Notes: a model not told the origin generated them from the letters alone. Numbered from the stretch's first letter, positions 1 to 64,000 are shown. The stretch is DNA of 64,000 nucleotides from an uncultured Oscillospiraceae bacterium (GCA_934615645.1 CAKTTR010000001.1:15475-79474); one strand, 5' to 3'. Program-made: numbers and translations.

Positions 1-102
1 TACTGCCGCCGTGCGCTTTTTCCGGCAGCCAGCGGCGGGACAGAGAAAAAACTTCCGACAATGTATTACAATATGGTTTTTGCCAAAAATGTTTTGAAAC
101 CG

Positions 103-132
103 GCGGCTGCGGGAGGAAATAGCCGCTTTTTT
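103..132 (+). terminator. intrinsic terminator for an upstream off-window + strand gene
   Basis: GCGGCT (103-108) pairs with AGCCGC (121-126), followed by TTTTTT (127-132). Confidence 0.45.
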
Positions 133-432
133 GGAGAAAATCGTTTTTGATTTATGCGCAATCGTAGCTGCACTGCGGACAGTTTCCACGAAAAATGCCG
201 AGAATCCTCTGCCGCGGCGCGAGGGCGGCTCTTTGCAAAAAAGTATGTTTTTATTGATATTTTTATATTCTATTAAAAAATAGGAATGTAAAAATACGAA
301 AGAAATAGAATATTTATAAAAATAATAACGTGGTATTTTTGCGATAAACTAGAAGTTTAAAACATTTATGGGGAATTTTGAAAAATGCGTCTTTTTTGCG
401 AGAAAGTTTGCAAAAAATCGGATGAAAAATGA

Positions 433-461
433 TTGACATTGTATTTTGGGGATGCTATAGT
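433..461 (+). promoter_or_regulatory. sigma-A type promoter of the flavoprotein operon
   Basis: TTGACA 433-438, 17-nt spacer, TATAGT 456-461; sits at the end of a strikingly AT-rich stretch (about 240-430). Confidence 0.6.
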
Positions 462-544
462 TTAAATTATGTAATCTGCGTTTTAAGCTGAGATTATAGC
501 TACGCCAAGCCGCCTCCCGGCGGTGGATTTAAGGAGTGAATGTC

Positions 545-2782
545 ATGTCAGAAATGAAAAAAGGCAGTGATCTTTCTCTGTTGGAGGATGTGCTTCGCCA
601 GCATGAAAAGGATTCTACCAGCCTGATCACGATTCTCCAGGAAGCACAGGCAATTTACGGGTATCTGCCGGAGGACGTGATCTATCATGTCGCCGCGCGG
701 ACAGGCAATAGCCCGGCACGGGTCATGGGTGTCGCGACGTTCTACAGCTACTTCCGCCTGCAGCCGGTGGGCAAGTATTTGATCATGCTCTGTCAGGGCA
801 CGGCATGTCATGTCAACGGGTCAGAGCGCATCCGGACGGCAATCTGCAATGAGCTTGGCATTCAGAGCGGCGAGACGACGGCGGACGGCCTGTTCACCAT
901 CAATGAAGTCGCCTGTCTCGGCTGCTGCTCCATGTCCCCGGTCATGATGATCAACGGCGTGACCTACGGCTCCCTGACGCCGGAGAAGGCCATCGGCATT
1001 CTTCGCGGCCTGCGGGAGCGGGAAAACGGCGGGATGCGTATCCTGGTCGGACAGGGCAGCTGCGGTGTGGCCGCTGGCGCTGGGCGTGTGGCAAAGATCC
1101 TCTCCGGTTTTATGACAGCGACCGACAGCTTCACCGTCGGCAAGACGGGCTGCATCGGCATGTGCTATCTGGAGCCGATCGTCGATATTTATGAAGGCAA
1201 GCAGCTGCTGCACCGGCTCGTCCGGGTGCAGGAGTCGGACTGCGAGGAGATCGTCAAGGCAGTCCGCAGCAAGGATTTCTCCGCGATCTCCCGGCTGATG
1301 ATCAGCGACGAGGACGCCAGCTTCCTGGCCAAGCAGACGCGTATCGCCCTGCGGCACTGCGGTATCCTGGATCCCACCAGCATTGAGGACTACATCGCCA
1401 ACGGCGGCTACCGCGCCATTGATAAAGCGCTGTCGATGTCGCCGGAGGAAGTGATCGAGCAGATCAAGATCTCGGGCTTGGCAGGTCGCGGCGGCGCAGG
1501 CTTCCCGACCTGGTTCAAATGGAATGCCGCCCGCCAGTCTGAGGGCGAGAATAAATTCCTCATCTGCAACGCCGACGAGGGCGACCCCGGCGCGTTTATG
1601 GACCGGGCCGTGATCGAGTCCGATCCCCACAGCCTGATTGAAGGCATGCTCATCGGCGCGTACGCCATCGGCGCCTCCGAAATGATCGTCTATGTCCGCG
1701 CGGAGTACCCGCTGGCCATTGAGCATCTGAACCTGGCCATCCAGGAAGCCAGAGAGCGGGGCCTGCTGGGCAAGAATATTCTGGGCAGCAACTTCAGCTG
1801 CGATATGCGCATCAAGGCCGGTGCAGGCGCGTTCGTCTGCGGCGAGGAGACGGCGCTGATCGAGTCCCTGGAGGGCAAGCGGGGTATGCCGCGGCTCAAG
1901 CCGCCGTTCCCGGCCCAGTGCGGCTTCCTGAATGAGCCGTCCAATATCAATAATGTAGAGACCTTTGCCAATGTGGCCTGGATCATCGAAAACGGCGGCG
2001 AGAAATTCGCGGCCATGGGCACGGAAAACTCCAAGGGCACCAAGGTCTTTGCGCTGACCGGCAAGGTCCGCCGCGGCGGCCTCGTAGAGGTCCCCATGGG
2101 CATGACACTGCGGGATGTCATCTTCGACATCGCCGGCGGCATCAAGAACGACCGTCAGTTTAAGGCAGTCCAGATGGGCGGCCCCTCCGGCGGCTGCATC
2201 CCGGCCTCCCTGCTCGATACGATCATCGACTACAAGGCCCTGGGCGCGACTGGCGCCATCATGGGTTCCGGCGGTATGGTCGTTATGGATGACAGCACCT
2301 GTATGGTCAATATGGCCCGGTTCTTCCTGAACTTCACGGCCAGGGAGTCCTGCGGCAAGTGTACGCCCTGCCGCATCGGTACGACGCGTATTTTGGAGAT
2401 CCTCGACCGTATCTGCCAGGGCGAGGGCAGAGAGGGCGATGTGGAGCTGCTGGAAGAGCTCTGCAAGGGCGTCAAGGATGGCGCGCTGTGCGGCCTGGGC
2501 CAGACGGCCCCGAACCCCGTCCTGACGACGATCCGCTATTTCCGCGACGAGTACGAGGCCCATATCCGCAATAAGAAGTGTCCTGCCCAGGAGTGCACCA
2601 GCCTGCTCTCCTACCGGATCGACCCAGACAAGTGCAAGGGCTGCACCCTGTGCGCCCGGAAGTGCCCGGTGCAGGCGATCCATGGCGAGCCGAAGAAGCC
2701 CCATGCGATCGACCAGAACGCCTGCATCAAGTGCGGCCAGTGCATCACGCTCTGCCGCTTCGGCGCAGTGTCTGTGGACTAA
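545..2782 (+). CDS. NuoE-like [2Fe-2S] + thioredoxin-like [2Fe-2S] + NuoF-like FMN/NADH + 2x[4Fe-4S] fusion flavoprotein (HydC/HydB- or StnA/StnB-like)
   Basis: Motifs CQGTACHVNG..CLGCCSMSP (NuoE type), GLAGRGGAGFPTWFKW and ICNADEGDPGAFMDR (NuoF FMN/NADH), SCGKCTPCRIG (N3 cluster), C-terminal CKGCTLCARKCP..CIKCGQCITLC. AAGGAG RBS lies 8 nt before ATG 545 (ORF track starts at GTG 536). Confidence 0.9.
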   Translation: MSEMKKGSDLSLLEDVLRQHEKDSTSLITILQEAQAIYGYLPEDVIYHVAARTGNSPARVMGVATFYSYFRLQPVGKYLIMLCQGTACHVNGSERIRTAICNELGIQSGETTADGLFTINEVACLGCCSMSPVMMINGVTYGSLTPEKAIGILRGLRERENGGMRILVGQGSCGVAAGAGRVAKILSGFMTATDSFTVGKTGCIGMCYLEPIVDIYEGKQLLHRLVRVQESDCEEIVKAVRSKDFSAISRLMISDEDASFLAKQTRIALRHCGILDPTSIEDYIANGGYRAIDKALSMSPEEVIEQIKISGLAGRGGAGFPTWFKWNAARQSEGENKFLICNADEGDPGAFMDRAVIESDPHSLIEGMLIGAYAIGASEMIVYVRAEYPLAIEHLNLAIQEARERGLLGKNILGSNFSCDMRIKAGAGAFVCGEETALIESLEGKRGMPRLKPPFPAQCGFLNEPSNINNVETFANVAWIIENGGEKFAAMGTENSKGTKVFALTGKVRRGGLVEVPMGMTLRDVIFDIAGGIKNDRQFKAVQMGGPSGGCIPASLLDTIIDYKALGATGAIMGSGGMVVMDDSTCMVNMARFFLNFTARESCGKCTPCRIGTTRILEILDRICQGEGREGDVELLEELCKGVKDGALCGLGQTAPNPVLTTIRYFRDEYEAHIRNKKCPAQECTSLLSYRIDPDKCKGCTLCARKCPVQAIHGEPKKPHAIDQNACIKCGQCITLCRFGAVSVD

Positions 2783-2797
2783 TGGGAGGTGCGTATC

Positions 2798-4825
2798 ATG
2801 GCTGAAATCAAAATTATCATCAATGGCAAAGAATGCACCGGGACTGCCGGGCAGACGATCTTGCAGATCGCCGCGCAGAACGGGATCGAGATTCCCAACC
2901 TGTGTGAAAACGGCCAGCTGAAGCATTACGCCGGCTGCGGCCTGTGCGTCGTCGAGGCGGAGGGCTGCCCGAAGCTGCTGCGCGCCTGTTCCACGATTCC
3001 TAAGGACGGCCAGGTCATTATGACCGATTCGCCCCGGGCGGCGCAGTCGCGGAAGATCACCATGGAACTGCTGATGAGCGACCATGTGGGCGACTGCAAG
3101 GGCCCGTGTATGCTCAACTGCCCCGCTGGGACGGAATGTCAGGCCTATGTCAAGCAGATCGCCCTGGGCAATGACCGGGAAGCCGTGCGGATCATCAAGG
3201 AGAAGATCCCCATGCCCTCCTCCATCGGGCGGGTTTGTCCCCATCCGTGTGAGACGGCTTGCCGCAGAAAGTATGTCGAGCAGCCGATCTCCATCGCATA
3301 TCTGAAATATTTCGCAGCCGACCGCGTCCGCGCGGCTGGCGGCTATCAGCCGGAGGTCAAACCGGCCACGGGCAAAAAAGTCGGCGTCATCGGCGGCGGT
3401 CCTGGTGGCCTGGCAGCGGCTTATTACCTGGCCTGCAAGGGCCACGACGTGACGGTCGTGGACGCCATGCCCAAGATGGGCGGTATGCTGCGCTACGGCA
3501 TTCCGGAATACCGGCTGCCGAAGGCGATCGTGGACGAAGAGATCGCGGAGATCGCCGCGGTCGGCGTCAAGCTGCAGAACAATGTCCGCATCGGCAAGGA
3601 TATTTCCTTTGACGATTTCCGGAAGCAGTACGATGCGACCATCGTTGCCATCGGCGCTTGGAAGAGCACCGGTGTGCGCTGCCCCGGCGAAGAGCTGGAG
3701 GGTGTACTGGGCGGCATCGATTTCCTGCGGGGCGTCGCCATGGGCCAGGCGCCGGAGATCGGCAAGCGGGTCGCCATTGTCGGCGGCGGCAACACGGCCA
3801 TGGATGCCTGCCGGACAGCAGTGCGCCTGGGCGCGGAGAATGTCTATGTCATCTACCGCCGGACAGAAGCAGAAATGCCGGCGGAAGCCATCGAGATCGA
3901 AGAAGCTCGGGAAGAGGGCGTCACCTTCAAATTCCTGACGAACCCCGCTGAGATCCTCGGCGAGAACGGCAAGGTCAAGGCGGTCAAGCTCCAGGTCATG
4001 GAGCTGGGCGAGCCGGATGCCTCCGGCCGCCGTGCGCCGGTGCCGGTAGAAGGCAAATTTGAGATCCTGGATGTGGACAGCGTCATCGCTGCCATCGGCC
4101 AGAAGGTCAACCCTGTGGGTTTCGAGGCCCTGGAGTGCAACAGCCGCGGCATCATCGCTGCCGACGAAGCGACCTACCGTACCAGCGTCGAGGGCGTGTT
4201 CGGCATCGGCGATGCGACGAACAAGGGCGCGTCTATCGCCATTGCCGCCATCGGCGAAGGCGACCGCTGCGCAGAAGTGGTCGACTCCTATTTGAATGGG
4301 AACCTCGTCGGCTATCGTAAGCCGTATGTCTCGGAGCGCCAGGTCAGCGAGAAGGACTTTGCCGATCGGGAGAAGATCGCCCGGATCCAGATGCCGGTCC
4401 GCCCCGCCGAGGAGCGGAAGCATGACTTTAAGGAGATCAACCTGGGCTTTGCCGAGGATGCAGCCCGGGCGGAGGCGAAGCGCTGCCTGGAGTGCGGCTG
4501 CTTCGATTACGGCGAATGCCGCCTGATCAAATTTGCCAACCGCTCCCCCATCGACCCGCAGCGGCTCATGGGCAAGAACCATCCTGCTTATACCGAGCAG
4601 CGCCTGGCGATCATCGAGCGCAACCAGGGCAAGTGCATCCTGTGCAACCAGTGCGTCCGGGTCTGCGACGAGGTCGTCGGTAAGGGCCTGCTGGGCCTGG
4701 TGGGCCGCGGCTTCAACACGGTCATCAAGCCGGAATTCCAGAGCGAAGAGACGATCAAGATCTGTGCGTCCTGCCGCAAGTGTGCAGAAAACTGCCCCAC
4801 CGGCGCGCTGAAGATCCTCGATTAG
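2798..4825 (+). CDS. Fe-S + GltD/NfnB-like FAD/NAD(P)H oxidoreductase subunit (StnC-like)
   Basis: N-terminal 2Fe-2S ferredoxin-like CGLCVVE, His-ligated cluster motif HVGDCKGPCMLNCP, two Rossmann motifs VGVIGGGPGGLAAAYYL and VAIVGGGNTAMD (GltD-like), C-terminal CILCNQCVRVCDE and CASCRKCAENCP. GGGAGG RBS lies 8 nt before ATG 2798. No H-cluster or molybdopterin motifs. Confidence 0.88.
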   Translation: MAEIKIIINGKECTGTAGQTILQIAAQNGIEIPNLCENGQLKHYAGCGLCVVEAEGCPKLLRACSTIPKDGQVIMTDSPRAAQSRKITMELLMSDHVGDCKGPCMLNCPAGTECQAYVKQIALGNDREAVRIIKEKIPMPSSIGRVCPHPCETACRRKYVEQPISIAYLKYFAADRVRAAGGYQPEVKPATGKKVGVIGGGPGGLAAAYYLACKGHDVTVVDAMPKMGGMLRYGIPEYRLPKAIVDEEIAEIAAVGVKLQNNVRIGKDISFDDFRKQYDATIVAIGAWKSTGVRCPGEELEGVLGGIDFLRGVAMGQAPEIGKRVAIVGGGNTAMDACRTAVRLGAENVYVIYRRTEAEMPAEAIEIEEAREEGVTFKFLTNPAEILGENGKVKAVKLQVMELGEPDASGRRAPVPVEGKFEILDVDSVIAAIGQKVNPVGFEALECNSRGIIAADEATYRTSVEGVFGIGDATNKGASIAIAAIGEGDRCAEVVDSYLNGNLVGYRKPYVSERQVSEKDFADREKIARIQMPVRPAEERKHDFKEINLGFAEDAARAEAKRCLECGCFDYGECRLIKFANRSPIDPQRLMGKNHPAYTEQRLAIIERNQGKCILCNQCVRVCDEVVGKGLLGLVGRGFNTVIKPEFQSEETIKICASCRKCAENCPTGALKILD

Positions 4826-4854
4826 GAGATCAAAAACCCTGAAAAATGAATCGT

Positions 4855-4891
4855 AAAAGGCATGGCCGTTCCAAAACGGCCATGCCTTTTC
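4855..4891 (+). terminator. intrinsic terminator after the flavoprotein operon
   Basis: GGCATGGCCGTT / AACGGCCATGCC 12-bp stem, CCAA loop, TTTT tail. Confidence 0.8.
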
Positions 4892-4911
4892 GTCTGTATA
4901 ATCTATAAAAG

Positions 4912-4955
4912 CGGCCATACCGGGCGGAGTACCGGTATGGCCGTCTATTTTTTTG
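4912..4955. terminator. second hairpin terminator between convergent genes (serves hemW and/or backs up the + operon)
   Basis: CGGCCATACCGG / CCGGTATGGCCG 12-bp stem; T-run on + side (TCTATTTTTTT), A-run on the other. Confidence 0.65.
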
Positions 4956-4960
4956 TTGTT

Positions 4961-6172
4961 TTACCGCCGTGCCAGCGGCGTGGAGTGCTCCTGGGCCAGC
5001 AGCAGCTCAGTCAGAATGCTGTTGGAGACGAGCATGCCTTTGGGGGTCAGGTGCCAGCGGGTGTCCTCCTGCTTGGCAAGGCCCATTTCCTTGCATTTTT
5101 GCAAAATCTGGTCCAGCGGGCGGAATGGCAGCAGGAAGCTGCGGACATATTCTTCCGAATCAATGCCCTGCACCGTCCGCAGACGCAGCATCAGGTACTC
5201 CCCGGCCCGCTCGCGGCTGGGGATCTCTTCGCATTCGCTCAGGATCGCGCCGCCGGTCAGGATGCCGTCACAGTAGGCGGCAAGATCCCGGGCGATGGTA
5301 AAGCGCTTGCCGGCGAAATCCGAGGCGGCCGAGGGGCCGAAGCCCAGGTATTCCCCGCCGGTCCAATATTTTAAATTGTGCCGGGAGGCAAAGCCAAGGC
5401 GAGCGAAGTTGGAGATCTCATACTGGTGGAACCCCAACTCATCCAGCTTGTCGCAGGTGTAGAGGTACATATCCGCCTGGGTGTCTCCGTCGGGGATATT
5501 GACGCAGTCCTTATACTCCCAAAGCGGCGTGCCCGGCTCGACCTTCAGGCCGTAGCAGGAGACGTGGTCCGGCTCCAGGTCCATCACGTGGCAGAGCGTC
5601 TGCTGCCACTGGGGCAGCGTCTGGTTGGGCAGGCCGTACATCAGATCGATGGAGAGGTTCTCAAACCCCGCGGCCCGGGCCTGCTCCACGGCGTGGATGG
5701 CCTGGGCGTAGGTATGCGGGCGGCCCAGCTTTTTGAGGACCTCGTCCTCATCGTTCTGGACGCCCAGGCTTATGCGGTTAAACCCCTCGTTGTGCAGCGC
5801 CTGCAGCAGCGCGGGGGAGACACTGTCGGGATTGGCTTCAAAGGTGATCTCCGCGTCCGGCGAGATCTCAAAGCGCCGCTGGAGCTCGTTAAAAATGCGG
5901 ATCAATCCCGCTGCCCCGAAAAAGCTGGGGGTGCCGCCGCCAAAATAGACGGTATCGACAACGTAACCAGCAGCCCGGGCACCGGACTCTTTGAAATGGC
6001 TCGTCAGCGCCTGCAGATACCGGTCTGTCACGGCCTTTTCCCGGCTGCCGCCCAGGGAGTAGAAGTCGCAGTACTGGCATTTGCTGCGGCAGAAGGGGAT
6101 GTGAATATAAATGCCCAATTCCCGCTGGGGCAGGACTTTTTTTTCATATGGCATTTTAAAGTTAAAGGCCAT
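4961..6172 (-). CDS. hemW: radical SAM HemN-like heme chaperone
   Basis: YIHIPFCRSKCQYCDF CxxxCxxC radical-SAM motif, HemN C-terminal domain, classic position immediately downstream of lepA. Confidence 0.9.
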   Translation of the reverse strand: MAFNFKMPYEKKVLPQRELGIYIHIPFCRSKCQYCDFYSLGGSREKAVTDRYLQALTSHFKESGARAAGYVVDTVYFGGGTPSFFGAAGLIRIFNELQRRFEISPDAEITFEANPDSVSPALLQALHNEGFNRISLGVQNDEDEVLKKLGRPHTYAQAIHAVEQARAAGFENLSIDLMYGLPNQTLPQWQQTLCHVMDLEPDHVSCYGLKVEPGTPLWEYKDCVNIPDGDTQADMYLYTCDKLDELGFHQYEISNFARLGFASRHNLKYWTGGEYLGFGPSAASDFAGKRFTIARDLAAYCDGILTGGAILSECEEIPSRERAGEYLMLRLRTVQGIDSEEYVRSFLLPFRPLDQILQKCKEMGLAKQEDTRWHLTPKGMLVSNSILTELLLAQEHSTPLARR

Positions 6173-6204
6173 GCGTTGTTCTTCCTTTCGCGATGGATGT
6201 GGGC

Positions 6205-8019
6205 TTAATCGTCCATTTTCAGCACGGCCATAAAGGCCTCGCTGGGGACGGAGACGGTGCCAAAGCTGCGCATCCGTTTTTTGCCCTCCTTCTGCTTTTC
6301 CAGCAGCTTCTTCTTCCGGGTAACGTCACCGCCGTAGCACTTGGCCAGGACGTCCTTGCGGAGGGCTTTGATGGTCTCTCGGGCGATGATCTTGCCGCCC
6401 ACGGCGGCCTGCACCGGGATCTCAAACATCTGGCGGGGGATGTTCTCCTTCAGCTTTTCGCAGATCTTCCGGGCCCGGGCGTAGGCGCTGTCGGCAAAGA
6501 GGATGAAGGACAGCGCGTCGATGACATCGCCATTGAGCAGAATATCCAGCTTGACCAGCTTGCTGGGCCGGTAGCCGTAGAGCTCATAGTCCAGGGAGCC
6601 ATAGCCCCGGGTGCGGGATTTGAGGGAGTCGAAGAAATCGTAGATGATCTCGTTGAGGGGCATGAGATAGTGCAGCTCAACGCGGCTCTGGTCAAGATAG
6701 GTCATATCCTGGTACTCACCCCGGCGCTGCTGGCACAGCTCCATGATATTGCCGACGTACTCCGGCGGCGTGATGATGCTGGCTTTGACAAACGGCTCCT
6801 GCGCCTCCTGGATCTCCGCCGGATCGGGGTAGTTCAGCGGCGTGTAGACCTTGACGGTCGTGCCGTCGGTCTTCGTTACGCGATAGACGACGTTCGGGGC
6901 TGTCGTGATCAGGTCGAGGTTAAACTCTCGCTCCAGGCGCTCCATGATGATCTCCATATGGAGCAGCCCCAAAAAGCCGCAGCGGAAGCCGAAGCCCAGG
7001 GCGATGGAATTTTCCTGCTCATAGGTCATGGAGGCGTCGTTCAGCTTCAGCTTTTCCAGCGCGTCCCGCAGGTCGTCGTATTTGGAGCCGTCGGCGGGGT
7101 AGACGCCGGAGAAGACCATGGGCTGGACGGTTTTGTAGCCGGGCAGCGCTTCCGCCGCCGGGTTTTCCAGGCCCGTGACGGTATCGCCGACCCGGGTGTC
7201 GGAGATCGTTTTGATGGAAGCGGTCAGATAGCCGACCTCACCGGCACCGAGCTCCGGCGCGGCGATCATGCCCCGGGGGCTGAGATAGCCGACCTCGACG
7301 ATCTTATAGACTGCGCCGGTGCCCATCATCCGAACCTCCATGCCCGGCCGCATCGTGCCGTTCATGACGCGCAGATAGACGACGACGCCCCGGTAGGAGT
7401 CGTACTGGCTGTCAAAGATCAGCGCCTGCAGCGGCGCAGCCGGGTCGCCCTGGGGGGCAGGGACGCCATGCACGATCATTTCCAGCACAGCGTGGATATT
7501 GATCCCATTTTTGGCGGAGATTTCCGGCGCGTCCATGGCGGGGATGCCGATGATATCCTCTACCTCTTGTTTGACCTCCTGGGGCCGGGCAGCGGGCAGG
7601 TCAATCTTGTTGATGACCGGCAGGACCTCCAGGTCGTTGTCGATGGCCAGATACGTGTTGGCCAGCGTCTGGGCCTCGACGCCCTGGGAGGCGTCCACGA
7701 CAAGGACCGCGCCCTCGCAGGCGGTCAGGCTCCGGGAGACCTCATAGTTGAAGTCCACATGGCCCGGCGTGTCGATCAGGTTCAGAATATACGTTTCGCC
7801 ATCGTCTGCCTGGTACTGCAGGCGGACGGCGCGGGCTTTGATCGTGATGCCGCGCTCCCGCTCCAGGTCCATGGAGTCCAGGATTTGGTCCTCCATTTCC
7901 CGCTTGTCAATGGTATTGCACTCCTCCAGCAGGCGGTCCGCTAGGGTGGATTTGCCGTGGTCAATATGGGCAATGATCGAAAAATTTCTGATTTTTGCGC
8001 GATCTGTCAAGTGGTTCAC
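6205..8019 (-). CDS. lepA: translation elongation factor 4
   Basis: [23 protein letters not shown]1 motif, DTPGHVDF, full-length LepA C-terminal domain. GTG start at 8019; TTG at 8010 is an alternative. Confidence 0.95.
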
Positions 8020-8057
8020 CTCATAGGCGCAAGGCGCGCCGAATTCTTATTTTTTCC

Positions 8058-8086
8058 ATTATACCGGGATTTCCGCCCTTTGTAAA
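8058..8086 (-). promoter_or_regulatory. sigma-A type promoter for lepA-hemW
   Basis: On the - strand TTTACA (8081-8086), 17 nt, TATAAT (8058-8063). Confidence 0.6.
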
Positions 8087-8095
8087 GCGCCTGCG

Positions 8096-9829
8096 TTACA
8101 GATATTGCTGCGTTGCCACGTCAATCACGCCCCGGGTTGTCAGCCGCAGCTGCGGGATGACCGGCAGGGACATGAACGAGAGCGTCATAAACGGGTCGAT
8201 TCCGGTGTTGACGCCCTGGCGGAAGGCGGCGGCCTTCGCTTGCTCCAGCCGCGCGTTGACCTGGGGCAGGCTGCCCTCGCTCATCAGCCCCGCGATCTCC
8301 AGCACGACCTGGCCGGTGATGCGGCCTCCGTCCGCCACGACGATGCCGCCGCCGGATGCGACGACCTGGTTGGCGGCAAAGGCCATATCCGCCTCGTTTG
8401 CGCCGACGACAATGATATTATGGCTGTCGTGGGAGACTGAAGTCGCCACCGCGCCGGATTTCAGGCCGTAGCCCTGCAAATAGCCCAGGCCGATGTGCCC
8501 GGTGCCCTTGTGGCGTTCGATGACGGCGATCTTCAGAATATCCTGCGCGGGGTCGATATGGTCGGCATAGCCGTTGTCTGTCGTGATGATCTCACCGGGA
8601 ACCATGCCGAGCATAGCACGCTGGCGCGGGGTTGCAAAGTCGTCCGCCGTGAGGGGGGCGACGCGGAACGTGTGGTGCGCCTGGGCGACCAGGTGCGGGT
8701 CAATCTGCGGAGGATCGAACGGGGCGACCTGCTGGCCGTCGAACATCAATTTGCCCTTTTTAAAGACCTTCTCCACCTGGAAATCCTGGAAATTATCCAC
8801 GACGACCAGGTCCGCCAGGTAGCCGGGGGCGATGGCGCCCCGGTTATTGAGCAGGAAGTAGCGGGCCGCGTGATGGCAGGCGGCTTTGACAGCAATGATC
8901 GGGTCGACGCCGTAGCGGTTGATGGCCTGGCGGATGATATCGTCGATATGGCCCTTGGAAAGGAGATCATTGGGGTGCCGGTCGTCGCAGCAGAACATGC
9001 AGCGCTCATGGTATTTCCAGTTGAGCAGCGGCGCCAGCGCCTCGAGATTCCGGGCGGCAGTGCCCTCGCGGATCATGATAAACTGGCCCCGCTGGAGCTT
9101 CCGCAGCGCGTCGTCCAGGTCGGCGCACTCGTGGTCGGAGTAGACACCGGCGGCGATATAGGTATCCAGCTCCTTGCCGGTCAGGCCCGGGGCATGGCCG
9201 TCAATCTTTTTATGATGTGCCTGGGCGGCGACGATCTTTTTGATGACCTCCTCATCGCCTCGGATGACGCCGATGTAATTCATCATCTCCGCCAGGCCCT
9301 GGACGCGGGGATAGTCATAGAACATGTCGATGGTCCGGTAGTCCAGCGTCGCCCCGGCTTCGTCCATCGGCGTGGCCGGGACGCAGGAGGGCAGCATAAA
9401 CCGCACATCCACCGGCAGGCCCTCTGTTGCCTGGAGCATATACTCGATACCGTCTGTCCCCATGACGTTGGTGATCTCATGGGGATCTGTGACGACGGTC
9501 GTCGTCCCGTGGGGCAGGACGGCTTTGACAAATTCTGTCGGGGAAACCATGCTGCTCTCCAGGTGGATATGGGCATCCAGAAACCCGGGGCAGACGATCT
9601 TACCAGTGAGGTCCAGCTCCTGCTCCCCGGCATAGTCGCCGATGCCGACGATCAGCCCATTGGCGCAGGCGATATTTGCCGTGCATAGTTCGTTGGAGAA
9701 TACGTTGACATACGTCGCGTTTTTCAGGACCAGATCCGCTTTTTCCCGCCCGGAGGCTGCCTCGATAATCCGGCGCTTGTTTGCAAGCTTTCGATTGATC
9801 TTGCCGACGTAGCTTTCCTGCTGTGCCAT
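8096..9829 (-). CDS. ade: adenine deaminase
   Basis: About 577 aa amidohydrolase with LDAHIHLESS metal motif and Ade-type C-terminal domain. Start moved to MAQQESY (ATG 9829) behind an AAAGGAAAGGG RBS; the ORF-track N-terminal extension looks non-coding. Confidence 0.88.
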   Translation of the reverse strand: MAQQESYVGKINRKLANKRRIIEAASGREKADLVLKNATYVNVFSNELCTANIACANGLIVGIGDYAGEQELDLTGKIVCPGFLDAHIHLESSMVSPTEFVKAVLPHGTTTVVTDPHEITNVMGTDGIEYMLQATEGLPVDVRFMLPSCVPATPMDEAGATLDYRTIDMFYDYPRVQGLAEMMNYIGVIRGDEEVIKKIVAAQAHHKKIDGHAPGLTGKELDTYIAAGVYSDHECADLDDALRKLQRGQFIMIREGTAARNLEALAPLLNWKYHERCMFCCDDRHPNDLLSKGHIDDIIRQAINRYGVDPIIAVKAACHHAARYFLLNNRGAIAPGYLADLVVVDNFQDFQVEKVFKKGKLMFDGQQVAPFDPPQIDPHLVAQAHHTFRVAPLTADDFATPRQRAMLGMVPGEIITTDNGYADHIDPAQDILKIAVIERHKGTGHIGLGYLQGYGLKSGAVATSVSHDSHNIIVVGANEADMAFAANQVVASGGGIVVADGGRITGQVVLEIAGLMSEGSLPQVNARLEQAKAAAFRQGVNTGIDPFMTLSFMSLPVIPQLRLTTRGVIDVATQQYL

Positions 9830-10349
9830 AAAAAATGCCGCCCTTTCCTTTGTAGTTTGATGGCTCGATTTTACCATAGCTTCGTGAATTTGTCCAATCG
9901 AAAACGGGAATTTTCTTGTTTTGACGTAAAAATAACCGAGAAAGGGGTTGACAATATAGTTGGTATATGCAGTACACTGCAGATAGAAGCCAAGCAAAGC
10001 GGAAAACGGCGAATCAGAGCGGCGCATAAATGGGAGGCGCTGCCGAGGCTGCCGTACCGGTGGGGCAGCACCCCTGGTTCCGCTTTGGCCTGCAAAGGCA
10101 CGGAGACTTTGGCGGCGGGTGAGAGCGCATGTCAGACGCGCGGATCATGTTTGTTCTTCCTGGACATTGCACTTTTTGTGCAATGCGATTGGCAGCTTAT
10201 GACAGGCTTGCTTCCTGTGTTCTCCCAACCTCCTTTGGCGGCGATGCCGCCTGCGGCCCGGTTTCCCGCTCACACCGGGCTGCCGCACCGGTCCACTGGA
10301 TGCCCGAATAGGGGCGGGCGACCGGTCAGGCCGGTGCTTCTCCGCATCT

Positions 10350-10386
10350 GGGCGCGCTGCAGACTCGCTGCAGCGCGCCCTTTTTC
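10350..10386 (+). terminator. strong orphan intrinsic terminator on the + strand
   Basis: Perfect 13-bp stem GGGCGCGCTGCAG / CTGCAGCGCGCCC, 5-nt loop, TTTTTC tail. No + strand CDS precedes it. Confidence 0.7.
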
Positions 10387-10403
10387 TATTATGCTATCAA
10401 GGC

Positions 10404-10459
10404 AAAAAGCGCCCGGCCCAGGGCCTGCGCGTGCAGAACGGCAGGGCTTGGGCCGGGGC
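10404..10459 (-). terminator. terminator of the amidohydrolase-merR operon
   Basis: GC-rich imperfect hairpin GCCCGGCCCAGGGCCTGC / GCAGGGCTTGGGCCGGGGC followed (on -) by a T-run (AAAAA 10404-10408 on +). Confidence 0.6.
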
Positions 10460-10470
10460 AGCCAGTGCGG

Positions 10471-11241
10471 TCAAGCGTCTAGAATGGGGATCTGAATTTC
10501 TGTAATATAATTCTCCTGCGCCGTTTCAATAAATTGGTCGACGATATTGAAATGCAGCGCATCGTCGGACAGTGGCAGCTCGGGATGGGCGCGGCGGAGC
10601 TGGCAGCCAAAGTCGATGGCATCGGGATACGTGCCCTGGAAGTGGGCGCAGAGCACCTGCATGGCGGGCAGCGTCTCGACCTGTTCCAGATAGCGCACCG
10701 GGACGGACTGGGAGGGCTCCAGATAAGCGCCGAAGGAGATTCGGGGTTGGCCCGACGGCGCGTCCTGCACAAAAGCGATGGTCGGGTAAAAGTAGAAGAT
10801 CTCGTTTTGGTACAGCGTTGCTTCCTCCCCCAGGGGGATGTATTTTCGCTCCGGCAGCGTCTGGATCGAAGCCTGACCCAACGCCATCTGCTCAAGCTGC
10901 TGCTCGACATACTGGAGCTTGCGCTGCAGGACCTCGTCCATAGCCAGCATTTTCTGGCATTGCTGCTGCAGGAGGGTCGACTGCTTTTTCAGCTCCTGGA
11001 TCGCACTGCTGCGGTTGTGCAGATCGAGATACTTCTTGACCTGGGCGATGGAAAAGCCCAGCTTTCGCAGATAGCAGATGAGAGCCAGGCCGTAGACCTG
11101 GTCGAAGCGGTACATGCGGTAGTTGTTCTCCGGATTGCGATAGGCCGGGGAGAAAATTTTCTCCCGGTCGTAGTATTGCAGCGTCTGCTTGTTGAGATGG
11201 AACAGCGCGCTCATCTGCCCGACATTCAGGTATTCCCGCAT
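10471..11241 (-). CDS. MerR-family transcriptional regulator with GyrI-like effector domain (BmrR/TipA-like architecture)
   Basis: N-terminal MerR HTH (LNVGQMSALFHLNKQTLQYYDREKIFSP), coiled-coil linker, C-terminal GyrI-like domain. Confidence 0.85.
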   Translation of the reverse strand: MREYLNVGQMSALFHLNKQTLQYYDREKIFSPAYRNPENNYRMYRFDQVYGLALICYLRKLGFSIAQVKKYLDLHNRSSAIQELKKQSTLLQQQCQKMLAMDEVLQRKLQYVEQQLEQMALGQASIQTLPERKYIPLGEEATLYQNEIFYFYPTIAFVQDAPSGQPRISFGAYLEPSQSVPVRYLEQVETLPAMQVLCAHFQGTYPDAIDFGCQLRRAHPELPLSDDALHFNIVDQFIETAQENYITEIQIPILDA

Positions 11242-11244
11242 GGC

Positions 11245-12642
11245 TCAGCACCCGGCTTTCTGAAAAACTGGGCACTGGGAGCGCAGGGCGCTTTCGTGAG
11301 CTCTGTCTGCCTCAACAGCCAAGCGGCGCTCATCAATGCCGGTGAGCTTGACACCGTCAAAGACGATTTTGCCACCGATCATCGTCATGGCGACATTGCC
11401 GGTCAGGCCGACGCGGCCGATGAGATTTTTGGGGTCGTGGGTCGCGCCGACAAGCTCCAGCGTTGTCCCGTCGATCATAAACAGGTCCGCTGCCTTGCCG
11501 GGGGCCAGGGACCCCAGGTCGCTGCGACCCAGGGTTTTGGCGCCGCCTGCCGTGGCGATCTTTAGAATATCATACGCTGTGACCGCACCGCCCCGCTCCT
11601 TGCCGAAGTAGCACTGCATATAATAGGCGGTGCGGATGGAGTCGAGCAGGTTGGACGAGTCGTTGGTGGCCGAGCCATCGCAGCCCAGGCTGAGACAGAC
11701 GCCGTCGCGCAGCATCTGCTTCATGGGCAGGATCGGGAAACCGCTGAGGATAGCCGGTGCGGGGCAGTGGGAGACGCCCGCGCCATAATCGCCAATTATT
11801 TTGTATTCCTCCGGCGTCAGCTCCCAGCAGTGGGCAAACCAGACATTTTCACCCAAAAAGCCCAGACGGCGGCACCATTCCAGGGTGCGCATCCCATAGC
11901 GGGCCTGCATAAATTCGTTTTCGCCCTCCCCCAGGTGGGTGTGCAGGCGGCAGCCGGTCTCCTTAGCCAGGGCGACGGAGGCGGTGAAGCAGTCTGCGGC
12001 GCAGTTCATGGGCTGGCAGGGGGCGATGACGATCTGCCGCATGGAGAAGGGGCTTGCGTCGTGGTATTTTTCGATGAGTGCGCGGGTGTGGGCGATGAAG
12101 GTCTCCGTGTCCTCCCGGATATCGTCAGGAATGGGGCTGCCGTCGGACATGGGGCGGGTGTTGGTCGCGCGCCCGGCGTGATAGCGGATGCCGATCTGCT
12201 GGGCCGCCTCCATCTGCCGGTCGATCGACGCCTTGCCGGTACGGGCGTTGAAGCAGTATTGGTGGTCAAAGGCAGTGGTGCAGCCGTGCTTGATCAGGTC
12301 TGCCATGGCGGTCAGCGCGGAATAGTACATGACATCACTGTCGACATAGCGGACTGCCTGGAAAAAGACGTCCAGCCATTCCAGGACGGTCATATTTGGG
12401 TAATCGATGGTGGTCAGGTTGCGGATAAAGGTCTGGAAAAAGTGGTGGTGCGTATTGACAAGGCCCGGGTAGATCAGCTTCCCGGTGGCGTCGATGACCT
12501 GGGCACTTTCGCAGGAGATATGCGGGGCAATTTCAAGGATTTTTTGGTCTTCGATCAGAAGATCACAGTGTTCATAGACCCGGTCGCGTTCGTCGCAGCT
12601 GACAATGGCCCGGGCGTTTCGGAGCAGTGTCTTTGCCATCAT
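11245..12642 (-). CDS. metal-dependent amidohydrolase, COG0402-like nucleobase deaminase/chlorohydrolase family
   Basis: VNTHHHFFQT HxH motif, later HLGEGENE and CDGSATND motifs typical of guanine/8-oxoguanine/cytosine deaminase-like enzymes. Start at MMAKTLL (12642 or 12639) behind GAGGAAG. Confidence 0.8.
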   Translation of the reverse strand: MMAKTLLRNARAIVSCDERDRVYEHCDLLIEDQKILEIAPHISCESAQVIDATGKLIYPGLVNTHHHFFQTFIRNLTTIDYPNMTVLEWLDVFFQAVRYVDSDVMYYSALTAMADLIKHGCTTAFDHQYCFNARTGKASIDRQMEAAQQIGIRYHAGRATNTRPMSDGSPIPDDIREDTETFIAHTRALIEKYHDASPFSMRQIVIAPCQPMNCAADCFTASVALAKETGCRLHTHLGEGENEFMQARYGMRTLEWCRRLGFLGENVWFAHCWELTPEEYKIIGDYGAGVSHCPAPAILSGFPILPMKQMLRDGVCLSLGCDGSATNDSSNLLDSIRTAYYMQCYFGKERGGAVTAYDILKIATAGGAKTLGRSDLGSLAPGKAADLFMIDGTTLELVGATHDPKNLIGRVGLTGNVAMTMIGGKIVFDGVKLTGIDERRLAVEADRAHESALRSQCPVFQKAGC

Positions 12643-12678
12643 GCTTCCTCGCTTTCTGCAAAGTGATAGTATAATAAT

Positions 12679-12709
12679 ATTATAAACCATATATATACTA
12701 TACTGTCAA
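12679..12709 (-). promoter_or_regulatory. MerR-type promoter with 19-nt spacer
   Basis: On the - strand TTGACA (12704-12709), 19-nt TA-rich spacer, TATAAT (12679-12684). Flanked by inverted repeat AGTGATAGTATA (12662-12673) / TATACTATACT (12694-12704). Confidence 0.6.
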
Positions 12710-12785
12710 GTGCGGGCGCGAAAGAAGGCAGTATTTTTCCAGCTGCGCTGCCGGCTCTGGGACGGATTTGATTTGTTTAGACACG

Positions 12786-12820
12786 CGAAAAGCGCACACC
12801 AGGCATGCCCGGTGCGCGCT
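12786..12820 (-). terminator. dapH terminator
   Basis: AGCGCGCACCGGG / CCTGGTGTGCGCT-type hairpin on the - strand followed by TTTTCG. Confidence 0.65.
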
Positions 12821-12933
12821 TTGGTTAGGGGTAAAATCTATGTGCAGTTTTGCTGGAAATTTCCCATCATTGCTTGACAAGAGCGTGGTTTCTCCCTATG
12901 ATATGGGCAAACCGGAGCGGCGGCGCGGGGGCG

Positions 12934-13632
12934 TTACAGGGCCCGCAGGGCGTCGACCAGCGCGGTCTTCCCGGCGGTCTTCTTGTCCTTTGTTTTGATC
13001 TTCCGGGCGGGGACGCCTGCCATTACCGCGCCCGGCTCGACATCGTTTACCACGACGGCCCCAGCGGCGATGACGGCACCCTTGCCGACATGGACCCCTT
13101 CGATCACGACGGCGTTGGCCCCGATGAGCACATCGTCCTCAATGATGACTGGCGTCGCGCTGGCCGGTTCGACGACGCCCGCCAGGACAGCGCCCGCGCC
13201 GACGTGGCAGTTTTTGCCGACAGTCGCGCGCCCGCCCAAGACGGCGCCCATGTCGATCATCGTGCCTGCGCCGATGATCGCGCCGATGTTGATGATCGCG
13301 CCCATCATAATAACGGCATTATCGCCGATCTCGACATTTTCCCGGATGATCGCGCCCGGCTCGATGCGGGCGTTGATGGGCTTGAGGTCCAGCATGGGGA
13401 TGGCGGAGTTGCGGCAGTCGTTCTCAATGACCAGCTGGGCGATCTTGTCCGCGTGGGCTTCCAGCACCGGGCCGATGTCCTTCCAGTCGCCGAAGACGAT
13501 CTTCGTCCCGGACCCGGCGGCAAACACCTGGGCGTTCGGGAATTCGACCGGCTGGGTCTCCTGCAAGAATACCCGGACGGGGGTCTTTTTCTCCGATGTG
13601 CGGATATATTCAATGATTTCCTGTGCATTCAT
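12934..13632 (-). CDS. dapH: 2,3,4,5-tetrahydropyridine-2,6-dicarboxylate N-acetyltransferase
   Basis: Left-handed beta-helix hexapeptide repeats ([26 protein letters not shown]..), DapH-type N-terminus [11 protein letters not shown]; start ATG 13632. Confidence 0.9.
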
Positions 13633-13805
13633 AAGCCATTGCCCCTTTGTAAAGTTTAGAAGTTTAGAAGTCAATTTTAGTACGGATCCCGGCGCAAAGC
13701 GCGTCCCGCGTTTGCGCCAGCTCTCGTATATTTATCTTTATCATAGCACGGCCCGGCGGGAATTTCCACTATTATTCCTCCGCCTGCGCCGGAAATGGAG
13801 GAACT

Positions 13806-14903
13806 ATGCTGCAAATGATCGAAGACCGCCGGGCGCTGCACCAGATCCCGGAATTGGACCGGCAGCTGCCGGAGACGCTGGCCTATCTGACTGCCGCCCT
13901 GGCCCCGCTGCGCTGCCGCCTGCTGCGGCCCATGGCGGGGGCGCTGTGCGCGTATTTTGACTTCGGCGCGGCGCGCACCATTGCGTTCCGCTCCGATGCC
14001 GACGCGCTGCCGGTGCAGGAGCAGACGGGGCTGCCCTTTGCCTCGCGCCACCCGGGGAAAATGCACGCCTGCGGCCATGATGCGCATATGGCGATGCTGC
14101 TGGAGCTGGCCCGCCGTCTGGATCGGATGGAGGCGCTGCCGCAGAATATCCTGCTGGTCTTCCAGCCTGCGGAGGAGACGACCGGCGGCGCGCGGGACCT
14201 GTGTCAGACGGGGATCTTCCAGGAATATGGCGTAGAGGCGATCTTCGGGATGCACTTGTGGCCGGACCTGCCGTCGGGCGTCATCGCCAGCCGCAGGAAT
14301 GAGATGATGAGCCGCTCCTGCGAGGTGACGGTGGAGATCACCGGGCGCTCCGCTCATATTGCCAAAGCGGCGGAGGGCATCGATGCCCTGGCTGCCGGGG
14401 TGGATTTTTACCAGCAGGTCATGGCGGCGGTGGACGCGCTGCCGCCGCAGGTGTTCCGCCTGTGTAAATTCGGCCGTATGGAGAGCGGGACGGTGCGCAA
14501 TGCCGTCAGCGCCCATACTGTCCTGGAAGGGAGCCTGCGGGCGTTCCAGGACGAGGCCTTTACCGGCCTGCAGGCGCGCATTCGCGCCATTGGCAGCGCT
14601 GTCGCCCAGAAGAGCGGCTGTCAGGTCGAGGTCACGATGAACGACGGCTATCCGGCGGTGATGAACCCCGGCGCGCTGTTTGACCGGGTGCTTGCCAGCG
14701 GGCTGGAGTTTGTGCAGCTGGACGCGCCGGTGATGATCACGGAGGATTTCTCCTGGTACCAGCGCCAGCTGTCGGGAATGTTCTTTTTCCTGGGGGTCGG
14801 CCCGGCGCCGGCGCTGCACGCGGCGGACTTCCAGTTTGACGAGGCGGCGCTGCAGCGGGGCGCGGATTTCTGGGAGCAGCTGGCCCGGCAGTACCGGCCG
14901 TGA
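13806..14903 (+). CDS. N-acetyldiaminopimelate deacetylase (M20 amidohydrolase)
   Basis: MLQMIEDRRALHQIPELDRQLPET N-terminus, HACGHDAHM metal motif; divergent from dapH and upstream of dapA-dapB. Confidence 0.85.
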   Translation: MLQMIEDRRALHQIPELDRQLPETLAYLTAALAPLRCRLLRPMAGALCAYFDFGAARTIAFRSDADALPVQEQTGLPFASRHPGKMHACGHDAHMAMLLELARRLDRMEALPQNILLVFQPAEETTGGARDLCQTGIFQEYGVEAIFGMHLWPDLPSGVIASRRNEMMSRSCEVTVEITGRSAHIAKAAEGIDALAAGVDFYQQVMAAVDALPPQVFRLCKFGRMESGTVRNAVSAHTVLEGSLRAFQDEAFTGLQARIRAIGSAVAQKSGCQVEVTMNDGYPAVMNPGALFDRVLASGLEFVQLDAPVMITEDFSWYQRQLSGMFFFLGVGPAPALHAADFQFDEAALQRGADFWEQLARQYRP

Positions 14904-14942
14904 AGCGCGTTTTACGGAAATAGACAAAAGAAACGCCGGATT

Positions 14943-14982
14943 GCAATGTATTTTTTTCGCTGTTTTGAAAAAAATACATTGC
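14943..14982. terminator. perfect 15-bp AT-rich inverted repeat (terminator-like hairpin) overlapping the next promoter's -35
   Basis: GCAATGTATTTTTTT (14943-14957) / AAAAAAATACATTGC (14968-14982), 10-nt loop. Confidence 0.5.
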
Positions 14983-15008
14983 AATTGGGGAAAAAAGATG
15001 GTAATATA
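14979..15008 (+). promoter_or_regulatory. promoter of the L-box-dapA-dapB transcript
   Basis: TTGCAA 14979-14984, 18-nt spacer, TAATAT 15003-15008. Confidence 0.55.
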
Positions 15009-15018
15009 TTGGCTAATG

Positions 15019-15181
15019 ATAGAGGCGCATCGCGTGATGAGTAAACAAGCTGGAAGGGGCTGTATCCCGTTGGCTTGCGGAAAGGGGCGCGTTGCCGAAG
15101 GCAGCTTCGGATACAGCGGAGCTGTGCTGGGCCGGCAAACTAATAGCTGCCGGACTGTCGCATCACTGCGGAGTGCTATCG
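15019..15181 (+). promoter_or_regulatory. lysine riboswitch (L-box) aptamer
   Basis: P1 GATAG..CTATC. Conserved blocks AGAGGCGC, GAGTA, GGAAAGGGGCGCGTTGCCGAAGG, CTGGG, ACTGTC, GGAGTGCTATC are colinear with the B. subtilis lysC L-box. Confidence 0.9.
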
Positions 15182-15242
15182 TTTCAATTTGGATCGCCGG
15201 ATCGTGCCCATTTGGCCGCCTGGCGGTGCAACAGGAATGCTG

Positions 15243-15277
15243 AGCAGCTGATCCGCGAGGATGCGAGCTGCTTTTTC
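15243..15277 (+). terminator. L-box expression-platform terminator
   Basis: AGCAGCT (15243-15249) / AGCTGCT (15266-15272) with inner ATCC/GGAT pairing, followed by TTTTT; 33 nt before the dapA ATG. Confidence 0.7.
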
Positions 15278-15309
15278 TTATATTTTCTCACCAGAAGGAG
15301 GACAAAATT

Positions 15310-16194
15310 ATGACAGATTCGATTTTCAGAGGCATTGCCACCGCGCTGATCACCCCGTTTCGCAACGGCGAGGTGGACTATGATACCTTTGGCCGCCTGA
15401 TCGATTGGCAGATCGAAAACGGGATCGACGCCCTGGTCATCTGCGGTACCACCGGCGAGGGCTCGACCCTTTCCGACGAGGAGCACAAGGCGTGCATCCG
15501 CTTCGCCGTGGAGCGGGCCGCAGGCCGGACGGTCATCATCGCCGGGACGGGCAGCAACGATACGAACTACGCCATCAACCTGACGAAGTATTCCTGCGAT
15601 GTGGGCGCGGACGCGATGCTTGTCGTCACGCCTTACTATAACAAGGCCACCCAGCGGGGCCTCGTCGAGAGCTTCTACGCCATCGCCGATGCCAGCACGA
15701 AGCCGATGATCGTCTACAACGTCCCCTCCCGCACAGGCTGCAATATCCAGCCACAGACCTACCTGAAGCTGGCGGAGCATGAGAATATCCGGGGCATCAA
15801 GGAAGCCAACGGCGATATCTCCAGCGTCGTCGAGACCCAGTCGCTGCTGCGGGGCAAGCTGGACCTCTACTCCGGCAATGACGATCAGCTCGTGCCGATC
15901 CTGGCCATGGGCGGCGCAGGGTGCATCTCGGTCCTCTCGAACCTGATGCCCCGCCAGACCCGGGAGATCTGCGATCGCTTCTGGGCTGGGGATGTCGCTG
16001 GGGCAGCCAAGCTGCAGTGCGACTACCTGCCGCTGATCAATGCGCTGTTCAGCGAGGTCAACCCCATCCCGGTCAAGGCGGCGATGGCGGCCATGGGCTT
16101 TGGCGAAAATTCGCTGCGGCTGCCGCTGACCTGCATGGAGCAGGCCCATGCGGAGGTTTTGCTGCGGCTGATGCGGGAACAGGGGTTGATCTGA
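15310..16194 (+). CDS. dapA: 4-hydroxy-tetrahydrodipicolinate synthase
   Basis: GIATALITPF, VICGTTGEGSTLS, Schiff-base lysine context IRGIKEANGD; AAGGAGG RBS. Confidence 0.95.
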   Translation: MTDSIFRGIATALITPFRNGEVDYDTFGRLIDWQIENGIDALVICGTTGEGSTLSDEEHKACIRFAVERAAGRTVIIAGTGSNDTNYAINLTKYSCDVGADAMLVVTPYYNKATQRGLVESFYAIADASTKPMIVYNVPSRTGCNIQPQTYLKLAEHENIRGIKEANGDISSVVETQSLLRGKLDLYSGNDDQLVPILAMGGAGCISVLSNLMPRQTREICDRFWAGDVAGAAKLQCDYLPLINALFSEVNPIPVKAAMAAMGFGENSLRLPLTCMEQAHAEVLLRLMREQGLI

Positions 16195-16925
16195 TGAGAA
16201 TTATCGTAAATGGCGCCTGCGGGCGCATGGGGCAGACGCTGCTGCGGCTCATCGCCCAGCAGCCAGAACGCTATACACTGGCCGCCGCCGTGGACCCGCG
16301 GGGCGACGGCAAGGCCGTCCTGCAGAGCTTTGACGCAGCGCCCCAAGCGGATATTATCATTGATTTCTCTCATCATAGCGCGGTGACGGAGCTGCTGGCC
16401 TACGCCCAGGCGGTCAACACGCCGGTGATCGTCGCGACGACGGGGCATACGCCCGAGGAGCGAGCGCTGATCGAAGCGGCGGGGAAAAAGATCCCGGTGT
16501 TTTACAGCGGCAATATGTCCCTGGGCATCGCGCTGCTGTGCAGTCTGGCAAAGAAGACGGCGGCGGTGTTCCCCGACGCGGATATTGAGATCGTCGAGAC
16601 CCACCACCGGCACAAGCTGGACGCCCCCAGTGGGACGGCTCTGATGCTGGCCGACGCCATCCGGGAGAGCCGCCCGGCGGCGCAGAATCACTGCGGGCGC
16701 AGCGGCATGTGCCCCCGGGAGGAGGGCGAGATCGGCATTCACGCCATCCGGCGGGGTGAGATTGTCGGCATCCACGAGGTGCAGATCTCGACGGGGACTC
16801 AGACCATCATCCTCAAGCACGAGGCCCACGACCGGGCGCTGTTTGCCGACGGTGCGCTGGATGCGGCAGCCTTTTTGCAGGGCAAGCCCGCAGGGCTTTA
16901 CAAGATGGACGATTTGGTGCGCTGA
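16194..16925 (+). CDS. dapB: 4-hydroxy-tetrahydrodipicolinate reductase
   Basis: MRIIVNGACGRMG Rossmann N-terminus, ETHHRHKLDAPSGTA signature. ATG overlaps the dapA stop (cTGATGa); the ORF-track upstream extension is rejected. Confidence 0.92.
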   Translation: MRIIVNGACGRMGQTLLRLIAQQPERYTLAAAVDPRGDGKAVLQSFDAAPQADIIIDFSHHSAVTELLAYAQAVNTPVIVATTGHTPEERALIEAAGKKIPVFYSGNMSLGIALLCSLAKKTAAVFPDADIEIVETHHRHKLDAPSGTALMLADAIRESRPAAQNHCGRSGMCPREEGEIGIHAIRRGEIVGIHEVQISTGTQTIILKHEAHDRALFADGALDAAAFLQGKPAGLYKMDDLVR

Positions 16926-16954
16926 TCGTAAATCGCAGATTTTGCACGGAAAGC

Positions 16955-17004
16955 GGCGCTGCGGCGCAGGGGCCTTCGGGCGTCTGGCCGCAGCGCCGTT
17001 TTTT
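16955..17004 (+). terminator. dapB terminator
   Basis: GGCGCTGCGGC (16955-16965) / GCCGCAGCGCC (16987-16997) followed by TTTTTT. Confidence 0.8.
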
Positions 17005-17052
17005 CTCTGCCGGTTGCGTTGTAGGAACCAGAAGTTTTCTGCAATTTTCCAG

Positions 17053-17081
17053 TTGTCGCCAGGCCGGAAGCGTGGTATAAT
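17053..17081 (+). promoter_or_regulatory. uvrA promoter (extended -10)
   Basis: TTGTCG 17053-17058, 17 nt, TGgTATAAT with TATAAT at 17076-17081. Confidence 0.55.
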
Positions 17082-17158
17082 AGATTGTTGAAATACTGCT
17101 TGTTTTGCAGAAAAACAGCTTAATTACCACGACTTACGACCCAGGAGGGGGGTCCTGT

Positions 17159-19981
17159 ATGCTAGATAAAATTTCCATCCGCGGCGCCAGAGCGAACAAC
17201 CTGAAAAATGTCGATCTGGACTTGCCGCGGGATAAGCTGATCGTTTTCACCGGCCTATCCGGCTCGGGAAAATCCAGCTTGGCGTTTGATACGATCTTTG
17301 CCGAGGGGCAGCGGCGCTACGTGGAGTCCCTCTCCTCCTATGCCCGGCAATTTTTGGGGCAGATGGACAAACCGGATGTGGACTCCATTGACGGCCTCTC
17401 CCCTGCCATCTCCATCGACCAGAAGACGACTTCGAAAAACCCCCGCTCCACCGTGGGGACGGTCACAGAGATTTATGACTATCTGCGCCTGCTCTGGGCC
17501 CGGGTCGGCACACCCCATTGCCCGCGCTGCGGCAAGGAGATCCGCCGCCAGACCATTGACCAGATCGTGGATAAGGTCGGGCAGTTGCCGGAGGGGACGA
17601 AATTCCAGGTCCTGGCCCCGGTCATCCGGGGGAAAAAGGGCGAGCACAGCAAAGTCCTGGAGGACGCACGGCGCAGCGGCTTTGTCCGCGTCCGGGTGGA
17701 TGGCAGCTTATACGATCTTTCTGAAGAGATCACGCTGGATAAGAATAAAAAGCATCACATCGAGCTGGTCGTGGACCGGCTGGTCATGCGCGGCGAGATC
17801 CGCCGCCGGTTGGCTGACTCCATCGAGACGGCCACAGCCCGCAGCGGCGGTTTGGTCATCATCCAGGAGCCGGGCAGCGGCGCGGAGACGCTGTACTCCC
17901 AGAATTACGCCTGCGATGACTGCGGCGTGAGCTTGCAGGAGCTCTCGCCCCGGATGTTCTCGTTCAACAACCCCTATGGCGCCTGCCCGGCGTGTACCGG
18001 CCTGGGCTTTTTGCAAAAGGCCGACCCGGAGCTGGTCATTCCGGACCCGAGTCGTTCGATCTGGGATGGCGGCATCGAGGCCAGCGGCTGGAACAGCGTC
18101 AAGTCAGATTCCATCGCGCGGATGTATTTTGAAGCCCTGGCGGAGAAATACCACTTTTCCCTGCAGGACCCGATCAACAAGCTGCCCAAAGCGGGACTGC
18201 AGGCGATTTTATACGGCACCGGCAAGGAAAAGCTGCAGCTGCACTACTCCCGCGGCAATGGCCGGGGGACACTGGAGCAGCCCTTTGAGGGCGTTCTGCC
18301 AAATCTGGAGCGCCGCTTGCGGGAGACCCAGTCCGACGCGATGCGCAAGGAGCTGGAGTCCTATATGGCGGCCCAGCCCTGCCCGGAATGCCATGGCGAC
18401 CGCCTCTTGGAGATCTCCCGGGCGGTGACGGTCGGCGGGATGCGCATTGCCGATTTCTGTCGCCTGCCGGTAACGCAGGCGCTGGCATTTGTGAACGATT
18501 TGCACCTGACCGGCGCCCAGGCGATGATCGCCGACCAGATCCTGCGGGAGCTGCGGTCGCGGCTGGGCTTTTTGAAGGACGTGGGCCTGGAGTACCTGAC
18601 CCTGGCCCGGGCTGCCGGGACGCTTTCCGGCGGCGAGAGCCAGCGTATCCGGCTGGCGACGCAGATCGGCTCGTCTCTGATGGGGGTCTTGTATATCCTC
18701 GATGAGCCGTCCATCGGCCTGCACCAGCGGGATAACGACCGCCTGCTGGCGACACTGAAGCGCCTGCGGGACTTGGGCAATACCCTGATCGTCGTTGAGC
18801 ACGATGAGGATACGATGCGGGCGGCGGATTATATCGTGGACGTCGGCCCCGGCGCGGGCGTCCATGGCGGCAGCATCGTCGCGGCGGGGCCGCTGGAGAA
18901 GATCGTTGCCACGCCGGAGAGCATCACGGGGCAGTATCTGTCCGGCGCGCGGAAGATCCCCGTCCCCACGCAGCGCCGCAGCGGCAATGGCCATTGGCTC
19001 AAGGCCTTCGGCTGCCGGGAAAACAATCTGCAGAATATCGACGTCGCCATCCCCTTGGGGACGTTCACCTGCGTGACCGGCGTCTCCGGGTCGGGCAAGT
19101 CCAGCCTGGTCAATGAGATCCTCTATAAAAAGCTGGCGGCAAAGCTGAACCGGGCCCGGCTGCGGGCCGGGCGGCACGATCATTTTGAGGGCATCGAGCA
19201 TCTGGACAAGGTCATCGCCATCGACCAGAGCCCCATCGGGCGGACGCCCCGGTCGAATCCGGCGACGTATACGGGCCTGTTTAATGATATCCGCGATCTG
19301 TTTGCCGCGACGGCGGAGGCGAAGGCCCGGGGCTACGGCCCGGGGCGGTTCTCCTTCAATGTCAAGGGCGGCCGCTGCGAGGCCTGCAGCGGCGATGGGT
19401 TGGTGCGCATCGAGATGCATTTCCTGCCGGATATTTATGTCCCCTGCGAGGTCTGCGGCGGCCGCCGGTATAACCGGGAGACGCTGGAGGTGCTCTATAA
19501 GGGGAAGAATATCGCGGATATTCTGGATATGACTGCCGATGAGGCATTGGAATTTTTTGAAAACCTGCCCAAGATTCGCCGCAAGGTGGCGACGCTGGTG
19601 GAAGTTGGCCTGGGCTATATCAAGCTGGGCCAGAGCTCCACGACCCTCTCCGGCGGCGAAGCCCAGCGGGTCAAGCTGGCGACGGAGCTCTCCCGCTGCG
19701 CCACCGGCTCGACGATCTATATCCTCGATGAGCCGACGACGGGGCTGCACACCTACGATGTGCATAAGCTGACAGAAGTCCTGCAGCGCCTGGTGGAGTT
19801 GGGCAACACCGTCCTGGTCATCGAGCATAACCTGGACGTGATCAAGACGGCGGACTATATCATCGACCTGGGGCCCGAGGGCGGCACCGGCGGTGGGACC
19901 ATCGTCGCGGCGGGAACGCCGGAGGAGATCGCGCAGCATCCGGCCAGCTATACCGGAAAATATCTGCGGGGCGTGCTGTAA
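17159..19981 (+). CDS. uvrA: excinuclease ABC subunit A
   Basis: [18 protein letters not shown], two ABC modules ([18 protein letters not shown]), zinc-finger CxxC pairs; GGAGGGGGG RBS before ATG 17159. Confidence 0.97.
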
Positions 19982-19991
19982 AGGAGAGAGC

Positions 19992-20684
19992 ATGGAAAAA
20001 GAAGGCAATATTCACGCCGGGCATCGGCAGCGACTGAAGCAGCGATTTCTGGAGGCGGGGATGGACGGCCTTTCGGATGTCAACTGCCTGGAACTGCTGC
20101 TGTTCTACGCCATTGCCCGGCGGGATACGAACCCGCTGGCCCATGCGCTGCTGGAACGGTTCGGCTCGCTTTCGGCTGTTTTCAACGCGCCGCCGGAACA
20201 GCTGCAGCAGGTGCCGGGGATCTCGGAGCATGCGGCGGTCTTGCTGCACGCCATCCCGGCGCTGGGCAGAAGGTATTTTATCGACCAGACCCGGCAAGAG
20301 AAGATCCTGAACTCGACCGAGCGCTGCGGCGCGTATCTGATCCCGTATTTCTTCGGCGCCCGGGAAGAGCAGGTGTATCTGCTGAGCCTGGATGCCAAGT
20401 GCAAGGTGTTGGACTGCAGGCTTCTCTCCCGCGGTAGTGTCAACGCGGCGGAGATCTCTGTGCGGCGCATCGTGGAGACGGCGCTTGCGGTCAACGCAAC
20501 GTCTGTCGTTCTGGCCCATAACCACACCAGCGGCATTGCACTGCCCTCCCGGGAGGACGAGGCGACGACCCGCCGCTTAGAGACAGCGCTGGATGCCGTG
20601 GGCATTCAACTGGTGGACCATATCATTGTGGCGGATAACGATTTTGTCTCCATGGCCGACAGTGGCTTTTTCCAGAATCGCTGA
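19992..20684 (+). CDS. radC: RadC-like JAB-domain protein (UPF0758)
   Basis: HhH-like N-terminus plus JAMM motif LAHNHTSG; AAGGAGAG RBS before ATG 19992. Confidence 0.88.
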   Translation: MEKEGNIHAGHRQRLKQRFLEAGMDGLSDVNCLELLLFYAIARRDTNPLAHALLERFGSLSAVFNAPPEQLQQVPGISEHAAVLLHAIPALGRRYFIDQTRQEKILNSTERCGAYLIPYFFGAREEQVYLLSLDAKCKVLDCRLLSRGSVNAAEISVRRIVETALAVNATSVVLAHNHTSGIALPSREDEATTRRLETALDAVGIQLVDHIIVADNDFVSMADSGFFQNR

Positions 20685-20710
20685 GCGGAAAATACATAGC
20701 AAAACATAGT

Positions 20711-20749
20711 AAAAACCACAGGCAAGCGAAATACTTGCCTGTGGTTTTG
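20711..20749. terminator. bidirectional terminator between radC and the adenylase gene
   Basis: CCACAGGCAAG / CTTGCCTGTGG stem flanked by an A-run and a T-run. Confidence 0.8.
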
Positions 20750-20758
20750 TTATGTCCG

Positions 20759-22318
20759 TTATTGCGGTGCGGGCTGGGCATCTGGCGTGTTTGCCAGATG
20801 GGCCTGGGTGATGTAGCGGCTTTTGAGCATGGCCCGGTCGATTTTGCCATTGGCGTTAAAGGGCATCTGCTCCAGGTGGATGAACCGGTTGGGCTGCATG
20901 TAATTGGGCACGGTGTGCCGCAGCCGGAAGAGGATGCGGGATTCGTCGATGGGCCCATCGTAGATGCAGACGATCTGGTCCGTATCGGCCTGGTGCAGGC
21001 AGACGGCGTTTTTGATCTCCGCCAGGCTGCACAGGACGGCTTCAATCTCGCCCAGCTCAATGCGGTAGCCCATATGCTTGATCTGCCCGTCCTTCCGGGA
21101 GCAGAAGCGGAGGATCCCACGCTTGTCCATAATGCCCAAATCGCCGGTCCGGTAAATGAGGTCCGGATAAGCAGAGGCGGGGTTTTGGACAAAGGCGGCG
21201 GACGTCTTGTCCGGGTCATTATAATAGCCCTTGGCCAGGCCGATGCCCCGGACGCAGATCTCGCCGATCTGGCCGCGCTTGACGAAGTTGAGATCGTCAT
21301 CCAGCAGCATGACCTGCTTGTTCAGGCAGGGACGGCCGATGGGGATCATCTCCTCGTCGGCAAATTCCTTGTTGACGATAAAATAAGTGCAGTCAACGGT
21401 GACTTCCGTCGGACCGTAGAGATTGACATATTGCACGTCCGGCAGGGCGGCCCGCCAGATGTTCAGCTCCCGGGCCCGCATCGGCTCGCCGCCGACGATG
21501 ACGCGCTTGAGCCAGCGGGGCGCCGCCTTGGCCAGTGCGCCGGAGTTTGCCAGCTGGTTAAACGCGCCGGTGCTCCAGATGAAGGAGGTGATGCCGTAGT
21601 CGTCGGCAAAGGCGAGCAGCCGCTCCGGCAGCAGGACGTATTCCTGCGGGAAGATGTGGACGGTACAGCCGCAGCGCAGGCCCAGGTAGATATCCTTGAC
21701 AGAGAGGTCAAAGTAGAAGGGGGCCTGGTTGCCGAGAATGTCTTCGTCGGTGAAGTGGAACGTATCGGCCATCCACTCGGTGAAATCAATGACAGCCCGG
21801 TGGGAGATCACGATCCCCTTGGGTGCGCCGGTGGAGCCGGAGGTGTAGATGACATAGGCCGGGTCGATATCCAGGACCATCTGGCGGCGGGCCGTCAGGA
21901 ACATCGTCACCGGGTTGGCCCGCTGGGCTTCTTCCAGGGTGAAGACCGGGCACATGGCGGCGAAGTGGTCCATATCCTCCTCTGCGTCCCGGGGGCCTAG
22001 CAGCGCGGCGGGGCGCAGCTGCCGCAGGATCATCTCCAGGCGGCGGGGCGGCATATCCCGGTCGATGGGGACGTAATAGTTGCCGCTGGCCAAGATCCCC
22101 ATAAACCCAGCCAGGCTCAGAGAGGAGCGCTCGACCAGAATGGCGATGGGCCGGTTCAGGGCGTTGGTCCGGGTCATGATAAATGTGCCGATGGCTTCGG
22201 CAGCGTGCAGCAGGGACCGGAAGGTGTAAGCATTTTTCGGGTCGGCAAAGGCGACTTTGTCGCCATATTGTGCAGCCGAGTGTTCGAGATACTCAAACAG
22301 ATTCTTTTGCAGCGCCAA
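20759..22318 (-). CDS. stand-alone amino-acid adenylation enzyme, DltA-like (AMP-dependent synthetase/ligase)
   Basis: A-domain core motifs YTSGSTGAPKG, FYFDLSVKDIY (DltA-like FDLSV), NLYGPTE, YRTGD, NGKIDR. TTG start with AGGTGG RBS. No carrier protein or dltB/C/D nearby. Confidence 0.8.
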   Translation of the reverse strand: MALQKNLFEYLEHSAAQYGDKVAFADPKNAYTFRSLLHAAEAIGTFIMTRTNALNRPIAILVERSSLSLAGFMGILASGNYYVPIDRDMPPRRLEMILRQLRPAALLGPRDAEEDMDHFAAMCPVFTLEEAQRANPVTMFLTARRQMVLDIDPAYVIYTSGSTGAPKGIVISHRAVIDFTEWMADTFHFTDEDILGNQAPFYFDLSVKDIYLGLRCGCTVHIFPQEYVLLPERLLAFADDYGITSFIWSTGAFNQLANSGALAKAAPRWLKRVIVGGEPMRARELNIWRAALPDVQYVNLYGPTEVTVDCTYFIVNKEFADEEMIPIGRPCLNKQVMLLDDDLNFVKRGQIGEICVRGIGLAKGYYNDPDKTSAAFVQNPASAYPDLIYRTGDLGIMDKRGILRFCSRKDGQIKHMGYRIELGEIEAVLCSLAEIKNAVCLHQADTDQIVCIYDGPIDESRILFRLRHTVPNYMQPNRFIHLEQMPFNANGKIDRAMLKSRYITQAHLANTPDAQPAPQ

Positions 22319-22365
22319 GGGGATACGCCACCTTTCTCTCTAGGATGCGCCGGGCGTGCCGGCGG

Positions 22366-22872
22366 TCAGAAGGGTAAAATCGGGGCGGAGCCGTCGTCCT
22401 CCGCCTGCGTAATGGCACGGATGAGAACGGCATAGTGATACTGAGGGCTAACCTGGACCTCGACCCGGTCGCCGGCGCGGCGGCCGAGGACAGCCTTGCC
22501 CAAGGGGGATTCCTTGCTGATCAGGCCCTGGTCCGGGTCGGTCCGGATCGTGGTAACGACCTGGATGGTCTGCTCCATCTCGTCCTCTTCAAAGTAGAGG
22601 GTCACCTTGTCAAACAGCCCGACGACGCTGCTCTGCTTGGGGGCTTCGTCGATCACATGGGCGGTTTTGATCATATTCTGCAGGTAGCGGATGCGGCTTT
22701 CGTTGCGGTTTTTGGCGCGCTTGGCTTCTTTGTATTCGAAATTCTCGCTCAGATCGCCAAATTCGCGGCAGCGCTTGACCTCCTCTAAAAGGACGGGCCG
22801 CTGGTTTTGGATCCGGTCGTCCAGCTCCTGCTGCATTAAGCGAATGTCCTGTTTTGTCAATTCGTCGTGCAT
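22366..22872 (-). CDS. greA: transcription elongation factor GreA
   Basis: GDLSENFEYKEAKR coiled-coil tip motif, C-terminal FKBP-like domain. Confidence 0.95.
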   Translation of the reverse strand: MHDELTKQDIRLMQQELDDRIQNQRPVLLEEVKRCREFGDLSENFEYKEAKRAKNRNESRIRYLQNMIKTAHVIDEAPKQSSVVGLFDKVTLYFEEDEMEQTIQVVTTIRTDPDQGLISKESPLGKAVLGRRAGDRVEVQVSPQYHYAVLIRAITQAEDDGSAPILPF

Positions 22873-22930
22873 AAAACTGCCTCTTTCCTTTGGGCGCGGG
22901 GCTTGGACAGGCCCGGCAGTCCTTGCAAAT

Positions 22931-22959
22931 ATATTACCACGTTACGGCAAACGCGTCAA
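22931..22959 (-). promoter_or_regulatory. greA promoter
   Basis: On the - strand TTGACG (22954-22959), 17 nt, TAATAT (22931-22936). Confidence 0.55.
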
Positions 22960-22980
22960 TGAAAAGCGCGTTAAAAATCC

Positions 22981-23841
22981 TTAAACCGATGCGTCCGGCT
23001 CCTCGCCGGGCGCGCGGTTCGCCGGTGCGGCATCCTGCTCGACGATGGGGATAAAGTGCTTGGCAAACTTCTGCTTGCCCCGGCTGCGGACATAGAAAAA
23101 GCCGATGACGGAGAACACGACCGCGCCGATAAAATTGACGAACAGGTCCTTCATCGTGTCATACAGGCCGATATCCAGATAGCCGCCCAGGCCGAGGGAC
23201 TGGCCATTGATGCTGGTGTCGGTGATATCGCGGATGACGATGGGGGTATTACTATTGGCCGGGTCCAGCTTCACAGAGGAGATCACGTGCAGGACGGTGT
23301 CCTTCTGCATGTCTGTCTGGAAAAAATAGTCCATGGCGAATTCAAAAAATTCCCAGAGAATGCCGATGGTCATGGAAAAGCAGAACGCGACCAGGGCCAA
23401 AAACAGCGGCGACAGCTCCAGCTGGAAGCGCTTGTTGCGGTTGAACAGATCCACCAGGGAGAAGCCGACAGCGGCGGCCATAAAGCCGTTGATGGTGTGC
23501 ATTAAGGTGTCCCACCCGGTGTAGCGGACATACCAGCAGGCCAGCTCGCCCAGAATCTCTGCGGCGAAAATAAAGCAGAGGATGATGATCTCCAGCGTGT
23601 CCGGCAGGTCGACCCGGAAGTTGCGCTCCACAAAGGCGGGCAGCAGGAACAGCACCAGCGTCAGCGCGCAGGTGGCGACGTTTTCATAGCGCCCGCGGAT
23701 GGCGGAGAGCACCAGCGCCGCAAGGACGATGGCCCGGAGGGTGAAATAGACGATAAATTTGCCCTTGTGCTCGTGAAATTGCTGCCGCAGGCTCTGGCGG
23801 TCATAGGGGGGCAGCGGGGATTGTAGCTTTTTCTTTGCCAT
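22981..23841 (-). CDS. integral membrane protein, about 6 TM segments, family unassigned
   Basis: Hydrophobic segments throughout (FIVYFTLRAIVLAALVL, LTLVLFLLPAFV, IIILCFIFAAEILG, FMAAAVGFSLV, LFLALVAFCFSMTIGILW, FIGAVVFSVIGFFYV). Start MAKKKLQ at 23841 behind GGAG; overlaps the yhaN-like stop by 41 nt. Confidence 0.7.
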   Translation of the reverse strand: MAKKKLQSPLPPYDRQSLRQQFHEHKGKFIVYFTLRAIVLAALVLSAIRGRYENVATCALTLVLFLLPAFVERNFRVDLPDTLEIIILCFIFAAEILGELACWYVRYTGWDTLMHTINGFMAAAVGFSLVDLFNRNKRFQLELSPLFLALVAFCFSMTIGILWEFFEFAMDYFFQTDMQKDTVLHVISSVKLDPANSNTPIVIRDITDTSINGQSLGLGGYLDIGLYDTMKDLFVNFIGAVVFSVIGFFYVRSRGKQKFAKHFIPIVEQDAAPANRAPGEEPDASV

Positions 23842-25651
23842 AGGGGGCTCCTTCCTGAGGGAAATTGAGGGAATCGAGATAATGCTGCTCCCGCGCCTGG
23901 CAGGTAAACAGTAGGATCTGGCGCTGCTGGGCCAGCTGCCGGAGCAGATCCAACGCGCGGGCCATACGGGTATCATCAAAGCAGACCAGGGCGTCGTCGA
24001 GGACGCAGGGCGTCTCCGGCGGGGCCAAAAGCTGGGCGATGGCCAGGCGCAGGGCGAGCCAGATCTGGTCGCAGGTGGCGGCGCTGTAGCAGCGGCTGGA
24101 ATGGGCGGTGGGGTCGCCGGGCTCCTGCAGGCGGACCTGCAACTGCCGGTCCAGCTCCAATTGCCGGTGGGGGATGCCTGTCAGCTGGGCCAGATATTCC
24201 CCGGCCAGCCGCCGCAGCGGCGGGGCGAAGCGGGCCTGCAGGGCATCGCTGGCCCGCTGCAGAGCGTCCAGCGCCAGGCCGAGGGCTTCGTAATGCTGGG
24301 TGAGCGCGGCCAGCCGGTCTGTCAGCGCTTTGCGCTGCTGCTGCAGCTGCGGCAGCGGCGGATAAACCTCCAGCCGCGCCTGGGCAGCGGCAAGCTGCTG
24401 GCGGCAGCTTGCCCGGCGGGCGTCCAGTTCCTGCATGGCGTCATCGTGCGGCTGCGCCGGGAGCAGCTGCAGCAGCTGCTGCAGCGCGGCGTCCGCCTGC
24501 CGGGCCTGCGCTTCGGCCTGCGCGCGGCGTTGGGGCAGGGCCAGGGCGTTTAAAATCGCGGCCTGGGCTTCCGCAGGCGTGTTTGCCTGGGGAAATGCCG
24601 CGGTGATCTCGGCGGGCAGACGGTCTGACGCCGCCTTTCGGGCAGGCCACAGTGCGGCCAGGGCGCTGGCCAGGGCCAGAACACCGCAGGCGATGGCGGC
24701 GGGCAGGCTGCGGCGCAGCAGCGCCGCGGCGAAAGCCAGCAGGAGCGCCGCGGCGAGGAAGGGCCAGCGGCGATGCTTCTGGCGCGGCAGCTCTGCCGGG
24801 TCGGCGGCAAGCTGGGTCAGCCATTGGCGCAGCTGCGCATCTTCCGGCAGCGCGGCCTGCTGCTGCGTGAGGGCAGCCAGCTGCTCGTTTGCCAGCTTCG
24901 CTTGCAGCTGGGCATCCCGGCGGGCAGCTTCCGTTTGGGCGGCGCAGCGGGATGCAGCGTTGCGATAGGCCTCGTCCAGCTGCGTTAGCTGCTTTTGTTG
25001 ATTGGCGCAGGCGTCCTCCAGCGCGCTGCGCTGGGCCAGGGCCTGCTCACATTGGGCCAGCTCTGCCTGGCAGGCAGGGATCAGGCCGGTTTTATGATGC
25101 TGGCAGCGGCGTTGGAGCTGCTGCAGCTGCTGCTTTGCCTGGGCGAATGTCGCCTCCTGCGGCCCCGTCGAGACCAGGCGCTGCAGCTGCTGCTCCAGGG
25201 CCTCGTCATAAGTCAGCGCGTGGGCCTCCTGGGCCAGAAAGACGCTGCGGGCAAAGACGCTGCGGGGCAGACCTGTCAGCGTTTGGCCGCAGGTTGCGGC
25301 CTGCAGCTCGTCGATGGGCGCGCCGGAGTCCGTATCATAAGCGCGGAAGACCGAGAACGGCGCTTTCGGTGTGCTGCTGCGTTCGATGGTCACTGCCCGG
25401 TCTTGCCACACAAGGTCGATGCGCCCGGCCATGGGCTTGCCGGACCAGGGCTGGTATTTATGCTTGTCCGCCAGGGCGGCCTTGCTGTCGCGCTGGCTGG
25501 CGTCGATGCCGTAGAGCATGGCCAGCAGGAAGGCGCACCAGGTGGATTTGCCGCCCTCATTCGGGGCGTACAGGAGATTCAGGCCCGGCTGGAGTGTCAG
25601 CACGGCGCCGTCCAGCTTGCCAAAGGTGGCTTGCAGACGCTTGAGGATCAT
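23801..25651 (-). CDS. AAA/SMC-like ATPase, YhaN/SbcC-like
   Basis: Walker A NEGGKST, long Ala/Gln-rich coiled coil, internal hydrophobic pair (WPFLAAALLLAFAAALL, AIACGVLALASALAALW), C-terminal Walker B VLDDALVCFD; ATGA-coupled to the nuclease gene. Confidence 0.8.
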   Translation of the reverse strand: MILKRLQATFGKLDGAVLTLQPGLNLLYAPNEGGKSTWCAFLLAMLYGIDASQRDSKAALADKHKYQPWSGKPMAGRIDLVWQDRAVTIERSSTPKAPFSVFRAYDTDSGAPIDELQAATCGQTLTGLPRSVFARSVFLAQEAHALTYDEALEQQLQRLVSTGPQEATFAQAKQQLQQLQRRCQHHKTGLIPACQAELAQCEQALAQRSALEDACANQQKQLTQLDEAYRNAASRCAAQTEAARRDAQLQAKLANEQLAALTQQQAALPEDAQLRQWLTQLAADPAELPRQKHRRWPFLAAALLLAFAAALLRRSLPAAIACGVLALASALAALWPARKAASDRLPAEITAAFPQANTPAEAQAAILNALALPQRRAQAEAQARQADAALQQLLQLLPAQPHDDAMQELDARRASCRQQLAAAQARLEVYPPLPQLQQQRKALTDRLAALTQHYEALGLALDALQRASDALQARFAPPLRRLAGEYLAQLTGIPHRQLELDRQLQVRLQEPGDPTAHSSRCYSAATCDQIWLALRLAIAQLLAPPETPCVLDDALVCFDDTRMARALDLLRQLAQQRQILLFTCQAREQHYLDSLNFPQEGAPYGKEKATIPAAPL

Positions 25652-26721
25652 GGCAGCGTCACCTCCCGGCCGTCCAGGGCCTGCAGGCCCAATTCCAGGG
25701 CCAGCTCCAGCGTCTGCCGCTGCGCGCCGTCTGGCGCGGCTTGGATGGCGCTGTGCATCTTCTTGGTAAAGAGGCCCCGCAGGGAGTCCTCTCCGGCATC
25801 TGCCGGGCGCAGCGGCGGCTGCGTCGCATCCACCAGCTGCAGAGAGGCAAAATAGGGCGCAAGCTGCGCCTGCAGCGCGGCAAGGTCCGGGGCCGGGCCG
25901 TCGCCGGTCAGGCGGATGCGGTAATGATGGCGCGCGCTGTCCTTGGGCAGCTGGCTTGCCAGATCGGCCAGCCGGGCTGCGGGCAGGTCCAGAATTTCAT
26001 AGCGGGGGGCGTCCAGCATCTGAAAGTGCAGCTGCACTGCATGCGGGGCGGCCTGTACTAAGTATACGCCCTTTGGACCGGTTTCATCAAAGCCGCGGCC
26101 CATAAAACAGCCAGGCCAGGCGTAGGTGACGCAGGTTTCCGTCCGGTAGGCGGCGCGGCGGTGGATATGGCCCAGGGCCAGGTAGCAAAGGCCACTGGCG
26201 GCGATCTCCGCTGGGGTGGCCGTCCGATAAGCGGGGCCGTTGGGATCGCCGTGCAGGACCATGAAATGTGGCCGCCCGTCCTGCGGGGCGTGAAAACCCG
26301 CCAGGGAGGGCAGCCGCACGTCACAAAACGCAGCGCCGGAGACGGTGCAGTCGCCGAGGTCCAGCGTTTCGATCTGAGGGGTTGCGAAAATATGCACCTG
26401 GCTGGGCCAGGGATAGCACTGGTAAGGGCTGTCCGGCCCCATGGGGTCATGATTGCCCGGGGCGATGAAAACCTGCGCCGGGCATTCCGCCAGCGCCTGG
26501 CGCAATTGATCGACGGTATCGCGGTAGACCGTGCCAGTATCGAAGAGATCCCCGGCCAGCAGTACCAGACGGCAGCCCTCCCGGCGGCAGAGCCGGGGCA
26601 GAGCCTCCAGCAGCTGGCGGGCCTGCTGGCGCCGCGCCGCTGCCTGCTCCGGCGGCAGCCCGGCAAAGGGCGAATCCAGATGCAGATCTGCCGCGTGCAG
26701 CAGCTTGATCGGCTCAATCAT
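25648..26721 (-). CDS. metallophosphoesterase DNA-repair exonuclease, YhaO/SbcD-like
   Basis: LLHAADLHLDSPF, AGDLFD, GNHDP calcineurin-like motifs; start MIEPIKLLH at 26721. Confidence 0.85.
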   Translation of the reverse strand: MIEPIKLLHAADLHLDSPFAGLPPEQAAARRQQARQLLEALPRLCRREGCRLVLLAGDLFDTGTVYRDTVDQLRQALAECPAQVFIAPGNHDPMGPDSPYQCYPWPSQVHIFATPQIETLDLGDCTVSGAAFCDVRLPSLAGFHAPQDGRPHFMVLHGDPNGPAYRTATPAEIAASGLCYLALGHIHRRAAYRTETCVTYAWPGCFMGRGFDETGPKGVYLVQAAPHAVQLHFQMLDAPRYEILDLPAARLADLASQLPKDSARHHYRIRLTGDGPAPDLAALQAQLAPYFASLQLVDATQPPLRPADAGEDSLRGLFTKKMHSAIQAAPDGAQRQTLELALELGLQALDGREVTLP

Positions 26722-27490
26722 AGAGGGCGACCTGCTCGACGCTGCGGCATTTGCCGGTGTTTGCATCAAAGGTGAAGATGGCCCCCTCCAGCTTGCAGGG
26801 CCCCGGTGCAGGCTCGTAGCGGCCGGTGAGATCGCCCCGGAATTTTGCGATGGACTGCGCCGGTTTGACGCCCAAAATGGAGTGGGCCGGGCCGGTCATG
26901 CCGAGGTCTGTGAGATAGCCGGTGCCGCCGGGCAGGAGCTGGGCGTCGGCCGTGGGGACATGGGTGTGCGTCCCCCAGACGGCGGTGACACGCCCGGCCA
27001 GCATGTGGCCCATGGCCAGCTTTTCCGAAGTCGCTTCGGCGTGCAGCTCAACGAAGATCAGCTTTGTCTCAATGCGCTTTAAAATGCGCTCGACCTGCAA
27101 AAAGGGGTTCTCCGGCGTGTAGTCCATTCCGCAGCGGCCGATGAGGTCGATGACGGCGACGTCGCCAAAGTCGGTCTCGAAGACGCCCCAGCCGTGCCCC
27201 GGCGCCTGGGGCGCATAGTTGGCCGGGCGGAGCAGGTTCGGGCAGCTTTTGGCGTAGGGCACCAGCTCCCTGCGGCCCCAGGTGTGGTTGCCCATGGTGA
27301 TAACGTCGGCCCCGGCGTCAAAGATGTCCTCCGCCTGTTGGGGCGTGAGCCCCAGCATAGAGGCATTTTCCCCGTTGACGACGGTGAAATCAATTTCATA
27401 CCTGCGCTGCAGCGCGGGCAGCTGGCGGCATAAATAGTCGCAGCCACTGGGGGCGACGACGTCGCCGACGGCCAGCAATCTTCGTTCCAT
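26714..27490 (-). CDS. ymdB: YmdB-family metallophosphoesterase (2',3'-cyclic-nucleotide 2'-phosphodiesterase)
   Basis: LLAVGDVVAPSG, VNGENAS, MGNHTW, ELHAEATSEK motifs; GGGAGGAAAC RBS before ATG 27490. Confidence 0.88.
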   Translation of the reverse strand: MERRLLAVGDVVAPSGCDYLCRQLPALQRRYEIDFTVVNGENASMLGLTPQQAEDIFDAGADVITMGNHTWGRRELVPYAKSCPNLLRPANYAPQAPGHGWGVFETDFGDVAVIDLIGRCGMDYTPENPFLQVERILKRIETKLIFVELHAEATSEKLAMGHMLAGRVTAVWGTHTHVPTADAQLLPGGTGYLTDLGMTGPAHSILGVKPAQSIAKFRGDLTGRYEPAPGPCKLEGAIFTFDANTGKCRSVEQVALYD

Positions 27491-27615
27491 GTAGTTTCCT
27501 CCCGGCGTAGCGCCTTTGCCTGTGCGTACCGGCAAAACGGCGGTTTTCTCGTTCATTGCCGCTATCATACCATTTTTTCCGGGAAAGCACAAGGCCGGAA
27601 ACCGGCGCGCCGCCC

Positions 27616-27643
27616 TTGACAAACTGGCGTACAGCTCTATAAT
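27616..27643 (+). promoter_or_regulatory. promoter of the TrpD-like gene
   Basis: TTGACA 27616-27621, 16 nt, TATAAT 27638-27643. Confidence 0.6.
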
Positions 27644-27677
27644 AAGTATTATGATATGACGAAACGGAGGGCGACCG

Positions 27678-28715
27678 ATGCTCTATAAAGATTTGATGGA
27701 CAAGCTGATGCTGGGGCAGGACCTGACCCGGGCGGAGCTGGAGCGGACCATTGCCGGGATCATGACCCAGGAGCTGACCCAGGTCCAGGTGCTGGGCTTT
27801 CAGATGGCCTTTTTGATGAAGGGGCCGACGCCTCAGGAGCTGGCGGACTATGCCCACGCCATGCGGGCCAACTGTGCGTCCATCGACGCTGCCGCCTTTG
27901 GCCCGGCGCTGGATATCGCCGCCACCGGCGCGGGCGAGCGAGCGGGCCGGTTGGCGCCTGCTGTCGCCCTGCTGGCGGCAGCGCCGGGCGCGCCGGTCAT
28001 CAAGCAGGTGCGCACCAGCGTGCCGGGGTATTTCGGCAGCGCAGGCGTCCTGGCGGCGCTGGGCATTGACGTGGCGGGATCGGAAGCCGAGGCCAGGGCC
28101 CAGCTGGCGGCGGCGCAGACAGCATTTTTGGCCCCCCGGGCTTTTCACCCGTCGCTGGCCCAGACGCTCAATGATGAGACGGAGGCCCAGATCCGGGCGC
28201 TGACCCAGACGATCATCGGCCCGCTGATGAATCCGGCGGCGATCTCCTATCTGCTTTTGGGGGTCCATGACCGGGAGACACTGGAAATTTTGCAGGAGGC
28301 GATCCCGGTGCTCCCCGGCCTGCGGGCGCTGCTGGTGCAGGGCGCAGACGGGGCAGACAGCATCACGCTGGATGGCCCGGCCGATCTTCTGCGCTGGGAC
28401 GGCGCTGCCTGGCAGGCCCAGACGGTAACGCCTGCGGATCTGGGGCTGCGCGCCTGCTCCTGGACCCTGCAAAAGACGGAGAAGGACGCCGAGACAGCGC
28501 AGCAGATCACCGCGCTGCTGCGGGGCGAGGTGCGCGATGCCCGGCGGGATGTCCTGCTTGCCAATACGGCTGCGGCCCTTTGGGTCAGCGGTCAGGCAGA
28601 GGACCTGGCAGATGGGGTCTGCCTGGCTGCGGCTCGGCTGGACCGGGGCGACGGCGCGCGCCGCCTGGAAGCACTGCAGACACTGCACCGAGACGCGGTG
28701 CGGGAAAAGGGATAA
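27678..28715 (+). CDS. anthranilate phosphoribosyltransferase-fold protein (glycosyltransferase family 3) with degenerate active-site motifs
   Basis: Colinear with TrpD over its full length, but GTGGD is ATGAGE, KHGNRSVSS is KQVRTSVPG, and the GLDE acidic motif is GADS. No other trp genes nearby. Confidence 0.7.
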   Translation: MLYKDLMDKLMLGQDLTRAELERTIAGIMTQELTQVQVLGFQMAFLMKGPTPQELADYAHAMRANCASIDAAAFGPALDIAATGAGERAGRLAPAVALLAAAPGAPVIKQVRTSVPGYFGSAGVLAALGIDVAGSEAEARAQLAAAQTAFLAPRAFHPSLAQTLNDETEAQIRALTQTIIGPLMNPAAISYLLLGVHDRETLEILQEAIPVLPGLRALLVQGADGADSITLDGPADLLRWDGAAWQAQTVTPADLGLRACSWTLQKTEKDAETAQQITALLRGEVRDARRDVLLANTAAALWVSGQAEDLADGVCLAAARLDRGDGARRLEALQTLHRDAVREKG

Positions 28716-28720
28716 AACAA

Positions 28721-28765
28721 AGAATAAGACCTTGGAGAGCCAACAGCTTTCCAAGGTCTTATTCT
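28721..28765. terminator. bidirectional terminator (TrpD-like / uvrB)
   Basis: 16-bp stem AGAATAAGACCTTGGA / TCCAAGGTCTTATTCT. Confidence 0.8.
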
Positions 28766-30772
28766 TTAAAAATGCTTGGGCGGTTTCCGCTTGGGGTGCG
28801 GGCTGGCGGGGCTCTCGGGCTGGGTCTTGCGCAGGGCGATGATCTGGTCGCGCAGGACGGCAGCGTACTCGTACTCCATCATCCGGGCGGCCTCCTTCAT
28901 CTGCTTTTCCAGCTTGGCGATCTCGGCTTCCCGGTCGGCCTTCGTCCGCAGCTGGCGGCGGCGGTCGACCCCGGCGTCCTTGGAGATCTCGATGAGGGCG
29001 CGGACGTCCTTGATGATTGTCTTGGGGACGATGCCGTGGGCGTCGTTATACGCCTGCTGGTAGCTGCGGCGGCGGGCTGTCTCGTCCATAGCGCTGCGCA
29101 TGGCGGCGGTGATATGGTCGGCGTAGAGAATGACCCGGCCCCCGGCGTTTCGGGCGGCGCGGCCGATGGTCTGGACCAAGCTGGTCTCACTGCGGAGGAA
29201 GCCCTCCTTGTCGGCGTCTAAGATCGCCACCCGGGAGACCTCTGGCAGGTCCAGCCCCTCCCGCAGCAGGTTGATGCCGACGAGGACATCGAATTTCGCC
29301 AGCCGCAGGTCGCGGATGAGCTCCATGCGCTCCATCGCGTCGATGCCGGAGTGCATATAGCGGACGCGGATGCCCGCCTTTTGCAGATAGACTGTCAGGT
29401 CTTCGGCCATTTTCTTTGTCAGCGTGGTGATCAGCACCCGCTCCTGCCGGGCTGTCACAGTGTGGATCTCCTGGATGAGATCGTCGATCTGCCCGGCAAT
29501 GGGGCGGACGCAGACCTCCGGGTCCAGCAGGCCGGTGGGGCGGATGAGCTGCTCGGCGACCTGCCCGGCGCGGCTGCGTTCATACTCCGCCGGGGTGGCG
29601 GAGACATAGATGACCTGGCCGATCTTTTTCTGAAATTCCTCAAAATTCAAGGGGCGGTTGTCAAAAGCGGAGGGCAGGCGGAAGCCGTAGCGGACGAGAC
29701 TCTCCTTCCGGGAACGGTCGCCTGCGTACATGGCCCGCACCTGGGGCAGGGTAACGTGGCTTTCGTCGATCATCAGCAAGAAGTCGTCGGGCATATAGTC
29801 CAGCAGCGTCATCGGCGCGGAGCCGGGGGCGCGGCCGGAGATCACCCGGGAGTAATTCTCGATTCCGGAGCAGAAGCCGATCTCCTGCATCATCTCAATG
29901 TCGTAGCTCGTGCGCTGGCGAATGCGCTGCGCCTCCAAAAGCATATCATTTTCTTCGAAATATTTGACCCGTTCCTCCATTTCTCGCTCGATTTCCACGA
30001 TGGCGCGCTGCATTTTTTCCTTTGTGGCGACATAGTGGCTGGCGGGATAAATGGCGACATGCTCCAGGATCCGGTTCGGCATCCCTGTGACGGCATTGAT
30101 CTCAGAGATGCGGTCGATCTCATCGCCGAAGAATTCGACGCGGATGGCCCGCCCGGCCCAGTAGGTGGGGTAGATCTCCACGGTGTCGCCCCGGACGCGG
30201 AAGGTGTTTCGGGTGAAATTGACATCGTTGCGCTCATAGCGGATCTCCGTCAGCTTGCGCAGCAGCTCCACCTGGGAGCGTTCCTGCCCGGTGCGGAGGG
30301 AGATGACCATGTTTTTGTAATCGATGGGGTCGCCCAAGCCGTAAATGCAGGAGACAGAGGCCACGACGATCACGTCCCGCCGCTCAAACAGCGACGATGT
30401 CGCGCTGTGCCGCAGGCGCTCGATCTCGTCGTTGATAGAAGAATCCTTCTCAATATACGTGTCCGTATGGGCGATATAGGCCTCGGGCTGATAATAGTCA
30501 TAGTAGGAGATGAAATATTCCACGGCGTTTTCCGGGAAAAACTCCTTAAATTCCGCGCAGAGCTGGGCGGCCAGCGTCTTGTTATGGGCCAGCACCAGCG
30601 TGGGCCGGTTGACAGACTGGATGACATTGGCCATGGTAAAGGTCTTGCCGGAGCCCGTCACGCCCAGCAGGATCTGCTCGGAAAGACCGGCGTTCAGGCC
30701 CTGGACCAGCGTATCAATGGCCCGGGGCTGGTCGCCCATCGGCTGGTAGGGCGCGTGCAGTTTAAAATCCAT
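28766..30772 (-). CDS. uvrB: excinuclease ABC subunit B
   Basis: [28 protein letters not shown] helicase motif I, DESH, C-terminal UVR domain ([11 protein letters not shown]). Confidence 0.97.
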
Positions 30773-30845
30773 GTGGTTCCCTCCTCCGGTGAAAAACGGT
30801 TTGGCCGCCTCCTAGTATAGCACGAGCGCCTGGCGGCGGCAAGGC

Positions 30846-32609
30846 TTAGGCCTGCTTGAATTGGCTGTAGTAAAGTGTCGCGTAGAAGCCGCCCTGGGCC
30901 AGCAGCACAGCGTGGTTCCCCTGCTCGACGATCTTGCCGTCCCGCATGACGAGGATGATATCGGCGTCCTGGATCGTAGAGAGCCGATGGGCGACGACGA
31001 AGGAGGTCCGGTCCTGCATCAGGGTCTCGAAGGCCTGCTGGATCTGCATCTCCGTGCGGGTGTCGATGCTGGAGGTGGCTTCGTCCAGGATCAGCATCGG
31101 CGGCAGGCAGAGCATGACCCGGGCGATGCACAAAAGCTGCCGCTGCCCCTGGCTGATGGCATCGCCGGTGAGGACGGTATCCAGCCCCTGGGGCAGCTGC
31201 TGGATGAAGCCCCAGCAGTGGGCGGCCTTGGCGGCTTGGATGATCGCGTCCTCCGGGGCGTCCGGGCGGCCAAAGGCAATGTTCTCCCGGACGGTTCCGC
31301 CTTTGATCCAGGTATCCTGCAGGACCATGCCGAAGCTACGGCGCAGTGCGGCCCGGGGCATCGCCGTGACCGGCGTGCCGTCCACGGTGATGCGGCCGCC
31401 GTCCGGCTCGTAAAAGCGCATCAGAAGATTGATGAGCGTCGTCTTGCCGCAGCCGGTGGGGCCGACGATGGCGACCCGCTGCCCGGGCTGGACGGTCAGA
31501 TTCAGGTCCGTGATCAGGGGGCGGGTCTTGTCGTAGCTGAACTGAAGCTGCTCCAGCGTCACTGCGCCCTGGACCGGCTCCGGCGCTGCCATGACGGCGG
31601 CCGGTGGGTCCTCTGGCTCTGCCGGTTCTGCCAGCAGGGAGAAGATCCGGTCCGCGCAGGCCAGCGCATTTTGAAATTCTGTGACGACGGCGCTGATGTC
31701 GTTAAATGGTTTCATATACTGGTTGGCATAGGCCAGGAGGACCGTCAGGCCGCCGACGGTCAGGCTGCCGCCGGGGATCAGGAAGATGCCCAGCAGCGCC
31801 ACCCCGGCATAGATCAGGCTGTTGACAAACCGGGTGGAGGGGTTGGTCAGGCTGCTGTAAAACACGGCCTGCTGGCTGCATTGCATCAGGTCCTCGTTGA
31901 TGGCGGCAAAGCGGCGGGAGGCAGTCTCGGTGTAGTCGAAGGCTTGGACTAATTTTTGCCCGCCGATCATCTCGTCCACCAGCGCGGTCTGCTTGCCCCG
32001 CAGCACGCTCTGCTGCTGGAACAGCCGGAACGAGCGGCTGGAGATAAACCGGGCGACCAGAAAGCTCAGCGGGGTCAGGACCACGACCAGCAGCGAGACA
32101 GAGAGGTTTTTGGAGAACATGAACACCAGCGTGACGGCGATGGTCAAAATGCCCGTCAGCAGCTGGGTAAAGCCCAGCAGCAGGCCGTCGCTGATGACGT
32201 CGATATCTGCCGTGATGCGGCTGACCAGGTCGCCGACGGTGTGGCCGTCCAGGTAGGAGAGCGGCAGCTTTTGCAGATGGCGGATGCTCTCATCCCGCAG
32301 CGACTGCACGGTCCGATACGTGATGCGGTTGTTGATGCGGTTAGAGATCCAGTTGCTCACGGCGGACAGCGCCACCAGGATGCTGATCTCCTGCAGATAA
32401 CGGGCGAGACGGGCAAAGTGGACCTCCCCGGCCCCGGCGATCTGGTCGATGGCATCGCCAAAGAGAATGGGGACATACAGCTGCAGCACGACGGTAGCGG
32501 CGGTGAGCAGGGTGCTGACTACCAGCGCGGGCCAGGCGCGGCCAATGCGCCGCAGCAGCTGGGCCAGGCTGGCCCGCTGGGCAGAGCGTTTGGAAGATGC
32601 GTTAGCCAT
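30846..32609 (-). CDS. ABC exporter permease/ATPase, canonical Walker B, degenerate signature (heterodimer partner 2)
   Basis: 6-TM domain + NBD with GPTGCGKTT, ISQGQRQLL (degenerate LSGGQ) and MLILDEATSSID; start MANASSK at 32609 overlapping the upstream gene's stop by 8 nt. Confidence 0.88.
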   Translation of the reverse strand: MANASSKRSAQRASLAQLLRRIGRAWPALVVSTLLTAATVVLQLYVPILFGDAIDQIAGAGEVHFARLARYLQEISILVALSAVSNWISNRINNRITYRTVQSLRDESIRHLQKLPLSYLDGHTVGDLVSRITADIDVISDGLLLGFTQLLTGILTIAVTLVFMFSKNLSVSLLVVVLTPLSFLVARFISSRSFRLFQQQSVLRGKQTALVDEMIGGQKLVQAFDYTETASRRFAAINEDLMQCSQQAVFYSSLTNPSTRFVNSLIYAGVALLGIFLIPGGSLTVGGLTVLLAYANQYMKPFNDISAVVTEFQNALACADRIFSLLAEPAEPEDPPAAVMAAPEPVQGAVTLEQLQFSYDKTRPLITDLNLTVQPGQRVAIVGPTGCGKTTLINLLMRFYEPDGGRITVDGTPVTAMPRAALRRSFGMVLQDTWIKGGTVRENIAFGRPDAPEDAIIQAAKAAHCWGFIQQLPQGLDTVLTGDAISQGQRQLLCIARVMLCLPPMLILDEATSSIDTRTEMQIQQAFETLMQDRTSFVVAHRLSTIQDADIILVMRDGKIVEQGNHAVLLAQGGFYATLYYSQFKQA

Positions 32610-34353
32610 GAGACATCCCTCCTTGCTGCTGCGCCGCGTCCTGCGGGAATTGGGTGCGGTAGATCTCCTGATATACGGGGCACTGGGCCAGCAGCGCCGT
32701 ATGGTCGCCGCAGCCAGCCAGGGCACCGCCGTCGAGAACGAGAATTTGATCCGCCTGGCGGACGCTGGCGATGCGCTGGGAGATGACAAAGACCGTTGTA
32801 TCGTGCAGCTGGTGCAGGGCCTGGCGCAGCGCGGCGTCTGTTGCGTAGTCCAGCGCGCTGGCGCTGTCGTCCAGGATCAGGAGCTTCGGCTGCCGGACAA
32901 GCGCCCGGGCGATGGTCAGCCGCTGCTTTTGCCCCCCGGAGAGGTTCCGGCCGCCCTGTTCCAGAACAAAATCCAGGCCGCCGGGCTTGTCCTCGACGGT
33001 TTGGCGGGCCTGGGCGACGGTCAGGGCCTGCCAGAGAGCCTCATCGGCGGCGCCCTGGTCGCCCCAGCGGAGGTTGTCCCGGATCGTGCCGGAAAACAGA
33101 GCCGCCTGCTGGGGCACGACGGCGATCTGGCGGCGGAGCGTGGCCTGGTCATAGCGACGGATATCCTCCCCCCAGAGCAGGACGCGGCCGGAGGAGACAT
33201 CGTAAAAGCGGCAGAGCAGATGGGCCAGTGTGCTTTTGCCGCTGCCGGTGCCGCCGATAATCCCGACCGTCTGCCCGGGCTGGGCGGAAAAGCTGATGTT
33301 CCGCAAGCTGGGTGCACCTGCGCTGGGGTAGGTGAAGCTGACATCTTCAAATGTCACCGCCGGGGTGCCCGGGGCAGCCTGGGGTGCTGGCGCTGTGCCA
33401 TTTGCCATCGAGGGATGCACCTGGAACAGGCTGGCGGCCCGCCGGGCGCAGGCGACAGATTTATTCAGCGTGATGACCATGGTGGCGAGCTTGATGAGCT
33501 CCACCAGGATCTGGAGCATATAGTTATACAGCGCGACAGCCTGCCCCTGGGAGAGCCGCCCGAGCTCGACCTGTAGTCCGGCCTGCCGGATGAGCAGGAC
33601 GGTGGCCAAATTGATGAGCACGTAGGTTACCGGGTTCATCAGGGCGGAGAGCTTGCCCACCTGCAGGTTTAGCCGGGTCAGTGCCTCGTTGCTGGCAGCA
33701 AACTCCGCCACGGAGGCGTCCTCCCGGCAAAAGGCCCGGATGACCCGGGCACCGGTCAGGTTTTCGCGGGTCAGCGCCGTGACCCGGTCCAGCCCCGCCT
33801 GGACTTTGCCAAACAGGGGCACGCTCCGGAGCATAATCCCGAGGATGACCAGAAACAGCACCGGGATGGCGACAGCGAAGACAAGGGCGCAGCGGGTGTC
33901 AATGGTAAAGGAGAAGACCAGGGCGCCCAGCACGATAAACGGGCTGCGCAACAGCAGTCGCAGGCTTAGATTCAGGCCTGTCTGGACTTGGTTGACATCG
34001 TCCGTCAGCCGGGTGATGAGGGTGTCGCTGCCCAGAGCGTCCAGCTCCGGGAAGGAGAGCGTTTGGATATGGTCAAACAGCGCCTGCCGCAGGCCGCCGG
34101 CAAAGCCGACGCTGGCTTTGGCTGCAAAAAACTGGGCGACGACGCTGAAGCCCAGACCGACGGCGGCCATGCCTAGCAGCGCGGCAAAATAGAGGAGCAC
34201 GGTACGCCTGCCGCTGCCCAGGGCCCCGGTGTCGATCATCGCGGCTACGACGATGGGGACGAGCAGGTCCAGCAGCGCCTCCAGAAGCTTGAACAGCGGG
34301 GCGAGAATACTCTGCGCTCGGTAAGGTTTTAAATAGATCCCAAGACTTCGCAT
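32602..34353 (-). CDS. ABC exporter permease/ATPase with non-catalytic Walker B (heterodimer partner 1)
   Basis: GGTGSGKST, LSGGQKQRLTIARAL, LLILDDSASALD (Asp replaces the catalytic Glu), as in LmrCD/BmrCD-type asymmetric heterodimers; start MRSLGIYLKPY at 34353. Confidence 0.88.
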   Translation of the reverse strand: MRSLGIYLKPYRAQSILAPLFKLLEALLDLLVPIVVAAMIDTGALGSGRRTVLLYFAALLGMAAVGLGFSVVAQFFAAKASVGFAGGLRQALFDHIQTLSFPELDALGSDTLITRLTDDVNQVQTGLNLSLRLLLRSPFIVLGALVFSFTIDTRCALVFAVAIPVLFLVILGIMLRSVPLFGKVQAGLDRVTALTRENLTGARVIRAFCREDASVAEFAASNEALTRLNLQVGKLSALMNPVTYVLINLATVLLIRQAGLQVELGRLSQGQAVALYNYMLQILVELIKLATMVITLNKSVACARRAASLFQVHPSMANGTAPAPQAAPGTPAVTFEDVSFTYPSAGAPSLRNISFSAQPGQTVGIIGGTGSGKSTLAHLLCRFYDVSSGRVLLWGEDIRRYDQATLRRQIAVVPQQAALFSGTIRDNLRWGDQGAADEALWQALTVAQARQTVEDKPGGLDFVLEQGGRNLSGGQKQRLTIARALVRQPKLLILDDSASALDYATDAALRQALHQLHDTTVFVISQRIASVRQADQILVLDGGALAGCGDHTALLAQCPVYQEIYRTQFPQDAAQQQGGMSHG

Positions 34354-34443
34354 GTGGTGACTCCGTTTCGTGTGTTTCGTGTAATTGCTGTAAATTCTCC
34401 CGATGCGGCTGCGTATAGCTTGCCCACCGGCGGGAAAATGATG

Positions 34444-34480
34444 AAAAAGGGACCCCCGGCGCACTGTAGCCGCCGGGGGT
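34444..34480 (-). terminator. terminator after jag
   Basis: ACCCCCGGCGG / CGCCGGGGGT hairpin on the - strand followed by CCCTTTTT. Confidence 0.75.
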
Positions 34481-34490
34481 GAGAAACGTG

Positions 34491-35405
34491 TTATTGCTTT
34501 TCGTCGAAATTGCGGTAGCGGCTATAGGCCACGACAATCCGGCGATTGGGCTCCGTGCCGGTGGAGAAGGTGGTGACGTCCGGCATATCCTGCAGGGCGG
34601 CGTGGATCACATGGCGCTCATAAGCGTTCATGGGCTCCAGGGTGATGTTTCTGCGGTATTTCGTCACCTTTGCGCCGACCTTTTTAGCCAGGCGCTGCAG
34701 GGATTCTTCCCGCTTTGCCCGGTAGGACTCAGCGTCGACATTGATGCGGACCCGCTTTGTCTCGCCGCGGTTGACGGCGTAGTTTGTCAGGTGCTGGATC
34801 GCGTCGAGGGTGTCGCCGCGGCGGCCGATGAGCGCGCCCAGGTTTTCACCGACGAGCTCAACCATGTAAGTGTCTTCTCCGGTCGCGACGGCGTGGGGCA
34901 CGGCATCCGAGCCCATGTGGGTTAGCAGGCCCTGCATAAAGGCTTCGATCCGGGCTTCCATCGAGCCGGGGGCGGCCACAGGGTATTCCTTCGGGGGGGC
35001 CTTCGGCGCAGCGGGCTTGGCTTCCTGCTGCGGCGCGGGGCGCTTTTCCTGCTGCGGCCGGGCGGGCTTCTTTTCTGCGGGCTTTGCAGGCGATGCAGGT
35101 GCAGCGGACGCCTGTGCGGCAGGCTGCTTGGCGGCAGGCTTTTCTTCCTTCGGCAGCCGCTGCTTTTTCGGCTTGGAGCGGGAGGCGGCGGACAGTGCCG
35201 GGGCGGGCGCTGCTTCTGCTTCCGCATCCGGCGCTTCGTAGGTCACTTTGACCTTGGCCGGGCTGGCGCCGATGCCCAGGAAGCCGGATTTTGCATTTTC
35301 CAGGACCTCGACGGAGACTGCGTCGCGGTCCATTTTCAGTTCGTTCAAAGCGGCCTGGATCGCCAGGTCAATGGTTTTTCCGGTTGCGATAATACTTTTT
35401 TCCAT
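34491..35405 (-). CDS. jag: Jag/KhpB (SpoIIIJ-associated) RNA-binding protein with KH and R3H domains
   Basis: Jag_N (IIATGKTIDLAIQAALNEL), Ala/Pro/Lys-rich linker, KH, C-terminal R3H (LEPMNAYERHVIHAAL); downstream of yidC. Confidence 0.9.
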   Translation of the reverse strand: MEKSIIATGKTIDLAIQAALNELKMDRDAVSVEVLENAKSGFLGIGASPAKVKVTYEAPDAEAEAAPAPALSAASRSKPKKQRLPKEEKPAAKQPAAQASAAPASPAKPAEKKPARPQQEKRPAPQQEAKPAAPKAPPKEYPVAAPGSMEARIEAFMQGLLTHMGSDAVPHAVATGEDTYMVELVGENLGALIGRRGDTLDAIQHLTNYAVNRGETKRVRINVDAESYRAKREESLQRLAKKVGAKVTKYRRNITLEPMNAYERHVIHAALQDMPDVTTFSTGTEPNRRIVVAYSRYRNFDEKQ

Positions 35406-35417
35406 GGTACGCTCCTG

Positions 35418-36662
35418 TTATTCCTTCGCAGAGCCGTTGGGCTTCTGGTAGCGGTCGGCCTTATAGGCACGGCCCCGGGCGTAGGTGCGCTCGCCGACGG
35501 CGGCGTCGCTCTGTTCCTGCGGCGCGGCCTCTGGAGCGGCCCCTGTTTCCTCGGCGTGCTTGCGGGCGTATGCCTTGGCGGCTGCTTCTGCTTCTTCCTT
35601 CTGCCGCTGCTGCAGCTTCTTCTTGCTGGTGTTTTCCACGGCAAGATCGGGGTTCTTTTCCCGGCGCAGTGCGCGTCTCTTCTCTTTTTCCGCTTCGATC
35701 TGGGCCAATTCTGCGGCGCGCTTGCGCTTTTCCTCGTCCTCGGCGTCGTAGATCTTCCGGTAGTGCTTTGTCAGGAAATAGTCCTGGATCATGCCGAATA
35801 CAGCCTGGGCGATCCAGTAAACGGAGATGGCGGCGGGCATGGTGAAGCAGAAGACCAGCGACATGATGGGCATAAACAGCATCATGGACTTATTGGTCTG
35901 GTTTGCCATGGCGGCAGCTGCGTCATCCCGCTCACCCTGGGCGTTGGTTGCGACCTGGTTGTTCATCTTCTGGCTCAGCAGCATCGAGAGCATCTGCGTC
36001 AGCGCAGCGACGATCGGCAGGACGACCAGGCCGATGGCGGCCCAGTTCAGGTTTTCAATTTTCCAGATCTTCCAGTCCGGCACCTGCCCCAGGTCGATGC
36101 CCAGGAAGTTGAAATTCAGGCTGTGCAGGGTCTTGCCGAGGTCCGGCACCCAGTCTTTGATCTGGTCTGCATATTCGCCGACATGGCTGGCGGCGATCAT
36201 CTGATGGTAGTAGTCGTTGGCGTGCTCAAAGAGCGACGGGGCTGCTTTTTTAATGCCCTCCAGAATGAGCGCCGCATTCTCGCTGGAAACGTGCATCATA
36301 TACTGGATGGGCTGACGGATGACCTGGTACAGCGGGATGATCACGATCAGGGGGATCAGAGACCACAGGCAGCCGCCGGTCATCGAAACGTTTTCGTCCT
36401 TATAGAGCTTTTGGACCGCTTTTTGATAGGATTCTTTGTCGTCGCCGTATTTGAGCTCCAGCAGCTTGACCTGCGGGGAGATACGCGACATTTTCATCAT
36501 GCTCTTTTTGCTCTTGGCGCTGGTAGGATAGAGAATCAGCTTCAGGACCAGGGAGAACAGGATGAGGGCCAGGCCGTAGTTTGCTGTCCAGTTGTACAGC
36601 CACTCCAGCACATAGCCAAATGGGACTTTGATAATATCCCAAAAGCCGAATGCTAGGATCAT
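35418..36662 (-). CDS. yidC: membrane protein insertase YidC/SpoIIIJ with long basic C-terminal tail
   Basis: 60-kDa inner-membrane insertase core (NYGLALILFSLVLKLILYP, MMKMSRISPQVK), K/E/A-rich tail. Confidence 0.92.
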   Translation of the reverse strand: MILAFGFWDIIKVPFGYVLEWLYNWTANYGLALILFSLVLKLILYPTSAKSKKSMMKMSRISPQVKLLELKYGDDKESYQKAVQKLYKDENVSMTGGCLWSLIPLIVIIPLYQVIRQPIQYMMHVSSENAALILEGIKKAAPSLFEHANDYYHQMIAASHVGEYADQIKDWVPDLGKTLHSLNFNFLGIDLGQVPDWKIWKIENLNWAAIGLVVLPIVAALTQMLSMLLSQKMNNQVATNAQGERDDAAAAMANQTNKSMMLFMPIMSLVFCFTMPAAISVYWIAQAVFGMIQDYFLTKHYRKIYDAEDEEKRKRAAELAQIEAEKEKRRALRREKNPDLAVENTSKKKLQQRQKEEAEAAAKAYARKHAEETGAAPEAAPQEQSDAAVGERTYARGRAYKADRYQKPNGSAKE

Positions 36663-36689
36663 GTTTTTCCTCCGTTGTGTGTGCGCGCC

Positions 36690-36902
36690 CTAGGGCACTG
36701 GATCGAAATAGTCCCCTTTGTAAAAGGGATTGCATCGGATGAGCCGCCGCAATGCCAAACGGCCGCCCTTCCACGCGCCGTATTTTGCCACTGCCTCGTA
36801 GGCATACTGGCTGCAGGTGGGGGAAAAACGGCAGCGGGCGGGAAAGGCCGGGGAAATACAGCGCTGGTAGAATCGGATCAATTTGAGTAAAACGCGCTTC
36901 AC
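36690..36902 (-). CDS. yidD: membrane protein insertion efficiency factor
   Basis: [25 protein letters not shown] signature; GTG start overlapping the rnpA stop. Confidence 0.9.
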
Positions 36903-37252
36903 CCTTCTTCGTCCTTTCCGACAAGGATTCCCAGACGCTTGGCTGCTCCCAGGTACGCCGATTGCAGTGCGCCGAAGTCCGCCGTCACGGCGCGGCTTCT
37001 GGCGACGACGACGATGTCGTAGCCGGGGCGGAAGCGGCTCTCATTGAGCCGGTAGACCTCCCGCAGGCGGCGGCGTGCCCGATTGCGCACAACGGCCTTG
37101 CCCAGCTTTTTGCCGACGGTGATCCCAACGCGGTTTTCCTGCAGATGGTTGGGCTGGCAGTAGAGCACCAGGTAACGGTTCACGGCGGAATCGCCGCGGT
37201 TATAGAGCTTCCGGAAGACATGATTCAGTTTCAAAGATCTGGAGAAGCGCAT
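36899..37252 (-). CDS. rnpA: ribonuclease P protein component
   Basis: Basic 117-aa protein, [20 protein letters not shown] motif; start MRFSRSLK at 37252. Confidence 0.92.
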
Positions 37253-37387
37253 AATAACCTCCCGCAGCCCGGCAAACGCACTGCCGTGCCGACGCGCCGG
37301 AAAAGCAATGGGCGAATAGATATACATCTACTCGCCCTTAACATCTCATTAGCATCTGGATTGAGCATTGTTTTGCGGCCAGGGCTT

Positions 37388-37522
37388 TTAAGCAGACAAC
37401 TTGGCTCTGCCCTTGGCACGACGGCGTGCAAGAACTTTCCGGCCGTTGGCAGTTGCCATTCTCTTTCTGAACCCATGCACTTTGGATCTGTGGCGCTTCT
37501 TGGGCTGATAGGTACGCAGCAT
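37388..37522 (-). CDS. rpmH: 50S ribosomal protein L34
   Basis: [52 protein letters not shown]. Confidence 0.97.
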
Positions 37523-37617
37523 TGTATACACCTCCTGAAAAAATATGCTCAACAGCTGTCTCCAGCCGCAGCGAGTCCCGTAAAATACCCCTCGTAGGAT
37601 GGGGTCATACAATCAGT

Positions 37618-37646
37618 ATTATAACGGCTGTTTGCGGTTTGGTCAA
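37618..37646 (-). promoter_or_regulatory. rpmH operon promoter
   Basis: On the - strand TTGACC (37641-37646), 17 nt, TATAAT (37618-37623). Confidence 0.65.
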
Positions 37647-37748
37647 TCATTTTTTTAAGAAATACGAATTTTTCGCCGGATTTTTCGGAAACCACAAAAT
37701 CTGGGGCTGCGCCTGCTAGATATTGGGGAGCCCGGCGGCCCGGTCGAC

Positions 37749-37776
37749 TTGACAGACCCGGGTTTTATGATAAAAT
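37749..37776 (+). promoter_or_regulatory. lar operon promoter
   Basis: TTGACA 37749-37754, 16 nt, TGaTAAAAT (TAAAAT at 37771-37776). Confidence 0.6.
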
Positions 37777-37809
37777 CAGCGTAACAGAGGCGGAAAGGTG
37801 GGGCTTGAG

Positions 37810-38559
37810 ATGACACTGCAGGAATATTTTAACGCAAATCCAAAGGGCGCGCTGGCCCTGTCCGGCGGGGTGGATTCGGCGTATCTGCTCCACTGCGCCC
37901 AGGCGGCGGGGGCGCAGGTGCAGCCCTATTTTGTCGCGACCCAGTTTCAGCCGGCCTTTGAGCGGCGGGACGCGGCGCAGCTGTGCTTCGGCCTGGGGCT
38001 GCCGCTGAAGGTTTTGGCGCTGGATGTTCTGGCGGATGCCCAGGTGCGGCGCAATCCGCCGGACCGCTGCTATTACTGCAAGCGGAACATATTCTCTGCC
38101 ATTGCCGCCGCCGCGGCGCAGGACGGCTACCGCCTGCTCTGGGATGGGACGAATGCCTCGGACGACGGGGCGGACCGCCCTGGGATGCGGGCGCTGCAGG
38201 AGCTGCAGGTCCAGTCGCCGCTGCGGCTGTGCGGGCTGACAAAGGCGCAGATCCGCGCTGGGGCAAAGGCGGCGGGCCTGCCGGTCTGGGACAAGCCAGC
38301 CTATGCCTGCCTGGCCACCCGGGTCCAGCCCGGCACGACGATCACGGCGGCGAACCTTGCGCGGATCGAGCGGGCGGAGCAGGCGCTGTTTTGCCTGGGC
38401 TTTCGGGATTTTCGCGTCCGCCAGCGGGGAGATACGGCGCTGCTGCAGCTGCCGCAGGCGCAGCTGCCCCGGGCGCTGGCGCAGCGCAGGGAGATCCTGC
38501 AGGCGCTGCGTGCGGAGTTTTCGGCGGCAGTCCTGGATCTGGAGGCGAGAGACGAATGA
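37810..38559 (+). CDS. larE: ATP-dependent sulfur transferase LarE (PP-loop ATP pyrophosphatase)
   Basis: LALSGGVDSAYL PP-loop, DRCYYCK CxxC pair and PAYACLATR cysteine. ATG 37810 preferred over GTG 37798. Confidence 0.85.
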   Translation: MTLQEYFNANPKGALALSGGVDSAYLLHCAQAAGAQVQPYFVATQFQPAFERRDAAQLCFGLGLPLKVLALDVLADAQVRRNPPDRCYYCKRNIFSAIAAAAAQDGYRLLWDGTNASDDGADRPGMRALQELQVQSPLRLCGLTKAQIRAGAKAAGLPVWDKPAYACLATRVQPGTTITAANLARIERAEQALFCLGFRDFRVRQRGDTALLQLPQAQLPRALAQRREILQALRAEFSAAVLDLEARDE

Positions 38560-39314
38560 ATGAAAAAGCATTGGCAGCGCTGCTGACGCAGGTGCAGCGG
38601 GGCGAGATCTCGCCGCAGGACGCGGCGCTGCAGCTGAAAATGGCCCCGTTTGAGGACCTGGGCTTTGCGAAGATCGACTGCCACCGGGGCCTGCGCCAGG
38701 GCGCGGCAGAGGTCATCTACGGCGCGGGGAAGACGCCGGAGCAGATCGCGCGCATCGCCGCCGCCCTCCGGGACGGGGGGCAGGAGACGGTGCTCATCAC
38801 GCGGATGAGCCAGGAAGCGGCAGATCATGTGGCGGCGCAGCTGCCGCTTACGTACCATGCCGCGGGCCGGGTCGGGGTGATCGGCCCGGTGCCGGAGCCG
38901 GATGGGCTGGGGACGGTCGTCGTCGCCACCGGCGGCACCAGTGATATCCCGGTCGCCGAGGAGGCGGCGCTGACCGCTGAGGTCTTGGGCAGCCGCGTGC
39001 TGCGGCTGTATGATGTCGGCGTGGCCGGGGTCCACCGGCTGCTGGCGCATTTAGAGGATCTGATGCAGGCCAGTGTTGTTATCGCCATCGCTGGAATGGA
39101 GGGCGCGCTGGCCAGTGTGATCGGCGGTCTGGTGGACTGCCCGGTCATCGCCGTGCCCACAAGCGTGGGCTATGGTGCGGCCTTCGGCGGGCTGGCGGCG
39201 CTGCTGTCGATGCTCAATTCCTGCGCCAGCGGTGTCAGCGTCGTGAATATCGACAATGGTTTTGGCGCGGGCTTTTTGGCGGACCGGATCAATCATATGG
39301 GGGTGCGGCCATGA
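38556..39314 (+). CDS. larB: nickel-pincer cofactor biosynthesis protein LarB (NaAD carboxylase/hydrolase, PurE-like)
   Basis: N-terminal FEDLGFAKIDCHR, PurE-like core GGTSDIPVAEEA, IAGMEGALASVIGGL, VIAVPTSVGYG; ATGA overlap with larE. Confidence 0.88.
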   Translation: MNEKALAALLTQVQRGEISPQDAALQLKMAPFEDLGFAKIDCHRGLRQGAAEVIYGAGKTPEQIARIAAALRDGGQETVLITRMSQEAADHVAAQLPLTYHAAGRVGVIGPVPEPDGLGTVVVATGGTSDIPVAEEAALTAEVLGSRVLRLYDVGVAGVHRLLAHLEDLMQASVVIAIAGMEGALASVIGGLVDCPVIAVPTSVGYGAAFGGLAALLSMLNSCASGVSVVNIDNGFGAGFLADRINHMGVRP

Positions 39315-39787
39315 ATGCGTATTATGCCCGGCCCGGCACGCCGGAGACAGAAACAATCTGCGAGCTTGCCTGCAATCTTGACGATATGACGCCGGAGGAG
39401 ATTGGCTTTGCATCGGCGCAGTTGCTGGATGCCGGGGCACTGGACTGCTATACCATCGCCATCGGTATGAAAAAGAACCGCCCCGGCGTGATGCTCTGCT
39501 GCCTCTGCCGGGAGGGAGAGGAGGACAGCTTTGCTGCCCTGCTGTTTGCCCACACGACGACCCTCGGTGTGCGGGTGCAGCCGGTGCAGCGGCGGGTGCT
39601 GCCCCGCAGAGCGGCGACGGTGCAGACGCCGCTGGGCCCTGTCCGCTGCAAGTGGGCAGGCGGGCGTTGCAAGGCGGAGTATGACGACCTGGTGCGCATC
39701 GCCCAGCAGACTGGGCGGAGCCTGCACGAGGTCCGGCAGGAGATCGCTGCCAGCCTGGCGGCTGCCGGAGAAGAGGAGACACGATGA
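39311..39787 (+). CDS. larC: LarC C-terminal (CTP-binding, LarC2-like) domain as a separate gene
   Basis: ICELACNLDDMTPEEIGF..AGALDCYTIAIGMKKNRPGVML..TTTLGVRV..TPLGPVRCK is colinear with the C-terminal third of DUF111/LarC; ATGA overlaps on both sides. Confidence 0.8.
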   Translation: MNAYYARPGTPETETICELACNLDDMTPEEIGFASAQLLDAGALDCYTIAIGMKKNRPGVMLCCLCREGEEDSFAALLFAHTTTLGVRVQPVQRRVLPRRAATVQTPLGPVRCKWAGGRCKAEYDDLVRIAQQTGRSLHEVRQEIAASLAAAGEEETR

Positions 39788-40584
39788 GGACGGGGAAAAC
39801 ACTCTATTTTGACTGCGCCATGGGCGCAGCGGGGGATATGCTGCTGGGGGCGCTGTTTGCGCTGGCCCCGGCGCAGGATGCGTTTTTGCAGGCGTTTGCC
39901 GCCCTGGAGCTGCCGGGGGTCGCGCTCACGGTCCAGCCGGTCACGCAGGGAGAGACCCGCGGTGTACAGATGGAGCTGACAGTTGGCGGCGTGACCGAGT
40001 CGGCGGCGCAGCTGCCTGGCGCTGCGCTGCAGCACCAGCACGGTCATCACCACCATCACCACGACCATCGGAGCCTACCGGATGTGGAAGCGATTCTGGC
40101 GGGGCTGCCGGTCTCTGCTTGGGTGGCGGAGCAGGCCCGGGCGGTCTATGGCCGCATTGCGGCGGCGGAGGCCGCGGCCCATGGGGTGCCGGTGCGGCAG
40201 GTACATTTTCACGAGGTCGGCGCGCTGGACGCCATAGGAGACGTCGTCGGCTGCTGTATGCTGCTGGAGCAGCTGGCCCCGGCGTATATCTGTGCCTCGC
40301 CCGTCAGCACGGGCCGGGGGACGGTGCGCTGCGCCCATGGCGAGCTGCCGGTTCCGGCGCCGGCCACTGCATTTCTGCTGCAGGGGATCCCGACGCAGCC
40401 TGGCCCGGCGGCGGTCACCGGGGAGCTGTGTACGCCGACCGGCGCGGCGCTGCTGGCCCAGTTTACCGCGTCCTTCGGGCCCCGGCCTGCCTTGGCGGAG
40501 GCTGCTTGCGGCTGCGGCTTTGGCACGAAGCGATTCCCCCTGCCCAACTGTGTACGGGCCTGGCTGGGGCACGCGCCACGTTAG
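39784..40584 (+). CDS. larC: LarC N-terminal (nickel-binding, LarC1-like) domain as a separate gene
   Basis: LYFDCAMGAAGDMLLGAL N-terminus, His-rich HQHGHHHHHHDH tract, HFHEVGALDAIGDVVG, LCTPTGAALL. Matches the first two thirds of LarC. Confidence 0.82.
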   Translation: MRTGKTLYFDCAMGAAGDMLLGALFALAPAQDAFLQAFAALELPGVALTVQPVTQGETRGVQMELTVGGVTESAAQLPGAALQHQHGHHHHHHDHRSLPDVEAILAGLPVSAWVAEQARAVYGRIAAAEAAAHGVPVRQVHFHEVGALDAIGDVVGCCMLLEQLAPAYICASPVSTGRGTVRCAHGELPVPAPATAFLLQGIPTQPGPAAVTGELCTPTGAALLAQFTASFGPRPALAEAACGCGFGTKRFPLPNCVRAWLGHAPR

Positions 40585-40594
40585 AGGAAGAGGA

Positions 40595-40649
40595 CACAAA
40601 GAGACCGAGCTTGCGCAGCTATGAACCGCGTAGGCTCGGTCCCTTTGTG
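40595..40649. terminator. long hairpin between convergent genes (no U-tract)
   Basis: CACAAAGAGACCGAGC / GCTCGGTCCCTTTGTG, 15 of 16 bp, 23-nt loop. Confidence 0.4.
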
Positions 40650-40651
40650 CA

Positions 40652-41161
40652 TCAGCGGCTGGTAGTGTCAGGGGGGTCTGCGATATTCAAGACAGTAAGC
40701 CCAGCCCGTTTTGCACAGGCGACCGTGTATGCGGTGCCGCCGGTGCGGGAAGTCAGATAACACAGGCAGCAGCTGCTGTGGGCGACGAGGTGGCGGTTTC
40801 GCTTTTGCATACAGCCGGGCTCATAACACTGGGCTGTGTAGACCAGCTTATCGGCTTGCCGCTTGATCCAGAGATAGATAAATTTATCCCGGAGCGGCCA
40901 GCCCCTGGCCTGGTCCCGGCAGGGCAGGACGAGAATCAGATGGATTGCCGGATAGGACGCTCGCAGTCGGAGAATGCACTGCGCCGCTAGCGTATCAAAG
41001 CCCCGGGCGCCGCCAATGCCAAAGTAGCGATACCCTTGATCGATGCGCTGTCGCAGCGCTGCATCCAGACGGTCCGCAATCTGCGCTGCCTCGTCTGGCG
41101 GCAGCGTCCGGTGCCCGGTCAGGCAGCAGGTTTTGCTTCGTAATTCCTCCAATCGGATCAC
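40652..41161 (-). CDS. DUF1273-family (SLOG-fold, YoqJ/YspA-like) protein
   Basis: CCLTGHRTLP, YFGIGGARGFDTLAAQ, ILVLPC motifs typical of DUF1273. Confidence 0.7.
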   Translation of the reverse strand: MIRLEELRSKTCCLTGHRTLPPDEAAQIADRLDAALRQRIDQGYRYFGIGGARGFDTLAAQCILRLRASYPAIHLILVLPCRDQARGWPLRDKFIYLWIKRQADKLVYTAQCYEPGCMQKRNRHLVAHSSCCLCYLTSRTGGTAYTVACAKRAGLTVLNIADPPDTTSR

Positions 41162-41170
41162 TCCTTAAAA

Positions 41171-41273
41171 TACTATAAGCATTAAAAAATCTAAAACTAT
41201 ACTTATAGTATATATTCTATCTGAAATAATATCAATAGTCTATTTATTTGATTTTCTGATATTTATAGACTGT
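41171..41273. promoter_or_regulatory. AT-rich divergent control region with two inverted repeats
   Basis: TACTATAAG (41171-41179) / CTTATAGTA (41202-41210) and ATAGTCTAT (41235-41243) / ATAGACTGT (41265-41273), in a very AT-rich 140-bp gap between the DUF1273 and XRE genes. Confidence 0.45.
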
Positions 41274-41302
41274 ATTAGGAGACAGATAGGAGGAGAAACC
41301 CA

Positions 41303-41647
41303 ATGAGCGAAATCACGAAATGGGTCGGGCAAAGAATTCGGAACTATCGCGTGCGCAGCAAGCTCAGCCAGGAGCAATTGGCCGAACGCTCCGGCTGCCA
41401 TCCGACTTACATCGGTCAGGTGGAGCGGGGCGAAAAGAACGCAACGCTGGATAGCATCGCTAAGATCGCCGCAGCCCTGGACGTACCCCTATCCCAGCTG
41501 TTTGAAAAGCTGGAAGATGTCAGGCCGCAGCAGGAGGGAGAAAATATCCCGCTGGCGTGTTACGAAATTCTTTCCTCAAAATCCAAAATGGAGCAGGTAC
41601 AGCTGTTCCGAGTCCTGTTGGCAGTCGAAGAATACAAAAGGATGTGA
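41303..41647 (+). CDS. XRE-family helix-turn-helix transcriptional regulator
   Basis: LSQEQLAERSGCHPTYIGQVERGEKNATLDSIAKIAAAL HTH_3 signature; AGGAGGAG RBS. Confidence 0.88.
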   Translation: MSEITKWVGQRIRNYRVRSKLSQEQLAERSGCHPTYIGQVERGEKNATLDSIAKIAAALDVPLSQLFEKLEDVRPQQEGENIPLACYEILSSKSKMEQVQLFRVLLAVEEYKRM

Positions 41648-41686
41648 AAAAGCGCCGGGGCGTGCCCCAGCGCATTTTCTGTTTTT
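41648..41686. terminator. bidirectional terminator (XRE / M23 genes)
   Basis: GCGCCGGGGC / GCCCCAGCGC stem flanked by AAAAA and TTTTCTGTTTTT. Confidence 0.8.
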
Positions 41687-41692
41687 GGCATG

Positions 41693-42331
41693 TTATTCTG
41701 CAAAGCAGGTCTCCGGGTTGAGCTGTGCTGCACCCTGGGAGACTTCAAAGTGCAGGTGCGGCTCGCTGGCAAGCTCCAGCTTCGCCGTCGCACCGACGGC
41801 ACCGATCTGGCTGCCCGCCTGGACCTGGTCGCCGACGGCCACAGGAATTTCCGCGGCCAGATTGCAATAGCGGGTGGTGTAGCCGCCGTCGTGGGTGAGC
41901 TCTACCGTCCAGCCCAGGAAATCGTCCTCCGCCACAGCGCTGACGGTCCCGTCTGCGGCGGCGCAGACAGCGTCGCCGACGCTGGCGGTCAGGTCAACGC
42001 CCGGATGGACCCGCCAGTCTTTCGTTGTGGCGTTATAGGCCAGGCGGTCCGTGGCAAAGCTCTGGACGACGGCGCCGTCCACCGGTTTTTCCAGCTTGGG
42101 CGGCGCAGTGTCCGGCGACGGAGACGCCGCATCTTTGCCGGTCTCCTCCTGCGCCGGGGTATCCGGCGTTTGCAGGGCGGCGGTGGGCGCGGCGTCGGCG
42201 TCCGGCGCAGCGCTTTGGTTGAAATAAAGATAGCCCGAGATCCCGACTGCTGCGATGCAGAGGACAAGGACTATGTAGTAGCCCTTATCCCGCATCCAGC
42301 CTTTGAAGCCGGTGTGTTTGTTGTTTTGCAT
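41693..42331 (-). CDS. membrane-anchored M23 (LytM) metallopeptidase, SpoIIQ-like architecture
   Basis: N-terminal TM (YYIVLVLCIAAVGISGYLYF), Pro/Ala-rich linker, LytM domain with HPGVD and HLHFEV metal motifs intact. Confidence 0.82.
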   Translation of the reverse strand: MQNNKHTGFKGWMRDKGYYIVLVLCIAAVGISGYLYFNQSAAPDADAAPTAALQTPDTPAQEETGKDAASPSPDTAPPKLEKPVDGAVVQSFATDRLAYNATTKDWRVHPGVDLTASVGDAVCAAADGTVSAVAEDDFLGWTVELTHDGGYTTRYCNLAAEIPVAVGDQVQAGSQIGAVGATAKLELASEPHLHFEVSQGAAQLNPETCFAE

Positions 42332-42404
42332 GTCTTATGCACCTCCGCCCATAGTATGGGCGGATTTTTTGGGCTCTAAACGGCAAGACAGGAATTTTTT
42401 TACA

Positions 42405-42446
42405 GAAAAAAGCGGCGTGCCCTGCATGATTTACAGGGCACGCCGT
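42405..42446 (-). terminator. purA-purB operon terminator
   Basis: GGCGTGCCCTG / CAGGGCACGCC hairpin on the - strand followed by GCTTTTTT. Confidence 0.8.
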
Positions 42447-42466
42447 GTTGAAAGTGTTAGAGAATG

Positions 42467-45186
<2,720 letters not shown>

Positions 45187-45397
45187 TCATGGAAATCTAA
45201 AAAGATCGGATGCACAGACCATACAGTATTAGAATACTCCAATTTTTGATATAAGTAAAACAGAAAAAAGTTATATTTGCGATTATAATTACTAATACAT
45301 TTGCGGCATAGAAAAATCGCCTGCTCTTTCTGCTATTTTAAGCCCCGGCGCGCCGGTTTGTCAACGTTTATTCGCTGGGAAAGTCATACTTTTCCGC

Positions 45398-45426
45398 TTT
45401 ACAAACCGGTCGAAACTTGGTATAAT
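45398..45426 (+). promoter_or_regulatory. promoter of the SLH/DUF4430 gene pair
   Basis: TTTACA 45398-45403, 17 nt, TGgTATAAT (TATAAT 45421-45426); followed by a GGATGCGG/CCGCATCC leader hairpin. Confidence 0.6.
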
Positions 45427-45510
45427 CCAGGTATCCGAAACAGGCGAGAATGCCGGGGATGCGGGCGTTTTCCGCATCCGGCGGAAAAATTTGAACCGGA
45501 GGAAATAATC

Positions 45511-47679
45511 ATGAAGAAAAGATTTCTGGCGTTGGTGCTGGTACTGGCACTGTGCGCGGGCCTGCTGGTCATGCCAGTCAGTGCGGCAGAGCCGGAGGCG
45601 GTGGCCTATTTGACCATCAGCGTCGCGGGCGAGCTGCAGCTCACGCGCTACCCGGTCCCGCTGACGGACGAAAATGAGAACGGCAAATTGGATATTGACG
45701 ACGTGCTGCAGGTCGGCCATGCGCTTTACGGCGAGGGCATCTACAGCTATGCTTCGGCCAAGGGTGACTACGGCCTGAGCATCACAAAGCTTTGGAACGA
45801 TACCAGCGGCGCGTTCGGCTACTGTGTGAATACCACCGTTCCGATGAGCCTCGAAGAGGAAGTCAAGGCGGGCGACGATGTCTACGCCTATGTCTACCAG
45901 GATAAGACGGGCTATACCGATGCATTTTCTTATTTCAATGAACGGCATATCTCGGTCACAGCCGGTGATACCGTTACGCTGACGCTCTCTAAGCTTGGCT
46001 ACGGTGAAAACTGGGAGACGATCAGCACGCCCATCACCAACGCGGCGATCACCATCGACGGCGAAGAGACGGACTATGTGACGGATGAAAACGGCAAGGT
46101 CACGATGAAGCTCAACGCGCCTGGCCTGTATGTGATCTCCGCCAACGCGACAGGGACGATTCTGGTGCCGCCGGTCACGACGGCCCGGGTCAAGGCAACC
46201 TGGACGAAGGACTGGCGCAACAGTGCAATGACCGCGCTGCAGGGCACGGCAGCCATCAGCCTGGCCAAGCAGGGCGAGGATATCAGTGCTTGGGATATCA
46301 TTGGCCTGTACGGCGCGGGCGTTCCGGTGCCGGAGGCATATCTTGCGGATTATCTGGAAGGGCTCTACGATGCTCTGGTCAGCAGCAATGGCCAGCTCTC
46401 GGCCAGCCAGTACACGGCCTACTCCCGCAGCATTCTGGCGCTGGCGGCCGTTGGCGAGGACCCGGCCAACTTTGCAGGCTATGATCTGCTCAAATGGCTG
46501 GAGGATTATGATAAGACCACGAAGCAGGGCGTGACCGGCGCGGCGTATGCGCTGCTGGCCCTGGACTGCGCTGGCGACACGTTCCAGAGCAGCCAGCGGG
46601 AAGCCTATGTGCAGTACATCCTGGATGCCCAGCGCAAGGACGGCGGCTGGGACCTGCGGGGCGAGAGCGCCGCGGCGGCTGACGCCGATGTGACGGCTAT
46701 CTGCCTGCAGGCACTGGCGGCCTACGCCGGGGACCCGGCGGTCCGTCCGGCAGTGAACAAGGGCATTGACTGCCTGTCTGCTCTGCAGCAGAGCGACGGC
46801 GGCTTTAAGAGCTACGGCACGGCCAACTGCGAGAGCAGCGCTATGGTGCTGCTGGCCATGTGCCAGCTGGGCATCGGCCTGGACGACGCCCGCTTTGTCA
46901 AGGGCGAAAACTCGGTGCTGGACGCCATGCTGCGCTTCCGCAATGCGGACGGCAGCTTCAGCCACGAGGCCGGGAAGGGCGCCAATACCCTGGCGACGAT
47001 GCAGGCCCAGATGGCACTGGCCTCCCTGCTGCGCTGCGCCGACGGGATGAGCGGCATTTACGATATGACCAACGGCTACGGCGAATTCCCCTTCACGGAC
47101 GTGGCCTTCAACACCTGGTATTTTGAGGCGGTTCGCTATACGAACCAGGCGGGCCTGTTGGTCGGCACAACGGAGACGACCTTTGGCCCCAATGTCCCGC
47201 TGACCCGCGGCATGCTCGTGACGATCCTGTGGAGAATGATGGGCCGTCCGGCGGCACAGCAGAATGTCACGGCGTATTATTCGGATGTCAACGCCAAGAT
47301 GTACTACGCTGAGCCCATCGCCTGGGCGACGGAGCTGGAGATTGCAGCCGGTATGGGCGGCGGCAAATTCTGCCCGGAGGAAAAAGTCACCCGGGAGCAG
47401 TTGGCGTGCTATCTTTACCGCTATCAGAAGCTGGCGCTGGGCGGGGATGTCTCCGCGTCGGAGAATCTGCAGGGCTGGAGCGATTACAGCCAGATTTCTT
47501 CCTGGAGTAAAGAAGCTTTGGCCTGGGCCACGGCAGAAGGTCTGCTGGTCGGCAGCGGCGGTAAGCTGGACCCCAAGGGCAGCGCGACCCGCGCCCAAGT
47601 GGCCAGCGTGCTGATGCGCTTTGACCGGAGCATTGGCGATGCTTGGGAGAATGAGCTTCTCGGCACCTATTTCAAATAA
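45511..47679 (+). CDS. secreted S-layer-homology protein: DUF4430-like beta domains + prenyltransferase/terpene-cyclase-like alpha/alpha toroid + 3 SLH repeats
   Basis: Signal peptide MKKRFLALVLVLALCAGLLVMPVSAAEP. Toroid repeats (QRKDGGWDL, QQSDGGFKSYG, RNADGSFSHE). C-terminal SLH motifs (FTDVAFNTWYFEAVRY.., YSDVNAKMYYAEPIAWA.., WSDYSQISSWSKEALAWA..). Start ATG 45511 behind GGAGGAAA. Confidence 0.8.
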   Translation: MKKRFLALVLVLALCAGLLVMPVSAAEPEAVAYLTISVAGELQLTRYPVPLTDENENGKLDIDDVLQVGHALYGEGIYSYASAKGDYGLSITKLWNDTSGAFGYCVNTTVPMSLEEEVKAGDDVYAYVYQDKTGYTDAFSYFNERHISVTAGDTVTLTLSKLGYGENWETISTPITNAAITIDGEETDYVTDENGKVTMKLNAPGLYVISANATGTILVPPVTTARVKATWTKDWRNSAMTALQGTAAISLAKQGEDISAWDIIGLYGAGVPVPEAYLADYLEGLYDALVSSNGQLSASQYTAYSRSILALAAVGEDPANFAGYDLLKWLEDYDKTTKQGVTGAAYALLALDCAGDTFQSSQREAYVQYILDAQRKDGGWDLRGESAAAADADVTAICLQALAAYAGDPAVRPAVNKGIDCLSALQQSDGGFKSYGTANCESSAMVLLAMCQLGIGLDDARFVKGENSVLDAMLRFRNADGSFSHEAGKGANTLATMQAQMALASLLRCADGMSGIYDMTNGYGEFPFTDVAFNTWYFEAVRYTNQAGLLVGTTETTFGPNVPLTRGMLVTILWRMMGRPAAQQNVTAYYSDVNAKMYYAEPIAWATELEIAAGMGGGKFCPEEKVTREQLACYLYRYQKLALGGDVSASENLQGWSDYSQISSWSKEALAWATAEGLLVGSGGKLDPKGSATRAQVASVLMRFDRSIGDAWENELLGTYFK

Positions 47680-47698
47680 ACAAACAGAGCGATAAAGG

Positions 47699-48433
47699 AT
47701 GATGAGACAGATGAAGCATTACAAATGGACGGCACTTTGCCTGGTGCTGCTGCTTATCCTGAGTTGCTTTCTGACTGCTTGCAGTGATACTGTAGGAAGT
47801 CCGGCAACGGAGCCGGAGAACACGCAGACCCAGCAGAAACAGGAAGCGGAGAATGATGACGGCGCCGACAAGGACGGGGAAGCAGGTACGGTGACAGGCG
47901 GCGCGTCAGATGCGGATGATGCTGCCGGCAGTGAAGACACGGCCCAGCAGCCGGCAGGTGACGATACGGCAAAGCCTGTGCAGGCAGAACCGGCTGGGAA
48001 CACCCAGCAGCCCGACGCCCAGGAGCCGCAGACGCAGACCTGTACCATCAGCATTGATTGCTCGACGATTCTGGATAATATGGATAAGCTGGAGCGGGGC
48101 AAGGAAGGGCTGATCCCGTCGGATGGTATCCTGCTTGCCAAGACGGAAGTGCAATACGAAGAGGGCGACACCGTCTTCACCATGCTCAAGCGGGAGCTGC
48201 AGAGCCGTAAAATGCACTATGATTTTGAGGGCAGCGGCTCCTCGGCGTACCTGGCAGGGCTTTGCAATATCTATGAATTCGACTGCGGAAAGCTCTCCGG
48301 CTGGGAATTTGCCGTCAACGGTTCGTTCCCCAGCGTCGGCGTCGGCGTCTATAAGCTCTCGCCCGGCGATTCCGTCGCACTAATTTATACCTGCGATTTG
48401 GGTGACGATATCGGCAACCACTACGACGGCTGA
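47699..48433 (+). CDS. lipoprotein with acidic low-complexity linker and C-terminal DUF4430 (transcobalamin-like beta) domain
   Basis: Lipobox LSCFLTAC, D/E/Q/A-rich linker, DUF4430-like core (CTISIDCSTILD..GWEFAVNGSFPSVGVGVYKLSPGDSVALIYT). Start could be ATG 47699, 47702 or 47711. Confidence 0.78.
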   Translation: MMRQMKHYKWTALCLVLLLILSCFLTACSDTVGSPATEPENTQTQQKQEAENDDGADKDGEAGTVTGGASDADDAAGSEDTAQQPAGDDTAKPVQAEPAGNTQQPDAQEPQTQTCTISIDCSTILDNMDKLERGKEGLIPSDGILLAKTEVQYEEGDTVFTMLKRELQSRKMHYDFEGSGSSAYLAGLCNIYEFDCGKLSGWEFAVNGSFPSVGVGVYKLSPGDSVALIYTCDLGDDIGNHYDG

Positions 48434-48472
48434 CCGGTGCGCACCTGACGCGAACCCCTTGCATGAAACACG

Positions 48473-48509
48473 AAAAAACCTCCGTACGGGCATCCCGTAC
48501 GGAGGTTTT
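48473..48509. terminator. bidirectional terminator (DUF4430 gene / nrdR)
   Basis: CCTCCGTACGGG / CCCGTACGGAGG perfect 12-bp stem, AAAAAA and TTTT flanks. Confidence 0.85.
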
Positions 48510-48527
48510 GCGCTTGGCAAAAATACC

Positions 48528-48983
48528 TCAGCGTTCTTCCAGAATTTTATTCAGCTCCTGCATAAAGCTGTTGATGTCCTTAAACTGCCGGTAAACGGAG
48601 GCGAAGCGGACATAGGCGACCTCGTCGAGGGGCTTCAGCCGCTCCATGACCAGCTCGCCGATCTCAGAAGAGCTGATCTCCCGCTCCAGGGAATTTTGCA
48701 TGACCTGCTCAATGTCTGTGACAGCGGCTTCCATCTCCGCCATGGAGACCGGGCGCTTTTCGCAGGCGCGGACCATGCCGTTGAGGATCTTTGTCCGGTC
48801 AAAGGATTGCCGGCTGCCGTCTTTTTTGACGACGATGATCGGCAGGCTCTCCACCGTCTCATAGGTCGTGAAGCGTTTCTGGCAGGCCAGGCATTCGCGC
48901 CTTCTGCGGATGCTGGCGCCGTCCTCGGAATGACGGGAGTCGATGACCTTGCTGTCCTGGTCGCCGCAATACGGACATTTCAT
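48528..48983 (-). CDS. nrdR: transcriptional repressor NrdR
   Basis: [17 protein letters not shown] zinc ribbon + ATP-cone. Confidence 0.96.
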
Positions 48984-49084
48984 GTAGGGAGCCCTCCTTG
49001 GCCGGAAATTTGGATGGGTCTATTATAGCAGGCTGGAGGGCGGCTTGTCCAGCGTTCCCGAAAAATTTTGCGGCAGTTTTCAGA

Positions 49085-49113
49085 TTGCTTTTCCCGCCCA
49101 GCTCTGGTATCAT
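49085..49113 (+). promoter_or_regulatory. promoter of the EamA transporter gene
   Basis: TTGCTT 49085-49090, 17 nt, TGgTATCAT (TATCAT 49108-49113). Confidence 0.5.
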
Positions 49114-49142
49114 AGAAAGTCGGAAAGGCGGGATTTTGAGAG

Positions 49143-50054
49143 ATGAAACGCAAACAGACCATGACCGGCGTTGCGCTGACGCTGCTGGGCGGCTGCTTTT
49201 GGGGGCTGTGCGGCGCGTGCGCCCAGTATTTGTTCCGGACGGAGCATGTGACTTCGAATTTTCTGGTGCCCTGGCGGATGACGCTGGCCGGGGCGCTTCT
49301 GCTGGGCTGGCATCTGGTTCGCAGCCCAAAGCAGCTGCTGGGCCCGTGGAAGTCAGGCCGGGATGCGCTGCAGCTGCTGCTTTACGCGATCTTCGGCATG
49401 GCCATGTGCCAATACGCCTATTTTGCGACGATCGAGCTCTCCAATGCCGGGACGGCGACGGTGCTGCAATACGCCGCGCCTGCGATGCTGCTGCTGGTGG
49501 TCTGCTGCCTGGAGCGGCGCTGGCCGGGCCGGGTGGAGGTGCTGGCGGTGGTCTGCGCTTCGGCAGGGGTCTTCCTTTTGGCGACCCATGGGAATTTCGG
49601 CACCCTGGCCATCTCCGGCAAGACGCTGGCCATGGGGATGGTCGCGGCCCTGGCGGTGGTTGCTTATAATCTGCTGCCCCGGCGGCTGCTGCAGCGCTTT
49701 TCCGCGCCGCTGCTGCTGGGTTGGGGCATGTTCCTGGGCGGCCTGCTGCTCTGCGTGACGCTGCGGCCGTGGCGGTATCATGTCGCGCTGACGCCGCGCC
49801 TGGCTTTGTGTATGGCGGTGATCGTACTGGTCGGGACCATCGGGTCCTTTACGCTGTATATGATGGGCATGAAGCGCATCGGGCCGACGAAGGCGGCGCT
49901 GTATGCCTGCATCGAGCCGGTGGCGGCTGCAGTGCTCTCTGCCGTCTGGCTGAAGGTCCCGTTTACGGGGATGGACCTGGTGGGCTTTGCCCTGATCCTC
50001 TCTACGACGGTGATCCTGGCAGTGCCGGATCTGAAAAAGGGCGCGGCAGCGTAA
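49143..50054 (+). CDS. EamA/DMT-family transporter (10 TM)
   Basis: Two EamA repeats, hydrophobic throughout. Confidence 0.85.
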   Translation: MKRKQTMTGVALTLLGGCFWGLCGACAQYLFRTEHVTSNFLVPWRMTLAGALLLGWHLVRSPKQLLGPWKSGRDALQLLLYAIFGMAMCQYAYFATIELSNAGTATVLQYAAPAMLLLVVCCLERRWPGRVEVLAVVCASAGVFLLATHGNFGTLAISGKTLAMGMVAALAVVAYNLLPRRLLQRFSAPLLLGWGMFLGGLLLCVTLRPWRYHVALTPRLALCMAVIVLVGTIGSFTLYMMGMKRIGPTKAALYACIEPVAAAVLSAVWLKVPFTGMDLVGFALILSTTVILAVPDLKKGAAA

Positions 50055-50085
50055 CGGCAGAAAAGCAAGGCGGTTTGCCCCGTGG

Positions 50086-50114
50086 CCCGGCGGCGGGGGA
50101 CACCCGCCGCCGGG
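50086..50114. terminator. GC hairpin between convergent genes
   Basis: CCCGGCGGCGGG / CCCGCCGCCGGG perfect 12-bp stem, 5-nt loop; no clear U-tract. Confidence 0.5.
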
Positions 50115-50120
50115 TGCGGC

Positions 50121-50288
50121 TTAGCTGCCCATCAGCCGGTCTGCCGCGTCGCTGACGGTCTGCTCCACAGAGTCCGCCGCTTTTTGCATGGCCTGCCGGA
50201 TGGCGCACTGCCGGGGCAGCATCAGCGCGACGGTCGCACCTGCTGCCATGCCGAGCCCAACGGCGGTGAAAAAGGCACCTGTCTTCAT
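50121..50288 (-). CDS. small (55 aa) membrane-anchored protein, not in the ORF track
   Basis: Hand translation MKTGAFFTAVGLGMAAGATVALMLPRQCAIRQAMQKAADSVEQTVSDAADRLMGS: one TM plus an amphipathic helix (YtxH-like flavour). GAAGGTGAG RBS about 5 nt upstream. Confidence 0.5.
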   Translation of the reverse strand: MKTGAFFTAVGLGMAAGATVALMLPRQCAIRQAMQKAADSVEQTVSDAADRLMGS

Positions 50289-50371
50289 ATGCTCACCTTC
50301 CCTTCCCCGCTGTTAGTATGACCGGCGGGGCGGGAAATATGGCTGGAATCATGCGGCAGTGAAAAAGGTAT

Positions 50372-50399
50372 TTGGCATTGGGAAATTTTGTGTTATAAT
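50372..50399 (+). promoter_or_regulatory. promoter of the OMPDC-like operon
   Basis: TTGGCA 50372-50377, 16 nt, TATAAT 50394-50399. The about 95-nt leader has stems GGCGGGACGC/GCGTTCCGCC (50418-50440) and GCGCC/GGCGC (50441-50453). Confidence 0.55.
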
Positions 50400-50499
50400 A
50401 GCCGCAAAGAGGTGTAAGGCGGGACGCAAAGCGTTCCGCCGCGCCAGCGGCGCGATGCGTTTTAAAGCGATTCTGCGGGTGTGGAAGGGAGTTTTTACG

Positions 50500-51426
50500 A
50501 TGTCAATCGATGCATTGCAGGCGAAGATCCGAAAACTGAAGAATCCCTCGATGATCGGGCTGGACCCGACGGTGGAGCTGCTGCCGCCGCATCTGCTGGA
50601 GGAGGCGTATCGCGCCCATGGTCAGAGCCTGGAGGCATTGGCCGCGGCGTATGAGACATTCTGCGGCGAAATTTTGCAGGCGCTGCAGGGCCTTGTCCCG
50701 GCGGTGAAGGTGCAGAGCTATTGCTTTGACGCCCTGGGCAGCTGCGGCATCGCGGCGATGCAGCGTTTGCTGCGCAAGGCGCAGCGCCTGGGCTTTTATG
50801 TGATGCTGGACGCCAATTACAGCAGCGTCGGGCATATTTCCCAGCTCTATGCCGCCGCCGTCTTCGGCGGCCTGCGGACGCCGGACGGCGCTTGTCTGCA
50901 ACCCTATGCCTGCGACGGGCTGAGCATCAACCCGTATCTTGGCAGCGACAGTGTCAAGGCGTTTTTGCCCTATTGCAAGCAGCAGGGGAAGAATCTGTTC
51001 CTCTGTGTCAAGACCTCGAATAAATCCTCCCGGGAGGTGCAGGACCTCATCTCCGGCAACCGGATGGTCTACAGCGCGGTGGCAGATCTTGCCATGCGTT
51101 GGAGCATCGACCTGTTCGGCAAAAACGGCTACAGCGAGCTGATCGCCGTGGTCGGCGCGCCGTATCCGCAGGTGCTGCGGGCGCTGCGGCAGCAGTATGA
51201 CCGGCTGTTTTTCCTGGTGCCGGGCTACGGCGCCCAGGGTGGGACGGCGAAGCATGTCAGCGCGGCGTTCACGGCGGCAGGCCGGGGCGCGATCGTCAGC
51301 GCGTCGCGCAGCGTGATCGGCGCCTGGCAGAAGACCGGCAGCGACGGCCGCGACTGGGCCCAGTGCGCGCAGGACGCGGCGTGCAAAATGCGGGATGATT
51401 TGGCAAAATATGTGACGGTGATTTAA
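50500..51426 (+). CDS. type-2 orotidine-5'-phosphate-decarboxylase-fold protein with degenerate catalytic DxKxxD motif
   Basis: Colinear with type-2 PyrF (IGLDP, AVKVQ, phosphate gripper LVPGYGAQGG), but the DAKRGDIG catalytic block reads DANYSSVG (Lys and second Asp absent). Start ATG 50500 behind GGAAGGGAG. Confidence 0.75.
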   Translation: MSIDALQAKIRKLKNPSMIGLDPTVELLPPHLLEEAYRAHGQSLEALAAAYETFCGEILQALQGLVPAVKVQSYCFDALGSCGIAAMQRLLRKAQRLGFYVMLDANYSSVGHISQLYAAAVFGGLRTPDGACLQPYACDGLSINPYLGSDSVKAFLPYCKQQGKNLFLCVKTSNKSSREVQDLISGNRMVYSAVADLAMRWSIDLFGKNGYSELIAVVGAPYPQVLRALRQQYDRLFFLVPGYGAQGGTAKHVSAAFTAAGRGAIVSASRSVIGAWQKTGSDGRDWAQCAQDAACKMRDDLAKYVTVI

Positions 51427-52568
51427 TGATGACGACGATCTACTTCATCCGCCATGCAGAGGCGGAGGGGAACTTATACCGGCGGCTGCACGGCCAGCAT
51501 GACACGCTGCTCACCCCCGCCGGAGTGCGGCAGGCGGAGGCGCTGCGCCGCCGCTTCGCCGGAGTGCGGCTGCATGCCTGCTACGCCAGCGATCTGAACC
51601 GGGCAGTGCAGACGGCGCTGCCGGTCTGTAAGGACCATCGGCTGCGGCTGCGCCGGGAGCCGGCATTCCGGGAGGTATGCTTCGGCACGTGGGAGGACCA
51701 GAGCTTTGGCACGCTGGAGCATCTCTACCCCGAGCAGATGCGCGTGTTCCGCCAGAATATGTGGGCCTGGCAGGCGCCTGGAAGCGAGACGCTGGAGCAG
51801 GCCACCGGGCGCTTTATCGAGGCGCTTCGGGCGGTCGCGGAGCGCCATGCGGGTCAGACGGTGGCGATTTTTACCCACGGCGCGATCCTGCGGGCTGTGC
51901 AGGCGGAGCTGTTTTTTACGCGGCAGACGATGAACCGGGCGGGCCGGTGTGATAACACCGGCGTGAGCCGGGTGCAGTACGAGGGCGGCCGGTTTACGCT
52001 GGATTATCTCAATGACAACGCACATCTGGACCTAGCCCTTTCGACGCAGAACCGGCTGGACAGCCTGTGCCAGCGCAGCGCTTCTCTGGGGGAGGACTAT
52101 AACCTCTGGTTTGAGTTAGCCCAGGACGGCGGCGCGCTGTATATGGACCTGCGCCGCCAAAACTGGGTGCAGCGCTGCGGCACGCTGACCTGGACGGACG
52201 CGGCGGCGGTCGAGGCGCAGATGCGCGCCATCCTGGCGCGGGCACCGAATACGCTGTACTATGCCAGGCAGGGGCAGGCGTTGGTCGGCGCGCTGCTGCT
52301 GGAGCCGGAGCAGGAGCAGGATTACGGCGTGATCCGTTATCTTGGCGTGCTGCCGGAACGGAAGTACCGCGGTTTTGCTGTGCAGCTGCTGGGCCAGGCT
52401 GTCAGCCATTGCCGCAGCCAGGGCAAGAGTAAGATCCGCTGTACGATCCCCGACGGCGATTATACGACGGTCCACTTCTTTGAAAAGTACGGCTTTCGGC
52501 CCCGCAAACAGGCGGGGGGCGAGCGGTGCTATGAGCTGTCCATTGCTCTGCCGCGGCAGCCGGGGTGA
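51426..52568 (+). CDS. histidine phosphatase (PGAM-like) fused to a GNAT acetyltransferase domain
   Basis: IYFIRHAEAEGN RHG motif, FTHGAILRA second His; C-terminal GNAT (VIRYLGVLPERKYRGFAVQLLGQAV..FFEKYGF). TAATG overlap with the preceding gene. Confidence 0.8.
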   Translation: MMTTIYFIRHAEAEGNLYRRLHGQHDTLLTPAGVRQAEALRRRFAGVRLHACYASDLNRAVQTALPVCKDHRLRLRREPAFREVCFGTWEDQSFGTLEHLYPEQMRVFRQNMWAWQAPGSETLEQATGRFIEALRAVAERHAGQTVAIFTHGAILRAVQAELFFTRQTMNRAGRCDNTGVSRVQYEGGRFTLDYLNDNAHLDLALSTQNRLDSLCQRSASLGEDYNLWFELAQDGGALYMDLRRQNWVQRCGTLTWTDAAAVEAQMRAILARAPNTLYYARQGQALVGALLLEPEQEQDYGVIRYLGVLPERKYRGFAVQLLGQAVSHCRSQGKSKIRCTIPDGDYTTVHFFEKYGFRPRKQAGGERCYELSIALPRQPG

Positions 52569-52636
52569 GAAAACGGCGGCGCTCCCATGCTGCCCAGCAA
52601 AAAACGGAAAATGAAAACGGGAAAACAAAAAAACGT

Positions 52637-52682
52637 AAAAGGCATCCGGCTTTCTGCCATAGCAGGGGCTGGATGCCTTTTG
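52637..52682. terminator. bidirectional terminator
   Basis: AAAGGCATCC / GGATGCCTTT stem with flanking A/T runs, between convergent genes. Confidence 0.7.
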
Positions 52683-52685
52683 TGT

Positions 52686-53159
52686 TTACGCGGTCTGCGG
52701 GCCGGGGGCGGTGCGGCTTGCGCCGCGGTCCGTCGCTGGAGTATCGCCGGTGACCATGTCGGCGGTGCCGGTGCCTCGGACGAGCTGGCCCGGGCGGCCA
52801 CTGGCCGTGTCTGCCCGGCCGTCTGCCGGGAGATTCCGGGCGCCGCTGCCTGCGTCGGTCTGACTGTCATTCTGGCCGCCTGTCGGGCCATTGGCTGCGG
52901 CGTTGTCCTCGCTGCCGTCGCCGGGGGCCTGGGAATCGGGGGCGGTGTCGCCGTCCGGCATGGCGCTGCCCAGGTCATCGTCCGGGCTGGTCGTAGCGCC
53001 GTCGTCGGTGTTGGGGCGGTCTGTCGGCGCGTTGTCCGGCATATCGGAGCCGATGCTGCCGGAGTCGGAGCCGGAGACGTTGCCGTCGGTCGTGGCGCAG
53101 CCGGTGAACAGGCACAGTACCACGGCCAGAACCGCGATCAAAATGCTCAATTTTTTCAT
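52686..53159 (-). CDS. low-complexity (D/G/T/S/P/A-rich) lipoprotein
   Basis: MKKLSILIAVLAVVLCLFTGC lipobox; remainder acidic and disordered; GGAGGGACAACC RBS. Confidence 0.7.
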   Translation of the reverse strand: MKKLSILIAVLAVVLCLFTGCATTDGNVSGSDSGSIGSDMPDNAPTDRPNTDDGATTSPDDDLGSAMPDGDTAPDSQAPGDGSEDNAAANGPTGGQNDSQTDAGSGARNLPADGRADTASGRPGQLVRGTGTADMVTGDTPATDRGASRTAPGPQTA

Positions 53160-53297
53160 GGTTGTCCCTCCTGTCATTTGCTTCAAGCATGGGCTTAGTA
53201 TTTGCCGCGCCGCGGGTTTTAGCCTTGCCAAAATATACCAGAGGGAAAAATCGCCGCTGCGTGCGGGAGACTCTGTTTTGAAAAAATTTGACGCTTG

Positions 53298-53332
53298 AAA
53301 AAAGGGCCCTGCCGCGCGGCAGGGCCCTTTTT
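53298..53332. terminator. terminator after the CHAP/SLH gene
   Basis: GGGCCCTGCCG / CGGCAGGGCCC stem with AAAAAA upstream and TTTTT downstream. Confidence 0.8.
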
Positions 53333-53348
53333 GTAAACTAGGGAAGGA

Positions 53349-55439
53349 TCAGCGTTTTACATTTTTGCAAAACTGCATCAGGATCGTCGCGACCTGCTCC
53401 CGGGTCGCGCTGCCCTGGGGATCCAGGTAGGTCTGGCCGCCGCGCAGTGTGCCGGAGATCAGGCCGAGGGAGACGGCGTCCGCCAGCGCGTTGCGCGCCC
53501 AGGCAGAAACGCGGCCCGCGTCGGGATAACGGCTCAAATCCGCAGGCGTCCAGGTGCGCGAGACGCCCAGGACCTTTTGCGCGTAGCCCATCAGGATTAC
53601 CGCGATCTGCTCCCGTGTTACCGGAACATTGGGTGCAAAGGTCGTCGCGCTCATCCCGGAGACGACGCCGGTCTGGTATGCCCAAAGCACGGCGTTTTTG
53701 TACCAGTCCTGCGTCAGATCTGTAAACGGCGCTGCGCCGCTGACGCTTGGCGAGCCGCTCAGGCTGTAGAGAATTTGGACGATCTGCGCCCGGGTCGTGG
53801 CGGTCTGCGGAGCAAACCGGCTGCCGCCGACGCCGTACATCAGGCCGTTGGAGACGCAGTAGTCGATCCCGGCATGGGCCCAGTTATTAGCGCCCGGGAC
53901 ATCGGTGAATCCGGCGCTTGGGCAGGTGAGCTGCGCAATGGTCTCCGTCCGCGTCGCGCTGCAGCGGGTGCAGGTATAGCGCTTGACGCCGGGGGCGGTT
54001 TCCGTTGCGGGGGTCGTGACCACTCCGGCGTCCCAGTTGTGGTCCAGCGGGTTGGTGTAATCGCTGCGGTAGGAGTCGCCGCAGGTGCAGGTGTATGTCG
54101 TATACCCCTGTTCTGTGCAGGTCGGCGAGGTGACGGTGCTTGTGTACTGGTGGATATGCTCTGCGGTGACCGTGAAGTAGACCCTGCTGGTCTCCGTCGA
54201 GTAGTCCTTAAATTTCGTATTCTTTGCCAGCACTGTGACATAGTACCGGCCCGGCTTTGAGATTGTGCAGGTGTCACTCCTGGCGGTCGACTCGAAATTG
54301 GCAACGAGGGAGTCGTCCTCCGAGCGAATCCGCATCAGATACCATCTCTCATCCATCACGCCCTGGAGGGGGCTTTCGGTCCACTGTACGGTAAAGCGCG
54401 TCTTGGCACTTACCACAGACGGAATGGTGATCTGCACTGCGGCGGGCCTTGCAGGTTTGACATAATTGATGGTGTACAGGCTGAACAGCTGGGCCTTGCT
54501 GTTGTCACTGGTGTGCGCCCAGTTGCCGTACAGCTGCATCTGCGTCCCGGCGGCAGAGGAGCCGTCTTTGCAATCGAGCACGAGCCAGTTGCCAGCCGTG
54601 ACCGAGTCCTTGGCGATCAGTTTGAAAATACCGTTGTAGCTTTTGATGTACCATTGGAAGCGCGTCGCCCGCTGGCCAGCAAAGGGGGCGGTCGTCACCT
54701 TCGCCTGCGAGGCGCAATTGCCTTCGTAGGTGAGGTATTCCTCGTTGAACATATTCTGGACATAATAGCTGCCGTCAGCTTGGCGGATAAAACGCCAGAT
54801 CTGAGCTGGGTCATTGGCATTGTTGGTGCGGGAGATCGTCACGTTCCAGCTATTGGAGTCATAATAATTCGTCCCGATATGCTTCCAGCTATCTGACCGA
54901 ATGAGCAGGCGGTAGACGTCTGCGCCGATGTTGTCAAAGGTCGGTGCCGGGGTCACGCTGGAAAAGTCCGGGCGGATCACGCCCCAGTAGGTGTTGTCAA
55001 ATTTGTCATATCTCACATTTGTGACATTGACGACATATTGCCGGTCGGCATAATTTTGATGCCAGGTGCTGTAATCCGATTCGTAGATTGCGACATGGCC
55101 GGCTTCATTTTTGACGCTCGGATTGTAGACTAGGATATCGCCCTTCTGGGGCTGGACGCCCTGGAGCCGCTGCCAGCCGGACGGGAGTGCATTCGTGCGG
55201 TACTCCTTGGCGTAACCGCCAGGGGAGGTCTGGCCGAGGTATTTGTAGTAAAAGCAGATCAGGTCGACACATTGGGCGCCATATGCGCCGTCGTAATCCA
55301 GGGGCTGCCCGGCTTTGCTTCGGACCCAGTTGATCGCGTCATCGGCGGTTTTGCCGCCTGTAGAGGCCGAGGCTGCCGTCGGCAGCAGGGAGAGGGCCAT
55401 CAGCACAGCCAGCGCCAGGCTAAGTACACGTTTTTTCAT
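53349..55439 (-). CDS. secreted cell-wall hydrolase: CHAP amidase/peptidase + ricin-type lectin-like + Ig/Fn3-like + Cys-rich module + 3 SLH repeats
   Basis: Signal peptide MKKRVLSLALAVLMALSLLPTAASA; CHAP (GAQCVDLICFYYKY..GHVAIYES); QIWRF..YYVQN beta-trefoil-like repeats; C-x-C-rich HIHQYTS..CTCGDSY..YTCTRC; C-terminal SLH (FTDVPGANNWAHAGIDY.., FTDLTQDWYKNAVLWA.., YPDAGRVSAWARNALA..). Confidence 0.8.
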   Translation of the reverse strand: MKKRVLSLALAVLMALSLLPTAASASTGGKTADDAINWVRSKAGQPLDYDGAYGAQCVDLICFYYKYLGQTSPGGYAKEYRTNALPSGWQRLQGVQPQKGDILVYNPSVKNEAGHVAIYESDYSTWHQNYADRQYVVNVTNVRYDKFDNTYWGVIRPDFSSVTPAPTFDNIGADVYRLLIRSDSWKHIGTNYYDSNSWNVTISRTNNANDPAQIWRFIRQADGSYYVQNMFNEEYLTYEGNCASQAKVTTAPFAGQRATRFQWYIKSYNGIFKLIAKDSVTAGNWLVLDCKDGSSAAGTQMQLYGNWAHTSDNSKAQLFSLYTINYVKPARPAAVQITIPSVVSAKTRFTVQWTESPLQGVMDERWYLMRIRSEDDSLVANFESTARSDTCTISKPGRYYVTVLAKNTKFKDYSTETSRVYFTVTAEHIHQYTSTVTSPTCTEQGYTTYTCTCGDSYRSDYTNPLDHNWDAGVVTTPATETAPGVKRYTCTRCSATRTETIAQLTCPSAGFTDVPGANNWAHAGIDYCVSNGLMYGVGGSRFAPQTATTRAQIVQILYSLSGSPSVSGAAPFTDLTQDWYKNAVLWAYQTGVVSGMSATTFAPNVPVTREQIAVILMGYAQKVLGVSRTWTPADLSRYPDAGRVSAWARNALADAVSLGLISGTLRGGQTYLDPQGSATREQVATILMQFCKNVKR

Positions 55440-55522
55440 ACGCCATCTTCTTTCTTCAGGGATTTTGCAGGGATCGCAGCGTCCGGGCGTATCACATGCC
55501 AGGCTGCTAGATTCTACAGATG

Positions 55523-55551
55523 AGAATACACACAAACCGCATCTTTGTCAA
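55523..55551 (-). promoter_or_regulatory. promoter of the CHAP/SLH gene
   Basis: On the - strand TTGACA (55546-55551), 17 nt, TATTCT (55523-55528). Confidence 0.5.
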
Positions 55552-55624
55552 GCTGGGGGACAAGCTGGGGGAAATAATTCTGTGTACTGCCGTTGTAAAA
55601 AATAGTTTTTCTTGAAAAAATCCC

Positions 55625-55653
55625 TTGCAATTTCCGATTGGCTGTGCTATTAT
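55625..55653 (+). promoter_or_regulatory. tRNA-Arg promoter
   Basis: TTGCAA 55625-55630, 17 nt, TATTAT 55648-55653, about 27 nt before the tRNA 5' end. Confidence 0.6.
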
Positions 55654-55679
55654 ATCTAAGCACCTTGTGAGGTGTGTAT

Positions 55680-55756
55680 GCGCCGGTAGCTCAGTTGGAT
55701 AGAGTGACTGGCTACGAACCAGTAGGTCGGGGGTTCGAGTCCCTTCCGGCGTACCA
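55680..55756 (+). tRNA. tRNA-Arg (anticodon ACG), CCA encoded
   Basis: Acceptor GCGCCGG/CCGGCGT, D-arm TAGCTCAGTTGGATAGAG, anticodon stem ACTGG/CCAGT with loop CTACGAA, T-arm GGGGGTTCGAGTCCCTT, 3' ACCA. Confidence 0.93.
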
Positions 55757-55788
55757 AAGACCCATGAGTTTTTCTCATGGGTCTTTTG
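55757..55788. terminator. terminator after tRNA-Arg (also faces the small - strand ORF)
   Basis: AGACCCATGAG / CTCATGGGTCT 11-bp stem, TTTTT loop, TTTT tail. Confidence 0.85.
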
Positions 55789-55811
55789 CTTTGCTCAGGC
55801 GCGGCCTGCGG

Positions 55812-55976
55812 TCACAGATCGTCGGCGTCCTGCACTGGGATCTCATCGCGGTGGACGGGGCAGCCGGTCCAACTGCCCTGGGGGTCAGTTTGGTTGGATT
55901 GGAAGTTTGTCATTGGACCGGAAAAGGGCGCCGCCTGCCGGGGCGGCGTGGGGGTCTGCTGCTTTTTTTGCTTCAT
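55812..55976 (-). CDS. small (54 aa) hypothetical protein, not in the ORF track
   Basis: Hand translation MKQKKQQTPTPPRQAAPFSGPMTNFQSNQTDPQGSWTGCPVHRDEIPVQDADDL; GGAGGAACACC RBS directly upstream; the ORF ends just before the bidirectional terminator. Confidence 0.55.
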   Translation of the reverse strand: MKQKKQQTPTPPRQAAPFSGPMTNFQSNQTDPQGSWTGCPVHRDEIPVQDADDL

Positions 55977-56086
55977 GGTGTTCCTCCTGGATGATAAAAA
56001 TTACAGGCGCTGCGGCATAAATACCGCGGCGCCTGTTTATACTCTCCGGAGAAGGAAGCTTTCATGCGGAAAACTGGAGGAAATCT

Positions 56087-56710
56087 ATGGATTTTTTAAC
56101 TTCTGAAACATGTCAAAATCTGGCCCGCAGCTTTGCCGGGGAATCGCAGGCCCGGACGCGCTACCAGCTGGCCGCCGCCGTCGCCCGGCGGGAGGACCTG
56201 GAGGTCGTCGCCCGGATTTTTGAGACGGCGGCGGCCAACGAGCTGGCCCACGCCCAGGAATTTATGGAGCTGCTCTGCAAATGGAACCGGGGCGGCCTGG
56301 AAAACCTTCCTATTTCGGCAGGCTATCCCTATGTGCTGGGCACGGTGGCGGAGAATTTAAAAGCCGCCCAGGCGGGCGAATGGGAGGAGCACAGCGATGT
56401 CTACCCGGCCTTCGCTGCGGCAGCGGAGCGGGAGGGCTTTGCCGATGCCGCCCGGCTGTGGCGGGGCATCGCCGTGGTAGAGGGCGTGCATTACGAGGTC
56501 TTCCGGCAGTGCGGCGCGCAGCTGGAGGCCGGGCAGCTCTTTGCCAAGGCGTCGCCCATCGTCTGGCGTTGCGCCAACTGCGGCTATACCTATACGGCTG
56601 CGTCTGCAGCGCTGACGTGCCCTGTCTGTGGCAAGCCAGTGGGCTGGATGCTGGGCGATATCGAGACGCAGCCGCCTGCCTTGATGGCTGATCACAAAAA
56701 CAGCAGATAA
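56087..56710 (+). CDS. rubrerythrin
   Basis: Ferritin-like four-helix diiron domain (ESQARTRY, ELAHAQEF, EWEEH, VEGVHYEVF) + C-terminal rubredoxin-like CANCGY..CPVCG; GGAGG RBS. Confidence 0.9.
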   Translation: MDFLTSETCQNLARSFAGESQARTRYQLAAAVARREDLEVVARIFETAAANELAHAQEFMELLCKWNRGGLENLPISAGYPYVLGTVAENLKAAQAGEWEEHSDVYPAFAAAAEREGFADAARLWRGIAVVEGVHYEVFRQCGAQLEAGQLFAKASPIVWRCANCGYTYTAASAALTCPVCGKPVGWMLGDIETQPPALMADHKNSR

Positions 56711-57432
56711 TTGCCCAGCACGTAGCCGACGAGCCCATCGTAGCGGATAACGTACCAGCCGCCGGACTCGCCCAGGACCTCCACGGAGGCGTGGTCCGGG
56801 ACCTTTTGCAGCACCGGCGCAGTGGTCGAGGGGCCGCCGCGCAGATTCAGATTGCTGCCATCCGTCGAGACGACAGCGTTGCGGATTTCGCCCGGAGAGA
56901 GCAGCGGCAGGCCGAAATACTCGCATACGCCGGTGGCCAGCGCCCGGGCGATGGTCTGGAGATTGTTCTCAATCCACTGGGCGTCCTGGGGGTTATCGTG
57001 GTAGCCCAGCTCTGCCAGAACGGCTGGCGCCCGGGTGGCCCGCACCTCCACCAGCGAGGTGGTGGCCAGGGTCCGGACCTTCTCCGGCTGGGGATAGATG
57101 GGGCGGAGGTTATCGGCCAGAATATTGGCCATCCGCAGCGCCGGGGCGCTGGAGGGGTAGTAATAGAGGTCGATCCCGGTCTGCTGCCCGCTGGTCGCCG
57201 GGGGCGAGGCGTTGGAGTGCAGCGCCAGGTGGAAATCATAGTTGCCTGCGTTGCTCATCCGGATGGAATTGCCGACAGTCCCGGCGGGGTCGTTTCGGGA
57301 GACATTGATGCCGGAGGTCTCCAGGTACGGGGTCATGGCGTCGGCCAGGCGGTTCATCCAGTACTCCTCGTTCCCGGTGGTGACGTAAGGGTTATACTCC
57401 TGGGTCGAGGGGCTTAAAAATAAAAATGGCAT
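56692..57432 (-). CDS. N-acetylmuramoyl-L-alanine amidase (Amidase_3) with C-terminal SH3 domain, no signal peptide
   Basis: FHLALHSNAS, AVLAELGYHDN motifs; SH3-like tail (LNLRGGPSTTAPVLQKVP..GWYVIRYDGLVGYVL). 19-nt convergent overlap with rubrerythrin. Confidence 0.82.
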   Translation of the reverse strand: MPFLFLSPSTQEYNPYVTTGNEEYWMNRLADAMTPYLETSGINVSRNDPAGTVGNSIRMSNAGNYDFHLALHSNASPPATSGQQTGIDLYYYPSSAPALRMANILADNLRPIYPQPEKVRTLATTSLVEVRATRAPAVLAELGYHDNPQDAQWIENNLQTIARALATGVCEYFGLPLLSPGEIRNAVVSTDGSNLNLRGGPSTTAPVLQKVPDHASVEVLGESGGWYVIRYDGLVGYVLGNYLLFL

Positions 57433-57523
57433 AGTACGCTCACCGTCCTTTTCCCTTCAGTCTATGCAAGGGGCGCAGGCGCTGTGCGTACGGGTCCGCC
57501 TGGCTGCCGGGCGGGCTTTTTCC

Positions 57524-57552
57524 TTGCGCCGGGCGGGGATTTGTGGTAAACT
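57524..57552 (+). promoter_or_regulatory. galE promoter
   Basis: TTGCGC 57524-57529, 17 nt, TGgTAAACT (TAAACT 57547-57552). Confidence 0.45.
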
Positions 57553-57580
57553 GGAGGCAAGAAAGCGTAGGGGGTAAGCT

Positions 57581-58648
57581 ATGAGGGTTCTTTTGACCGG
57601 CGGCGCCGGGTATATCGGCGCGCACACCGCGGCGCTGCTGCTGCAGGCCGGGGTGGAGGTGGTCATCGCGGATGATTTTTCAGCCAGCGCGCCGGCGGTC
57701 ATCGGCAGGATCACGGCGGTGGCCCGGCAGGCCCCTTCGGTTTACCAGGTGGATGTGGCCGATACGGCGGGGCTGCAGACGGTCTTTGACCGGGAGCAGC
57801 CGGACGCGGTGCTCCATTTTGCCGGGCGAAAATCCGTGGCGGAGTCCGTGGCATCGCCCCTTGCTTATTATGCGAACAATCTGGGGGCGATCTTGTCCCT
57901 GCTGCAGTGTATGCGGCGCGCCGGGGTGAAGCGGCTCATCGTCTCTTCCTCCGCGGCGGTCTACGGCACGCAGGATGTCTCGCCGCTGACGGAGCGGGCT
58001 GCAGTCGGCGGCTGCGCCAGCCCTTACGGCTGGTCTAAATTTATGCTGGAGCAGATCGTGCGGGATGAAGCGGCGGCGCGGGGCGATTTTTCCGCAGTGC
58101 TGCTGCGCTATTTTAATCCCGCCGGGGCGCACCCCAGCGGCCTTTTGGGTGAGGACAGCGCATCTGGCAGCCTGATGACGGCGCTGGTGCAGACAGCGGC
58201 GGGCCAGCGCCCGGCGCTGCAGATCTGCGGCGGGGATTATCCCACGGCGGACGGCACCGGCGTGCGGGATTATCTCCATGTGATGGACCTGGCCCGGGGG
58301 CATCTGGCCGCGCTGCACTACAGCATGGTCCACGATGGCGTCGAGGCGGTCAATCTGGGCGCCGGGCGGGGCTGCAGTGTGCTGGAGCTGGTGGAGACCT
58401 TCCGCCGGGTCAACCATGTGACCGTCCCAGTGCAGATGGCCGCGCGGCGGCCTGGGGATGTTGCCGTCTGCTATGCGGATGTGGCCCGGGCCCGGGCGCT
58501 GCTGGGCTGGGAGCCTCGCTGCAGCCTGGCAGAGATCTGCCGGGATGCCTGGAACTGGCAGGTGAAAAATCCTGCAGGCTATGAGACGCAATGGAAGGAG
58601 CAAAGCAATGAGGGCGCAGTGGACGATCCAGGAGATCGCGCATATTGA
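57581..58648 (+). CDS. galE: UDP-glucose 4-epimerase
   Basis: VLLTGGAGYIGAH, catalytic SPYGWSKFM (YxxxK), DYLHVMDLA. The about 20-aa C-terminal extension overlaps the next gene by 41 nt. Confidence 0.92.
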   Translation: MRVLLTGGAGYIGAHTAALLLQAGVEVVIADDFSASAPAVIGRITAVARQAPSVYQVDVADTAGLQTVFDREQPDAVLHFAGRKSVAESVASPLAYYANNLGAILSLLQCMRRAGVKRLIVSSSAAVYGTQDVSPLTERAAVGGCASPYGWSKFMLEQIVRDEAAARGDFSAVLLRYFNPAGAHPSGLLGEDSASGSLMTALVQTAAGQRPALQICGGDYPTADGTGVRDYLHVMDLARGHLAALHYSMVHDGVEAVNLGAGRGCSVLELVETFRRVNHVTVPVQMAARRPGDVAVCYADVARARALLGWEPRCSLAEICRDAWNWQVKNPAGYETQWKEQSNEGAVDDPGDRAY

Positions 58649-59297
58649 GAGCGACTTTTCTGAAAAATTTGGCATCCCCCGGCAGAGCGGCCTGGTGGAG
58701 GAGCTCCAGGCGCGGATCGTGTTCGACCCGGCGTTCCGGGATGAAAACGCAGTGCGGGGGCTGGCGGAGTTTTCCCATATCTGGCTGGTCTGGGGGTTTT
58801 CCGCCAATGCCGGGCGCTGGTCGGCGACGGTCAAGCCGCCCCGGCTGGGGGGCAACACGCGCATCGGCGTCTTTGCGACCCGTTCGCCGTTCCGGCCCAA
58901 TTCTTTGGGCCTTTCCTGCGTTCGCCTGCTGCGTGTCGAGCCGCAGACGCCGCAGGGGCCAGTGCTCCATGTGGCGGGGGCCGATCTGCTGGACGGTACG
59001 CCCATCTGGGATATCAAGCCCTATCTGCCCTATGCTGACTGTGTGCCGGATGCTGCGGCGGGCTTTGCTGGCCGAAACCAGGAGGAGCCCCTGGCGGTCG
59101 AGCTGCCGCCAGCGCTGGCACGGCAGCTGCCGGAGGCCCAGGCGGCGGCCCTGCGCGGCGTGCTGGCGCAGGACCCGCGGCCCCGGTATCAGGATGATCC
59201 CGCGCGGATCTACGGCTTTGGCTTCGGCGGCTGGGAGGTGCGCTTCCAGGTGGCCGGGCGCTGCCTGACGGTCGTCAGCCTGGAAAAGAAAACATAG
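58608..59297 (+). CDS. trmO: tRNA (N6-threonylcarbamoyladenosine(37)-N6)-methyltransferase TrmO (TsaA-like)
   Basis: FGIPRQSGLV, HIWLVWGF, RSPFRPNSLGLS, DLLDGTPIWDIKPY signatures; GGAAGGAG RBS before ATG 58608. Confidence 0.88.
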   Translation: MRAQWTIQEIAHIESDFSEKFGIPRQSGLVEELQARIVFDPAFRDENAVRGLAEFSHIWLVWGFSANAGRWSATVKPPRLGGNTRIGVFATRSPFRPNSLGLSCVRLLRVEPQTPQGPVLHVAGADLLDGTPIWDIKPYLPYADCVPDAAAGFAGRNQEEPLAVELPPALARQLPEAQAAALRGVLAQDPRPRYQDDPARIYGFGFGGWEVRFQVAGRCLTVVSLEKKT

Positions 59298-59302
59298 TCA
59301 TG

Positions 59303-59345
59303 CGCCCCGGTCTGCGATTTTTTTGCAAGGCCGGGGATTTGTTTT
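59303..59345 (+). terminator. weak terminator after trmO
   Basis: CCCCGG / CCGGGG stem with a long loop, ATTTGTTTT tail. Confidence 0.35.
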
Positions 59346-59485
59346 GCCGAGCGGTAGCGCCGGGGCGAAAAACGTGGTAAAATAATTTAATAAGGCGCTG
59401 CCCAAGCGGCGTGCATATGGAAGAAATCGGGGTACGCCCCGGAGGATGATAGAGATCAAAAGAGTTTACCCGGGGAGGATATGGG

Positions 59486-62400
59486 ATGAAGCAACCCGTC
59501 AGCAGCCTCCGGCAGTGGATGCTGGAGCAGTATGCGCCGCAATTTCATTTGGAGAAGAAAACGCTGCTGAAGCAGCTGGATCAGGTGGGCTTTTACGCAG
59601 AGCGCTGCCTGCCACCGGTGGGCCAGCGGGTCAACTGCCAGCTGGTGCTCGATACCTGCAGGCTGTATTTGCAGACCCTGTGCCCGGAGCCGCCGGAGGG
59701 GTGGCTGGCGTTTTTATATGAGGAGATCTGCCAGAAAATGTTCCCGGAGACGGGCCATAGCCCGATGACGCCGGGGCAGCGGCAGGCGGCGGCGTTTTAT
59801 CTGGGCCTGCTGCGCTATGCCATCAGCCGGGAGAATTGCCCCTTTGACCCCTTAACGGATATCGACGCTGCGACGGAGGCGGAGCTGCAGCAAAGCCGCA
59901 TCGCTAAGGAATACGCCCGCTTCTGGAAGGCGGTGGAGGACGATTATTTTGTCGAGCTCATGCGCATCGGGCGGGAGATCATGCCCTTTGACCCGGCATC
60001 GCATACCATTGGCGTGCATCATGTGGCGGTGCATATGGCCCGGCAGGCGCTGCAGGCGGGGATCCCGGTGGACATTGCCCTGTGCAGCGCCGCGGCGCTG
60101 AGCCACGATATCGGCAAATTCGGCTGCCGTGGACGGGATGCCCGGCGGATCCCCTATCTGCACTATTACTTCACCTGGCAGTGGCTGGAGGGGCACGGTG
60201 TGCCGACGATTGCCAACATCGCGGCCAATCACTCGACCTGGGACCTGGAATTTGAGAACCTGCCCGGCGAATCGCTACTCCTGATCTACGCGGACTTCCG
60301 GGTCCGGGGCAACCGGGATGCCGAGGGACGGGAGCGGGTGCAGATCTTTTCCCTGGAGGCAGCCTACCAGGAAATCTTCCGCAAGCTGGCGGATATGACG
60401 CCGGAAAAGCAGCTGCGCTACCGGACGGTCTATGCCAAGCTGCATGATTTTGAGCAGTACCTGCTGAGCCACGGAGTGGACCCGGACCCGGTGCAGCGCG
60501 GCGCTTGTACGGCGTGCACGCCGAAAGCGGCTCTGCTGCCTCGGCGGGAGATCCCGCGGCAGATCTGCAATCTGACCTTCCACAACAATATCCGCCTGAT
60601 GCGCCAGATTACCCACGACGCATCATTCGAGCAGCTGCTGGAGCAGGCGCGCAATGAGAAAAATCTGCAGAGCGTGCGGACGTATCTGCACCTTTATTCA
60701 GAATATCACACGTATCTGACCCGGGCGCAGAAGCAAAAGCTGCTGGCGTTTTTATATGAGCTGCTGATGCACCATGACGGCGATGTCCGGCGGCGGGCGG
60801 CCCGGATGATGGGCCAGGTGCTGACAAACAGCGGGCCGAAATACCGCAAGGAGCTGCCGGCCGGTGTGCCGCCCCAGGCGGCGGCGCCGAATCTGCTCTC
60901 CTTTTTAAATGAGTCGGTCCAGATCTGGGCCAGCTATGCCGAGCAGTGCCTGCATCCGGATCAAAAGATCGCGCCGAAGCATGCGCTGCGGATCTCCAAC
61001 TCTCTGAAGATCGTGGCCGAGAGTATTTTTCGTCATCTGAGCCGCGAAAAATGGCCGGAGTATTTGGAGGTGCTGCTGGCCCAGGTGCGCAGGGACCTGC
61101 CCCAGGATCAGTTCGTGCTGCTAGACACGCTGAACCACGTGCCGGACGCCGCGTTTACGCCGCAGCAGGGCCAGGCGCTGCTGGTGCAGTTCGCCTCGCA
61201 TTTATCCGGCGCTGCGGAGCGGGAGCAGATTGCCGCGCTGCGCTTTTTCCGCAAGCTGCTGGCGATTGGCGACGAGGCGCTGCAGGCGGAGGTCCGCCGC
61301 GTCGCCCAGGCGCTGGAGCCGGGGGAGTCTTACGCCGTGGGCTACGAGCGGTCGGTCCTGCTGCGGGGCGCGGGGGAGACAGCCTCCTTGCGCAACGCAG
61401 AGCGGCAGCATCTTTACCTGAGCAATATGAAAATGGCCGTCCACTGGAGCGTGAAAATATCGCACATTGATATGCTGTGCGAAAATGTCACGGCGCATCC
61501 GGAGATGGCGTTCCACACGGCAATGCATTTGAGCAATCTGCTGTGCGTCAGCGAGCATCTGCCGGTGCGGGATTACGCGGGGGAGCATCTGGTCGCGCTC
61601 TGCGCCAAGCTCCCGGCGGACCAGCAGAATGAGCTGATGATCGACCTCATCCGCGAGCTGGAGACAGGGCGGGAGGAGGTCTCCCGTTATATCCCGAAAT
61701 TCCTGGGCCGGATGCTGTGCCAGCTGCCGGACTCTGCCTTTGCCGAGTGCCTGCAGTCCCTGGCGGAGCTGGTCCATTCGGACAATACCCTGGCTGCCAT
61801 GGCGGCGCTGACGACGCTGGCGGTGGTGCTGGCGAATCAGGCCGGAAGCGAAGCGGTGACGGAGCAGGTCTTTGGCCTGCTGCTGACAGGTGTGGCGCAT
61901 TTTGACGATATGATTCATCAGCGGGCCCTCTCGCTGATCTGCCGCCAGGTCTTTGACAATCCGGTTCTGCCGCTTTCCGTCCGGCAGCGGTATTTTATCC
62001 GCATCTGCAAAAAATTCCTGACGCTGCTGGAGGAGCCGCACCCGGGGCAGCTGAATTTCTTCACCTGTGCGGCGGCGCTGAACCATTTGTATCGCTTCCT
62101 GGTGCAGTGCCAGGTGCATCTGCCGGAGCCGGTGCTGCCGCCGGAGCGGCCCATCGCTTTCTTCCCCGGGACATTTGACCCCTTCTCCTCCGGCCATAAG
62201 CGCATCGTGCAGGAGATCTGCGCCAAGCAGTTTGATGTCTATCTGGCGGTGGATGAATTCTCCTGGAGCAAGCAGACGCTGGCCAAGCTGTTGCGGCGGC
62301 AGATCGCCAGCATCTCCGTGGCGGACCAGCTGGATGTCTATCTCTTCCCGGATGATATCCCCATCAACATCGCCATGGCGGAGGATCTGACCAGGCTGCG

Positions 62401-64000
62401 GCAGCTGCTGCCGAACCGGGCGGTCTATCTGGCCGTGGGCAGCGATGTGGTCCGCAACGCCTCGGCGTACCGGCCCGGCGCGACCGGCGGCGCGGCGGAC
62501 TTTGACCATATCGTCTTCTCCCGGGAGGAGACAGGCCAGCTGCCGCCGCTGGAGACGGTGATCCGGGGCAAGCTGGAGGTACTGCAGCTGCCGCCATTCT
62601 TTGACAGCGTCTCCTCCAGCCGGATCCGGGAGTATGTGGATAAGAACCTGGATATCTCCATGCTGGTGGACCCGATCGTGCAGAATTTTATCTACCGGCG
62701 GGGCCTGTATCTGCGGACGCTGCAATATAAAATGGTATTGCAGCCCCATAAGCTGTATTTTGAAAATGCCCAGGAGATCTTGCCGGAGATCCCGCAGAAG
62801 CTGGCGGAGAAGCTGGCCGGATGGCCGGGCGTGGCCAGCTGCGTGCTGCGCTCCCGGGCCACCGGCGGCCTCTGGGGCTGGGCCTGCGGACGGACGGTCC
62901 AGAGCTATCAGCTGCTGGATGTTTTGCAGGATGCCCAGGCGGCGTCCTGCGTCCGGGAGCGGGTCTCAGGGAATATCCTGCTGATCGACGGGGTCGGCGC
63001 TGTCGCGCCGGGGCAGAGCGTGGAGCGGCAGGTCCTCAATGAGCTGCTGGCCCGGGCCCAGGAGCGGAGCATCACCTATGCCATCTGCCGCTGCCCGGCT
63101 GCCGGGCCGCTGGAGCAGGCACTGCGGGAGCTGGGCTTTGCCCCGACGCCGGAGCAGCCGTCGGTCTGGGTGGTGGATATGCGCCGCCCGGTGGTGCTGA
63201 TCCTGGACGCGCTGCAGAAGCTGAAATCCCCCCACCGGGAGAACCCGAAGGTCATCCGGGCGGTGGAGAAGGCGCGGCGGGCGCTGCGGCTCTCCTTTGC
63301 CCAGATGTTCCCGGGGGATCTGATCTTGAGCTTTGATGTCGAGCTGCTGAACCAGGCGCTGCGCAGCCGGGTCCAGCGCTGCAACGGCGTGGCGGATGTG
63401 CCGCCTGGGGAGCGCCGCCTGGGCAGCAAGATGTGCGTGCCCTTCGGCAAAATCCTGGCCAATGACCTGGTGCCGAACACGGTGACAAAGCGGCTGGAGG
63501 TGGAAAAGGTATTCCTGCCCAATATCCGGGGGCTGGAGATCAAGGAATACCCCGGGTATTCGACGCTGGTCAACCAGGTCCGGACGATCAAGTCCTTCCG
63601 GCGGCCCATGATTTTGGTGGACGATCTGATGCACAACGGCTATCGGATGGAGTATCTGACGCCGCTGCTGCGGCAGGAGCAGGTGGAGATCGACCGGCTG
63701 ATCGTCGGGATCATGTCCGGCCGGGGCAAGGACCGGATGCGGCTGCAGGATATCGAGACGGAGTGCGAGTATTTCATCCCCGCCATGCGCTATTGGCAGA
63801 CGGAGAGCCTGCTCTACCCCTTCATCGGCGGCGACAGCGTTCTGACGAGCCGCAAGACGGAGATGCTGCCGACGATCAATCTGATCCTGCCGTATAAATA
63901 TCCGCATTTCTTCAGCGGCGTCCCCAAGCGGGCAATCTACGCCCTTTCGGAGACGGTGCTGGCCAGCACGCAGGAGATTCTGCGGGTGCTGGAAAAGGAG
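59486..64000 (+). CDS. giant multidomain protein (partial, >=1505 aa; no stop in window): HD phosphohydrolase + HEAT-like repeats + NadD/CoaD-type nucleotidyltransferase + GNAT-like + degenerate type-I PRTase-like domain
   Basis: Hand translation from ATG 59486 (GGGGAGGA RBS) is open to base 64000. Motifs: HTIGVHHVAVH..LSHDIGKFG..LIYADFRV (HD); HHDGDVRRRAARMMGQVL (HEAT); IAFFPGTFDPFSSGHKRIV and VSSSRIREYV ((H/T)xGH + ISSTxxR-like); RRPMILVDDLMHNGYRM (PRPP-loop-like). The long - strand ORFs here are antisense shadows. Confidence 0.8.
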   Translation, partial: MKQPVSSLRQWMLEQYAPQFHLEKKTLLKQLDQVGFYAERCLPPVGQRVNCQLVLDTCRLYLQTLCPEPPEGWLAFLYEEICQKMFPETGHSPMTPGQRQAAAFYLGLLRYAISRENCPFDPLTDIDAATEAELQQSRIAKEYARFWKAVEDDYFVELMRIGREIMPFDPASHTIGVHHVAVHMARQALQAGIPVDIALCSAAALSHDIGKFGCRGRDARRIPYLHYYFTWQWLEGHGVPTIANIAANHSTWDLEFENLPGESLLLIYADFRVRGNRDAEGRERVQIFSLEAAYQEIFRKLADMTPEKQLRYRTVYAKLHDFEQYLLSHGVDPDPVQRGACTACTPKAALLPRREIPRQICNLTFHNNIRLMRQITHDASFEQLLEQARNEKNLQSVRTYLHLYSEYHTYLTRAQKQKLLAFLYELLMHHDGDVRRRAARMMGQVLTNSGPKYRKELPAGVPPQAAAPNLLSFLNESVQIWASYAEQCLHPDQKIAPKHALRISNSLKIVAESIFRHLSREKWPEYLEVLLAQVRRDLPQDQFVLLDTLNHVPDAAFTPQQGQALLVQFASHLSGAAEREQIAALRFFRKLLAIGDEALQAEVRRVAQALEPGESYAVGYERSVLLRGAGETASLRNAERQHLYLSNMKMAVHWSVKISHIDMLCENVTAHPEMAFHTAMHLSNLLCVSEHLPVRDYAGEHLVALCAKLPADQQNELMIDLIRELETGREEVSRYIPKFLGRMLCQLPDSAFAECLQSLAELVHSDNTLAAMAALTTLAVVLANQAGSEAVTEQVFGLLLTGVAHFDDMIHQRALSLICRQVFDNPVLPLSVRQRYFIRICKKFLTLLEEPHPGQLNFFTCAAALNHLYRFLVQCQVHLPEPVLPPERPIAFFPGTFDPFSSGHKRIVQEICAKQFDVYLAVDEFSWSKQTLAKLLRRQIASISVADQLDVYLFPDDIPINIAMAEDLTRLRQLLPNRAVYLAVGSDVVRNASAYRPGATGGAADFDHIVFSREETGQLPPLETVIRGKLEVLQLPPFFDSVSSSRIREYVDKNLDISMLVDPIVQNFIYRRGLYLRTLQYKMVLQPHKLYFENAQEILPEIPQKLAEKLAGWPGVASCVLRSRATGGLWGWACGRTVQSYQLLDVLQDAQAASCVRERVSGNILLIDGVGAVAPGQSVERQVLNELLARAQERSITYAICRCPAAGPLEQALRELGFAPTPEQPSVWVVDMRRPVVLILDALQKLKSPHRENPKVIRAVEKARRALRLSFAQMFPGDLILSFDVELLNQALRSRVQRCNGVADVPPGERRLGSKMCVPFGKILANDLVPNTVTKRLEVEKVFLPNIRGLEIKEYPGYSTLVNQVRTIKSFRRPMILVDDLMHNGYRMEYLTPLLRQEQVEIDRLIVGIMSGRGKDRMRLQDIETECEYFIPAMRYWQTESLLYPFIGGDSVLTSRKTEMLPTINLILPYKYPHFFSGVPKRAIYALSETVLASTQEILRVLEKE

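Follow-up and report, generated by a model that had tools for sequence, protein, structure and literature searches.

The 3′ end of the 64,000-nt stretch analyzed here (the window), from an uncultured Oscillospiraceae bacterium, is occupied by one long open reading frame, gene A, which runs on the plus strand up to the last base. Its recognizable modules are, in order, an HD domain, a HEAT-like solenoid, a NadD-like nucleotidyltransferase (NTase), a GNAT-like fold and a PRTase-like domain. The features are as follows.

59472–59479, plus strand: ribosome-binding site GGGGAGGA, 6 nt before the gene A ATG, read directly from the sequence
59486–64000, plus strand: gene A, open frame, 1,505 of ∼1,564 codons, truncated at the window end
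59486–59980, plus strand: N-terminal helical region, aa 1–165, variable; all-helical AlphaFold model, without a family match
59981–60520, plus strand: HD phosphohydrolase domain, HDIG type, aa ∼166–345; Pfam HD above cut-off
60521–62125, plus strand: HEAT/ARM-like α-solenoid, aa ∼346–880; AlphaFold model and Foldseek
62126–62725, plus strand: NadD-like HIGH-type nucleotidyltransferase, aa ∼881–1080; Pfam CTP_transf_like, TIGR00482 and PDB profile
62726–63220, plus strand: GNAT-like α/β domain, aa ∼1081–1245; model pLDDT 93.5, Foldseek
63221–63385, plus strand: helical linker from the GNAT-like to the PRTase-like domain, aa ∼1246–1300; model secondary structure
63386–63925, plus strand: type I PRTase-like domain, aa ∼1301–1480; Foldseek and HPRT loop alignment
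63926–64000, plus strand: start of the C-terminal helical cap, aa 1481–1505, continuing to ∼1564; model of the homolog P0001

As the sequence-only reading had claimed, the frame is free of stops from 59486 to the final base (1,505 codons, zero stops) and is preceded by a good ribosome-binding site. The nearest upstream in-frame stop ends at 59452, and the ATG at 59486 is the sole in-frame start codon after it. A complete homolog, P0001, is 98% identical to the gene A protein and 1,564 aa long, so that ∼59 codons of gene A are missing past the window end. The window thus ends within a real, strongly conserved gene for a protein of ∼1,564 residues in which five modules are joined. Rfam identified no riboswitch or leader in the 190 nt upstream (E up to 1), nor any element ahead of gene A at 11 homologous loci; a promoter/terminator scan of the leader gave nothing useful on the plus strand. 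The Rfam matches that do occur at those 11 loci are an unrelated lysine riboswitch, T-box and tRNA only.

Comparison with the P0001 locus gives 163 synonymous and 28 non-synonymous codon differences, a ratio of ∼6:1, and gene A is under strong purifying selection. GC content at its three codon positions is 0.66, 0.39 and 0.83, in a genome of 60–63% GC, and two AlphaFold models are both confident (pLDDT 93.5 and 89.5; pTM ∼0.9 each). The minus-strand ORFs reported opposite the gene (61202–62749 and 62966–63907) do exist and are best read as shadows; a 1,365-aa minus-strand ORF in the same window has no Pfam match and overlies two genuine plus-strand genes. The chance that gene A is an artefact, either several ordinary genes fused through a fault in sequencing or assembly or a pseudogene in decay, is practically nil, and we reject it: more than 100 homologs among the matches listed, drawn from independent assemblies, share its length (1,502–1,637 aa) at 96%–100% coverage, at each of 80 GTDB loci this protein is encoded without interruption, the codon differences and the pTM of both multi-domain models speak against it, and nothing was found in its favor.

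The domain order and identities first proposed for gene A hold, at differing levels of support. The HD and CTP_transf_like matches lie above Pfam cut-offs, while the solenoid, GNAT-like and PRTase-like parts are recognized by fold only, through AlphaFold (pLDDT 89–93) and Foldseek. Among 78 sequences sharing 36%–98% identity, 44 positions are invariant in the NTase, 39 in the HD domain, 36 each in the solenoid and the PRTase-like domain, 8 in the GNAT-like domain and 0 in the N-terminal region. None of the modules can be classed as NadD, CoaD or YqeK, or as a canonical GNAT or PRTase.

The first ∼165 residues, originally described as without a recognizable motif, gave no family match. The adjoining HD domain scores 22.5 bits against Pfam HD (PF01966; cut-off 22) within the whole protein and 26.5 bits as an isolated region, and 10 of 15 diverged family members match the same model (E up to 0.01; best 4e-7). 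The region also matches the HD part of NCBIfam DVU_1551 (E 8e-7) and HDIG (E 1e-3). The H..HD..D motif set noted previously is present as the invariant residues H173, H207-D208 and D270, and H226 and H249 are also invariant, giving the full ligand set H...HD...H...H...D; one genome carries HN in place of HD. The assignment of a YqeK fold is not supported, with no YqeK similarity detectable in NCBIfam or PDB profile searches. The YqeK model is absent among the NCBIfam matches (E up to 1), and a search of the PDB with the HD sub-profile (E up to 5) returned no molecule named YqeK, the presence of YqeK structures under that name being unconfirmed. This sub-profile finds only weak matches, around H...HD (1xx7, E 0.3), and no HD-GYP match. 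In a PDB fold search with the N-terminal model, the top 50 were all HEAT matches, masking the HD domain. The same model, searched against a viral structure library, matched repeat proteins only (best E 0.011), and the HD fold did not surface.

The solenoid comprises ∼25 regular helices between aa 353 and 878, modeled with a pLDDT of ∼90. Its closest structural relatives by Foldseek are the PP2A A subunit, karyopherins, CAND1 and designed ARM proteins (E 1e-6 to 2e-4, prob 1.0), which bears out the HEAT-like fold seen in the sequence; the length estimated there, ∼450 aa, was too short, the repeats covering about 525 aa. With PF13646 and PF02985 tested, Pfam HEAT_2 stays below its cut-off (E 0.003, 18.2 bits versus 27.7). 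CAND2 matches with an E of 0.0014, and the homolog P0098 carries a precomputed PF02985 match.

The NTase scores 22.1 bits with Pfam CTP_transf_like (PF01467; cut-off 21). Both signatures recognized in the initial reading are present, GTFDPFSSGH at aa 895–904 and SSSRIRE at aa 1043–1049, but the gap between them is ∼140 aa and not the ∼165 aa given for it. The SxGH and SSxxIR motifs are invariant in the main clade, the first being reported as (S/T)xGH, and correspond to the (H/T/S)xGH and ISSTxxR signatures of NadD (TIGR00482) and CoaD (TIGR01510). The preference for NadD over CoaD was well founded, as full-length profile matches are to NaMN/NMN adenylyltransferases only. The NTase sub-profile aligns with the NaMNAT structure 5llt over positions 4–196 of 203 (E 4e-9), and other NadD structures also match it end to end, whereas PPAT structures match only the N-terminal motif, within the first ∼65 residues. 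TIGR00482 aligns over positions 2–194 of 194, whereas for TIGR01510 only residues 1–50 of 155 are aligned, at 23.9 bits against a cut-off of 103.3. The NadD scores are nonetheless low: 28.6 bits for TIGR00482 against a cut-off of 112.45, and 28.4 bits for the PRK00071 model against 150, with all remaining NadD equivalogs likewise far below theirs. The NTase further differs from NadD and CoaD in an invariant DEFSWSK after strand 2. Because this motif aligns with a non-matching segment of 5llt, the acceptor substrate is probably different and may be unrelated to nicotinate. In some relatives the catalytic His is lost (His to Asp or Gln) and the PRT-like loop is kept, so adenylyl transfer is not required throughout the family.

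For the GNAT-like segment, it is the fold that stands. Foldseek matches NatD, GCN5, AtaT and agmatine N-acetyltransferase (E 1.5e-4 to 7e-4, prob 1.0) as well as NatF, with TM-scores to target of 0.41–0.53 across the GNAT matches, but Pfam finds no GNAT family (PF00583 and relatives) at E up to 1. The acetyl-CoA loop Q/R-x-x-G-x-G/A is also missing, with no conserved Gly-x-Gly at strand 4/helix 3, as read from the family consensus and the model secondary structure. The domain is weakly conserved.

The PRTase-like domain resembles XPRT, UPRT, APRT, HGPRT, OPRT and PurR in Foldseek (E 3e-5 to 7e-4, prob 1.0). It shares with type I PRTs and PurR both the fold and, at the PRPP loop, a pair of acidic residues after a hydrophobic strand. 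The VDD loop with NGYR in place of TGxT, picked out from the sequence, is LVDDLMHNGYR at aa 1377–1387 and aligns with the PRPP loop of HPRT. In this motif the acidic pair D1379-D1380 is retained, but an invariant H-x-G-x-R (H1383 to R1387) stands in place of the TGxT that binds phosphate; K1335 and G1448-G1449-D1450 are invariant as well. Pfam Pribosyltran (PF00156) scores 13.8 bits against a cut-off of 26.3. Sub-cut-off matches fall at the PRPP-loop region in 12 of 15 family members (best E 0.0013), none reaching the cut-off. Unlike type I PRTs, the domain sits behind a GNAT-like fold and is capped by C-terminal helices, located at aa 1481–1510 and 1543–1562 in the P0001 model. The canonical 5-phosphate loop is lost, and the domain could, by analogy with PurR, be a sensor rather than a substrate site.

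The architecture is not rare: at 90% identity the family forms more than 6,000 clusters, and it occurs in at least 574 clostridial species. These include hundreds of gut-anaerobe species from Oscillospiraceae, Lachnospiraceae, Christensenellaceae and relatives, and identity within the family tracks taxonomy. The earlier remark that no characterized protein with this architecture is known does stand, in that full-text literature searches found no paper on the family and no characterized ortholog. RefSeq and UniRef name homologs “nicotinate-nicotinamide nucleotide adenylyltransferase,” the database names being derived from domains, and annotation of the family as nicotinate-nucleotide adenylyltransferase is probably an over-call. 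A gene that costs the cell ∼4.7 kb of strongly selected coding sequence is thereby labeled by a single domain, NadD. Each of the component folds is known, sequence databases already include the family, and our findings overturn no established idea.

Gene A opens a three-gene operon that is inherited vertically among Clostridia. Its partners, B and C, are both encoded outside the window and were read from homologous loci. Of 68 loci, 65 have B, an LDH/MDH-like dehydrogenase, directly downstream of gene A, and 64 have C downstream, an FMN_red protein in which four cysteines are conserved. Loci with B and C span Oscillospiraceae, Christensenellaceae, Lachnospiraceae, Peptococcaceae and Anaerovoracaceae, and the stop and start codons within A-B-C often overlap. 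The protein is not the “self-contained” machine first envisaged. Clustering of all flanking ORFs at 82 loci revealed no fourth conserved neighbor, and the 64-kb window holds no second NadD-, HD- or PRT-like gene and neither B nor C. At 11 of the 82 clustered loci only, a glutamate dehydrogenase lies upstream of gene A. In both type 2 loci coaD is the second gene upstream, but a link to it was discarded, as these loci belong to closely related organisms and are not independent evidence.

The composition of the system varies by lineage. HD-less variants exist, some with B and C and others paired with a PPDK_N ATP-grasp protein, and relatives that lack HD but whose NTase is intact retain B and C. 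Depending on the lineage, the shared core (HEAT, NTase, GNAT-like and PRT-like) is combined with different enzymes, either B and C or PPDK_N.

From its sequence, B is predicted to be a divergent LDH/MDH-type NAD-binding dehydrogenase. It aligns with LDH at an hhalign probability of 96% over 276 columns, the LDH reference sequence being approximate. Measured against this reference, B has the full LDH fold, GxGxxG, the NAD-ribose Asp, and the equivalents of Arg109 (R203), Arg171 (R277) and His195 (H298), but differs from L-LDH/MDH in an invariant Met at the Asp168 site, in Asp for Asn140, and in an N-terminal extension, 105 aa long in the window's type. C, which resembles the iron-sulfur flavoproteins (Isf), matches FMN_red with an E of 1.4e-17 and has a compact four-cysteine motif ∼45 residues into the domain (invariant C208, C211, C216 and C225). 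The spacing is CX2CX4CX8C, whereas the Isf motif is CX2CX2CX5-7C (PMC3164229), and C has an extra 160-aa N-terminal domain. Three nucleotide-handling sites with two redox proteins as sharply conserved partners offer a testable entry to uncharted nucleotide or cofactor metabolism in abundant commensals.

Gene A has three well-conserved and apparently intact sites: an HD phosphohydrolase, a NadD-class adenylyltransferase and a type I PRTase-like pocket. They are held together by the HEAT/ARM solenoid and the poorly conserved GNAT-like fold. The explanation that we consider best, tentative and somewhat short of an even prospect, is that gene A encodes an enzyme that both makes and breaks an adenylylated phosphoribosyl metabolite of the dinucleotide type and that works together with two redox partners. 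The PRTase-like domain would bind, and possibly form, a 5-phosphoribosyl compound, and the NadD-like domain would transfer AMP from ATP onto a phosphate of this compound to give a dinucleotide-type pyrophosphate. The HD domain would then hydrolyze this product or wrongly made analogs, as in the NadD-YqeK fusions. The solenoid may dock B and C, contact among A, B and C being suggested by gene order only, and B and C would carry out redox chemistry on the non-adenine half of the molecule or take the product as a cofactor. Against this explanation weigh the NTase scores far below every equivalog cut-off, the missing YqeK similarity of the HD domain, the lost 5-phosphate loop of the PRTase-like domain, the relatives without the catalytic His and the failure of the leader searches to reveal a riboswitch or other sign of regulation.

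In GlnD, RelA/SpoT and the E. coli CCA-adding enzyme, synthetic and hydrolytic (HD) sites for one phospho-linked product reside in a single chain. The make-and-break logic proposed for gene A is the same, but these enzymes use pol-β-type or RelA-type transferase folds, in contrast to the HIGH/NadD fold of gene A, and have no HEAT, GNAT-like or PRT-like modules. The mycoplasma NadD-YqeK fusions, like gene A, combine a NadD-class HIGH NTase and an HD phosphohydrolase in one chain. The NadD-fused HD of mycoplasmas (e.g., JCVISYN3A_0380) hydrolyzes NaAD and its C/U analogs NaCD and NaUD (PMC9426524), and the Mesomycoplasma ovipneumoniae NadD-HD fusion hydrolyzes c-di-AMP and pApA (PMC12879401). 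These fusions are only ∼360 aa long, with the NTase followed by the HD domain and no further modules. In gene A, by contrast, the HD domain is N-terminal and not detectably YqeK-like, a 525-aa solenoid precedes the NTase, GNAT-like and PRT-like domains follow it, the NTase scores far below NadD cut-offs, and the operon partners are redox proteins.

Several of the same observations could also describe a regulatory enzyme, a reading that we regard as unlikely. The PRTase-like domain, perhaps together with the GNAT-like one, would be catalytically silent and would sense PRPP, (p)ppGpp or a nucleotide, and the NTase and HD domains would add and remove a nucleotidyl group on solenoid-docked B or C, as in GlnD/GlnE. 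The top structural neighbors of the PRT-like domain include ppGpp-bound XPRT and PurR, the domain has another sequence in place of the canonical catalytic phosphate loop, HEAT solenoids typically serve to dock proteins and that of gene A is conserved, the translational coupling of A-B-C suggests a complex, and the core modules pair with alternative enzymes across lineages. However, HIGH-type nucleotidyltransferases of the NadD/PPAT class act, to our knowledge, on small molecules and not on proteins, and the PRT-like domain is conserved like the catalytic domains, with polar invariant residues that resemble an active site.

It is rather improbable that gene A is a housekeeping NadD with accessory regulatory domains, in which the HD domain takes the YqeK role and the PRTase-like domain supplies or senses NaMN or PRPP. 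The NaMN adenylyltransferases are indeed the best full-length NTase matches, several database names of homologs say as much, and NadD-HD fusions are already known. The shortfall against TIGR00482 and the other NadD equivalogs nevertheless argues against this role, as do the missing YqeK signal in the HD domain, conserved partners that are LDH-like and FMN_red and include no NAD genes, and the existence of family members with a dead NTase motif. No canonical nadD lies in the 64-kb window.

Considered as a unit, A-B-C might form a compact pathway for an undescribed dinucleotide-type cofactor or signal in anaerobic gut Clostridia, a prospect that we rate as quite doubtful. An organic acid would be oxidized or reduced by the LDH-like B, with electrons passing via the FMN_red protein C. 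It would also receive a phosphoribosyl group from the variant PRTase and an adenylyl group from the NadD-like domain, and the HD domain would turn it over. Lineages that lack the HD domain and pair with PPDK_N would use the same scaffold activated differently. Such a pathway would formally mirror the NadB/NadX, NadA, NadC and NadD route to NaAD, although the parts are unrelated.

HD, PRTase-like and nucleotidyltransferase modules recur in defense systems, and the HD domain has a faint similarity to Cas10 (E 0.026 to 0.21). A role in phage defense or conflict, through depletion or modification of NAD or nucleotides, is nevertheless very improbable: PADLOC returned no significant match (Cas10 at E 0.026 only, with no passing stretch), the viral structure library gave nothing, and the gene, flanked by housekeeping genes without mobile-element context, is maintained by strong purifying selection in a family whose identity follows taxonomy across its many species.

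Gene A, at 59486-64000 on the plus strand, is a real gene. Its translation runs through 1,505 codons without a stop; the nearest upstream in-frame stop ends at 59452, and the ATG at 59486 is the sole in-frame start after it, with the following sequence ahead of it:

59472-59479, plus strand: GGGGAGGA, six bases 5′ of the gene A ATG

The complete homologue P0001 has 1,564 residues and is 98% identical to protein A, from which about 59 codons of gene A are expected to lie beyond the window. Codon differences between gene A and the P0001 locus comprise 163 synonymous and 28 non-synonymous changes, and the codon composition gives a GC3 of 0.83 and a GC2 of 0.39. The open frame, the near-identical homologue and the synonymous excess confirm the giant uninterrupted ORF proposed in the sequence-only reading; as that reading said, only the frame's extension past the window edge keeps it off the ORF list, which does include both minus-strand ORFs named there. 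An assembly artefact is effectively excluded as the origin of the gene by the existence of at least 574 relatives and by the 163 versus 28 codon differences. Antisense shadow ORFs are routine in this window, given its GC content of 60-63% and the 1,365-aa minus-strand ORF at 821-4918; this ORF, plainly one such shadow, has no Pfam match and overlies two genuine plus-strand genes:

536-2782, plus strand: thioredoxin-like [2Fe-2S] ferredoxin domain fused to NuoF-type FMN and Fe-S domains
2789-4825, plus strand: GltD-like Fe-S/FAD oxidoreductase

The modules assigned to protein A from sequence are essentially right: each is present, HD and NTase by sequence and the HEAT-like, GNAT-like and PRTase-like modules by fold only. 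Pfam recognizes HD at aa 172-251 (22.5 bits, cut-off 22) and CTP_transf_like at aa 892-1049 (22.1 bits, cut-off 21), with HEAT_2 under its cut-off and neither a GNAT nor a PRTase match. The NCBIfam NadD models align end to end with the protein but far under their cut-offs (TIGR00482, 28.6 versus 112.45), and alignment of the CoaD model is limited to its first 50 residues. For the HD module, NCBIfam gives the corresponding part of the DVU_1551 family at E 8e-7 and HDIG at E 1e-3; its PRTase matches are faint (E about 0.25). Sub-profiles of the modules were built from 15 diverged family members. That of the NTase matches structures of NaMN/NMN adenylyltransferases from end to end (5llt at E 4e-9, over positions 4-196 of 203), and PPAT structures within the first ∼65 residues alone. 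Pfam significance for HD is reached in 10 of the 15 members; Pribosyltran is under cut-off yet consistent in 12, every time at the PRPP loop, where HPRT vliiEDilEtGtT aligns with vilvDDllHkGyR of the family.

The AlphaFold2 model of the C-terminal part (P0001 aa 1080-1564; pLDDT 93.5, pTM 0.92) retrieves from the PDB, by Foldseek, the type I PRTases XPRT, UPRT, APRT, HGPRT and PurR (best E 3e-5, probability 1.0) and the GNATs NatD, GCN5 and AtaT (E about 2e-4, probability 1.0). The N-terminal model (window aa 1-885; pLDDT 89.5, pTM 0.88) is all-helical, with ∼25 regular helices spanning aa 353-878, and its structural matches are the PP2A A subunit, karyopherins, CAND1 and designed armadillo proteins.

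Conservation is distributed unevenly along the chain.

Invariant positions (identical in at least 98%) in an alignment of 78 sequences of 36-98% identity
N-terminal 165 aa: 0
HD: 39
HEAT: 36
NTase: 44
GNAT-like: 8
PRT-like: 36

The HD domain keeps H173, H207-D208, H226, H249 and D270. This H...HD...H...H...D set of six ligands, common among HD enzymes that bind two metals, suggests a two-metal site. PGTFDPFSxGH and SSxxIR are conserved in the NTase, and K1335, D1379-D1380, H1383, R1387, E1440-S1441 and G1448-G1449-D1450 in the PRT-like domain. Protein A thus carries, on one chain, three conserved sites for nucleotide handling that appear intact. The conserved Gly-x-Gly acetyl-CoA loop is absent from the GNAT-like fold in both the family consensus and the model, and for this fold a structural or binding role is more probable than acetyl transfer.

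In three diverged genomes, gene A is followed by a gene of ∼411 aa without a Pfam match (B) and then by an FMN_red gene of ∼355-356 aa (C), with overlapping stop and start codons, while the outer flanks are unlike one another. The window stops before both partners, and neither was found elsewhere in it; both are expected to follow gene A in this genome too, probably with the stop/start overlaps of the homologous locus L001, where they are placed as follows:

L001:8451-9686: B, LDH/MDH-like, about 411 aa, directly downstream of gene A
L001:9676-10746: C, FMN_red with four conserved Cys, about 355-356 aa, after B

Among the 68 loci whose sequence extends 2.4 kb or more past gene A, B lies directly downstream on the same strand in 65 and C downstream on the same strand in 64, so the suggestion of a self-contained machine is not borne out. 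No further conserved neighbor was found among the flanking ORFs, and the upstream neighbors in the window (TrmO, an NAD-dependent epimerase, an amidase and rubrerythrin) are not conserved partners. At three loci, each from a different species (L020, L066 and L071), the giant gene is present with B and C absent within 4 kb downstream. Of 82 loci, 11 have a glutamate dehydrogenase gene upstream, usually on the other strand (e.g., L002:3134-5830, L061:2095-3528), a weak link, possibly that of one lineage.

By profile comparison B is an LDH/MDH-like protein: it matches L-LDH in the PDB at E 5e-7 and a Geobacillus LDH reference sequence at 96% hhalign probability over 276 columns. GxGxxG, the NAD-ribose Asp, Arg109, Arg171 and His195 are retained in B, but an invariant Met occupies the Asp168 position and the N terminus is extended by 105 aa. 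C has its FMN_red domain in the C-terminal half (E 1e-17) and invariant cysteines C208, C211, C216 and C225, a compact motif like that of iron-sulfur flavoproteins but with different spacing (PMC3164229).

The operon is well defined, and natural variants of the family are informative. When the GNAT-like and PRT-like part was searched exhaustively against 1.84 billion representatives, only 302 proteins scored E 1e-3 or better; outside the family the module is therefore all but absent. The majority are the full form. A minority begin with Met, have 1,020-1,310 aa and align to P0001 only from ∼340-410 or ∼640, and therefore have neither the N-terminal nor the HD module. HD-less relatives on metagenome contigs (L085-L091) are of two kinds, so that with the full form there are three types:

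Type 1, the form in the window: HD, HEAT, NTase, GNAT-like and PRT-like, then B and C
Type 2, two loci: aligns to P0001 from about 640; LDH-like and FMN_red genes still downstream, sharing 34-39% identity with B and C
Type 3, four loci: aligns to P0001 from about 340-410; B and C absent; coupled 860-895-aa PPDK_N (ATP-grasp) protein upstream

The coupling in type 3 is translational. By crude regular expressions, the PRT-like loop DDxx[H/D/N]xGxR persists throughout the family forms, and in some full-length forms the HxGH His is replaced by Gln and SSxxIR is also lost; in three of the four type 3 proteins this His is Asp. Taken together, the HD-less forms and their varying partners define a constant core of HEAT, NTase fold, GNAT-like and PRT-like modules, to which particular lineages have added HD and the redox partners. 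Upstream of both type 2 genes lie coaD and a gene for a 161-aa coiled-coil protein (L087:4002-4963, L091:1-680); since the two loci are from related organisms, this is no more than a hint of a CoA link.

A word-indexed search at E up to 1e-3 finds 6,240 clusters at 90% identity, the best 120 of which are all 1,502-1,637 aa long, and scanning one genome from each GTDB species for a sequence pattern gives the at least 574 confirmed relatives. The protein is therefore not unique. The best 80 of these relatives are all Clostridia: Oscillospiraceae (Avoscillospira, Faecousia, Dysosmobacter, Oscillibacter), Christensenellaceae, Peptococcaceae, Lachnospiraceae (Blautia, Anaerotignum) and Anaerovoracaceae (Anaerovorax odorimutans DSM 5092, Hominibacterium faecale). 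Complete or cultured genomes that carry the operon include those of A. odorimutans DSM 5092, H. faecale SF3, Faecousia intestinalis CLA-AA-H192 and Dysosmobacter sp. HCP28S3_G4. Identity to protein A tracks taxonomy, which suggests vertical descent. Database names are domain-derived (“nicotinate-nicotinamide nucleotide adenylyltransferase,” “HD domain-containing protein,” “cytidyltransferase-related domain protein”) or simply “hypothetical protein,” and we found no paper on the family; it is uncharacterized and abundant, with known folds newly arranged. One Christensenellaceae MAG (OY762290.1) carries two complete A-B-C operons on one chromosome, at about 12.7 kb and about 3.59 Mb (L026 and L043), with A proteins 89% identical, pointing to recent duplication or to an assembly from mixed strains.

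Our best explanation, offered tentatively and at somewhat less than even odds, is that the HD, NadD-like and PRT-like sites, together with B and C, handle one phosphoribosyl-derived molecule. The PRT-like pocket would hold or make a 5-phosphoribosyl compound, the NadD-like site would adenylylate it, and the HD site would hydrolyze the adenylylated product or wrongly made analogues, as demonstrated for the NadD-fused HD domain of mycoplasmas (PMC9426524; PMC12879401). B and C may dock on the solenoid and perform or depend on redox chemistry of the same molecule. A regulatory enzyme that adds and removes a nucleotidyl group, with the PRT-like domain sensing in the manner of PurR, one of its structural matches, is unlikely. 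A housekeeping NadD with extra modules would fit the full-length match to NaMN/NMN adenylyltransferases and is slightly less probable again; an invariant DEFSWSK follows strand 2 of the NTase and is aligned to a part of the NaMNAT structure 5llt that does not match it, which leaves room for an acceptor substrate other than NaMN. A defense system is effectively excluded, with no significant PADLOC match, a distribution tracking taxonomy and strong purifying selection.

Elsewhere in the window, two ORFs of ∼600 aa each overlap on opposite strands (6193-7944, plus; 6205-8019, minus), the former with no Pfam match at E up to 1e-5. A 380-aa protein (51426-52568, plus) shows an unusual pairing of a histidine phosphatase (His_Phos_1) with a C-terminal GNAT acetyltransferase domain, and its gene adjoins one of the OMP-decarboxylase family at 50359-51426. 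Two large, cell-wall-anchored SLH-domain proteins are encoded at 53349-55535 (minus) and 45301-47679 (plus); one of the pair has CHAP and ricin-B lectin domains and the other a prenyltransferase- or terpene-cyclase-like alpha-alpha toroid.
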